Position numbers and translations under genes: made by a program. From an uncultured Planctomycetia bacterium (GTDB taxonomy: Bacteria > Omnitrophota > Gorgyraeia > Duberdicusellales > 4484-171), in contig CAZHYN010000009.1 of assembly GCA_964536865.1 (NCBI GenBank), positions 22,674 to 54,673 on the forward strand: a stretch of DNA of 32,000 nt, written 5' to 3'. Below the pieces are notes generated by a model that saw only the letters and a program-made list of their open reading frames with translations, ran no database searches and was not told where the DNA came from. Below are positions 1 to 32,000 of the stretch, in pieces (position 1 is the stretch's first letter; each line of letters begins with the position of its first letter).

Positions 1-52
1 CTGCTGTGCATGCACCAAGTTTACCCAAACTGACAACAGATAAAGTTTTCAT
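1..52 (-). CDS. 5' end (17 codons) of a nucleotide-sugar dehydrogenase-like gene; continues beyond the window
   Basis: ATG at 52 (minus), 17 nt after the stop of the upstream epimerase gene. MKTLSVVSLGKLGACTA resembles the Rossmann G-x-G-x-x-G start of UDP-glucose/GDP-mannose dehydrogenase family proteins. Too short to be sure. Confidence 0.3.
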   Translation of the reverse strand, partial: MKTLSVVSLGKLGACTA

Positions 53-69
53 AAAAGCTTCCTTTTTAT

Positions 70-1065
70 TCATTCTTCATTTCTTTTTAGATATTTTAAT
101 TTAACTTGTTCTTCTATCCAAGCATATGTTATCTCAAGTCCCTTTCTCAGAGGAACTAAGGGTTTCCAACCTAATTTTTCATATATTAATCTATTATCAG
201 AATTTCTTCCTCTCACACCCTGAGGGCCTGGAATATGTTTGATTCTAAGTTTTACTCCCGCTATTTCCATTATCATTTCAGCAAGTTGGTTTATTGTAAC
301 CATTTCCTCTGATCCAATATTTACAGGACCGGTAAAATCTGACCTCATTAACCTTAATGTTCCTTCAATACATTCATCTATATAAAGGAAAGATCTTGTT
401 TGTTTTCCATCTCCCCATATTTCAATATAGTCTTCACCTTTAAGTTTAGCTATAGCAACTTTTCTACATATAGCAGCTGGTGCTTTTTCCCTTCCTCCCT
501 GCCAAGTTCCTTCAGGACCAAAAATATTATGATATCTGGCAATTCTTACCTTCATTCCATAATTGCGATGAAAAGCTAAATACAATCTTTCACTGAATAA
601 TTTTTCCCAACCATATTCACTATCTGGATAAGCTGGATAGACAGAGTCTTCTGAACACTTTGGATTATTTGGATCTTCTTGATTATATTTAGGGTACATA
701 CAAGCCGAAGAAGAATAAAAAATTCTTTTTATATTTCTTCTATAACAAGCTTCCAGCATGTTAAGATTTATTAAAGCAGAATTATGCATTATGTCGGCGT
801 CATTATCTCCAGTAAATACAAAACCTGCTCCTCCCATATCTGCTGCTAATTGATAGACTTCATCAAATTTTATATCTGTAACATATCTACATACATAAGG
901 ATCTCTCAAATCTCCAATAATGAAATCATCAGCTGCTGTTTCTGAAAATTCTGGATACTTTAAATCTACACCTCTTACCCAAAAACCTTCTTTCTTTAGT
1001 CTTTTAACAAGATGACTACCAATAAATCCTCCCGCCCCACATACAAGTGCTTTTTTTTGTAGCAT
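70..1065 (-). CDS. gme: GDP-mannose 3,5-epimerase-like SDR (NAD-dependent epimerase/dehydratase)
   Basis: 331-aa ORF with GAGGFIGSH Rossmann motif. Long blocks match GDP-mannose 3,5-epimerase as I recall it: LAADMGGxGF, SSACxYP, GTWxGGREKAPAAxCRK, WGDGxQTRSFxYIDECxEGxLRL, IPGPxGVRGRNSDNxLI. Confidence 0.8.
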   Translation of the reverse strand: MLQKKALVCGAGGFIGSHLVKRLKKEGFWVRGVDLKYPEFSETAADDFIIGDLRDPYVCRYVTDIKFDEVYQLAADMGGAGFVFTGDNDADIMHNSALINLNMLEACYRRNIKRIFYSSSACMYPKYNQEDPNNPKCSEDSVYPAYPDSEYGWEKLFSERLYLAFHRNYGMKVRIARYHNIFGPEGTWQGGREKAPAAICRKVAIAKLKGEDYIEIWGDGKQTRSFLYIDECIEGTLRLMRSDFTGPVNIGSEEMVTINQLAEMIMEIAGVKLRIKHIPGPQGVRGRNSDNRLIYEKLGWKPLVPLRKGLEITYAWIEEQVKLKYLKRNEE

Positions 1066-1227
1066 CGTTCCTCCTCCTAGTTAAAATTATAATACCATCT
1101 ATTTTATATTTAACCCCCCAGTGATTATCTGTAAAATAGAGGCTAAGAAAGATAAAATTTTATTTCTCCTCTTTTCTAGAACGAAAATAAGTTTTCATAA
1201 TTCATTTATTAATTTAATTACACTTTC

Positions 1228-1641
1228 TTAACTAAAATTACCCTGCCCTACTCCTTTGTACTCTTTGTAAGTTCTCAATCTCTCCCATTCCTGTTTCAAG
1301 TAATTATACTCCGCCTCAGCTCGTTTTAAGAAATAGTAGGTTAAACGAACTTTTTCTTTAAAACCCTTAGGAGTTAATATATAGCTTATCTTCTTAATCT
1401 TACCAGGACGATGGGAGAAATTTTTTGCCTTTATTAACCCTTTTTTTATAAGTTTCCGCAGAAGGTAATTGGTTTTGCCTAAGGAAATATTCAATTTTGA
1501 GGAAAGTTGGCGTTGAGTAACATCAGGGGATTTAGAAAGCTCAGAAAGAAGATAGAATACCTCTTCTTTTAGCTGATCTTTAGAATTCAGATTTAGAAGC
1601 CTTTTTCCCTCTATACCTGGTTTACAAATTTCTTGCTGCAT
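1228..1641 (-). CDS. Winged-helix (MarR-like, EPS-locus-associated type) transcriptional regulator, copy A
   Basis: 137-aa ORF. VTQRQLSSKLNISLGKTNYLLRKLIKKGLI is an HTH/wing pattern, followed by a C-terminal coiled-coil-like tail. The first 122 aa are identical to the ORF at 13615..14013. Confidence 0.6.
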   Translation of the reverse strand: MQQEICKPGIEGKRLLNLNSKDQLKEEVFYLLSELSKSPDVTQRQLSSKLNISLGKTNYLLRKLIKKGLIKAKNFSHRPGKIKKISYILTPKGFKEKVRLTYYFLKRAEAEYNYLKQEWERLRTYKEYKGVGQGNFS

Positions 1642-1772
1642 AAATACTACAAATTGTGTTCATATGATGAACAATATTCTATTACTACACAATAAATCTG
1701 TCAATATAGTAAAGAATGGCATAGTTTATCTACACCCTTACATACCTGGCGGGTGTGATTAGTTAAGCAAGT
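1277..1772. repeat. 496-bp direct repeat, copy A (matches 13649..14144)
   Basis: Base-by-base reading shows no mismatch with 13649..14144. Covers most of the regulator gene, its promoter and the GC-rich upstream palindrome. Confidence 0.9.
1657..1704 (-). promoter_or_regulatory. Sigma70-like promoter of the regulator gene plus a 17-bp palindromic candidate operator
   Basis: Minus strand: TTGACA (1704..1699), 17-nt spacer, TAGAAT (1681..1676). Palindrome TGTTCAT-ATG-ATGAACA at 1657..1673 sits over the predicted transcription start, 16 nt upstream of the ATG. Confidence 0.5.
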
Positions 1773-1778
1773 CTACAC
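1741..1778. repeat. GC-rich palindromic upstream motif, copy 1 of 3
   Basis: CATACCTGGCGGGTGTGATTAGTTAAGCAAGTCTACAC. Related copies at 9941..9978 and 14113..14144. Lies 36 nt upstream of the -35 box. Confidence 0.7.
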
Positions 1779-1947
1779 ATTTTTGGTGCACCAGTGACAA
1801 GAGCACCAGTGCACCAGTTTTATTGTAGCAATCTTCCAATAACAGGTTTCGCTTTCTTTCTGTTTTTGGCTTTAATAGCAATTGTAAGTTGACAAAACAA
1901 GTATTGCTTGATCTGTAAACTTACATACAAGAAGACTCTGGAGAAGT

Positions 1948-3282
1948 TTAAAATTCAAAATCCTCAAGGTCATATACTAAAAATCCTTTTTTTCTTAATA
2001 TTTCTTTATTCTCTATTCTTTTTGCTATCAGGCCCCAAAACTTCTTTTTGAAATTTTTCTTTATAACTTCTGTCTTTTCTTTTAACTTTACCAAAATATT
2101 TTCCGCCTCTTTATTTTTTAATTCTTTCCATTTACATTCAAAAAAACCTATTTTATTTTTACCTGTTGTAACTATATCAATCTCATAAGAAGTCCCTTTC
2201 TCTTTTCCCCATTGTTTACCGATTTTTATAAATTCAAAAGGTAAGTATTTTCTTTTCTCGATAAGAAACTCCATAGATATTTTCTCAAAGACATACCCTA
2301 AATATTGATTGTATTCTTTTTTTATCTCTCCAGCAGAAAAAATTCCCTCTTCAATAAAGGTAAGATTGGGATAAATAAATCTGAACCAGAAACTTAAAAA
2401 GTTATCTTTAAGATAATATCTTCCTTTTCTTGACTTTGTTGATCCTAATATAGGAATTCTTTTTTCTATAAATTCAGTCTCTATTAAGTTTTTCAGATAA
2501 GGAGTAATATCAGCACCTTTTAGTCCTATATAATTTTTGATTTCTCCTAATTTAGTATTTCCTAAAGCAATTGCCTCCAGTATTTTTTTATAGGTGCTTG
2601 TATCTTTAAACTCATATTTCATAAGAAAATCTATCTCTGTTTTTAGAAATGTATCTATTTTTTTTATTTCTTTATCCAGCCACCTCCAGAAAGGATATTC
2701 TATTTTGTCTAAATAAAAAGGGATACCGTCGCTGAATCCATAGATTTCTATCAGTTCTTCCTTAGAGGCCTGGGGAAAGAAATCTTTTATCTGAAAAATT
2801 TTTAATGGTTTTAGTTTTATTTCCCCTGTTTTTCTTCCAAATAAAGGAGCCTGATAACTTAAGACTTTACTTTCCATTAAAGATATAGATGAACCTAAAA
2901 GAATAAGTTTTGTGTGGGAATCTTTTAATATAGTATCAACTATTCTTTGAAAAAGAGAGACTATTTTGGGATTCTCTTTTATTAAATTAGGAAACTCATC
3001 TATGATAATTATTTTATTTTTCAAGAAATTAAATAAAGCCTCCCAATCTGATTGAACATATTTTAGCTGAGGGAAATTTTTTGAGGCTACTGCTTTAAAT
3101 TTTCTTAAATTATTTTCTTCTGTGGCTAAGTAGTAAATGAAATTTTTATTACGGACACTTTCTAAAGAAAGAGCGGTTTTTCCTATACGTCTTCTTCCAT
3201 AAATAATATATAATTCAAATTTTTTACTTTTTAGTTTTTCTCTTAAAGCTTCCAGTTCCTTTTCTCTATTTATAAATTTCAT
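1948..3282 (-). CDS. AAA+ ATPase, archaeal-type (Arch_ATPase + DUF234-like, COG1672-like); cassette A1
   Basis: 444-aa ORF. N-terminal FINREKELEAL, Walker A GRRRIGKT, Walker B IIIIDEF. Length and layout are typical of this family. Confidence 0.75.
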   Translation of the reverse strand: MKFINREKELEALREKLKSKKFELYIIYGRRRIGKTALSLESVRNKNFIYYLATEENNLRKFKAVASKNFPQLKYVQSDWEALFNFLKNKIIIIDEFPNLIKENPKIVSLFQRIVDTILKDSHTKLILLGSSISLMESKVLSYQAPLFGRKTGEIKLKPLKIFQIKDFFPQASKEELIEIYGFSDGIPFYLDKIEYPFWRWLDKEIKKIDTFLKTEIDFLMKYEFKDTSTYKKILEAIALGNTKLGEIKNYIGLKGADITPYLKNLIETEFIEKRIPILGSTKSRKGRYYLKDNFLSFWFRFIYPNLTFIEEGIFSAGEIKKEYNQYLGYVFEKISMEFLIEKRKYLPFEFIKIGKQWGKEKGTSYEIDIVTTGKNKIGFFECKWKELKNKEAENILVKLKEKTEVIKKNFKKKFWGLIAKRIENKEILRKKGFLVYDLEDFEF

Positions 3283-3304
3283 AATTTAGATTATCCTAAT
3301 TTAG

Positions 3305-3332
3305 ATTATATAAATTATAAAAAGGTTGTCAA
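3305..3332 (-). promoter_or_regulatory. Near-consensus sigma70 promoter of ATPase A1
   Basis: Minus strand: TTGACA (3332..3327), 16-nt spacer, TATAAT (3310..3305). AGGA ribosome-binding site about 8 nt before ATG 3282. The leader carries a direct repeat of AATTTAGATTA x2. Confidence 0.5.
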
Positions 3333-3396
3333 GGCTCTCTCCTTTATATAAAACTATTTTATCCCTGTACAAAAAACAATCTTTTTTACACAACTT

Positions 3397-3764
3397 TCAG
3401 AAAGAGATTTAAACATTCTCAAATTCTTAAGAATATTGGAATAGTTTTTGTTAATCATTATCACTTTATCCAGCAAAATCCTACTTTTTCATAAAACTGG
3501 AGTTATGCAAAAGATTCCTGGGAATTCTTAAGACAATTCTTCCATCAGGTAACTGATAAAAAACTCTTTCTCCAACACAAAAAACATTGGGCAAACCTAA
3601 TTTTCTGTTTTCTGCTTGCGCTTTTCTTACAGCTTTGGTAAATATTGTAAGTATTTCTATCATCTCTTGATAAATAGTTTTAGGCTTCTGCCTTTTTTTT
3701 CATCCCTTCTCCTTTTTCCTGGCAATATAGATAAAAATCTTTTAAAATTTTCCTCATCTATTAT
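3397..3764. repeat. 368-bp direct repeat, copy A' (matches 14200..14566 apart from one 1-nt indel)
   Basis: Read by eye. The only difference seen is GGAATAGTTTTTG versus GGAATATTTTTG. Covers the 60-aa ORF and the 3' part of the upstream Phd-like ORF. Confidence 0.9.
3481..3663 (-). CDS. 60-aa conserved small protein (possible toxin-antitoxin component), copy A
   Basis: Identical to 14283..14465. In copy B its ATG overlaps the stop of the upstream ORF (ATGA). No family recognised. Confidence 0.45.
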   Translation of the reverse strand: MIEILTIFTKAVRKAQAENRKLGLPNVFCVGERVFYQLPDGRIVLRIPRNLLHNSSFMKK

Positions 3765-3821
3765 AGTATAATCTTCCTTTTCTCCACATGCTACTAAAAA
3801 TGGGTATAATAAATAATTCAC
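3660..3821 (-). pseudogene. 5'-truncated copy of the Phd/YefM-like ORF seen intact at 14462..14704
   Basis: The frame reads (V)NYLLYPFLVACGEKEDYTIIDEENFKRFLSILPGKRRRDEKKGRSLKLFIKR. It opens just after a TGA and lacks about 27 N-terminal residues present in copy B. Confidence 0.45.
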
Positions 3822-3863
3822 TCTTCATCTTGAACAACTCAACATTTATTCCTGCACCCTCCT

Positions 3864-5063
3864 TCAATAAAGAAAACCAAAAAGCCATAAGGGAATCCTG
3901 TTTTTAAATCCCACAATTATATCATCTACTGCTAAAAAAGTATCTTGAGAGCCTTTAAACTTTTTCTCTTTACCTCCAACTTCAAATGATATTCCTTTAC
4001 TATCTACAAAATCTACTTTATCAGAATAATATAGTTTTTTCAAAACTCCTACCTGATTAAGAAAGAATGTCTCTCTAATGTTTCCCTTCTCTATACTAAA
4101 ACCTTTCTCTTGTTCAATAAGGTAAAAAAGATTACTGTTTTCTAAATATATCTTTTGAGGTTTACGCAATAAACTAAATCCTTTTGCTTTTGAATAGAGT
4201 AAAATAAATAAACCTGCTTTTTGAAGTTCCTCAATATAAGTATAAATGTATTCCTTGGAAATTCCTAACTGTGAACTTATCTTAGAAATGTTAGGAATAA
4301 AAGGTTGAGAGGTGGCTACTAAGTAAAAAAGTTTTTTTAAATTATAGATTGTGAAGTGTTTAATATTAAAAAGCGAGGGTATATCTTCGTAGAATATTTT
4401 TTCTATTACATTACCTAATTTATTATAGAAGGATTCAATCCCTTCCTTAAAAAAGGGATAATAACCATATTTTAGATATTCCCTAAAGTATTTTAGAACA
4501 GGAAGTTGTGAACTGACCTCATCTGCCAATTTTATATGTTCTTTGGGCAGTTCCTTAAAATTAATGGACTTGAATTGCTTCTTTAGACGCAAAACTAAAT
4601 ATTCTCTGAAAGAAAGCCCCCTTAAATTATAAAAAACTGCTCTACGAGAAAGGTCTCCTTTTCCTTTTAAAATACCTATACTTGAACTCCCTGAAAATAT
4701 TATCTTTTTTTTAGGAAATGAATCATAAATATTCTTTAATTCTATTTGCCAATCAGGATATTTGTGGATTTCATCTATAAGAAGACCTTTTCCTCCAAAT
4801 TTGAAAAACTCCTCGGCTATATTATATAATCCTCTATTTATCACGTTTATATTATCTGCGGAAAGGTATAGACAATCCTGAGGAGTTCTAAAATTATGCA
4901 GATAATACTGTAAAAGTAAAGTAGTTTTACCTACTCCCCTTGCTCCTACAATCCCTATAAGACGATTACCCCAATTTATTTTTTCAAAAAGGTATCTTCT
5001 ATAAAAGAATTTTTCTACCTCCTTAATAAGTGACAACTGAATTTCTATAAATTTCTCTATCAT
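3864..5063 (-). CDS. AAA+ ATPase (AAA_14-like subfamily 2); cassette A2
   Basis: 399-aa ORF. Walker A GARGVGKTT, Walker B LLIDEIH, GSSS...DLSRRA...LSFREYL block, C-terminal IPLWLFGFLY. Paralogue of 12210..13403. Confidence 0.75.
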   Translation of the reverse strand: MIEKFIEIQLSLIKEVEKFFYRRYLFEKINWGNRLIGIVGARGVGKTTLLLQYYLHNFRTPQDCLYLSADNINVINRGLYNIAEEFFKFGGKGLLIDEIHKYPDWQIELKNIYDSFPKKKIIFSGSSSIGILKGKGDLSRRAVFYNLRGLSFREYLVLRLKKQFKSINFKELPKEHIKLADEVSSQLPVLKYFREYLKYGYYPFFKEGIESFYNKLGNVIEKIFYEDIPSLFNIKHFTIYNLKKLFYLVATSQPFIPNISKISSQLGISKEYIYTYIEELQKAGLFILLYSKAKGFSLLRKPQKIYLENSNLFYLIEQEKGFSIEKGNIRETFFLNQVGVLKKLYYSDKVDFVDSKGISFEVGGKEKKFKGSQDTFLAVDDIIVGFKNRIPLWLFGFLY

Positions 5064-5086
5064 AAGATTCCTTATATGTAAAGTAT

Positions 5087-5115
5087 AGTTTACTATTTTT
5101 GATAAAATCCGTCAA
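5087..5115 (-). promoter_or_regulatory. Sigma70-like promoter of ATPase A2
   Basis: Minus strand: TTGACG (5115..5110), 17-nt spacer, TAAACT (5092..5087). AAGGA ribosome-binding site before ATG 5063. Confidence 0.4.
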
Positions 5116-5425
5116 CTACAATTTACTCTCATATACTCTGGCTATCTCTTTTAGTTCTATCACTCCAGTTACTATCTACAGCGATAATCTCTGTTTTATC
5201 TTGAGGATAGATTAAATCTCATTAAGCAGTTTTCTATGTTTTTCTTCATCTCTGAAAACCTACCTCTTGTCAATAAAAACTTCTTTATTTTGTTTTTCTA
5301 CTTTATTTTATATTCTTTTAATGGTATTTAAGCCATTTATCTCTTCATTTCACTAAGGAGACAATTTTGTCCCTTTATTAAAACAGTTATTTCAACTCCT
5401 GGAGTTGTGTCTTCACATTTGGCAT

Positions 5426-5653
5426 TCATCTACTTATCAGATAATACCCTGCTCCACCAGTAACAAGAACAGTTGGAGGTTGGAAGTTGGAGGTTTGATG
5501 TTTGAGGTTGGATGATTGACGTTTGATGATTTGGGTTGATAAAACAAAATCTTCTGATTTAGGAAATTTCTTAGAAAGGTTGTAAATCTCCTTAACTAGA
5601 TTATTGGCTAACTTATATACTTCTAAATTTTCAAAATTATATTTTTGATACAT
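5426..5653 (-). pseudogene. Truncated four-helix-bundle (23S rRNA intervening-sequence protein family) gene, fused to heptamer repeats and to a fossil SDR N-terminus
   Basis: MYQKYNFENLEVYKLANNLVKEIYNLSKKFPKSEDFVLSTQI matches the N-terminal half of this family. The frame then runs into heptamer-repeat DNA and ends in TVLVTGGAGYYLISR, a decayed Rossmann start. The ATG at 5671 in the ORF track lies inside the repeat array, so 5653 is the more likely start. Confidence 0.6.
5472..5540. repeat. Heptanucleotide tandem array (about 10 units, GTTGGAG/GTTTGAT type)
   Basis: GTTGGAG GTTGGAA GTTGGAG GTTTGAT GTTTGAG GTTGGAT GATTGAC GTTTGAT GATTTGG GTTGAT, read directly. Confidence 0.85.
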
Positions 5654-5656
5654 AAT

Positions 5657-5705
5657 TCTAACATCTAACATCTAACATCCAACATCCAACATCTAACATC
5701 TAATC
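5657..5705. repeat. Heptanucleotide tandem array (7 units, TCTAACA/TCCAACA), inverted relative to 5472..5540
   Basis: TCTAACA x3, TCCAACA x2, TCTAACA, TCTAATC. The reverse complement TGTTAGA/TGTTGGA matches the unit of the other array. Confidence 0.85.
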
Positions 5706-5803
5706 AGCCCTAAATATTCCTGCTTCCCCTATCTTTTCCACTTTTGCGCAAAACTGGAATTCTTTCTGCCATTTCTGCCTCTTTCCTACCTACTACCTCC
5801 TGT

Positions 5804-7120
5804 CTACTGCCTACTATCTACTGTCCGCAGTAGCCATTTCCACAAAGGAATGAATTTTATTTTTATCTTGTTAATATTCAATTCTTCTTCATAATCCCAG
5901 GTAATTATTGACAAATTTTTACATTTTAATAAAGAGCTTGCTTTTTTTAAAAAATCTATTTCTTTTTTCTCCATCTCCTCTATTGTATTTATAAAACTAA
6001 CTTGAATTAAATTTTTAATTTCAGAACCTTCCTTTATCAAAAAATCTATCTCCCTTTGCTGATGGTCTTTGTAATAGTAAATTTCCCAATTATTTTGCCA
6101 GTAACTCTTTCTTCTTAAAAGCTCTACAGCTACCAGATTCTCCATAAGTTTTCCTATATTTTCAGAAATTTTAAAAGAAATAACATCTGCCATTGCTGTA
6201 TCAATACAATAAATCTTTTTGGGAGCAATTTCCTGCTGTTTCAGTTTTGGGGAGTATCTTTCGAGAACAAAGAGTAAATAGGAATCTTCTAAAGCCCCCA
6301 ACCAATTCTTTAAAGTATGCACATCTTTTATCTCAAATATATGAGAAAGTTTTCTCATCGTAAATTCAGAAGAAATGTTTGAAATCAGGTATCTGGCAAC
6401 TCTTTTAAAAGTTTCTTTTCTTTTAATTTTATATCTTTTTAAAATATCTTTTTCAATTATATCGGCATAAATTCGAGAAAGTATTTCTCTACCTAATATA
6501 TAAACTTCAGGAAAACCTCCAATTTTTATATACTCTTCTAAAAAACTTTTTATCTGGGCTATCTCAGAAACAGAATAAAAAGTATCTTTTTCAATTTTAA
6601 ATCCTTTATAATCTAAAAACTCTCGGAAACTAAAAGGAAATAGATTAAAATCAATGTATCTTCCTGTTAGATGTGTAGAAAGTTCTCCAGAAAGTAATTT
6701 AGAATTACTCCCTGTAATTATCAGGCTTTTAGTTCTTCTTAATCTATTTACAAATAACTCCCATTTTTCAACATTCTGGGGCTCATCTAAAATCATTCTT
6801 TCTATTTTTCCATAAAGCTCATAGAATGCCTGTAAAATTTTATCTAAATCTTCTGTTTTTATATCTGCTAATCTTTCATCGTCAAAATTAATATAGGCAA
6901 AAGCTTTATCTGATAAAGAAGAAAAAATCTGCCAAGAAAAGATAGACTTGCCACATCTTCTTACACCTAAGATTGCCAGAATATTAGGGTGGAAAAGAAA
7001 TTTTTTTAATCTATTCTTTTCTGGTTCTCGCTCTATAATTTTGCTCTTTTTAAATTTCTCCTCTATCTCTTCTTTTTGAGAAATAATCACTTTTTTAAGT
7101 ATTTCTACATTCATAACCAC
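5804..7120 (-). CDS. AAA+ ATPase (AAA_14 + DUF4143-like, COG1373-like); cassette A3
   Basis: 438-aa ORF. Walker A GVRRCGKS, Walker B ILDEPQ, ITGSNSKLL...LTGR...PFSFREFL, C-terminal KFIPLWKWLL. Paralogue of 8554..9828. The last few codons run into CTACTNN heptamer-like repeats (5790-5825). Confidence 0.8.
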   Translation of the reverse strand: MVMNVEILKKVIISQKEEIEEKFKKSKIIEREPEKNRLKKFLFHPNILAILGVRRCGKSIFSWQIFSSLSDKAFAYINFDDERLADIKTEDLDKILQAFYELYGKIERMILDEPQNVEKWELFVNRLRRTKSLIITGSNSKLLSGELSTHLTGRYIDFNLFPFSFREFLDYKGFKIEKDTFYSVSEIAQIKSFLEEYIKIGGFPEVYILGREILSRIYADIIEKDILKRYKIKRKETFKRVARYLISNISSEFTMRKLSHIFEIKDVHTLKNWLGALEDSYLLFVLERYSPKLKQQEIAPKKIYCIDTAMADVISFKISENIGKLMENLVAVELLRRKSYWQNNWEIYYYKDHQQREIDFLIKEGSEIKNLIQVSFINTIEEMEKKEIDFLKKASSLLKCKNLSIITWDYEEELNINKIKIKFIPLWKWLLRTVDSRQ

Positions 7121-7152
7121 ATATTTTTTATAAAAGTTTGCAGTTTCAATTT

Positions 7153-7181
7153 ATTATACCTTCATAATTTTACCTCTACAA
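7153..7181 (-). promoter_or_regulatory. Sigma70-like promoter of ATPase A3
   Basis: Minus strand: TTGTAG (7181..7176), 17-nt spacer, TATAAT (7158..7153). Confidence 0.35.
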
Positions 7182-7267
7182 GTAATTTTTGTCCCAAATT
7201 ATTACGATTATCATAACCTTATCTTCTTCGCCTCCCTGAGGCAGATGGTTTCTCAATCTTCTATTCC

Positions 7268-7445
7268 CTACCTTCCTAATTTCTTCTTACACTCCCCTTT
7301 CAGCAGCCATTTCCATAAAGGAATGAATTTTATTTTTTTACCTTTAAATTTATCTTCTGCTTCGTAATCCCAGGTTATTTTAATAAGTTGTCACTATTAA
7401 GTTCTTTACTGGCTTTAATGAAGAGGTGATTTCTCTTTCCTTAAT
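7268..7445 (-). pseudogene. 3' fossil of a further COG1373-like ATPase gene
   Basis: 7301-7376 is nearly identical at DNA level to the 3' end of 8554..9828. It encodes ITWDYEAEDKFKGKKIKFIPLWKWLLKGECKKKLGR-stop. The upstream part (REITSSLKPVKNLIVTTY-stop) is out of frame and stopped. Confidence 0.65.
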
Positions 7446-7470
7446 GGATATTTGCCTTAATGGATATTTG
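7439..7470. repeat. Perfect 16-bp tandem duplication (CCTTAATGGATATTTG x2)
   Basis: Read directly, at the upstream edge of the ATPase fossil. Confidence 0.9.
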
Positions 7471-7555
7471 GAGACAAAACTTCCAAAAGGAGATCTCGCT
7501 TCCGCTCTAAATGTTCTCCTGCATTGAAGAGATAGCCCTTCACTTTCCAAGAGTC

Positions 7556-8023
7556 TCAGAAGGTTTGCCTTCTACGGCCCTCTTTGCCTTCTTCGTTCAG
7601 CTTATCCTTTACCAATAAATCTATTGACATACCCCATAAAATCATAAAAGTCGCCCAGCCGGTTTTGTAAAATCTCGTATATTTTTTTAAGTCTAAATCA
7701 ACGTATTCATGCACAAGAATATTTCTTAATCCTGCCATACCACGAATGGTTTTAGCAAATTCAGAAGGAATTATTTCCCTCTCCCCTAACTTATCAATAA
7801 TATCTACATAATCTTCAATTTGATTTTCTCCTATAGAGGCTAAAATATGATTACCCACATCAAAAATAATTTGAATTGATAGTTGCAATCCGTGACAAAT
7901 TAACCACTGCTTGCCTAAGGATGAGGAAAAATCTTTCCAGGGAATATCTCTGTTTTTCTCTAATTCTTTCAAGTAGATACTTAATTCCTGAAACTTCTTT
8001 TCAATTACTTCCTTATCAATCAT
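7556..8023 (-). CDS. hepT: HEPN (DUF86) RNase toxin HepT, frameshifted after the catalytic motif
   Basis: GLRNILVHEY is the R-x4-H-x-Y motif. After the A7 run (T-run 7682..7688 on the plus strand) the annotated frame gives an atypical tail. The adjacent frame gives LKKIYEILQNRLGDFYDFMGYVNRFIGKG-stop, ending at 7602, which looks like a canonical HepT C-terminus. Confidence 0.8.
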   Translation of the reverse strand: MIDKEVIEKKFQELSIYLKELEKNRDIPWKDFSSSLGKQWLICHGLQLSIQIIFDVGNHILASIGENQIEDYVDIIDKLGEREIIPSEFAKTIRGMAGLRNILVHEYVDLDLKKYTRFYKTGWATFMILWGMSIDLLVKDKLNEEGKEGRRRQTF

Positions 8024-8065
8024 TTTCCCCTCCCCTTTTTTTGCTCCATTAAAGAAGGTAGTCCG

Positions 8066-8461
8066 CTAACGCGATTTAAGCAGATATTTATAATCGTTAT
8101 ATCTATTAATTGTATCTATCTGAAACTTAATGCGTTTTCTTTCGTCTTGACTATAGATAATTTTTCCGAAATATAAAATACGGTGCCTTAAGAGAGGATT
8201 TGCTTCATCAAGAATTACCAAATCGACATTATTTGTTTTTAACAGCTGAACTAAATCTGCTAATATTTCTGACTTATATCCATAAGGGTAAATCTTTTCT
8301 TTAATTCTATCTCTGTCTATAAGTAAGGCAATATCAATATCACTTAAGGGGTTCATCCTTCCCCGGGCTAAAGAGCCAAATACATAAGCAACCTCAACTT
8401 CGGGATGCATTTTGAAATACTCTTTTAATATTTCTTGAACTTCATTAATATTTCTTACCAT
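8066..8461 (-). CDS. mntA: Minimal nucleotidyltransferase antitoxin MntA
   Basis: VFGSLARGRMNPLSDIDIALL is the GSxxRG...DxD pol-beta NTase signature. Lies directly upstream of the HEPN gene (42-nt gap). Confidence 0.85.
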   Translation of the reverse strand: MVRNINEVQEILKEYFKMHPEVEVAYVFGSLARGRMNPLSDIDIALLIDRDRIKEKIYPYGYKSEILADLVQLLKTNNVDLVILDEANPLLRHRILYFGKIIYSQDERKRIKFQIDTINRYNDYKYLLKSR

Positions 8462-8553
8462 CTTAATGGCTATTGACTTTCGGAGTCAGCTCTTTACATT
8501 TGACTACACCTACGCGGTGTAAGAGGTTCTTCGGTTTTCTACCCACCATCTTT

Positions 8554-9828
8554 TCACAACTCCTTTCCTTCCAGCAGCCACCTCCATAAAGGGATGAATT
8601 TTATTTTTTTACCTTTAAATTCATCTTCTGCTTCGTAATCCCAGGTAATAATTGATAGATTATTGCACTTCAATTCTTCACTTGCCTCAAATAAAGATTT
8701 TATTTCTCTTTTCCTAACTTCAAAATTACTTATTTCATAACAAGTCTGCATTAATTCTTCAATCTCTGCTTTTTTTAAAACAAAATCAACTTCTTTTTTA
8801 TTTCTTGTTTGATAATAAAAAACATCTCTATTTAATCTATAACCCCTTCTTAAAGTTTCAACAAAAACCAGATTTTCCATTAGTCTTCCTGTATTTTGAG
8901 AAAACCTGAATGCTTTTGCCAGAATAAAACCATTATTAACAAGATAAATCTTTCTGGGAGACTTAATCTGCTCTTTTACTTTAAAAGAAAACCTATCCAG
9001 TGGGAAAAAGAGATAAGCTTCTTCAAGATATTTTAAATATTTCTGAAGTGTGTTTGTGCTTCTGAATTTTAAAATATTTTTTAACTTATTAAAACTGAAC
9101 TCAGAACAAAAATTACTTATTAAATAAACTGCCAAATCATAAATTTCTTGAGAAAATCTTACTCTGTATCTTTTTACTACATCTTTAAATAAGATAGCAT
9201 CAAAAAGTGTCTCTAAATAAGTTTCTGCAGGCAAATTCTTTAAAACTACTTCTGGAAAACCACCTTTTTTAAGATATTCATCTAAATAACCTAAAATTTT
9301 ACCTTTGACTTCAGGTATTTTTAAATATTCTTTTTTCACCTTAAAATTTTTTGCTACCAGAAATTCTCTGAAACTGAAAGGAAAAATCTCTATAGGGATA
9401 TATCTGCCTGTTAAAACTGTTCCTAATTCTTTACTTAAAAGTTTTGCATTGGAACCTGTCAGAATCAGATTATAGCCTCTTCTTTGAAGTTTGTTGACAA
9501 AAATTTCCCATTTTTCTAAATTTTGAATCTCATCAAATAAAATATATTTACTTTCAGAATAAACCTCAAAAATTGCCTTTACAATCTCATCATAATTTTT
9601 TATCTTTAAAAGCTGGTCGTCATCAAAATTTAAATAGGCAAAATTTTTATCCTTTAAAAGAAGAAAAGAAAAGATAGATTTGCCTGCTCTTCTTACTCCT
9701 GTAATTACCTTTATTAAATCACTATCTAAATACTTTTTAGCAAAATCAAGTTTTTCTCTTAAAATGTAATCCTGGGAAAGGATTTTTTCCTGTTCTAATT
9801 TATGCTGTAAAACAATATTCTTAATCAT
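8554..9828 (-). CDS. AAA+ ATPase (AAA_14 + DUF4143-like, COG1373-like); cassette A4
   Basis: 424-aa ORF. Walker A GVRRAGKS, Walker B ILFDEIQ, LTGSNAKLL...LTGR...PFSFREFL, C-terminal KFIPLWRWLL. Confidence 0.8.
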   Translation of the reverse strand: MIKNIVLQHKLEQEKILSQDYILREKLDFAKKYLDSDLIKVITGVRRAGKSIFSFLLLKDKNFAYLNFDDDQLLKIKNYDEIVKAIFEVYSESKYILFDEIQNLEKWEIFVNKLQRRGYNLILTGSNAKLLSKELGTVLTGRYIPIEIFPFSFREFLVAKNFKVKKEYLKIPEVKGKILGYLDEYLKKGGFPEVVLKNLPAETYLETLFDAILFKDVVKRYRVRFSQEIYDLAVYLISNFCSEFSFNKLKNILKFRSTNTLQKYLKYLEEAYLFFPLDRFSFKVKEQIKSPRKIYLVNNGFILAKAFRFSQNTGRLMENLVFVETLRRGYRLNRDVFYYQTRNKKEVDFVLKKAEIEELMQTCYEISNFEVRKREIKSLFEASEELKCNNLSIITWDYEAEDEFKGKKIKFIPLWRWLLEGKEL

Positions 9829-9872
9829 AATATTTAACTGAACAAAAAAATACTTTTTTGTTCACTATACTG

Positions 9873-9901
9873 ATTTTAGTGCAAAAAATTCACTCTGTCA
9901 A
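9873..9901 (-). promoter_or_regulatory. Sigma70-like proximal promoter of ATPase A4
   Basis: Minus strand: TTGACA (9901..9896), 17-nt spacer, TAAAAT (9878..9873). The leader holds an AT-rich inverted repeat, GAACAAAAAA/TTTTTTGTTC (about 9839-9864). Confidence 0.45.
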
Positions 9902-9940
9902 TTAAAAACTCCTTAAATCTTACTTCCTATACCTTCTTTG

Positions 9941-9978
9941 CACACCCGGCGGGTGTGATTGGTTAAGCAAGTCTACAC
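9941..9978. repeat. GC-rich palindromic upstream motif, copy 2 of 3 (perfect 8+1+8 palindrome)
   Basis: CACACCCG-G-CGGGTGTG (9941..9957) followed by ATTGGTTAAGCAAGTCTACAC. Lies 39 nt upstream of the -35 box of the A4 promoter. Confidence 0.7.
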
Positions 9979-10068
9979 CGAAATAAGCTGAGGAGGTTTT
10001 CTTTCCCACCATTGTTTGATAATTTCCCGTAGAATCTGTTTCATAACTTAATCAATATAGAACGATTT

Positions 10069-10115
10069 TTGACAAAATTGTTCTATAATTATAGATTTTT
10101 TGCTGGTTTTGTCAA
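10069..10115. promoter_or_regulatory. Back-to-back promoter-like elements (one per strand) sharing a TATAATTATA core
   Basis: Minus strand: TTGACA (10115..10110), 16 nt, TATAAT (10093..10088). Plus strand: TTGACA (10069..10074), 17 nt, TAGATT (10092..10097). Confidence 0.35.
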
Positions 10116-10149
10116 TATAATATTGCCACAGATAGGAATTCTCTAAAGC

Positions 10150-11301
10150 TTAGGACTTCCCTGTTTCCACCCCTGGGGTGGAAACAGGCTTTAGAATTTT
10201 CAGATTATCCCATTCTATATACTTAAAGTATTTTTTCTTATACTCAGCAGAGGGAATGTAAAAGAAAAAATTATCAGAATAGGTATTTACGGTAAAATAA
10301 GTTTCACCTCTTAAGTAATCTAAAACTTTCTCTAAGTCATAAGCAACAAAAGGAATTCTTCTTTCAATTAATGCTTTAACCATCTTAATAAAATCCTGGG
10401 CATAAGCGTAATTGATTACCCTTAAACCATATCTCCAATTATTATAGGAAGAAGGCGGATATAAATAGATGCCGTGCCTGTGCCAGCTAAAGACAATCTC
10501 AAAAGGATGTGAACCAAGCTCTCTTCCGTTTTTATACCAGTCTAAGAATTCTTTTTTGCTCGCCCAATTTTTAATACCAAGCATACCTCCATCCCTGCCA
10601 TCAGCAAATTTTTTATACATCTGGAGAGGACTAAATCCTGCCACTTTCTTACCATATGCAGCCTTATAACAGATGCTTGCTACCTCAAGATATTCATTTA
10701 GACTGCATCCCTTTAGTTTGATATTCTTCTTTAAAAGAGTGTTATAATCTCTTTCTATTTTTTCTTTCTCTCTCAAAGACAAAACCTTATCAAATATATA
10801 TTTACCTTTAATTCTTCCTGTGCGTAAATCATAAGGAATTATCTTTTTTAAAATCTCTGCACCTTTTCTTTCTATTAACCGGGTAAATCTTAAAGCCTCC
10901 TGAAAAATCTTCTTATAGATTTTTTCTGCAACCTCTTTTCCTTTACTTATCCTTAAACTTCCCAGGCTAAAAAAATAACAAAAATAATCTCTCTTATACT
11001 TTATAATCTTAAAAGGAAGGGCTACTACTTTGCCACTTCTTTTTGAAGGAAGGTAGAAATCTTCCCATCTTTTCTCTAACTTATCTTTATAAGAAGGATA
11101 AAATCTGCTGGTAAGCTCTTTTACTAAACTACATATTTGGGTATTCTTTATTAAACGAGGGTTTAATGAATCTTTTAAACAATACTCTAATTGGTAGAAA
11201 TTGATTCCGGGATTGATTTTTACCCCGTTAGAAAATAAAGTTCTTCTACGGGGTTTATTTCCATTTTTCTTTAATAAATATCTTTGCAATATTCTTAGCA
11301 T
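10150..11301 (-). CDS. 383-aa orphan protein, no recognisable domain
   Basis: Long uninterrupted ORF. ATG 11301 lies two codons after an in-frame TAG and 47 nt inside the upstream exonuclease gene. No motif I can place; the most conserved-looking block is GSHPFEIVFSWHRHGIYLYPP. Confidence 0.6.
   Translation of the reverse strand: MLRILQRYLLKKNGNKPRRRTLFSNGVKINPGINFYQLEYCLKDSLNPRLIKNTQICSLVKELTSRFYPSYKDKLEKRWEDFYLPSKRSGKVVALPFKIIKYKRDYFCYFFSLGSLRISKGKEVAEKIYKKIFQEALRFTRLIERKGAEILKKIIPYDLRTGRIKGKYIFDKVLSLREKEKIERDYNTLLKKNIKLKGCSLNEYLEVASICYKAAYGKKVAGFSPLQMYKKFADGRDGGMLGIKNWASKKEFLDWYKNGRELGSHPFEIVFSWHRHGIYLYPPSSYNNWRYGLRVINYAYAQDFIKMVKALIERRIPFVAYDLEKVLDYLRGETYFTVNTYSDNFFFYIPSAEYKKKYFKYIEWDNLKILKPVSTPGVETGKS
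10160..10188. repeat. 29-nt perfect palindrome (14-bp GC-rich arms)
   Basis: CCTGTTTCCACCCC-T-GGGGTGGAAACAGG, inside the last 13 codons of the orphan ORF. On the plus strand it is followed by CTTTAGAATTTTC. Confidence 0.85.
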
Positions 11302-11785
11302 CGTCTAAAGCACGATGATGAGTTCCTTCAAATTTAATTCCACAAATTTCAAGTGCCTTCTTTAACCCTACAGGCTTTGTTCTCCTCTTTTTAGCAAATT
11401 CATGCTTTATGCTTCTATGGGTTATAAAAGGATATTTAATATTATGGAACTGGCAATCTTTCATTAGCTGTTTTTTATCATAATAACCCCAGGAACAAAG
11501 AGTAATATCCTCAATTTTGCATTTAGCTGTTTGAATTACCCAATTGATGAATTTTTCAAATACTACAGGAAAAATCTCTGCGTTATCAACCTCTTCCTGA
11601 GTGATAGAGGTTAAATCCTTACAAAACTTGGACAGAATAGGATTCTTTACCGGCCTTACAAAACTTTGATATTCTCCCAAAATTTTATAATTTCTATCTA
11701 TCAAAACTGCTCCAATTTCTATAATCTCCTTTTCCTCTTTTGGATACTGCCAGCAGGTAGCCTCTAAATCAATTATCAGATACAC
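11255..11785 (-). CDS. DEDDh 3'-5' exonuclease (ERI-1/KapD/RNase T-like)
   Basis: 176-aa ORF with a GTG start. IIDLEATC (Exo I), SWGYYDKKQL (Exo II-like), GTHHRALDDAKN (Exo III with the H of DEDDh). Confidence 0.8.
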   Translation of the reverse strand: MYLIIDLEATCWQYPKEEKEIIEIGAVLIDRNYKILGEYQSFVRPVKNPILSKFCKDLTSITQEEVDNAEIFPVVFEKFINWVIQTAKCKIEDITLCSWGYYDKKQLMKDCQFHNIKYPFITHRSIKHEFAKKRRTKPVGLKKALEICGIKFEGTHHRALDDAKNIAKIFIKEKWK

Positions 11786-11948
11786 TTTATTTCAATTCTT
11801 TAATAAGTTTTCTTTTAAGCCAATGAGCACTGAATGAAATCTTTTTTGTTCCCTTTTAATTCTGATCCTTTAAATATATTTGATGCTTTCTGGATTAAGC
11901 TTTTAAATTTTTTAGGAATTTCTTTTTTATTCATAATCTCTTTTAGGG

Positions 11949-12083
11949 CTATTCCGAAGGATCCACCTCTGGTGGAAAGGTTTTCTCTGCTCTTAATCTC
12001 TCCCATTCCTGTTTCAAGTAATTATACTCCGCCTCAGCTCGTTTTAAGAAATAGTAGGTTAAACGAACTTTTTCTGCTATCAT
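11949..12083 (-). pseudogene. 3' fossil of the MarR-like regulator gene (third copy)
   Basis: 11985..12075 matches the 3' ends of the regulator genes at DNA level. It reads MIAEKVRLTYYFLKRAEAEYNYLKQEWERLRAEKTFPPEVDPSE-stop. The tail runs into a GC-rich mini-hairpin (11962..11976). Confidence 0.7.
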
Positions 12084-12209
12084 AAATCTTACAGGTTCAC
12101 TCTCCAATTTCTAATATAAAACTATCCTTCTTATCCTTCACCTCATTAAATTCATCTGTGATACACCACAATCAAACTAAAAAAGGGATAAGCATATTAA
12201 TTAAAAATG

Positions 12210-13403
12210 TTAACTTAAAAAACCCAAAATAAAAAGAGGCCGATATAAACCATCCATTCTATCAGAATCAGTAAAAATTAGTTTTCTATCTGCCTTAAAA
12301 CCTTTAAACTGAGTTCTACCTTTACCTTTCCCTCCAATCTCAATCACTAATTTTTCCCCTTTATAAGATACTACAAAATCAGGCGTTTTCTCTCCTCTTG
12401 TTGATTTTAAATAATATATTTTTTCATCTGCCATCCTCATCATCTCTACAAAGAAATCTTCCCTTAAAGCACCTAAATTTTCTTTGAACTCAGTATACAA
12501 TAATCTATAAGGGAGACTCATTAATATTTTAGGTTCCTTTAATACATTTGTTCCTTTAGGGAATACCTGATGTAAAATAAATGCTTTTTCTAATAAATTC
12601 ACATATTGCTCGGCTTTATAGCGAGTTATTCCACAATTACGTGCAATGGAAGAATAATTTATTCCTTCTGTTTCTGATTTTCCAATAAAAGAAAGCATTT
12701 TCTCTATAATTTCTAATTCTTTTACTTTTAAATCAAAAATATAGGGAATATCTTTATAAATAACCTTAGAACAAACATTTCTAAGTATATCCAAAACCAA
12801 TGGTTCCTCTAATGAAAAAGGATAAATTCCTCCTCGCAAATAATCATAAAATTTCTCACTATAAGAAAATATTTCTCTATCAAAATTTTTATTTAAAATA
12901 TCTTCCAAACTAAGTTTAGGAAAATTCACATTATATTTAAAAAATAAATATTCTCTGAAAGAGAAAGGATAAAGTTTCTTTAATAAAACTCGTCTTGAAA
13001 GATCATATTGAGTTTGCGAAAGAATAAAAGCTACCGAACTTGTAAAAATAATTCTTAAATCTAAATAATCATAAATTTTCTTTAAAGTTCCCTCAAATTC
13101 AGGATAAAAATGCACCTCATCTAAAAGTAATAAATTTATTTTAAAATCCTCTTTGGCTTTTTTAGCAACTTCGAATAAGTCTTCTTTTATTGCGTCAAGA
13201 GAAATATAAAGGGAGTTTTTGTATTCTTTTCTTATTTGTCTTAGAAGAACAGTTTTCCCAGCTCCTCTTGGTCCGGTAATACCTATAAAATGCTTGCCTT
13301 TTTCTTTTTGAAGATGAAAAAACAAAAATCTCCTCTTCGAATATTTTTCTATCGCTTTGAGCGCTAACCTATCGTATTCCAGTATTTTTTTAAAATCTAC
13401 CAT
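12210..13403 (-). CDS. AAA+ ATPase (AAA_14-like subfamily 2); cassette A5
   Basis: 397-aa ORF. Walker A GPRGAGKT, Walker B LLLLDEVH, DLSRRV...PFSFREYL, C-terminal RPLFILGFLS. Paralogue of 3864..5063. Confidence 0.75.
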   Translation of the reverse strand: MVDFKKILEYDRLALKAIEKYSKRRFLFFHLQKEKGKHFIGITGPRGAGKTVLLRQIRKEYKNSLYISLDAIKEDLFEVAKKAKEDFKINLLLLDEVHFYPEFEGTLKKIYDYLDLRIIFTSSVAFILSQTQYDLSRRVLLKKLYPFSFREYLFFKYNVNFPKLSLEDILNKNFDREIFSYSEKFYDYLRGGIYPFSLEEPLVLDILRNVCSKVIYKDIPYIFDLKVKELEIIEKMLSFIGKSETEGINYSSIARNCGITRYKAEQYVNLLEKAFILHQVFPKGTNVLKEPKILMSLPYRLLYTEFKENLGALREDFFVEMMRMADEKIYYLKSTRGEKTPDFVVSYKGEKLVIEIGGKGKGRTQFKGFKADRKLIFTDSDRMDGLYRPLFILGFLS

Positions 13404-13410
13404 CCTGTAA

Positions 13411-13458
13411 ATATCATTTTATACAATAATTATACAAAATGATATACATTATCGTCAA
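13411..13458 (-). promoter_or_regulatory. Sigma70-like promoter of ATPase A5, overlapped by a 35-bp palindrome
   Basis: Minus strand: TTGACG (13458..13453), 18 nt, TATAAT (13434..13429). Palindrome 13411..13445 has perfect 10-bp arms (ATATCATTTT/AAAATGATAT) and an ATAATTAT core, and it covers the -10 box and the start site. Confidence 0.45.
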
Positions 13459-13614
13459 TATCTTTTTATTTTGAGGAAAAATCCACCAAATATACACACA
13501 TTAGACAATATTTCATCCCTATACTCTCACCAATTTACCCCTTCCCCTGTTAAAAATGGTTTTCCCCTGAGATGTGCCAATCATACTTTCTCTAAGTATT
13601 TTTAGCTTTGCTTT

Positions 13615-14013
13615 TCAGAAAGTATATACTTTCTTTTGCTCTGCTCTTAATCTCTCCCATTCCTGTTTCAAGTAATTATACTCCGCCTCAGCTCGTTTTA
13701 AGAAATAGTAGGTTAAACGAACTTTTTCTTTAAAACCCTTAGGAGTTAATATATAGCTTATCTTCTTAATCTTACCAGGACGATGGGAGAAATTTTTTGC
13801 CTTTATTAACCCTTTTTTTATAAGTTTCCGCAGAAGGTAATTGGTTTTGCCTAAGGAAATATTCAATTTTGAGGAAAGTTGGCGTTGAGTAACATCAGGG
13901 GATTTAGAAAGCTCAGAAAGAAGATAGAATACCTCTTCTTTTAGCTGATCTTTAGAATTCAGATTTAGAAGCCTTTTTCCCTCTATACCTGGTTTACAAA
14001 TTTCTTGCTGCAT
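13615..14013 (-). CDS. Winged-helix (MarR-like) transcriptional regulator, copy B
   Basis: 132-aa ORF. The first 122 aa are identical to copy A; the C-terminal tail differs (AEQKKVYTF). Confidence 0.6.
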   Translation of the reverse strand: MQQEICKPGIEGKRLLNLNSKDQLKEEVFYLLSELSKSPDVTQRQLSSKLNISLGKTNYLLRKLIKKGLIKAKNFSHRPGKIKKISYILTPKGFKEKVRLTYYFLKRAEAEYNYLKQEWERLRAEQKKVYTF

Positions 14014-14144
14014 AAATACTACAAATTGTGTTCATATGATGAACAATATTCTATTACTACACAATAAATCTGTCAATATAGTAAAGAATGGCATAGTTTA
14101 TCTACACCCTTACATACCTGGCGGGTGTGATTAGTTAAGCAAGT
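13649..14144. repeat. 496-bp direct repeat, copy B (matches 1277..1772)
   Basis: See copy A. Includes the same promoter (-35 at 14076..14071, -10 at 14053..14048), the operator palindrome (14029..14045) and GC-rich motif copy 3 (14113..14144). Confidence 0.9.
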
Positions 14145-14199
14145 TAAATAATAGCAATTTTCACTCCTGGGATGAAAATTTGGTAACTTTATGCAAGTC

Positions 14200-14566
14200 T
14201 CAGAAAGAGATTTAAACATTCTCAAATTCTTAAGAATATTGGAATATTTTTGTTAATCATTATCACTTTATCCAGCAAAATCCTACTTTTTCATAAAACT
14301 GGAGTTATGCAAAAGATTCCTGGGAATTCTTAAGACAATTCTTCCATCAGGTAACTGATAAAAAACTCTTTCTCCAACACAAAAAACATTGGGCAAACCT
14401 AATTTTCTGTTTTCTGCTTGCGCTTTTCTTACAGCTTTGGTAAATATTGTAAGTATTTCTATCATCTCTTGATAAATAGTTTTAGGCTTCTGCCTTTTTT
14501 TTCATCCCTTCTCCTTTTTCCTGGCAATATAGATAAAAATCTTTTAAAATTTTCCTCATCTATTAT
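14200..14566. repeat. 367-bp direct repeat, copy B' (matches 3397..3764)
   Basis: See copy A'. Confidence 0.9.
14283..14465 (-). CDS. 60-aa conserved small protein, copy B
   Basis: Identical to 3481..3663. Its start overlaps the stop of the 80-aa ORF (ATGA). Confidence 0.45.
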   Translation of the reverse strand: MIEILTIFTKAVRKAQAENRKLGLPNVFCVGERVFYQLPDGRIVLRIPRNLLHNSSFMKK

Positions 14567-14704
14567 GGTATATTTTTTCTTTCCTCCATATGTTACTAAA
14601 AATGGAGTATCCCGAGAATTATTTATTAGAATCCACATATTGGCTAAATTTCTATAGACAATCCAGAAATTTCTAATACTTCTAACATCTCTTCTATAAA
14701 TCAC
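14462..14704 (-). CDS. 80-aa Phd/YefM-like small protein (tentative)
   Basis: SIRNFWIVYRNL...TPFLVTYGGKKKYTIIDEENFKRFLSIL follows the beta-alpha-beta-beta-alpha pattern of Phd/YefM antitoxins as I recall it, with a basic tail. Coupled by a 4-nt overlap to the 60-aa ORF. Confidence 0.4.
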   Translation of the reverse strand: MIYRRDVRSIRNFWIVYRNLANMWILINNSRDTPFLVTYGGKKKYTIIDEENFKRFLSILPGKRRRDEKKGRSLKLFIKR

Positions 14705-14825
14705 ATCTTTAGAAACATAATGGCTTTCTTTATTTATCCTGACTTCAATTCTTCTTACTGCTTCCTCAGGTGTATCTAAATAGAATAGATAAAAAATATT
14801 GTTATATGATAGTTATTTTTTTAAA

Positions 14826-15632
14826 CTAATAAATAGATAAAGGAGGGGCACTATTTTCTAAAAGCAATTGTGCCTTCTTCTTTAATCGTTTAAGCTCTTC
14901 AATTATCGATTGCCAATAAACTCTGTCCTCCTGCCGCAACTTTTCAATCTCTAAAGCTATCTGTTTGGAAGCTTCTTTTATGTAAAATTCCTTTTTCCCT
15001 TTTTCAACTAAAGCCTTGATGATAAGATTAAGGCATTTCCTTGCCAATGAATTAGCAACCATTCTTGCCCGACGATATTTTGATAAATAATATATTGCAT
15101 CCTCTATCTCAAATGTATTCTTTAAAATCCATTCCCAGTCCTGAAAAGATATAGAAGGATATAGATTACTATACTCTATCTTCACCAAATTAGAGATAAC
15201 AGGATAATCTTCCAATCGCCTTGTCTTCTTTATCTCTACCAAATCTCTTATGCCCACTACAGGAATCTTTCCCCACTCTGTTTGGTAATATACTGCTTTT
15301 TTAAATGCCCTTATGAAATTATCTACACGAGGCACTTTTCCCATTACATCTAAAAACCAACCTAAATTTTTCTTGCTTTGTTGAAATTGGAAATGATAAC
15401 CGTGCCCTTTTCTAATCAAATCCATTCTCAAAGGAGGAGTAAGTTTATATATCCTGCCTTTTATTTTTTTAATTACCTTGAGGAGTTTATTCCAATCTTG
15501 AGGAGTGGGATTTACCCATATATCTATATCCTCAGAAAAAGTAGCAGCTCCATAAAGAACTGCTGCCTGTCCGCTTATTAAAAGATACAAAACTCCTTCT
15601 GAGTTAAGGTCTTGGAAAAATTTTTTTATCAT
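14826..15632 (-). CDS. Minimal nucleotidyltransferase-fold protein with an unassigned helical C-terminal half
   Basis: 268-aa ORF. VLYLLISGQAAVLYGAATFSEDIDIWV resembles the G-[SG]...DxD pol-beta NTase signature. Confidence 0.5.
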   Translation of the reverse strand: MIKKFFQDLNSEGVLYLLISGQAAVLYGAATFSEDIDIWVNPTPQDWNKLLKVIKKIKGRIYKLTPPLRMDLIRKGHGYHFQFQQSKKNLGWFLDVMGKVPRVDNFIRAFKKAVYYQTEWGKIPVVGIRDLVEIKKTRRLEDYPVISNLVKIEYSNLYPSISFQDWEWILKNTFEIEDAIYYLSKYRRARMVANSLARKCLNLIIKALVEKGKKEFYIKEASKQIALEIEKLRQEDRVYWQSIIEELKRLKKKAQLLLENSAPPLSIY

Positions 15633-15771
15633 GGACTTCTTTTAGATTTTTTATCCTTCTTCTAAGTTCCCAGCTTCTTTTCAATCGTTGCGCAGAGGTA
15701 AATTTAATCCATATCTCTCTTTGATAAGTCTTGGGAAACAAAACTAACTTCTTCCTCCTATCTATCTTCAT
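15604..15771 (-). CDS. 55-aa basic small ORF overlapping the start of the NTase gene (below the ORF-track cutoff)
   Basis: My own translation: MKIDRRKKLVLFPKTYQREIWIKFTSAQRLKRSWELRRRIKNLKEVHDKKIFPRP. It overlaps the NTase ATG (15632) by 29 nt. Confidence 0.3.
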   Translation of the reverse strand: MKIDRRKKLVLFPKTYQREIWIKFTSAQRLKRSWELRRRIKNLKEVHDKKIFPRP

Positions 15772-15890
15772 CTCCCTACCCTACTGCTCTGTTAAAAATC
15801 CCTGTTTTAGAAACTCGTCTTTTTATCTACAATGAATTATATATAAAAAATTCTCTTTAATCAATATATCTGAATCAAGGTTTTGTCAAC

Positions 15891-17190
15891 AAAATTGTGT
15901 AAATTTTTCATAAAGACTATACCCTCCATAATTAAAGTTATTGTTTTTGTTAAATCTTTCCACTAATAGATAAATAACTCTATTTGCACTCTTTATGTCT
16001 CTAAAAACCAGCCCAATATCTGGTTAGTTGTTCTAATCTTTTAAGAACCTCTCTATTAAATTGGTGCTTTTTATTAGAGAATGAAATTTAGCGGGATAAT
16101 TATAAAAGGTTAAAGTCTCATCTATGGTTCTGGTAAGAATCTTAAAGAATTTAGGTTCTTTATTCTGGTAAAGATTTTTAAATTCATTCAGTCTCTTTAA
16201 GAATTCTTCTCTGTTGCCTGCTTTATAGAGATTGTAAGTAGTTTTTCTTATTTGGGGAAGGAGTCTTTTATTATGGATAATCTTTGAGGCCTCCCTTACA
16301 TAATGGATTGAGCAGATTTGAATATCTTTATTAGGATATACAAATAAAAAGGCATTCTTAATACATCTTTTACCATCACAGATGAGCATTTTTAAAAATG
16401 CTCCCTCTAATCCCTTATCCTTTAAATCAAAGAAGAAATTAGTGTAGTTAGTCTCATTCTCAGAGGATACTATTTTAAAATAAAGAACTTCATAGTTTAA
16501 ATCCTGTTTTATCCCTATACAGAATATTACTGGTCTTTTTCTTTTACTCTCTGGATTTATTTTAATATAGTTGGCATCTACTATTAAGAAGAGATAACCA
16601 TCGGTTAATTTCTTCTTTATTTAAGAATTGATTAACTAAGCTATCTAATCTTTTTAAAATATTAGATACTGGCTGATGACTAATATTAGATTCACTAAAG
16701 AAATCATAGAAGAATTTAGAAACCTTCCTGCTAGATTGCCCATTAAGAAAACAATTTAACACCGCATAGTCAAATTCATCTAACCTTCTTTTATATCTCT
16801 CTAAAAGTTTAAATTCTATTCTTTGCCTTGCTCTGGGTACTAAGAAATTATCAATCCTTCCTACCAGATGAGTAATTAAACTCCTCTTGTAGCAGCCATT
16901 ACGATAGCCTACCCTTAACTGTGTATGCTGATACTTCTCTGCTTTTAATATGGCTTCTAATTCCTTATTTAGGCTATATTCTAACAATTCTTTAATCATC
17001 TGCTTTACCTTGCCCTTTACATCCTGCCAGAATACCTCTCCTGGCAAAATACCCTTAACATTTGCCCATCTTAAGAGTAAATTTTCCCATTATCAAAATT
17101 TAATCTTCTCATAGGCTATATACCTCCTTTCTTTATTTAGGAGGGTATAGCCTTTTTTGTTACCTTTGTCAATTAGAATTTACACAGAAT
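15891..17190 (-). mobile_element. Decayed IS256-family (Mutator-type) insertion sequence, about 1.3 kb
   Basis: Imperfect terminal inverted repeats: TGTGTAAATT (15896..15905 versus 17177..17186) and CTATACCCTCC (15917..15927 versus 17140..17150). It encloses the transposase fragments. Exact ends and target duplication are not resolved. Confidence 0.65.
15930..17047 (-). pseudogene. IS256-like transposase, disrupted
   Basis: Fragments 16562..17047 (GYRNGCYKRSL, QSSRKVSKFF) and 16033..16389 (LICDGKR, STNLIERFLKD) match IS256/Mutator transposase blocks. There is a frameshift near 16560-16600 (YLLLIVDANYIKI is in another frame). In-frame TAG (16033..16035) and TAA (16024..16026) are followed by more transposase-like codons (IGLVFRDIKSANRVIYLLVERF). 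The N-terminus is also out of frame. Confidence 0.75.
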
Positions 17191-17306
17191 ATTTTACAGT
17201 GCCTATCACCATAAATCACGACATCACATAAATAGAGGGTAAAATTTTTCTATTTGACATTCATCCGCTCTCTTTCTATCTTTTCATTACTTTCTTAAAC
17301 GTCTCT

Positions 17307-17336
17307 AAAAAACTACTTTCTGCTTCAAGGAAGCAG
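17307..17336 (-). terminator. Possible intrinsic terminator after the epimerase gene
   Basis: Minus strand: CTGCTTC-CTT-GAAGCAG (17336..17320), then AAAGTAGTTTTTT. The stem is short and the U-tract is offset, so support is weak. Confidence 0.3.
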
Positions 17337-17387
17337 GCTTTCCTAATACCATTTTTCACTTTTGCGAAAAAGTGAAATTTTGTATAT

Positions 17388-18437
17388 CTATTCAATGGTA
17401 TACGATGTTGAAGATAAAAACTTTTTTGCCCAACTAAGTAACTTATCTATTCCCCTCTCAAATGATATAGTTGATTCCCAACCAAGATCCCTTTTAATTT
17501 TGGAAATATCAGAGATATAAACTTTTTGGTCAAAAGGTCGCCAATTGGAATATTTTACCTTTGGTTTTCTATCTAACTTTTTACTCAAAAGATTAAGAAA
17601 TTCTAATAGAGATGTGGCGTTCTCTGGACCTCCTCCGATATTATAGACACTATGTTTTATTTTACTTCTCACAAATAAATCAAAAGCTTTAACTAAATCT
17701 TTCACATAAAGGACATCTCTTACCTGCTTACCGTTGCCATAGATAGTTATAGGTTCCTCTTTTAAGGCAGTAATAATAAAATGGGCAATCCAACCTTGAT
17801 CCTCAAAACCAAACTGACGCACCCCATAAATACAACTCATACGAAAAACCCCTGTCCTTATTCCATAAATATAAGCATATTCTTGAACGTAGAGATCTCC
17901 CAAATACTTACTTACCCCATAAGGAGTATGAGGAGAACTATCGATAGACATTTCTTCAGAAATAGCTCTTACTCCTTTATAAACATAACGTGTTTTTAGC
18001 TCTTTTATAGGAAGATTACACACGTTCCCTCCATAAACTTTGTTTGTAGAGCAATATATAAAAGTTGCTTTTGGAGATTTTCTTCTTATGCATTCCAACA
18101 CATTAAATGTGCCCAAGGCATTAATAGCAAAATCTAAGCGAGGATTCTTAACCGATGAGAGAACCCCGGGTTGAGCAGCACAATGAATTACAACATCTAC
18201 ACCTCTGCCAATAGCTTCTCTTACATCTTTTATCTTCCTCACATCTCCTAATATTCTCTCAATGTTGGAATACCTTTTTAAATATTCCCAATTATACTCA
18301 ACACTTTTTTTAGAATACCCAAATATCTTAGAGCGTATAAGATTATCTAAAACTGTTACTTTCCACCTTCTCTTAGCATAGTATTCAGCAACATGACTTC
18401 CTATAAAGCCCGCTCCTCCTGTAACTAAAATTTTCAT
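17388..18437 (-). CDS. SDR epimerase, CDP-paratose 2-epimerase-like
   Basis: 349-aa ORF. GGAGFIGSH, STNKVYG, TPYGVSK, FEDQGWIAHF, IYGNGKQVRDVLYVKD, NIGGGPENATSLLE, PFDQKVYISDISK. This block pattern matches RfbE-type tyvelose/paratose epimerases as I recall them. Confidence 0.65.
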   Translation of the reverse strand: MKILVTGGAGFIGSHVAEYYAKRRWKVTVLDNLIRSKIFGYSKKSVEYNWEYLKRYSNIERILGDVRKIKDVREAIGRGVDVVIHCAAQPGVLSSVKNPRLDFAINALGTFNVLECIRRKSPKATFIYCSTNKVYGGNVCNLPIKELKTRYVYKGVRAISEEMSIDSSPHTPYGVSKYLGDLYVQEYAYIYGIRTGVFRMSCIYGVRQFGFEDQGWIAHFIITALKEEPITIYGNGKQVRDVLYVKDLVKAFDLFVRSKIKHSVYNIGGGPENATSLLEFLNLLSKKLDRKPKVKYSNWRPFDQKVYISDISKIKRDLGWESTISFERGIDKLLSWAKKFLSSTSYTIE

Positions 18438-19585
18438 TTTTTAAAAAACCTCCTCACAAGAGAAATTATGTAATCTATCTCTTCGTCCTTTAAGAAAGGA
18501 TGAATAGGAAGAGTTAGTATTTGCTTAGATAAGACCATAGCATTTTCTAACTTCTTTTTTACTGTACAGCTCCTGAAAGCTTCCATTTTATTTATGAGAA
18601 CAGGATAATAAATACGAGCATCCACTCCTTTTAAGTTTAAAAATTGTAAAAGTTGATTTCTTTTAGATAAAACTTTCAGGGTGTAGAGATGGTAAGTATG
18701 TAGAGTCTCATTTGGCTCTAGAGGGACTTTCACCTCCTTTAGATCTTCTAAACCTTGATGATATTTTTGAGCTATCTCTCTTCTCTTTTTATTAAACTTA
18801 TCAATATGATTTAGCTTCGCCAAAAGTATACTCGCTTGGATTGAATCTAGACGAGAATTATATCCTATATACCGAGCATGGTAACGCTTCCGTTGACCGT
18901 GATTTCTTAAAACTCTTACTAACTCTGCTAATCTTCTATCATTAGTTACAATTAATCCTCCATCACCATAACAACCTAAATTTTTTGATGGGAAGAAGCT
19001 GTATGCCCCCAGATTACCTAACGTCCCGAGTTTCTTCCCCTTATATACTCCTCCAAAGGCTTGAGCGGTATCCTCTAAGACAAAAAGATTATTCTCTCCA
19101 GCAACTTTTAAAATCTCACTCATCTGACAACCTAAACCGTAAAGATGAACACATACTATGCCTACAGTATTTTTTGTGAGTGCTTTTTTTATCTTAGGAG
19201 GAGAGATATTGAAAGTATTGTAATCTACATCTACTAAAACGGGAGTCGCCCCACTTCTTAAGATCGCCTCTACAGTAGCGATAAAGGTAAGAGGAGTGGT
19301 AATAATTTCATCTTTCTTATCAAAAAATTCCCTTCTTTTTAGTTTAAGAGCTAATGCCTTTAGGGATAAAACCAAAGCATCGGTTCCCGATGCTACCCCT
19401 ATAGCGTAATTAGTTCTTAAATATTTTGCTACGTTTTTTTCAAACATAGTCACCTTTGAACCTAAAACCCAATCATGAGTTTTGAAACAATCTTTAAACT
19501 CTTTTTGGATTTCCCTCTTCAAAAAGTTATACTCACGTATAAGATCCACAATAGGAATCTTAAACTTCCTCATTTTCCCTTCCAC
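18434..19585 (-). CDS. DegT/DnrJ/EryC1/StrS-family PLP-dependent sugar aminotransferase
   Basis: 383-aa ORF. ASGTDAL, TPLTFIATVEAI, SFFPSKNLGCYGDGG (catalytic Lys region), NHGQ. Confidence 0.85.
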   Translation of the reverse strand: MEGKMRKFKIPIVDLIREYNFLKREIQKEFKDCFKTHDWVLGSKVTMFEKNVAKYLRTNYAIGVASGTDALVLSLKALALKLKRREFFDKKDEIITTPLTFIATVEAILRSGATPVLVDVDYNTFNISPPKIKKALTKNTVGIVCVHLYGLGCQMSEILKVAGENNLFVLEDTAQAFGGVYKGKKLGTLGNLGAYSFFPSKNLGCYGDGGLIVTNDRRLAELVRVLRNHGQRKRYHARYIGYNSRLDSIQASILLAKLNHIDKFNKKRREIAQKYHQGLEDLKEVKVPLEPNETLHTYHLYTLKVLSKRNQLLQFLNLKGVDARIYYPVLINKMEAFRSCTVKKKLENAMVLSKQILTLPIHPFLKDEEIDYIISLVRRFFKK

Positions 19586-19872
19586 TTTCCTAGTTCATTT
19601 ACCAAGGAGTTAAAACCAAAGCCAAAAGCAAAAGATACACAGAATAATTTAAAAGTGGCAAGCCAATCTATATTCTCCTCAACTTTTAGACGGTACTGAG
19701 GAAAAATAAGGAGAGAAAAAACTATGGAAATTAAAAAAGCACCCAGTGCTTGAAGAAGATATTTCTTTTTAAAAGATGTTATCCTTCCTTGATACAATTT
19801 CCTAAAAAAGGGAAGAAGAGTCCGGGCTAATACCCCAAAAAATATACCTCCAAGTTGAACAAGCACACTCAC
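19570..19872 (-). CDS. 100-aa small membrane protein (about 3 hydrophobic helices)
   Basis: GTG start. Hydrophobic segments LVQLGGIFFGVLARTLL, ALGAFLISIVFSLLIF and LFCVSFAFGFGF. Overlaps the aminotransferase start by 16 nt. Confidence 0.5.
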   Translation of the reverse strand: MSVLVQLGGIFFGVLARTLLPFFRKLYQGRITSFKKKYLLQALGAFLISIVFSLLIFPQYRLKVEENIDWLATFKLFCVSFAFGFGFNSLVNELGKWKGK

Positions 19873-20048
19873 TTAATACCCTTTCTAAATTTCTCCTGTA
19901 ATCTGATTATTTTCTTTGAATAATTACTCCTTAAAATATTTCCATTTTATTAAATTCCTTATAGAGACTAATGGAATCCTGATATTCTTTATCTTTACAT
20001 ATTTTATGTCCTTTTTTGCTTTTTATAGTCAAAAAGATTCTAATATAA

Positions 20049-20987
20049 TCAAACATTTCTTAATATCTGCGTAAAGTACTCTATAGTTTTCTTTAATCCT
20101 TCTTCTAAACTAATCTTCGGTTGCCATCCTAGAATTTTTTTAGCTCTACTTATATCAGGCCGTCTCTTTTTAGGATCGTCTTCCGGTAAATTTAAGAATC
20201 TTATTTTCGATTTAGAACCCGTCAATTTTAAAATGAGCTTAGCTAAATCAATTATCTTAAACTCCTGAGGATTACCTAAATTTAGGGGCCACTTATAATC
20301 AACTTCCATTGTGGCTAATATACCTCTCACTAAATCATCAATGTAACAAAAAGAACGGGTTTGCTCGCCATTACCGTAAACAGTTAAATCCTCTCCTTTC
20401 AATGCTTGAACAATAAAGTTGGACACAACTCTCCCATCGTCGGGTCGCGTATTTGGCCCATAAGTATTAAAGATACGAACCACTCTCACATCCAGAGTAT
20501 GCTTTCGCATATAGGCGTAAACTAAACTCTCCGAGGCACGCTTGGACTCATCGTAACAAGAACGAGGTCCTACAATACTCACATTTCCTGTGTACTCTTC
20601 TTTCTGGGGAGAAACTTTAGGGTCGCCATAGACTTCACTAGTAGAAGCTAAAAAGAATTTAGCTTTTTTTGCTTTAGCGATACCCAGACAATTGTAAGTA
20701 CCTAATAGACCACTTTTTAAAGTTTTTATAGGATATTGTAGATAATGCTTAGGAGAAGCTAAAGAAGCAAAATGTAATACCCAATCTAATTCATAATCTA
20801 AATATAGAGGATTTGAAATATCATGTTCAATTAATTTAAAGTTAGGATTAGAGAGTAGCTCCTCTACATTATTTTGGGAACCAGTAATAAAGTTATCCAC
20901 ACAGATAATAAAATTCCCCTTTTCAACAAGTTTTTTGCATAAGTGTGAACCAATAAATCCACATCCTCCAGTAATTAAAATATTCAT
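20049..20987 (-). CDS. uxs: UDP-glucuronate decarboxylase (UDP-xylose synthase)
   Basis: 312-aa ORF. GGCGFIGSH, STSEVYGDP, CYDESKR, RIFNTYGP, DGRVVSNFIVQAL, GEQTRSFCYIDDLV. Confidence 0.85.
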   Translation of the reverse strand: MNILITGGCGFIGSHLCKKLVEKGNFIICVDNFITGSQNNVEELLSNPNFKLIEHDISNPLYLDYELDWVLHFASLASPKHYLQYPIKTLKSGLLGTYNCLGIAKAKKAKFFLASTSEVYGDPKVSPQKEEYTGNVSIVGPRSCYDESKRASESLVYAYMRKHTLDVRVVRIFNTYGPNTRPDDGRVVSNFIVQALKGEDLTVYGNGEQTRSFCYIDDLVRGILATMEVDYKWPLNLGNPQEFKIIDLAKLILKLTGSKSKIRFLNLPEDDPKKRRPDISRAKKILGWQPKISLEEGLKKTIEYFTQILRNV

Positions 20988-21322
20988 CTTACTAAAAGAT
21001 TAAAGGAATTTTTATTCAAAGATAGTAAGGTATTGTAAAGTTTCTGATTAATTTCCTTATTAAATCTTCTTTCCCAATAACTCCCTGCTAAAATTTCTCT
21101 AAATCTACAGAGTTCTCTTAAGAGATTACCTTTAACAGTAGTTAGAGTTAGATCTAACAATCCTAAAGCACGCTCATAACAATATTTTACCTCCTCAAAA
21201 TCCTCTTTCTCTATCCAGTTTTTTGCTCTCACAAATTCTGTGACAATCATAAGGATTCTTCTCTCTATGGAAAAACTTAACCACTTAGCCTTATCTAAAT
21301 TTTTATGATACTTTAACTTCAT
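20984..21322 (-). CDS. 112-aa hypothetical protein embedded in the sugar operon
   Basis: Start overlaps the stop of the 113-aa ORF by 1 nt (TAATG). Stop overlaps the uxs start (ATGA). Helical-looking; no family named. Confidence 0.55.
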   Translation of the reverse strand: MKLKYHKNLDKAKWLSFSIERRILMIVTEFVRAKNWIEKEDFEEVKYCYERALGLLDLTLTTVKGNLLRELCRFREILAGSYWERRFNKEINQKLYNTLLSLNKNSFNLLVR

Positions 21323-21663
21323 TATTCTTTTATAAGTGCTTTTACTATATCCTCTATTTTCTTTCTAATTGCTAAATCTTCTACTTCTATAGAAAAATTA
21401 CCCTGGTGAGGTTTTATATTTATTAACGCAGAATATTCAATAAAATTCTCTCTACCCTTAAAAGGATAAATATTTATTCCCCAAAGATCCTCTGGAGAGG
21501 ACCCATCTTCCAAAGGTAATTTTTCTATATCTGAATGTAGGTCTCCATCTACAATCACTACTTTTCTTTGAACATCTACCACTCCTTTTATTATACTTTT
21601 GAAAAAATGCATATGTTTTTCTTTAAGCTCCTCAATAGTAATAGGATTACTTATAATCCCCAT
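21322..21663 (-). CDS. 113-aa hypothetical protein embedded in the sugar operon
   Basis: Start overlaps the 3' end of the upstream epimerase gene by 13 nt. VVDVQRKVVIVDGDLHSDIEKLPLEDGSSPEDLWGINIYP resembles a small-protein family common in uncultivated lineages, but I cannot name it reliably. Confidence 0.55.
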   Translation of the reverse strand: MGIISNPITIEELKEKHMHFFKSIIKGVVDVQRKVVIVDGDLHSDIEKLPLEDGSSPEDLWGINIYPFKGRENFIEYSALINIKPHQGNFSIEVEDLAIRKKIEDIVKALIKE

Positions 21664-22610
21664 CTATCTTTGAACCATTCTACAGTTAGTTTTAACCCTT
21701 GGCGAAAACTAACCTTTGGCTGCCAACCTAAGAGATTTTTTGCTTTCTCAATGGAAGCATGTGTTTTTTTTACATCACCGGGTCGAGGAGGCAAGTATAC
21801 CGGAGCTATATCCTTTCCGGTAATATCCTTTAATATCTCTAAAAGAGAGTTTACTGATTTGGGAACGCCGTCAGCAATGTTAAAAACCTCTCCTTCAATG
21901 TTGGGTTTAATCAATGCTAACAGATTAGCCTCAACAACATTATCGATATAAGTAAAATCTCTTTCTTGATTACCATCTCCATAGATAGGAGGGGACTCTC
22001 CTTTAAGAAGAGAGGTAATAAACTTAGGAACCACAACTGCATATCGGCTCTCTAAAGATTGTCGGGGACCAAAAACATTAAAGTACCTTAAAGAGACTAC
22101 CTCCAACTTATAAATTTTAGTAAACACAAAACCATAGTATTCACCGAAAAGCTTACTAACACCGTAGGGAGAAATTGGTTGATGAGGGTCTGCCTCTCTT
22201 TCAGGAAATTCTGCTCTCTCTCCATATACAGAACTACTAGATGCGTAAACAATCCTCTTTATCCCCTTCTCCTTAGCCTTAAGGTATAATTTAAAAGTCC
22301 CTGTAACGTTTACATCGTGATACTCAAAAGGATTATCTACTGACTTAGGCACACTTCTTAGAGCTGCCTGATGAGATACAAAATCTACATCTGAGAGAAT
22401 TTTCTCTAACAACTCCTCATCTCTTATATCTCCTCGAACAAACTCTATATTTTCTATACAATGTTTTAAGTTATCTTCTGACCCAGTTACAAGATTATCT
22501 AAAACTACTACTCTTGCTCCTACCTGTAAGAGTTTATCCACAATATGGGAACCAATAAAACCCGCTCCTCCGGTTACCAATACCTTTTTGCTTCTTAAAA
22601 CTTCCTCCAT
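21651..22610 (-). CDS. SDR UDP-sugar 4-epimerase (WbpP/TviC-like)
   Basis: 319-aa ORF. VLVTGGAGFIGSH, YASSSSVYG, SPYGVSK, LRYFNVFGPRQ, YAVVVPKF, IYGDGNQERDFTYIDNVVEANLLA. Confidence 0.7.
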   Translation of the reverse strand: MEEVLRSKKVLVTGGAGFIGSHIVDKLLQVGARVVVLDNLVTGSEDNLKHCIENIEFVRGDIRDEELLEKILSDVDFVSHQAALRSVPKSVDNPFEYHDVNVTGTFKLYLKAKEKGIKRIVYASSSSVYGERAEFPEREADPHQPISPYGVSKLFGEYYGFVFTKIYKLEVVSLRYFNVFGPRQSLESRYAVVVPKFITSLLKGESPPIYGDGNQERDFTYIDNVVEANLLALIKPNIEGEVFNIADGVPKSVNSLLEILKDITGKDIAPVYLPPRPGDVKKTHASIEKAKNLLGWQPKVSFRQGLKLTVEWFKDRWGL

Positions 22611-23921
22611 CTAAAGCTTCTCTACGTTGGGAAAACTCCTCTTATAAGCATTGCGTGTATCAAATATCAACCGAGAATTTCTCTGAAGAAATTGATAATT
22701 AAAATTAGAGTGGTTGGTGACTAGAATGGCGCAATGATATTTTTTTAAGGTATCTTTAGTAAGATTGATTCTTTTCAGGTTAATATATCTTATCTTTAAG
22801 TAAGGAATGAGTGGATCATAATAATCTACCTTCTTTACTCTCCTCTGAAGATGTTCAATGATATCTAGTGCTGGGGATTCCCTTAAATCCTTCACATCTC
22901 TTTTGTAAGTAACTCCTAAAATCAGAATCCTTGCTTTACTAAAAGTTACTCCTCTATTTCTTAATAACTTATTTACCCTTTCCACTACATACATAGGCAT
23001 ATAATGATTTATATATGAGGCTAAATCAATCATTCTTGTCTTAAATCCTAACTTCTTTGCTTTCCAGGAAAGATATATGGGATCTGTAGGAATGCAGTGC
23101 CCTCCTATCCCTGGCCCTGGCCAGAAGGGCATAAACCCAAAGGGTTTGGTTTTAGCTGCTTCCACAACATCCCAGATATTTACTCCCAATCTATTACATA
23201 CGATAGCAAATTCATTTACTAAAGCGATGTTAACCAATCTGAATGTATTCTCTAATAGCTTTGAGGCTTCAGCTACTTCTGGAGTTGATACGCCAAACAC
23301 ACTTTTTATAATTTTTGAATAGAGAAGCTTCGCTAAAAGGGTGGATTTATTAGAAAGCCCACCTACAATTTTGGGAATTTTTACTAAAGGGAATTTTGCA
23401 TCTCCAGGATTAACTCTCTCAGGAGAAAAACATAGAAAAAAATCTCTCTCTTCTTTTAACCCTGACTTTCTCAAAATAGGTAGAACTACGTCTCGTGTAG
23501 TAGTAGGATATGAAGTACTCTCTAAAATAATTAGCTGAGAAGCTCTGAGATAGTCTTTTATGGTCTGTGTTGCCTTAACTACATAGGATATATCAGGAAC
23601 CTTTACTTTTCTTAAAGGAGTTGGAACACAGATAATCACTACATCGGAATCAACTAAAACTTCTTCCTTTGTTGTAGGTAAAAATTTATTTTTCTTGATT
23701 AGAGAAAGGATCTGCCGAGAATCAACATCTATGATATATCTTTCTCCCTTTTTAAGCTTCTTTATACGAAGAGGATTGGTATCTAACCCATAGACAAAGT
23801 ACCCTACCTGAGAGAAAGCCTTAGCTAAAGGAAGGCCCACATATCCTAAACCCACAATGCAAATCTTTGCCTTTTTACCTTCAATTTTGTGCTTCAATAT
23901 CTTATAATTATCCATCCTCAA
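22611..23921 (-). CDS. Nucleotide-sugar dehydrogenase (UDP-N-acetyl-hexosamine 6-dehydrogenase type; WbpA/WecC/TviB-like)
   Basis: 436-aa ORF. IVGLGYVGLPLA, PGPGIGGHCIP. The stop abuts the start of the 4-epimerase gene. Confidence 0.75.
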   Translation of the reverse strand: MRMDNYKILKHKIEGKKAKICIVGLGYVGLPLAKAFSQVGYFVYGLDTNPLRIKKLKKGERYIIDVDSRQILSLIKKNKFLPTTKEEVLVDSDVVIICVPTPLRKVKVPDISYVVKATQTIKDYLRASQLIILESTSYPTTTRDVVLPILRKSGLKEERDFFLCFSPERVNPGDAKFPLVKIPKIVGGLSNKSTLLAKLLYSKIIKSVFGVSTPEVAEASKLLENTFRLVNIALVNEFAIVCNRLGVNIWDVVEAAKTKPFGFMPFWPGPGIGGHCIPTDPIYLSWKAKKLGFKTRMIDLASYINHYMPMYVVERVNKLLRNRGVTFSKARILILGVTYKRDVKDLRESPALDIIEHLQRRVKKVDYYDPLIPYLKIRYINLKRINLTKDTLKKYHCAILVTNHSNFNYQFLQRNSRLIFDTRNAYKRSFPNVEKL

Positions 23922-24016
23922 AATATACTTAAAGTTTAAATTATTTTATGTATTATAATTTAGCTACCTCATCAACAGTGTATATAAATTTAAACATACA
24001 AATAGTTGAAGGGGGA

Positions 24017-25378
24017 TCATTTGCCCATTCCTAGGTATTTAAAGCCCAAAGATTCTACGTAAGCCCTATCTAACATATTTCTCCCATCCGCTATTAGAGG
24101 CATCCGCATTAACTTTTTAATTCTTTTAAAATTTAGTCGCTTAAATTCATCCCATTCGGTAAGAAAACAAACACAATCACAATCTCTTACTGCTTGATAA
24201 GGATCTTTAGCAAACTTCACTTTTTTCCCTTTAAGTAGTTTCTTAGCTTCTTTCTTAGATTGAGGATCATAAAGGACTAGTCTACTACCTTCTTTTAAAA
24301 GATACTCTATAATATCTAATGAAGAAGCAAACCGCATATCATCGGTGTCAGGCTTAAATGATAGCCCTAAAATAGCTATCTTTTTATCCTTCAAGATCCA
24401 TAGATAATCTTTTATCTTCTCTACGAAATATTTCTTCTGCTCCTCATTTATTCTTTTCACCTCTCTAAGCAAGGTAAACTCATACCCTAATTTTTTAGAG
24501 ATGTATAAGAATGCCTCCAAGTCCTTAGGAAAGCAGAAACCTCCATAACCAATACCTGCTTTTAAGAATTCTTTACCTATACGGGGATCTAATCCCATGG
24601 CTTCTGCTACCTTATCTATGTTTGCCTTTGCCAGATCACACACTCTTGCTACCGCGTTGATAAAAGAGATTTTAGTAGCGAGAAAAGAATTAGAAGCGTG
24701 CTTTATAATCTCTGCAGTATTTATATCAGTAACTACAATGGGAGCCTTTAAGGAACGATAGAGATCTTTCAAAATCTTCTCTGCTCTCTCTGACTCTACA
24801 CCAATTACAATCCTATCCGGATGAAGAAAATCATGTACTGCCTTACCTTCTCTTAAGAACTCAGGGTTGGAAGCAACGTCAAAAGGCCTGTTGTTCTTCC
24901 TATATCTTAAGATGGTTTCTTTTATTTTCTCTCCTGTTTGCACAGGGACTGTGGATTTCTCTACAACTAACTTATAAGAATTTAAGTTTTTAGCTACCAA
25001 GTAAGCAATTCTTTCTAAAGAACTCAAATCTGCAGAACCATCAGGATTAGGAGGTGTGCCTACAGCAATAAAGATTACCTGAGCACTCTTAATTGCTTTT
25101 TTTAGATCGGGGGTAAACTCCAGTCTTCTCTCTTTGTAATTCTTCTCAACAAGCTCAAAAAGACCAGGTTCATAAAAAGGCAAAATTAACTTTTTTAGAC
25201 TACTAACTTTCTTTTTGTCTTTATCTACACAACAGACCTTATAGCCTAACTCTGCAAAGCATGCCCCGGTCACTAACCCTACATGCCCACATCCTACTAC
25301 GGTAATCCGATAACTTTTTTTAATACCTTTTCTTTGCTTTTTAATAGCTTTTCTTCGCTCCATGATATGTATGTTCAA
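24017..25378 (-). CDS. ugd: UDP-glucose 6-dehydrogenase
   Basis: 453-aa ORF. VVGCGHVGLVTGACFAELG, NPEFLREG, GYGGFCFPKD. The 22-aa N-terminal extension overlaps the lptD 3' end, so the true start is uncertain. Confidence 0.85.
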   Translation of the reverse strand: MNIHIMERRKAIKKQRKGIKKSYRITVVGCGHVGLVTGACFAELGYKVCCVDKDKKKVSSLKKLILPFYEPGLFELVEKNYKERRLEFTPDLKKAIKSAQVIFIAVGTPPNPDGSADLSSLERIAYLVAKNLNSYKLVVEKSTVPVQTGEKIKETILRYRKNNRPFDVASNPEFLREGKAVHDFLHPDRIVIGVESERAEKILKDLYRSLKAPIVVTDINTAEIIKHASNSFLATKISFINAVARVCDLAKANIDKVAEAMGLDPRIGKEFLKAGIGYGGFCFPKDLEAFLYISKKLGYEFTLLREVKRINEEQKKYFVEKIKDYLWILKDKKIAILGLSFKPDTDDMRFASSLDIIEYLLKEGSRLVLYDPQSKKEAKKLLKGKKVKFAKDPYQAVRDCDCVCFLTEWDEFKRLNFKRIKKLMRMPLIADGRNMLDRAYVESLGFKYLGMGK

Positions 25379-27464
25379 AACCTATATGAACCTTAGGAAA
25401 AGCTTTTACACGAAAAATCACCCATATGGTAATATTCCTTTCCTTATCTACATCTACTCCCAAATCCATCCACCAGCAGTGGAGGTCTCTCCTTAAAATG
25501 TACTGCTGTTCTTTAAAATCCCCAGTTTTATATTCATAACGCAGATAATTTTTGAATTGTAGTTTCGGAGTTAGTTGGCAGGTTAAAGAAAAGGTACTTT
25601 GAGAGCTTTCTTTTCTTGCATAACGATGACCGAATGAAAAAGCATACTTTTTATCTTTGTCTTGAAAATTCAGGTCAACATTTACCTCCTTGAAAGCGCG
25701 ATCCCGACAGTCATAATTAGACTCGGTATCCAGAGATAGCCTCTGGGTAGGGTTGAATTCCAAATCCATCTTTACATTATCAAAGTAGCTACCTCTACCT
25801 TCTTCATTTATTTTATACTCTAAAGAAGGTGAAAAATATAAAAAATCCCACTGTCGAGAGGAATTCTTCGCTTGAAACCTATTGTCTAATTTAAAAACAA
25901 TTGATTCTTTCCTTTCCAAATCGTCAGTACTATCAAACTGAAAAATATGAGACTTCTCTACTGTGGGAGGATGAATATAGATGTAAGTTAAAATAGGAGT
26001 TATTATGTGTCTTAATTTAGAAATTTTCTCCCCAAAAAGAGAAAACTCTCTATTAAATATCTTATAAAGATTGGTGCTCAAACTAATACCAGCTTCGGGC
26101 GCATTTCTTAAGACATTTTCTTTACCAAAAATATTTTTAGAATAGTAAGTAGCAAAACACCCAATATAGGGATTTATATCTAACCAAGCTAATTTTGTTT
26201 CATAGCTCAATACATTATGAGAATGAAAACGCAAAGCATCGTCATCTTGATCAGAATTTGCATTTTTCTTAGAGAGGTTTGCCAAAGAAATTTGAGATTT
26301 AATATAAAAAGGATAGGTAGTAGAAACTCTCTGTTTAAAAATGTTATATTCTAACTTAGGTAAATACTCAGTCTCTGTATAAAAGTGATTTGCTCTTTTT
26401 TGAATAAGCAAGGATAAAGAAGAATGATGAAATGCTAAATCTGCTAAAGTATAAGAAAGAGGATGGGGCTGAATTTCATATTCTCGGTAGAAGAAATCTT
26501 TCATAAAATATTTATCAGAAAATTTATGGAACTCGCTCTTGATAGATAGATTAGAGGCAGGTCTCCAACTATAGAAAAATTGGGCTTTATATCTATCGTC
26601 TTCTAAGTATTTAGGAAGTATATTTTCTCTTTCCGGATAGATGTCAAAAAGTTCTTCTCTTTCTTGTTCTCTATACAGTTTATCTTGGATAGAATAGAAT
26701 TTAAATAAACTTTCGCCAAAATCTCCACTCTTACTTTTATAGGTTACACCAGCTGCTTTGCCCCGTTTTTGATACCAATCAAAATGAATTCTACCTTTGT
26801 TCTCCTCACTAAGATAGTACCGCCATCGAGTTAATACATAAAAACCCCACTCTTTACTTTTCCCTGGAGAAACCTGGAGAGGAAAAGATTTATCCTTTAT
26901 AGATTGAGAGTAGTAAGGAAGGTAAAATACAGGCAGCTTACCTATTCTTAATGCTACATTTTTAGCTACTACCTTTTTGCCAGGATAAACAGTAATTCTT
27001 TTTGCGGTTAAACGGTAATGAGGATCCTTAAGATTACAGGTAGTAACAAAACCATTGTGCAAAATGTATTTATTTTGATAAATACCCTCTCCTAATTCTG
27101 CATTTCCATATATAGGTGGTGATTCTATCCTGATACTCTTTGTTTCTATCTCTTTCTTTAGAAAATCATAAGAAGCAGAATCTGCAAAAACTACTCCTTT
27201 CTCAGAAGTAATCTTCACATTCCCTTTAAGGAAGGCAGTGCTTTTCTCCACTTCGTAAACTGCTTCCTCACAGGTTATAACCACTTCTTTATACTTTAAT
27301 ACTACGTTTCCTTTTGCTACAATTTTACCTTTTTGTTGAAGGTAGCTAACCTGATCTCCTTCTACAATAACTGGAATGGAAGTTTTCTGAGAAAGTGCTT
27401 CCCGCATACCAAAGAGTAAACTCAGAAAGAGTAAACCCCCAAATATACCAAAGAGTTTCTTCAT
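25341..27464 (-). CDS. lptD: LptD/OstA-like outer-membrane LPS-assembly protein
   Basis: 707-aa ORF. Signal peptide ([18 protein letters not shown]), OstA-like N-terminal beta-jellyroll repeats (GDQVSY...GNVVLKY...AVYE...GNVKI), and a long aromatic-rich beta-barrel-like remainder. Confidence 0.7.
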
Positions 27465-28117
27465 TTACCCAATATTTTCTTAAGATTCTCCCAATCACTT
27501 AAAAATCTTTCTATACCTCTATCAGTAAGAGGGTGTTGCATTAATTTTTCTATTACATAGAAGGGAACCGTAGCACAGTCTGCCCTTAAGCGAGCTGCCT
27601 CTATAAAATGAATAGGATGTCGAATAGAAGCAACGATTATCTGAGTAGGTATATCAAAGTTGTCAAAGATAAGTCTTATATCCTTTACCAAATTCATACC
27701 TTCAGTAGAGATATCATCTAATCTTCCTACAAAAGGAGAAACATAACTTGCTCCTGCTTTAGCTACTAATAGAGCTTGAGAAGGAGAAAAACACAAGGTA
27801 AGATTAGTCTTGATTCCCAAAGAGGTTAGGATTTTAGTTGCTTTCAATCCCTCTACAGTAGAAGGAATCTTTATTACGATATTAGAAGCTAAACTAGCTA
27901 ACTCTTTTGCCTCTCTAACCATTCCATCGCATTCCAAACTAGTAACTTCCGCACTCACCGGCCCTTCTACTATCTCACAAATCTTCTTAAGCTGGGTAAT
28001 AGGGTCTTTTTTCTCTTTAGCTAAGAGAGTAGGGTTGGTGGTAACTCCATCTAATACCCCGTAAGAGTTAGCCTTTCTAATCTCTTCTAGACTCGCTGTA
28101 TCTATAAATAGCCTCAT
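27461..28117 (-). CDS. tal: Short-type transaldolase / fructose-6-phosphate aldolase
   Basis: 218-aa [50 protein letters not shown]. Confidence 0.9.
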
Positions 28118-29064
28118 CCTCCCCTCCTTCGCTTAAGATTCTCTTTTACTAAAATGCCTGCACCGATTATCCCTGCATCCTTTAATCTACCTCTTACTAT
28201 CTTCAGTTGTTTAAGGTAAGGCCACATAGCTTGGTGGGTAATTACCTGCCAAAGTAAAGGTTTAAAAAGAGTAAATGCTCCTGCAACTCCTCCTCCTAAA
28301 ACAATCATCTGAGGATTAAAAATATTAACCATTCCCGCAAGAAACCTACCTAAACTTTGAGAAAACTCCTTCCACACAACTAAGGCTTCCTTTTCTCCCT
28401 GGAGAGCTCTTTTAAAGATTTCTCTTACTTGCGTATCTTTTTTCTTCTTCTTAAGTCTTCGATACCTATCAATTAAATATGTCGCTCCCACAAAAGTCTC
28501 AATACATCCTCTTGCTCCACAACTACATTTTCTGCCATCAATGGTTATAGGAATATGGCCCAACTCTCCACAGGAAGTTTCTCCTTTTAGGATTTCCCCA
28601 TCAAATGCTACCGCTCCTCCCAAACCTGTTCCTAAAGTCAAAAATATAACTCGGGATTTCCCTTTAGCTATACCTAAACGTAGTTCTGCCAAGGCAAAAA
28701 GGTTAGCGTCGTTATCCACATATACTGGCAAATTAGTCAATCTATGCAACTTCTCTCTTAAAGGATAGTTTTCCCATCCAGAAATATTAGGAAGATAATA
28801 GATAAACCCTTTAGGTATATTCACTATCCCAGGGGCACCGATACCTATACCTTTTAAAGAATAAACAGAAAATTTTTGGAGTAACTCTTTTATTTTCTTA
28901 AAGAAATTATCTTTCTCTTTCAAATGAGGGGAGTAAACAATTTCTTTTTTAAGGAGTTTGCCTCTGCTATCAATTATGCCTGCTTTAAAGAAACTGCCTC
29001 CCCAATCAATCCCTAAGTAGGCCTTCATAGAAAAACATTTTATCCTATATTTCAATGTTTGCAA
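28114..29064 (-). CDS. ROK-family sugar kinase (glucokinase-like)
   Basis: GIDWGGS, DNDANL, LGTGLGG and the zinc motif GHIPI...[10 protein letters not shown]. The likely true start is the second Met, at 29028 ([11 protein letters not shown]). Confidence 0.8.
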
Positions 29065-29498
29065 TATAAAAAAGAAGGTATTACAGGAAGCGGAAGTAGG
29101 TAGAGGTATAATTGTCTAATTAAAAAGGAAGATTTGCCCAAAAATAGGGATTAACCCAAGGTGTATATTTTTCTAATAATTTTGGGAATTGTACACATCC
29201 CTATTTTTTATTTCAAAAAGTTGCACAAAAAAGGCTGAACCTCTTTTGTGCAGAAATTAAATAGTTTTTAGAGTGCGTGCTCCTAAATTGACTGAAATAG
29301 TTTTTCATTATGGCTTTTTGAAAAAAATCGTTGTTAATTTATCTCTATCTTCTTCTTTTCTAAAGACTTGGAGAGAACCGCCCAAAAGTTTTAGAAATGT
29401 CAAACTTATTCCTTACTTCGGCACCCCGAAGAGGCTCTCCTTGAACTTTTACATTCGCGGTTAGGAAATGGTATTACTTTACTGAGCACAAATGTAAT

Positions 29499-29813
29499 CT
29501 AATAAGCCATCCACGAGACCCAAGGTCTCCAAGCATCCACAGCAATAATACTCACATTAAGCGTAAGACCGTCAGCATCAAATGAAACAACATCACCCTA
29601 GAAAACATAAGGCCCGCTGGGTTTGCGATACTCGAAAACATTCGGCGCTATGAAAATATCATATGTATCTTGCTCCTCATACACACAATTATTAACAATA
29701 GAACCGCCAACGATATATGCTCGCCCGAGAGATACTCCAGGCATATCCATAAAAACACATTTTGGTTTGAAACCTAAACCTGTTACTTTGCATGGGCAAT
29801 ACTGATTAAGACA
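29499..29813 (-). pseudogene. Start-less gene fragment with an in-frame TAG
   Basis: My own translation: KVTGLGFKPKCVFMDMPGVSLGRAYIVGGSIVNNCVYEEQDTYDIFIAPNVFEYRKPSGPYVF-TAG(29598..29600)-GDVVSFDADGLTLNVSIIAVDAWRPWVSWMAY-stop. Protein-like composition but no upstream start codon. Confidence 0.45.
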
Positions 29814-29913
29814 TCATATTTGCCTAACTTATAGTCATAGCTTATGCTGGATGTAAATCTTTCTACCAAAGGATCGGTCTTCTTCTTAAACCTTGAGCTC
29901 CATAGGTTGTTCA
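29783..29913 (-). pseudogene. argH: 5' fossil of argininosuccinate lyase (argH), frameshifted
   Basis: MNNLWSSRFKK, then after a 1-nt frameshift near 29875, DPLVERFTSSISYDYKLGKYDVLISIAHAK-stop. This matches the conserved ArgH N-terminus (LWGGRF...D.LV..F..SI.FD..L...DI.GS.AHA). Only about 43 of about 460 codons remain. Confidence 0.65.
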
Positions 29914-29943
29914 TTAACAACCACTCCGTTTACTTTTATTTCT

Positions 29944-30594
29944 TTACCTTAAATCCCATTCCGACCAGCTTCGCAAAGTAGCTACTGCACTGATGTTAGT
30001 TCTAACTCGATAGTACCATTCTTTCGGTATAATGAAGGTGGATGTTGTCCACGCATTGTTTAAAGCCGAAGACCATACAGCCGTTTGCCAAGTTGTACCA
30101 TCAACACTAATTTCGCAATAAGTATATCCACCACCGGCACCAAATCCAACAGAAACTGTCACTATCCTAACCGCATCTCCATTTTGATAAGAGCTATTAA
30201 GGCTTCTTACTGGTTGAGAAAAAGATACATCAAATCCCCCCATCTCCTTCCACTTACTAGCAGAACCATCATAATACTTAAACTTGTGCTCAGAATCATC
30301 GTAATAAAGTGCCCCGTCTTGTTGGTCATTTGAACCTGTAGGCTCTGATATACCTTTAAATATCATCACTCCCTCTGTATCAGGTGAAGGGATGGCGCCT
30401 GAGTCTGATTCTCCAATCACCATCTTATTTGCCCGCAGTTCATTATACACCCCATATGGCGCAGGATAATAGGTGGTGATGGTAATGGTTTCTCCTCCCT
30501 GGGCAAAGCCAGATAAAGTATAAAAACCGATAGCTAACCCCATTACCCCAACCAAAACCAGACTCCCAAAAACAGGCCTCTTCCACATTGACAC
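29944..30594 (-). CDS. Secreted or membrane-anchored protein with a tail-fibre-like motif
   Basis: 216-aa ORF. N-terminal hydrophobic anchor VFGSLVLVGVMGLAIGFYTL, then TITTYYPAPYGVYNEL and GALYYDDSEHKFKYYDGSASKWKEMGG, then a Trp/Ser/Thr-rich beta-type C-terminus. G+C is visibly higher than in neighbouring genes. Confidence 0.6.
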   Translation of the reverse strand: MSMWKRPVFGSLVLVGVMGLAIGFYTLSGFAQGGETITITTYYPAPYGVYNELRANKMVIGESDSGAIPSPDTEGVMIFKGISEPTGSNDQQDGALYYDDSEHKFKYYDGSASKWKEMGGFDVSFSQPVRSLNSSYQNGDAVRIVTVSVGFGAGGGYTYCEISVDGTTWQTAVWSSALNNAWTTSTFIIPKEWYYRVRTNISAVATLRSWSEWDLR

Positions 30595-30604
30595 CTCCTT
30601 TCTT

Positions 30605-30889
30605 CTATCTGAATATAGCTTTTTTAAAAATATCTTTTTTAAGCCGGATATTAAAAACGGTGGTCCAGAAATTGAGAACTTTTTTAAACCAAACTCCCCT
30701 CCGAGGGTATCTTATTACTTTTTTAATATCTTTTTCAGGATAAAGTTTAAAAAGCAATTTCAAATCCTCCCAGGTTCCATAATTTAAAACCTGGGTGATG
30801 ATTTCATCTTTATCTTCTTCTAAATCCATTTTGGAAATATCATAGGACCATAGCACTTTCTGGAATTGTTTTGGCAATTTTTGAGCCAT
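30605..30889 (-). CDS. 94-aa small protein coupled to the AbiEii-like gene
   Basis: Starts 2 nt after the stop of the upstream NTase gene. VLWSYDISKMDLEEDKDEIITQVLNYGTWEDLKLL resembles small partner proteins of such NTases, but I cannot name the family reliably. Confidence 0.5.
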   Translation of the reverse strand: MAQKLPKQFQKVLWSYDISKMDLEEDKDEIITQVLNYGTWEDLKLLFKLYPEKDIKKVIRYPRRGVWFKKVLNFWTTVFNIRLKKDIFKKAIFR

Positions 30890-30891
30890 AT

Positions 30892-31527
30892 CTATTTTCT
30901 TAAATAAGAAATTCTGTAATTGTTTACTTCTTTTAAAATAAATTTTTTTAATTTACTCCAGGAAACTTCTTCTATTAATCTAAATCTTCCTATTTTTATA
31001 TCCTTTTCTGCGTCATCAAAATAAACAAGCCCCTGAAGCCCCACATAGATATTGAATTTTGGATATTTTGCTTTAGTAAATTCAATAATTTTAGCCAAGC
31101 CAAACTTTTTAATCAAAAAATAAATATCAATAAAGTCCCTCCTTTTTCCTCTTTGAGCAATAGATATTATTTTCATAGCAGCAATATCTTCTGGTGAGGC
31201 TAAATTTATTCCTTCAAATTTATTAAGAGGCCTTATAAGTTTATAGGGGTATTTAAAAAAACTTAGGCCTACATCATTAACATTTAAACTTAAAGTATCT
31301 TCAGCAATATAAATTTCTTGAACATTCTTAAATCTTTGGTCAAACTCCTCTCTTAGTTTCCTAAAATCAAATTTCTTCTCAGTATAGAAATCAAAGTCTA
31401 AAGAAGTTCGGTGATTAATCTGTAAAGCCAGAGCAGTTCCCCCGGCCAAATAAAATCCATATTTTTTCAAAAACCCTATTTTTTTTAATATATCTTTCTG
31501 TTTCTTATTAAGAATTGACCAATGCAT
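30892..31527 (-). CDS. AbiEii/AbiGii-family nucleotidyltransferase (toxin-like), short form
   Basis: 211-aa ORF. FYLAGGTALALQINHRTSLDFDFY is the GGTAL...S.D.DF signature of DUF1814/AbiEii proteins. Confidence 0.6.
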   Translation of the reverse strand: MHWSILNKKQKDILKKIGFLKKYGFYLAGGTALALQINHRTSLDFDFYTEKKFDFRKLREEFDQRFKNVQEIYIAEDTLSLNVNDVGLSFFKYPYKLIRPLNKFEGINLASPEDIAAMKIISIAQRGKRRDFIDIYFLIKKFGLAKIIEFTKAKYPKFNIYVGLQGLVYFDDAEKDIKIGRFRLIEEVSWSKLKKFILKEVNNYRISYLRK

Positions 31528-31589
31528 ATTTTTTTATTATAGCATAAACTGTTAAATTAGGGAAATGAAACCTCGAATGAAGCGTTATA

Positions 31590-32000
31590 TTAACTGGATC
31601 TATTTTTAAGAGCAAATCTCACCCAATCTATCTCTTTTGTAGAGAAACCGGCTAATTCTTCTGCCTGAGGCAGATCCTTCGCCTGAGGCGAATCCACCTC
31701 TGGTGGAACCTCGGGTGGAACCTTTGGTGGAAAAGGAGATTTGCCATTTTTATATTTGTTTCTATCCTTGCAATCTGTATGGGGCTTTCTGCCCAAGGCA
31801 GATCCGCCTCTGGCGGAAAAACAATAACAGATAGCCATTAGATTGAGATAACCTTCTATTGCCTGTTTATTTTTCCCAAAGCCTTCTATTGTTTTTAATC
31901 TTCTTTCATACTGTTTTATAAGGTTTTCTAATTGATTGTTAGTATAGGGAAGGAAAGGTGTTTTTAAGTGAGCAAAGATGTTATCTTTATATTTAATAAG
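31590..32000 (-). CDS. 3' part of a DDE-transposase-like gene; 5' end lies outside the window and the tail runs into hairpin repeats
   Basis: The frame is open from the window edge: LIKYKDNIFAHLKTPFLPYTNNQLENLIKQYERRLKTIEGFGKNKQAIEGYLNLMAI. This has the TNNxxE...K.R.k...GF pattern common to C-termini of several DDE transposase families. The last ~80 codons (SARGGSALG...PPEVPPEV) are encoded by GC-rich hairpin/tandem repeats, so the real C-terminus is unclear. Confidence 0.35.
   Translation of the reverse strand, partial: LIKYKDNIFAHLKTPFLPYTNNQLENLIKQYERRLKTIEGFGKNKQAIEGYLNLMAICYCFSARGGSALGRKPHTDCKDRNKYKNGKSPFPPKVPPEVPPEVDSPQAKDLPQAEELAGFSTKEIDWVRFALKNRSS
31660..31817. repeat. Cluster of five 15-nt GC-rich mini-hairpins plus a 12-nt tandem repeat
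   Basis: TCTGCC-TGA-GGCAGA (31660..31674), TTCGCC-TGA-GGCGAA (31678..31692), TCCACC-TCT-GGTGGA (31693..31707), GGTGGAACCTNN x3 (about 31702-31735), TCTGCC-CAA-GGCAGA (31788..31802), TCCGCC-TCT-GGCGGA (31803..31817). Confidence 0.85.

Follow-up and report, generated by a model that had tools for sequence, protein, structure and literature searches.

The genes studied here match PDC-S01 and PDC-S27, which PADLOC lists as phage-defence candidates ('PDC' entries are untested candidates) and which surveys place among the most abundant 'defence' annotations. The domains DUF4143 and DUF234 have been classed as PD-(D/E)XK (PMC3424549), and COG1373 is listed among mobilome-shared genes. In the only published test that we found, one PDC-S01 and one PDC-S27 gene were challenged in E. 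coli B with T4, T5 and T7, and neither is listed with the four systems reported as protective.

We analysed a window of 32,000 nucleotides (the whole stretch of DNA under study) from an uncultured Planctomycetia bacterium, in which the original prediction had placed five full-length ATPase genes of three subfamilies. All five open reading frames were found, and their boundaries agreed exactly:

1948..3282, minus strand: A1, a COG1672-type AAA+ ATPase (Pfam ATPase_2, 2.7e-31; DUF234, 8e-24)
3864..5063, minus strand: A2, AAA_14, winged helix and a divergent DUF4143-type C-terminus (Pfam: AAA_14 and a weak HTH match)
5804..7120, minus strand: A3, AAA_14 and DUF4143 (Pfam)
8554..9828, minus strand: A4, AAA_14 and DUF4143 (Pfam)
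12210..13403, minus strand: A5, AAA_14 and DUF4143 (4e-12, Pfam), of the A2 clade

The Pfam assignments bear out the Arch_ATPase/DUF234-like identity predicted for A1 and the COG1373-like identity predicted for A3 and A4. The AAA_14–DUF4143 genes form two clades, A2/A5 and A3/A4, and domain assignments and clades agree with the three subfamilies. A3 and A4 share 45% pairwise identity; A2 and A5 share 32% over their full length, and their translations contain the DLSRR motif and the LFGFLY and ILGFLS C-termini by which they had been named paralogues. In the same pairwise comparison, A1 resembles A2–A5 around the P-loop only. Because A2 homologues at 50% identity contain DUF4143, and because the A2-family and A4-family profiles align with 99% probability across AAA+, lid and winged helix into the C-terminal domain, we assign to A2 the architecture of A3–A5. 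Walker A and Walker B, read from the translations, are intact in five of five, as predicted (GRRRIGKT/IIIDEF, GARGVGKT/LLIDEIH, GVRRCGKS/MILDEPQ, GVRRAGKS/ILFDEIQ and GPRGAGKT/LLLDEVH). A1 matches PDC-S27 (2.4e-45), A3 (1.6e-105), A4 (5.4e-114) and, weakly, A2 match PDC-S01, and A5 is also of PDC-S01 type. With both families already on the list of phage-defence candidates, the cluster clearly exemplifies a pattern that is known and does not amount to a new type of system. The cellular role of these families had been called essentially unknown; their function is indeed assigned by inference only, but as PADLOC candidates they are not unrecognised. The new element is direct evidence that ATPase units are exchanged between genomes.

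Our preferred reading, to which we give a probability of roughly 55% as a whole, is that an exchanged island in a glycan locus carries self-contained ATPase units acting in conflict with foreign DNA, a role suggested by family membership, fold and context. Each of the five one-gene units would encode an Orc1/Cdc6-like AAA+ ATPase to which a winged helix and, at the C-terminus, a domain of restriction-endonuclease fold are joined. AlphaFold models (pLDDT 89–90) point to this arrangement, and their top PDB matches were Orc1/Cdc6 (2qby, E 4e-8), 2qen, STAND NTPases (Avs, SAMD9), RFC, DnaA and TnsC. The C-terminal domain is modelled as alpha-beta-beta-beta-alpha-beta in A4, with the conserved Asp on strand 2, and as alpha-beta-beta-beta in A2, with a loop instead of a helix after strand 3. 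Fold prediction, proposed earlier as a way of asking whether these domains are nuclease-like, thus returned predicted restriction-endonuclease-like folds, with the canonical motif in A1 only. There the PD-(D/E)XK motif reads D369 ... E382-C-K384, and the A1 C-terminus additionally matches CARF_PDDEXK models. The corresponding residues are D351 ... E361-x-G-G-K in A2 and D...E-I-G-G-K in A5; the A3/A4 clade has D...QxC/S, as D...Q-V-S in A3 and as D348 ... Q361-T-C363 in A4, the latter (nearly) invariant throughout the A4 clade. Because A3 and A4 lack the catalytic Glu and Lys and A2 and A5 have unusual spacing, a nuclease mechanism is not a safe assumption for four of the five ATPases, and nuclease activity appears doubtful for most copies. 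We propose that binding of a DNA feature or structure would fall to the winged helix and AAA+ module and that ATP-dependent assembly would then turn on the C-terminal domain, which would cut DNA in A1 and possibly in A2/A5. In the A3/A4 clade, binding seems likelier than cutting, and these proteins may therefore have a sensing or blocking role. With several diverged paralogues standing next to each other, the range of recognised targets would be broader.

It is very probable that this part of an exopolysaccharide/glycan locus is variable and horizontally exchanged and that the island is accessory, as had been predicted. The host is most likely an uncultivated member of the Omnitrophota. The island lies between an epimerase gene (17388..18437) and a MarR_EPS–epimerase pair at the window's left end. 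In about 34 Omnitrophota loci anchored on MarR_EPS, the genes usually run DegT–MarR_EPS–epimerase, and the array is missing; the closest relative (L002) has A4 and A3 only, with A1, A5 and MNT-HepT missing; and an A2 orthologue, 89% identical, was found in a different locus. Across these loci the ATPases are accessory genes and not conserved syntenic core genes, the alternative against which the prediction had been set. AAA_14 ATPases lay nearer to MarR_EPS than under random placement (7 of 11 lay within 1.2 kb against an expectation of 2.15, p ≈ 0.002, with the threshold picked after the data were seen and gene structure ignored). A4-type proteins, 65–78% identical, occur in metagenome-assembled genomes (MAGs) labelled CPR, Atribacterota, Elusimicrobiota, Cyanobacteria and Armatimonadota, labels that can be wrong, and their genes stand there solitary, among housekeeping or glycan genes. 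Homologues were found on 304 plasmids; viral contigs seldom carry them (18 loci among 2.9 million). The dN/dS values of 0.10–0.15 (A2, 0.10 against its L052 orthologue; A3, 0.14 against L002) indicate purifying selection on the ATPase genes. The recurrent association with MarR_EPS and glycan loci, the fold likeness to Orc1/Cdc6, DnaA and RFC, and operator-like palindromes at the A4 and A5 promoters could also speak for a housekeeping DNA-transaction role (replication initiation, clamp loading or recombination) or for regulation of the neighbouring glycan genes. We consider this very improbable, and comparative data already largely refute it: five diverged copies stand in one island, their presence or absence varies among close relatives, their divergence is discordant with the backbone, plasmids carry homologues, and there are pseudogene remnants.

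In the island, the ATPase units are mixed with several gene stumps, a transposase gene that is dead, an MNT-HepT pair, a module with an exonuclease and a nucleotidyltransferase-like gene:

7268..7445, minus strand: ATPase fossil, 3' end of an A4-like gene (self-BLAST 81% to 8567-8717)
7556..8023, minus strand: HepT (Pfam)
8066..8461, minus strand: MNT (Pfam)
9973..10115, minus strand: orphan promoter (12/12 at 10115..10088) and 23-codon stub (ATG at 10044)
10150..11301, minus strand: 383-aa protein without Pfam match
11255..11785, minus strand: DEDDh (RNase_T) exonuclease
11872..11931, minus strand: nucleotidyltransferase 5' remnant (gene intact in L064)
11981..12075, minus strand: MarR_EPS 3'-end remnant, a 95-bp copy
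14826..15632, minus strand: 268-aa protein without Pfam match, N-terminus nucleotidyltransferase-like (GxAAxxxG...DIDI)
16033..17047, minus strand: Mutator-family transposase, broken into two ORFs (PF00872), at the upstream edge of the island

All genes of the array are co-oriented, as predicted. The fossil is real, its translation (..ITWDYEAEDKFKGKKIKFIPLWKWLLKG..*) being an A4-like C-terminus in agreement with self-BLAST, but it is not the single remnant that had been claimed: the promoter-stub, truncated at a 41-nt motif, the MarR 3' fragment and the nucleotidyltransferase 5' remnant add to it. Interleaving with toxin–antitoxin (TA) modules was verified for MNT-HepT, but the small-ORF pairs at 3481..3821 and 14283..14704 consist of a truncated zeta-toxin remnant and a family-less small ORF. 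The MNT-HepT pair is missing between A4 and A3 in relatives, A4 abutting A3 in L002, L064 and L066. The exonuclease and the 383-aa protein (10150..11785) are a separate accessory module, and an orthologue of the 268-aa protein, 58% identical, comes after MarR in L002.

Direct repeats that are nearly identical, R1 and R2, flank the array, which contains further junction elements:

1228..1641, minus strand: MarR_EPS winged-helix regulator, left copy (TIGR04176, 105 bits; cutoff 88)
1733..3451, minus strand: A1 unit of 1,719 bp, comprising a 29-nt palindromic element, promoter, A1 and a 215-bp tail ending in the 41-nt motif
1738..1778, minus strand: 41-nt motif GTGTAGACTTGCTTAACYAATCACACCCGCCRGGT.. 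(other copies 9938-9978, 14110-14150)
3385..3807, minus strand: R2, left copy, with the zeta-toxin remnant (3660..3821), a 60-aa ORF (3481..3663) and a junction element
3415..3443, unstranded: 29-nt imperfect palindrome TATTCCAATATTCTTAAGAATTTGAGAAT, left edge of the A1 unit (second copy 14218-14246)
13615..14013, minus strand: MarR_EPS, right copy, with a native-like 3' end
14188..14610, minus strand: R2, right copy, 96.9% to the left copy

R1 spans 500 bp (1273-1772 = 13645-14144, 99.8%), and each copy includes part of a MarR_EPS. Because only 43 bp lie between R2 and R1 at the right copy, the A1 slot is empty there. The A1 unit's right edge and the stub/A4 junction carry the 41-nt motif, which also lies upstream of both MarR copies.

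Between genomes, ATPase units come, go and replace one another as separate segments of ~1.3–1.7 kb, each with its own promoter. The A1 coding sequence (1,335 bp) recurs with 100% identity in five of six further metagenome contigs and the whole A1 unit is 99.6–99.8% identical to contigs L064–L069, with differing flanks; in L068, the MarR next to A1 is only 92.3% identical. A4 shares 95.7% amino acid identity with its L098 counterpart, against 58–76% for six backbone (glycan enzyme) proteins, and L064 matches A4, A3 and A1 at 97–100% and the backbone remnant at 71% (nucleotide). The A1 slot has three alleles, namely A1, empty (43 bp) and MNT/HepT on the opposite strand, and L067 adds a fourth join. 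Breakpoints are concentrated at the MarR_EPS 3' end and at a small number of short intergenic elements that are conserved; they do not all fall at one site, and no site is repeated at every junction. The A1 junctions showed neither terminal inverted repeats nor target-site duplications; the search for an integrase, attC-type sites, inverted terminal repeats and target duplications was negative, and the window holds no recombinase apart from the broken Mutator-family transposase. Cassette-like mobility is thus supported, more firmly than the original prediction could establish, in that A1 units and A4 are near-identical amid diverged flanks and backbone, but neither dedicated mobility machinery nor a regular cassette site was found. 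We suggest that exchange would proceed by recombination between shared junction sequences after DNA uptake, with no dedicated transposase or integrase.

A chromosomal integron-like or Xer/dif-module-like array, in which a site-specific recombinase would use the 29-nt 11-6-11 palindrome, the 41-nt hairpin motif or both as its site, has in our estimate only a small chance of being correct. The genes are co-oriented with TA genes interspersed, but the cassettes here have their own promoters, which integron cassettes do not. The 29-nt element is invariant in 11 copies, with both flanks varying and between-context homology stopping at its edges, but it also turns up in many contexts that bear no relation to each other, and it doubles as the 3' terminus of an ArsR-like gene. 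Although L074 has three TA cassettes separated by repeats with this element, neither the window nor the part of L074 that was retrieved revealed an integrase or Xer gene. Flanks were exchanged inside the 29-nt-element repeat in L116, but within about 94 nt of shared repeat, which homologous recombination explains equally. The 41-nt motif does lie at three window junctions, but these are its only copies there, the 29-mer has only two, and the other junctions hold no degenerate copies (up to 8 mismatches allowed).

The exchange data might also mean that the ATPases are selfish genes or mobile-element parts, either homing- or addiction-like or TniB/TnsC-like helpers, without host defence benefit, a reading that we regard as possible though unlikely. 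The zero substitutions in A1 across diverged backgrounds, the own promoter of each unit, the plasmid-borne homologues, and A4-type genes that are near-identical between genomes and 65–78% identical between phyla are in keeping with it, but no unit comes with a transposase or integrase, or with inverted terminal repeats or target duplications, and breakpoints vary. The structural matches include TnsC, and Pfam gives a weak TniB match for A1; the TnsC matches, however, are no better than those to other AAA+ proteins. The units share an island with toxin–antitoxin genes and the published phage test does not list the families as protecting, but strong purifying selection and long-kept solitary copies among housekeeping genes fit a cellular function equally or better.

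ENA contigs from one sample match the interior of the array (nearly) exactly: L070 is 100% identical in DNA, and L001 gives identical translations for A2, A4, A5, MNT, HepT, IVP and u383 and one difference each for A3 and exo. Because both contigs break at the repeats, segment order across the 99.8% repeats is set by the assembly alone. Strain variants of one locus might in part have been stitched across the 500-bp and 424-bp repeats, an artefact that we hold to be improbable. In its favour, repeat identity reaches 99.8% and 96.9%, L001 and L070, independent contigs from short reads, stop in or close to the repeats, and metagenomes contain several alternative haplotypes of the locus; yet A2-A3-A4-A5 are contiguous on L001 with identical or near-identical products, L068 has A1 beside MarR–epimerase, L064 and L066 have similar arrays, and the alternative repeat path keeps all five genes in the island, changing only the position of A1.

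The strongest promoter-like sites upstream of the ATPase genes, two of them with palindromes, are:

3305..3332, minus strand: A1 promoter-like site, TTGACA-16-TATAAT, 12/12
9839..9901, minus strand: A4 upstream region, promoter-like site and then a perfect palindrome with 11-bp arms
9873..9901, minus strand: A4 promoter-like site, TTGACA-17-TAAAAT, 11/12
13411..13458, minus strand: A5 upstream region, promoter-like site overlapped by a palindrome with 10-bp arms
13429..13458, minus strand: A5 promoter-like site, TTGACG-18-TATAAT, 11/12

Seven matches of at least 11/12 occur in 17.5 kb, six of them intergenic, on the gene strand and directly upstream of a start codon. A sigma70-like promoter of its own had been predicted for each ATPase; this stands for A1, A4 and A5 (11–12/12), but A2 and A3 have only weaker matches, read by eye. 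The A4 palindrome, TGAACAAAAAA-gtat-TTTTTTGTTCA, ends 10 nt before the ATG, and its arm length was reached by 1 of 300 shuffles; the A5 palindrome is ATATCATTTT-15-AAAATGATAT.

At this locus a variable island carries ATPases that are defence candidates, together with toxin–antitoxin (TA) genes; this is an already known pattern, to which the locus adds clean evidence of single ATPase units exchanged between diverged genomes, a main clade of the defence-candidate family PDC-S01 without canonical nuclease residues, and a 29-nt dispersed element at a cassette edge. What the original prediction observed was confirmed, and its interpretation was partly supported. The five ATPase genes, A1–A5, lie exactly where it had placed them, on the minus strand, which is the gene orientation throughout the 32 kb:

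1948..3282, minus strand: A1, Pfam ATPase_2 (2.7e-31) and DUF234 (8.3e-24)
3864..5063, minus strand: A2, Pfam AAA_14 and a weak HTH match
5804..7120, minus strand: A3, Pfam AAA_14 and DUF4143
8554..9828, minus strand: A4, Pfam AAA_14 and DUF4143
12210..13403, minus strand: A5, Pfam AAA_14 and a weaker DUF4143 match

The encoded proteins are 397–444 aa long, with an endonuclease-fold domain at the C-terminal end. Pfam assignment, suggested earlier as a check, agreed with the predicted families, DUF4143 being reached in A2 through its homologues: A2 itself gave no direct Pfam match to this domain. Because DUF4143 is present in A2 homologues at ~50% identity, and because the profiles of the A2 and A4 families aligned with 99% probability, starting at the N terminus and reaching into the C-terminal domain, we treat A2–A5 as one architecture in two clades, A2/A5 (32% pairwise identity) and A3/A4 (45%). 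Walker A and Walker B motifs were read intact from all five translations, as anticipated, and the family alignments of A2–A5 keep them without variation (GxxxxGK[ST] and hhhhDE). The description of a DLSRR motif and of LFGFLY and ILGFLS at the C terminus likewise held. Against the PADLOC models, A3 and A4 matched PDC-S01 over their full length (1.6e-105 and 5.4e-114), A5 and A2 matched it more weakly (6.2e-30 and 6.4e-25), and A1 matched PDC-S27 (2.4e-45) and, by sequence, the chain 2qen (1.5e-8). Promoter-like sites directly upstream scored 12/12 for A1 and 11/12 for both A4 and A5 and were weaker for A2 and A3, so that the claim of a separate promoter for each gene stands for the first three and less firmly for the other two. 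Perfect palindromes were also seen at 9839-9864, between the A4 -10 box and the start codon (11-bp arms), and at 13411-13445, before the A5 start codon (10-bp arms overlapping the -10 box); the promoter of an orphan stub has a palindrome with 8-bp arms. All three could be operators or 5′-UTR hairpins, and at A4 and A5 the palindromes would be consistent with each protein regulating its own gene through its winged helix.

To the earlier question whether the C-terminal domains are nuclease-like, A1 answered with a canonical motif, and the A3/A4 clade with a lack of the canonical residues. We aligned the C-terminal domains of A1–A5 with canonical DUF4143 proteins from related loci (L-numbers denote loci or contigs from other genomes or metagenomes):

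Catalytic-site motifs in the aligned C-terminal domains
Canonical DUF4143 (L006, L010c, L015, L023, L064_446): D...E-x-K
A1: D369...E382-C-K384
A2/A5 clade (A2, A5, L010b): D...E-x-G-G-K
A3/A4 clade (A3, A4, L052_434, L010a, L024): D...Q-x-C/S/A

The DUF234 region of A1 reads ..YEID369IV..FFE382CK384.., a canonical PD-(D/E)XK motif, and its C terminus also matches CARF_PDDEXK models. In this alignment the canonical D...D/E-x-K was absent from the A3/A4-clade domains. Across 39 sequences of the clade, D348, Q361 and E375 are invariant, and conservation reaches at least 90% at C363 and R374; since the replacement residues are themselves conserved, the sequences suggest that the domain has kept a role of another kind, for example binding or a changed chemistry. 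PDC-S01 and PDC-S27 have been described in print as an ATPase plus PD-(D/E)XK. A2–A5 share with PDC-S01 the single-gene unit in which an ATPase is fused to a PD-(D/E)XK-superfamily domain, and PDC-S01/COG1373 is very abundant and widely transferred; however, the A3/A4 clade has QxC/S in place of the canonical ExK, A2/A5 have ExGGK, and here four copies of two clades lie side by side. Because the large A3/A4 clade, the top scorer against the PDC-S01 models, is without the canonical nuclease residues, 'ATPase plus nuclease' should not be assumed family-wide. A1 has the same architecture as PDC-S27 (COG1672; structure 2qen, from Pyrococcus abyssi); its peculiarity is to occur as a sequence-identical 1.7-kb unit in several genomic contexts.

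The AlphaFold models of A4 and A2 are confident (pLDDT 89.3 and 89.7), and in each the AAA+ core is accompanied by a helical lid and a winged helix; the modelled C-terminal domain of A4 runs alpha-beta-beta-beta-alpha-beta, and the A2 model has a loop instead of the helix after strand 3. The top Foldseek matches of A4 were 2qby_A and 2qby_B (E 4e-8 and 2e-7, probability 1.0), with a TM of ~0.3 that is low because of the domain arrangement. Its best PDB matches comprised origin-DNA-bound Orc1/Cdc6, the 2qen ATPase, STAND NTPases (Avs4, Avs5, SAMD9), RFC and TnsC, and those of A2 were RFC, DnaA and RuvB; a sequence search found no solved structure of an AAA_14/DUF4143 protein. Like A4, Orc1/Cdc6 proteins (for example, 2qby) have an AAA+ module and then a DNA-binding winged helix, but identity is 14–16% and A4 has an additional C-terminal endonuclease-fold domain. 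Moreover, those initiators are conserved, origin-proximal and vertically inherited, whereas the A-genes occur in five copies in an accessory island, vary among relatives and diverge discordantly with the backbone; by this distribution, they are non-essential. With Avs/AVAST and other STAND sensors the A-proteins share an NTPase switch and a restriction-endonuclease-type effector in a single polypeptide, but the sensors carry a C-terminal repeat (TPR or similar), and neither Pfam nor the models gave a repeat domain in the A-proteins, which are also much smaller than Avs (about 400–440 aa) and have the reverse domain order, with the nuclease-fold domain at the C terminus.

The genes flanking the array are of sugar-nucleotide and envelope type (epimerases, a DegT aminotransferase, two UDP-glucose dehydrogenases, LptD and others). 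The winged-helix gene at 1228..1641, present in two copies in the window, passes the NCBIfam cutoff for MarR_EPS (TIGR04176); exact look-ups of both copies gave no match, and MarR_EPS relatives are overwhelmingly from Candidatus Omnitrophota MAGs. Because the usual Omnitrophota order (UDP-Glc dehydrogenases, epimerases, DegT, MarR_EPS, epimerase) contains no array, the island interrupts a glycan locus, as had been proposed. The array is bracketed by a 500-bp repeat (1273-1772 = 13645-14144, 99.8%) and a 424-bp repeat (3385-3807 = 14188-14610, 96.9%). Besides the ATPase genes, the island holds the following:

5426-5671: 81-aa ORF between A3 and A2, a truncated 23S-IVP-type gene
7268..7445: ATPase fossil encoding an A4-like C terminus
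7556..8023: HepT (HepT-like, 2e-21), intact pair with MNT
8066..8461: MNT (Polbeta/NTP_transf_2, 4e-22), 42 bp from HepT
10115..9973: stump, a perfect promoter and a 23-codon stub
10150-11301: gene for a 383-aa protein with no Pfam domain
11255..11785: DEDDh exonuclease gene, preceding the 383-aa gene
11981-12075: stump, a 95-bp copy of the MarR 3′ end
within the island: 268-aa nucleotidyltransferase-like gene
within the island: broken Mutator-family transposase gene
within the island: stump, the initial 60 nt of a nucleotidyltransferase gene (a related contig has it intact)

The fossil thus encodes what had been read from it. Of the TA modules said to be interleaved with the ATPase genes, MNT–HepT is intact and, as adjacent nucleotidyltransferase and HEPN genes, is of the type VII toxin-antitoxin kind; two pairs of small ORFs correspond instead to a toxin remnant plus a small ORF. 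In these pairs, the ORFs at 14462-14704 and 3660-3821 are what is left, at the 3′ end, of a zeta-toxin-like kinase gene, of which L067 has an intact copy (84-886, 192 aa, PF06414); the 60/75-aa ORF downstream has no family assignment. The 81-aa ORF matches only the first 37 of the 106 positions of the 23S rRNA intervening-sequence protein profile (PF05635), and the 23-codon stub, considered as a sixth or seventh ATPase, had no homologue in the protein set compared. We rejected the reading of the exonuclease and the 383-aa ORF as one frameshifted gene, because homologues of the latter are free-standing (~350 aa, BLASTP covering ~90% of the query) and because in Methanoperedens the preceding gene is a metallophosphoesterase, with integrase and PIN/YhcG genes near. 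Such homologues occur in MAGs labelled Omnitrophota, Desantisbacteria, Methanoperedens, Altiarchaeia and Nanoarchaeota, the closest named homologues of both this protein and A2 being from 'Omnitrophica bacterium 4484_70.1'; in L064 the gene is a pseudogene. Outside the island, an AbiEii-like nucleotidyltransferase (30892..31527) and a DUF6922 protein (30605..30889) form a small accessory module among housekeeping genes (ROK kinase, transaldolase, LptD).

Comparison at the locus, as the original prediction had advised, revealed content that differs between relatives. The closest of these, L002 (MarR 89%), has A4 (95.7% aa) and then A3 (94.4%) with no MNT–HepT or fossil between them. Its sugar genes differ, and it carries AbiE as a pair and, on the opposite strand, MNT/HepT; A1 and A5 were not found in the 17.8 kb of this locus examined. 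An A2 orthologue, 89% identical, lies in another locus. In L098, six backbone proteins are 58–76% identical to those of the window and A4 is 95.7% identical (94.4% nt); in L064, the backbone remnant is 71% identical (nt) and the exonuclease, A4, A3 and A1 are 97.7–100% identical (aa). The exact A1 protein was found on 12 contigs from several metagenomes, and its gene forms a sharply bounded unit of 1,719 bp (3451..1733), 99.6–99.8% identical in six contigs, five of which are free of substitutions in the 1,335-bp CDS while the sixth has a single one; in L068 the MarR gene adjoining A1 is 92.3% identical. Upstream, the unit is flanked by the zeta remnant and 60-aa ORF or by other sequence after AbiEi or other genes, and downstream either by the promoter of MarR or by a 3′ fragment resembling A2. 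The slot that A1 occupies between the long repeats exists in several alleles: the left repeat copy of the window holds the A1 payload and the right copy 43 bp, L002 holds MNT/HepT and L067 yet another empty join. A partial assembly artefact, which would concern the A1 position only, is an improbable source of this arrangement, and A2–A5 are contiguous on an independent contig.

Farther afield, A4-type proteins 65–78% identical occur in MAGs labelled CPR, Atribacterota, Elusimicrobiota, Cyanobacteria and Armatimonadota, where their genes are solitary among housekeeping or glycosyltransferase genes; homologues were found on 304 plasmids and are rare in viral collections. The ATPase genes are not decaying (dN/dS 0.10–0.15). 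The island is very probably accessory and exchanged. Exchange of self-promoted units under purifying selection is consistent with an accessory role of conflict type and speaks against a housekeeping one; a housekeeping or glycan-regulatory role, which the distribution contradicts, is highly improbable. Around MarR_EPS in 34 Omnitrophota loci, 7 of 11 AAA_14 ATPases lay within 1.2 kb, a threshold picked after inspection of the data, against 2.15 expected under random placement (p ~0.002), which suggests that units land repeatedly beside MarR_EPS. A phage origin was rejected: IMG/VR gave no copy of the junction motifs and few members of the A4 family, and among BFVD structures the matches were AAA+ proteins of a generic kind.

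The proposed cassette-like mobility held in that discrete units pass between diverged genomes, but neither an integrase or working transposase nor a site at each junction accompanied them. Among the ORFs scanned in the window, the broken Mutator-family gene was the only find in a search for an integrase, working transposase, Phage_integrase or other recombinase domain. The A1 junctions have no inverted ends or target duplication and replace 43 bp by 1.6 kb, and a transposon-type insertion of A1 was rejected on these grounds. Breakpoints cluster at the MarR_EPS 3′ end (three junctions at the same spot), at a 41-nt hairpin-containing motif (three copies) and at a 29-nt palindrome (two copies); the remaining joins lie elsewhere. 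Most simply, DNA taken up would recombine with the genome at short intergenic sequences common to both, and a site-specific mechanism for this array is unsupported. The 41-nt motif (1738-1778, 9938-9978, 14110-14150) contains the palindrome CACACCCGCC(G/A)GGTGTG. It is found upstream of the MarR_EPS genes of the window, L002, L067 and L068, with a weaker match in L003; one copy separates the truncated stub from the promoter of A4. The motif could serve as operator, terminator or recombination junction.

With defence islands and sedentary integron arrays the island shares clustered, co-oriented accessory genes, TA modules, decayed mobile-element genes, content that varies among close relatives and cassette replacement at one slot. 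Integron arrays, however, have an integrase and an attC at each junction, whereas this island has neither, its breakpoints fall at several different short repeats, and its cassettes are not promoterless but bear strong promoter-like sites. In a search that covered RYYYAAC/GTTRRRY cores and repeated junction elements, rather than structure-only attC sites, only the 41-nt motif and the 29-nt element recurred, with no degenerate site copies elsewhere in the window and no integrase, and a classical integron was rejected; an integron- or dif-like cassette system in the wider sense is unlikely.

The 29-nt element has an 11-6-11 layout like that of Xer/dif cores:

3415-3443 (at the left edge of the A1 unit) and 14218-14246, plus strand: imperfect palindrome ATTCTCAAATT-CTTAAG-AATATTGGAAT

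It is invariant in all 11 copies compared (window and related contigs), with both flanks variable, and a scan for exact matches gave 62 metagenome contigs that carry it (L072–L133). In about 15 of these it forms the last nine codons and stop (..ILKFLRILE*) of an intact ArsR-type gene of 91–103 aa, on the opposite strand and with housekeeping neighbours; in about 50 it is isolated in unrelated intergenic DNA, and several contigs have direct arrays with a ~60-nt period and related linkers. Because the 'spacers' of these arrays resemble one another, the element is not a CRISPR repeat. No copy was found in IMG/VR, and Rfam gave no match in the window or eight related loci. The element may be a recombination site, an operator, a REP-like repeat or a terminator. 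It is missing at the other junctions of the window, and the whole array is therefore beyond its explanation. We consider it doubtful that the ATPase and TA units are cassettes of an undescribed Omnitrophota-like shuffling system with short conserved intergenic exchange sites, chiefly the candidate 29-mer, as a self-promoted store with the logic of integrons or Acinetobacter pdif and a different site.

Further intergenic repeats were also noted. Positions 1-3700 of L074 (oriented) hold three TA cassettes (a DUF2283 pair, MNT/HepT and HicAB) separated by long complex repeats that comprise the hairpin CACAAAACAG-ATTCAAC-CTGTTTTGTG, the 29-mer and iterations of CTTCAAACCCGAC; L116 has the same cassettes with the flanks swapped inside a repeat, an exchange that suggests cassette reshuffling. 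Similar short hairpins, TTTCACTTTTTCGCAAAAGTGAAA / TTCCAGTTTTGCGCAAAAGTGGAA, follow stop codons at 17340-17387 and 5740-5790 of the window and recur in contigs with the 29-mer (L074 ~1175-1210, L082 and L112); they may be an intergenic repeat or terminator family common to these organisms.

PDC-S01 and PDC-S27 were released in PADLOC as untested 'phage defence candidates' and are among the most abundant defence annotations reported for archaea, bacteria and rumen MAGs; a literature search for DUF234 returned only DUF2345-type matches. We propose that the A-proteins would act as stand-alone, DNA-sensing ATPase switches when the cell is in conflict with foreign DNA. Recognition of a DNA feature would fall to the winged helix and AAA+ module, ATP would drive assembly, and the final step would be taken by the C-terminal domain, as a cut in A1 and perhaps in A2/A5, or as clamping and marking in A3/A4; adjacent diverged paralogues would broaden recognition. 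We put the probability of a defence function at roughly 0.5–0.6. Distinctly less probable is a selfish or mobile-element function, which fits the spread of the units and a published study in which one PDC-S01 and one PDC-S27 system, in E. coli B against T7, T5 and T4, were not among the four protecting systems; no mobility machinery was found. COG1373 and COG1672 are among the most numerous prokaryotic protein families without a tested function, and defence surveys count them as 'systems', in the tens of thousands, on candidate status alone. The locus alone does not reveal what the ATPases do, and the organism is uncultivated; as a natural set of five paralogues with defined empty and filled alleles, it is usable for cloning and tests. 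In L052 (2257-3561, Omnitrophica 4484_70.1) and L059 (1029-2297, a Nealsonbacteria MAG), AAA_14–DUF4143 genes lie among glycosyltransferase genes, next to a GT4 gene split in two, and the association of this architecture with surface-glycan loci is recurring.

Follow-up and report, generated by a model that had tools for sequence, protein, structure and literature searches.

The described systems closest to the locus studied here are the MNT/HEPN (MntA-HepT) and AbiE (AbiEi-AbiEii) toxin-antitoxin families, with which the lead gene of its operon shares a minimal Polbeta-type nucleotidyltransferase domain, the ERI-1/3'hExo/KapD DEDDh exonucleases, and the nuclease-plus-unknown-partner systems covered by PADLOC and DefenseFinder. 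The locus lies in a 32-kb window (i.e., the whole stretch of 32,000 nt that was analysed), in which an initial annotation had picked out an overlapping pair of genes, encoding a DEDDh exonuclease and a 383-aa protein, as a candidate defence module. Relatives of the larger gene often lie beside AbiEii/AbiEi or MNT/HEPN pairs, and in one locus (L038) an exonuclease homologue follows an AbiEii gene. Unlike the components of these systems, however, the exonuclease and the large protein (hereafter the ~350-aa protein, after its conserved body) belong to no described toxin-antitoxin family and match no AbiE or HEPN model, and the transferase is a single longer protein of 258 aa, of which the unit in the window retains only a remnant. 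With regard to PADLOC and DefenseFinder systems, the exonuclease matches the PADLOC models 'DEDDh, Cas-associated' and PDC-S48 (no cas genes were found among the ORFs annotated) and the flanking ATPases match PDC-S01, whereas the ~350-aa protein matches no PADLOC model and the pairing is not conserved. A literature search for links between DEDDh exonucleases and nucleotidyltransferase toxin-antitoxin systems returned nothing relevant.

The exonuclease gene (11255..11785, minus strand) encodes 176 aa and begins with GTG, with ATG at the same position in three related loci (L036, L051 and L041). Its product aligns along its whole length with the RNase_T model (PF00929; E-value 2.4e-25, 90.4 bits against a cut-off of 24, residues 3-170 of 176) and with the ERI1 nuclease domain, its best solved relatives being human ERI1 structures (1.9e-23). 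The DEDDh motifs (DLEAT, spanning residues 5-9, and HHRALDDA, close to the C-terminus) align to those of the ERI1 structure 1w0h, and the original assignment to ERI-1/KapD/RNase T-like DEDDh 3'-5' exonucleases, made from IIDLEATC and GTHHRALDDA, was right. The protein scores 100.8 bits against the NCBIfam KapD equivalog model NF005838, below the cut-off of 169, and by this measure is a KapD relative rather than a KapD equivalog. It also differs from ERI-1, 3'hExo and KapD in consisting of the nuclease domain alone, without a SAP or other accessory domain, and in that its gene belongs to a transferase-led operon.

The 47-nt overlap and a 35-nt insertion

Both ORFs are present as first described, the exonuclease at 11255..11785 and the 383-aa ORF at 10150..11301 (both on the minus strand), and they have 47 nt in common (11255-11301). 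The in-frame codons leading into the start at 11301 read TAG, ACG, ATG. Apart from this ATG, the 5' part of the 383-aa ORF offers a single canonical start in the same frame, a TTG at codon 5 (11289) that itself lies within the overlap, and the next is codon 174 (10782); it is thus correct that no alternative start follows the exonuclease stop for a long distance, although the earlier figure of roughly 100 codons was too low.

We compared the junction sequences across nine alleles. The window, L036 and L051 carry a 35-nt segment (11224..11258, minus strand) that is missing in L045, L048, L008, L040 and L043 (indel table), and the comparison resolves it into a 5-nt target duplication (ATAAA/GTAAA) and a 30-nt palindromic miniature element (CCCCGTAGAAGAACTTTATTTTCTAACGGG, 11224-11253) with terminal inverted repeats CCCCGT...ACGGGG, the empty site being represented by L045 and L048. 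Short terminal inverted repeats and a duplicated 5-nt target are features of MITE or REP-type elements, and L041 contains, 23 nt away, a related 108-nt element (1163-1270) with 13/14-nt terminal inverted repeats and a 6-nt target-site duplication; at 30 nt, however, the window element is far smaller than typical MITEs. It occurs once in the window and elsewhere only in the same allele, and no parent transposase was identified for it. The case for its mobility therefore comes from its own repeat and target-site anatomy and from the related element of L041.

The insertion site falls exactly between the ATG and the third codon of the large gene. Because 35 is not a multiple of 3, the native start (11262..11264, minus strand) is frameshifted and now opens an ORF of 14 codons (MEINPVEELYFLTG, followed by a stop); the same ATG is used in L045 (MEVKINP), L040 and L043 (METKINP) and L041 (MGIKINP). 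In L045 and L048, both without the insertion, the large-gene start overlaps the exonuclease stop by 10 nt (ATGGAAGTAA; in L045 the exonuclease runs to 417 and the large gene begins at 408). The miniature element has separated the ATG of the large gene from its body, and an upstream ATG inside the exonuclease gene now opens the frame. On the evidence of these alleles, the 47-nt overlap is an accidental open frame from ATG 11301, which exists only because the 35-nt insertion put the native ATG out of frame, and not a native feature. The view of the overlap as genuine was therefore not borne out, whereas the co-expression of the two genes that it had been taken to imply finds support in the native 10-nt overlap. 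The first 26 codons of the listed ORF (11224..11301, minus strand), of which 14 are read from the 3' end of the exonuclease gene in another frame and 12 from the insertion, are accordingly a non-native extension, with no conservation in any homologue and a predicted-structure confidence (pLDDT) of only 50-57.

Relative to the exonuclease, the large ORF is shifted to the +1 frame over an A-rich run (AAAGAAAAATGG), as would be expected if programmed +1 ribosomal frameshifting on that run fused the exonuclease to the large protein. We consider such a fusion extremely improbable, given that the family contains no protein of sufficient length (about 440 aa at most in the 150 representatives listed) and that the large gene has its own ATG in uninterrupted alleles. 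More generally, a tiny mobile-element insertion can yield a long, start-codon-forced gene overlap, and empty-site alleles should be checked before such overlaps are read as designed coupling.

A three-gene operon, its remnant and its decay

Comparison with related loci shows that the region 10150-11934 is a partly decayed copy of a lineage-restricted accessory operon of three genes, namely a 258-aa MNT/Polbeta-type nucleotidyltransferase, the ERI-1-like DEDDh exonuclease and the ~350-aa protein, in that order. The trio is tightly packed in L036, L051 and L041. In intact relatives only 1 nt separates the transferase stop from the exonuclease ATG, and this gap, together with the 10-nt overlap that follows, points to a single transcript with translational coupling. 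In L036, which is 97% identical to the window at the nucleotide level, the first two genes occupy 695-1471 and 1473-2003 and lead into the large-gene start; in L041 the identities are 74% (transferase), 88% (exonuclease) and 79% (large protein). The transferase gene heads the operon in L008, L036, L051 and L041 (Pfam Polbeta, 1.3e-10; the C-terminal half matches no Pfam model), with L008 containing the transferase and the large gene without the exonuclease.

What is left of the transferase gene in the window is a remnant at 11793..11934 (minus strand), detected by tblastn with the L008 protein and by blastn with L051. It has an internal deletion of ~615 nt; L051 377-436 corresponds to window 11931-11872 and L051 from 1074 onwards to the window from 11848. 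The remnant is joined to the fossil 3' end of an HTH_24/MarR-type regulator gene (11981..12075, minus strand; 99% identical to 13635-13729), and the operon promoter region is missing here, whereas L036 and L051 have, ahead of the operon, a promoter region of the type found at 14098-14253. Both the transferase and the operon promoter region have been deleted in the window. Downstream, a perfect sigma-70-type promoter (TTGACA-16-TATAAT; 10088..10115, minus strand), located 3' of the large gene and upstream of an AAA_14 ATPase, marks the 3' boundary of the transcription unit.

Decay is widespread in close relatives, all three genes having independently suffered deletions or frameshifts there. Within the close clade the exonuclease is deleted in L001, L008, L042, L040 and L043; in L040 and L043 it is reduced to its last 50 nt, and in L001 and L042 the transferase remnant is all that remains. 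A REP-like palindrome present in the window (TCCACCTCTGGTGGA, 11962..11976, unstranded) recurs as insertions of 21-22 nt within the large gene of close relatives, and L045, L048 and L051 carry a 22-nt REP-like insertion plus further indels in that gene. Another palindrome (TCCACCCCTGGGGTGGA, 10166..10182, unstranded), part of a 14-bp perfect inverted repeat, lies at the 3' end of the large ORF, which reads through it in the window. An alternative reading of the exonuclease indel, a plain insertion between GAAATAAA repeats, was rejected because L041, L045, L040 and L043 show the exonuclease to be ancestral to the subclade and lost by separate deletions.

Adjacency of the exonuclease to the large gene is confined to loci of at least 79% identity (the window, L036, L051, L045 and L041). 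The exonuclease is absent from 35 more distant loci (tblastn, 0 matches) as well as from L044, L046, L047, L050, L052 and L053, and about 40 more distant loci have the 350-aa gene without it, mostly in toxin-antitoxin islands (AbiE, MNT/HEPN, PIN, AAA_14). The linkage is, on this sampling of loci, shallow and not conserved across divergent lineages. Conserved linkage in related genomes, for which the initial annotation had suggested a survey, was thus absent from every examined locus below ~79% identity. It had also held that homologues occurring mostly without the exonuclease in core metabolic contexts would count against a module; the former was found, but the contexts are mainly toxin-antitoxin islands and not core metabolism.

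These data bear directly on the proposal that a DEDDh nuclease effector and its partner form a dedicated two-gene defence module, with a 47-nt overlap evolved for coupled expression. The ORFs do overlap without an alternative start, the same allele is found in two other metagenomes (L036 and L051), and toxin-antitoxin and candidate defence genes abound in the island. However, the insertion behind the overlap is missing in the five other close alleles of the indel comparison, the native unit comprises three genes (the lead transferase is complete in L036, L051 and L041 and left as a remnant in the window), the exonuclease is missing below about 79% identity and repeatedly lost within the clade, and the large protein is not represented among the PADLOC models. 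We consider the proposal very unlikely, the comparative data having largely refuted it.

A more serious alternative, though one we hold to be somewhat less probable than its converse, is that the large gene of the window is a recently inactivated, untranslated ORF, leaving only the exonuclease, if anything, functional. The native ATG (11264) now opens 14 codons, no recognisable Shine-Dalgarno-like sequence precedes ATG 11301, and the regulator fossil stands in place of the operon promoter region, with only weak promoter matches upstream; moreover, pseudogenes are common in close relatives, and L051, which has the same insertion, has four further indels. On the other hand, these indels are common to L045, which lacks the insertion, and so are not a consequence of it. 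Furthermore, the 357-codon body is fully intact and retains every family-invariant residue, ATG 11301 is in frame and open, and the branch leading to the window shows no acceleration (its dN to the L041 outgroup is 0.122, compared with 0.124 for L008). Taken together, we regard as the probable, if far from certain, best explanation that the locus is the decayed remnant of a three-gene operon, that its overlap arose from an insertion, and that it may have a role in a conflict module.

The ~350-aa protein family and its neighbours

The conserved body of the family corresponds to residues 27-383 of the listed ORF (10150..11223, minus strand), as supported by alignments A1 and A2, homologues, the AlphaFold (AF2) model and dN/dS, and all homologues start at its beginning (M-x-[VI]-K-I-N-P). 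We found 179 homologue matches and 508 clusters, all of them named 'hypothetical', distant members included. The patterns used to detect the family matched 28 of 185,579 species representatives, these GTDB species including DPANN, Methanoperedens, Nitrososphaerota, Nitrospirota, Elusimicrobia and others; no homologue was found in phage and plasmid collections or viral contigs. The large gene normally stands alone and has been transferred horizontally among uncultivated bacteria and archaea; dN/dS values of 0.09-0.21 show purifying selection acting on intact copies, many others being pseudogenised.

The AF2 model of the large protein has a pLDDT of 92.7. Profile and structure searches, as the initial annotation had suggested, gave no match in Pfam, NCBIfam, PADLOC (v2: 0 families at E<=1), PHROGs, PDB or BFVD (i.e., no significant match among solved or viral predicted structures), in keeping with its statement that the protein has no assignable family; scans of all 110 family members at E<=5 and of 10 distant members gave nothing consistent. 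The best PDB sequence-profile match (E 0.53) was dismissed as chance. Basic charge was rejected as a sign of nucleic-acid binding, since the core family has a median pI of 9.1 and distant members are acidic. The invariant residues include D234-x-R236 and H265-P-x-E268, which together may form the site of the protein.

The surroundings in the window agree with the original description of a toxin-antitoxin or defence-type island: profile matches identify AAA_14/DUF4143 ATPases on both sides of the pair (8554-9828 and 12210-13403; both match PDC-S01), an intact MntA/HepT pair forms a separate cassette (7556-8461; absent from L008), and the regulator fossil is present. An Rfam search of 9000-15000 found no RNA family. 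In a census of 138 ORFs from 25 loci, we counted AAA_14 (5), Polbeta (5), AbiEii (4), PIN (4), Metallophos (4) and HEPN (3), which weakly suggests that nucleotidyltransferase-type toxin-antitoxin genes (AbiEii/AbiEi, MNT/HEPN) dominate the neighbours; AbiEii genes adjoin large-gene relatives in some loci. A phosphoesterase directly adjoins the ~350-aa gene in several cases: the DEDDh exonuclease here, Metallophos in 3 loci (the partners in L005 and L016 match each other at 1e-77) and an AP-endonuclease-type TIM barrel (AP_endonuc_2) in 1. A conserved downstream partner was rejected, as the 138-aa ORF of L003 is unrelated to the 142-aa ORF of L007. Neighbour associations of the ~350-aa gene are heterogeneous; toxin-antitoxin genes are abundant in the host organisms, and adjacency may reflect only shared residence in variable islands.

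Could the family instead be a housekeeping or metabolic enzyme, whose place beside exonuclease and toxin-antitoxin genes is coincidental? Several loci have housekeeping neighbours only (ribosomal protein S12, PolB, spermidine synthase, peptidase A24), the distant relative P0267 lies among glycogen phosphorylase, deaminase, GH20 and MFS genes, and purifying selection is strong. Against this, the distribution is extremely patchy, near-identical genomes often differ in whether the gene is present or pseudogenised, and the commonest neighbours are toxin-antitoxin or defence families, which makes a housekeeping role unlikely.

The nucleotidyltransferase toxin-antitoxin neighbours and the adjacent phosphoesterases tentatively suggest a conflict or stress module, of which the ~350-aa protein would be an enzyme or ligand-binding component acting on the 3' ends of nucleic acids or nucleotides; the exonuclease would then be an exchangeable trimming accessory and not an obligate partner. 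An accessory, conflict-related role of the ~350-aa protein is plausible on these genomic grounds. A bolder version, to which we give a low probability, is that the family constitutes a new enzyme fold with a D-x-R plus H-P-x-E site at the core of an unrecognised conflict or RNA-end-repair module of archaea and bacteria, with interchangeable 3'-end phosphoesterases (DEDDh, Metallophos, AP-endonuclease-type) beside AbiEii/MNT toxins.

The gene pair itself is of modest significance: it is a cassette in decay, specific to one lineage and located in a toxin-antitoxin island, and cassettes of this kind are frequent in uncultivated bacteria. The ~350-aa family, by contrast, is a well-defined orphan family of ~500 clusters with a patchy distribution (DPANN, Methanoperedens, Nitrososphaerota, Nitrospirota, Omnitrophota-like and other lineages). 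Its confidently predicted structure has no detectable relative in the libraries searched and its invariant polar residues suggest an active site, which makes it a reasonable candidate for structural and biochemical work and for systematic defence or toxin-antitoxin screens.

Origin of the gene overlap

The initial annotation described a compact exonuclease gene overlapping a large orphan gene, and both reading frames were recovered as reported. The first (11255..11785, reverse strand; GTG start, 176 aa, with IIDLEATC and GTHHRALDDA both present) encodes an ERI-1-like DEDDh nuclease: it matches Pfam RNase_T along its entire length (2.4e-25), its best solved relatives are the nuclease domains of human ERI1/3'hExo (1.9e-23), and it is KapD-like, yet scores 100.8 bits against an NCBIfam equivalog cutoff of 169. 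It shares 47 nt with a 383-aa ORF on the same strand (10150..11301; henceforth the large gene). The codons leading into the ATG at 11301 indeed read TAG-ACG-ATG, and in-frame starts are at least as scarce as claimed, the next canonical one beyond a TTG at codon 5 being codon 174.

Homologues of the large protein, however, all begin at window residue ~25-28 with M-x-[IV]-K-I-N-P (alignments A1 and A2); the N-terminal stretch that forms the overlap is unique to the window allele and is modelled at pLDDT 50-57. The junction was compared among close relatives, ten loci having 83-97% nucleotide identity to the window region. In L045 and L048 (...AAAGAAAAATGGAAGTAAAAATCAATCCC) the exonuclease ends in TGG-AAG-TAA and the large gene starts with ATG-GAA-GTA-AAA-ATC-AAT-CCC (MEVKINP), giving an overlap of 10 nt. 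In the window, L036 and L051, a further 35 nt, ATAAACCCCGTAGAAGAACTTTATTTTCTAACGGG (window 11258-11224), separates ATGGAA from GTAAAAATC; this segment is missing from the other five aligned alleles (L045, L048, L008, L040 and L043). This insert consists of a 30-nt palindromic unit (ends CCCCGT...ACGGGG) and a duplicated 5-nt target (ATAAA/GTAAA). The more divergent L041 has a related 108-nt element 23 nt further upstream (TIR CCCGTTAGAAAAA/TTTTTTAACGGG, TSD ATTTAT), which supports reading the 35-nt insert as a putative mobile miniature element.

Since 35 is not a multiple of 3, the native ATG (11264-11262) is left with an ORF of only 14 codons, closed by TAA, and the body of the large gene now runs on without a break from an upstream ATG, which is located inside the exonuclease gene but not in its frame. 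The 47-nt overlap is thus a by-product of an insertion frameshift and an accidental upstream ATG. Co-expression, which had been argued from that overlap, holds for the ancestral arrangement, given the 10-nt overlap in relatives, but not for the reason offered.

A three-gene operon and its decay

Within a single shallow lineage, the large gene and the exonuclease gene belong to a tightly coupled operon of three genes, the first of which encodes a 258-aa MNT-type nucleotidyltransferase (N-terminal domain Polbeta/MNT-type, 1.3e-10). Specifically, in L036 and L051 the transferase stop lies one base before the exonuclease ATG (GGATAAAATG), followed by the exonuclease and the large gene; the corresponding trio in L041 shows 74% (transferase), 88% (exonuclease) and 79% (large protein) protein identity. 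The C-terminal ~150 residues of the transferase (gene at 5205-5981 of L008) match no Pfam model and hold an R-x4-H-like string (REKRFH), from which a fused MNT-HEPN-like (KNTase-type) architecture may be possible.

Other relatives have lost parts of the operon. In L008, a MAG contig of 209 kb that is syntenic with the window at 90-95% identity, the transferase is followed after 13 nt by the large gene, and there is no exonuclease. L001 and L042 keep only a transferase remnant and the large gene. In L040 (Omnitrophica bacterium 4484_70.1) and L043, a transferase remnant and the final 50 nt of the exonuclease survive, together with a large gene that still has its native ATG. A 22-nt insert carrying the palindrome TCCACCTCTGGTGGA disrupts the large gene itself by a frameshift in L045, L048 and L051, and L045 and L051 have further indels; in L040 and L043 the insert is 21 nt long, stays in frame and adds 7 residues, and L040 has an additional 16-nt deletion. 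Each operon gene is therefore dispensable in some lineage, as expected for accessory rather than core genes.

The window copy has lost its transferase and promoter region, and the miniature-element insertion has separated the large gene from its start: the transferase persists as a remnant (11793-11934, internal deletion of ~615 nt), and a regulator fossil replaces the operon's usual promoter region. With promoter, lead gene and native start gone, the body of the large gene remains intact and without accelerated change; among intact close relatives its dN/dS is 0.09-0.21.

An apparently recombining island in a surface-polysaccharide locus

The flanking genes are as first described, namely AAA_14/DUF4143 ATPases, a MntA/HepT pair and the fossil 3' end of an HTH_24 regulator. 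Five AAA_14-type stand-alone ATPase genes lie within 12 kb (1948-3282, 3864-5063, 5804-7120, 8554-9828 and 12210-13403), four of them AAA_14 with or without DUF4143 and one ATPase_2/DUF234; the two that were scanned, 8554-9828 (5e-114) and 12210-13403, match the PADLOC candidate PDC-S01. A 142-nt repeat is common to the 3' ends of the ATPases at 5804-7120 and 8554-9828 (5828-5969, 8572-8713), and a third copy (7301-7442) adjoins the MntA/HepT cassette, which is missing from L008. Among the ATPase cassettes, an 81-aa ORF (5426-5671) matches PF05635 (1.3e-8), the '23S rRNA intervening sequence protein' family. This toxin-antitoxin/ATPase island (~1200-17100), which includes Mutator-family transposase fragments (16033-17047), lies inside a nucleotide-sugar/polysaccharide biosynthesis cluster (70-1065, 17388-25378; epimerases, DegT aminotransferase, UDP-glucose dehydrogenases, LptD), and the region is a typical variable surface-polysaccharide locus.

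An intergenic element of ~41 nt occurs three times (1738-1778, 9938-9978, 14110-14150), upstream of the HTH_24 regulator copies and the AAA_14 ATPase; within it, a consensus -35/-10 promoter comes after the perfect palindrome ACACCCGnCGGGTGT (TTGACA promoters lie, for example, at 10088-10115 and 9873-9901). As it joins the large gene to different cassettes in L048 and L054, it seems to serve both as a common operator/promoter and as a recombination point at which cassettes are shuffled. The REP-like palindrome TCCACCTCTGGTGGA occurs four times in the window against 0.07 expected (identical at 11962-11976 and 31693-31707, variant at 10166-10182 and 25469-25483); its insert in the large genes of L045, L048, L051, L040 and L043 sits at the position of window ~10744. 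Finally, an HTH_24/MarR-type regulator is duplicated with its upstream region at up to 100% identity over 300 nt (1228-1641 vs 13615-14013; 3385-3744 vs 14188-14546), its second copy is interrupted by the ATPase_2/DUF234 gene (1948-3282), and a third fragment of 95 nt (11981-12075) adjoins the operon remnant, a pattern that indicates repeated insertion of cassettes, or recombination, at this regulator.

An orphan family beyond the operon

The exonuclease and the large gene had been proposed to form a two-gene defence system, and this was not borne out: the pair is not conserved, with tblastn of the window exonuclease giving 0 matches in the first 35 large-gene loci and none in more distant metagenome loci. 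The initial annotation stands in its sequence observations and in part in its interpretation, co-expression being ancestral, the conserved two-gene system falling away and the overlap being an insertion artefact. The exonuclease family is very large (>3,400 hits), and outside the close clade its nearest members lie in other contexts. One of them, in L038/L039 (local 3707-5546; 67% identity to the window's), lies directly 3' of an AbiEii toxin gene and a 194-aa ORF (spacing 2 nt), a hint that nucleotidyltransferase toxin-antitoxin modules may recurrently take on ERI-1-like exonucleases as add-ons.

The large gene is one of an orphan family whose members normally stand alone. As first noted, the protein has no assignable family (no match in Pfam, NCBIfam, PADLOC or PHROGs). 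A word-indexed search returned 179 homologues, and when 1.84 billion cluster representatives were searched in full with an HMM, 508 clusters matched at E<=1e-3 (93 at E<=1e-30), with every named member annotated 'hypothetical'. Two peptide patterns recovered 28 loci among GTDB species representatives, in Methanoperedens, several DPANN lineages, Altiarchaeia, Thermoplasmata, Nitrososphaerota, Methanomethylicota, an Asgard-like MAG, Nitrospirota, Thermodesulfovibrionales and Elusimicrobia; this patchy, cross-domain distribution implies horizontal transfer. Searches of IMG/VR viral contigs, INPHARED phages and PLSDB plasmids returned no copies.

Across 138 neighbouring ORFs at 25 loci, the most frequent families were AAA_14 (5), Polbeta (5), AbiEii, PIN and Metallophos (4 each), followed by HATPase_c_4 and HEPN (3 each) and AbiEi_2 (2). 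An AbiEii-type transferase lies directly upstream of the large gene in L010, L018 and L028, AbiEi/AbiEii lie downstream in L005 and L024, Polbeta transferases flank it in L025, an AAA_14 ATPase lies upstream in L012, and an AP_endonuc_2 TIM-barrel gene overlaps it by 4 nt in L010. In L005 (local 2913-3407), L013 (5328-5990) and L016 (7034-7516) it is abutted or overlapped by the gene of a small Metallophos phosphoesterase. The L005 and L016 proteins (~160 aa) match at 1e-77 in opposite gene order, one upstream and one downstream; this adjacency, seen in one bacterial and one Pacearchaeota MAG, may represent a real functional partnership. At other loci, ordinary housekeeping genes are the neighbours.

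The AlphaFold2 model of the large protein (110-sequence alignment) is very confident (pLDDT 92.7, pTM 0.85), being weak only in the first ~25 and last ~10 residues. Across an extended superfamily that takes in 400-430-aa relatives at 20-27% identity, G162, D234, R236, W255 and H265 are invariant and R160, Y212 and E268 nearly so, forming the motifs A-D-x-R-x-G-G and H-P-[FW]-E-I; the D-x-R and H-P-x-E residues may, tentatively, mark an active or ligand site. Island residence, patchy distribution and frequent pseudogenisation point, with low confidence, to a conflict- or stress-related accessory role, and the family may, equally tentatively, be functionally tied to nucleotidyltransferase toxins and 3'-end phosphoesterases. 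It is this structurally unmatched orphan family that gives the locus its lasting interest.
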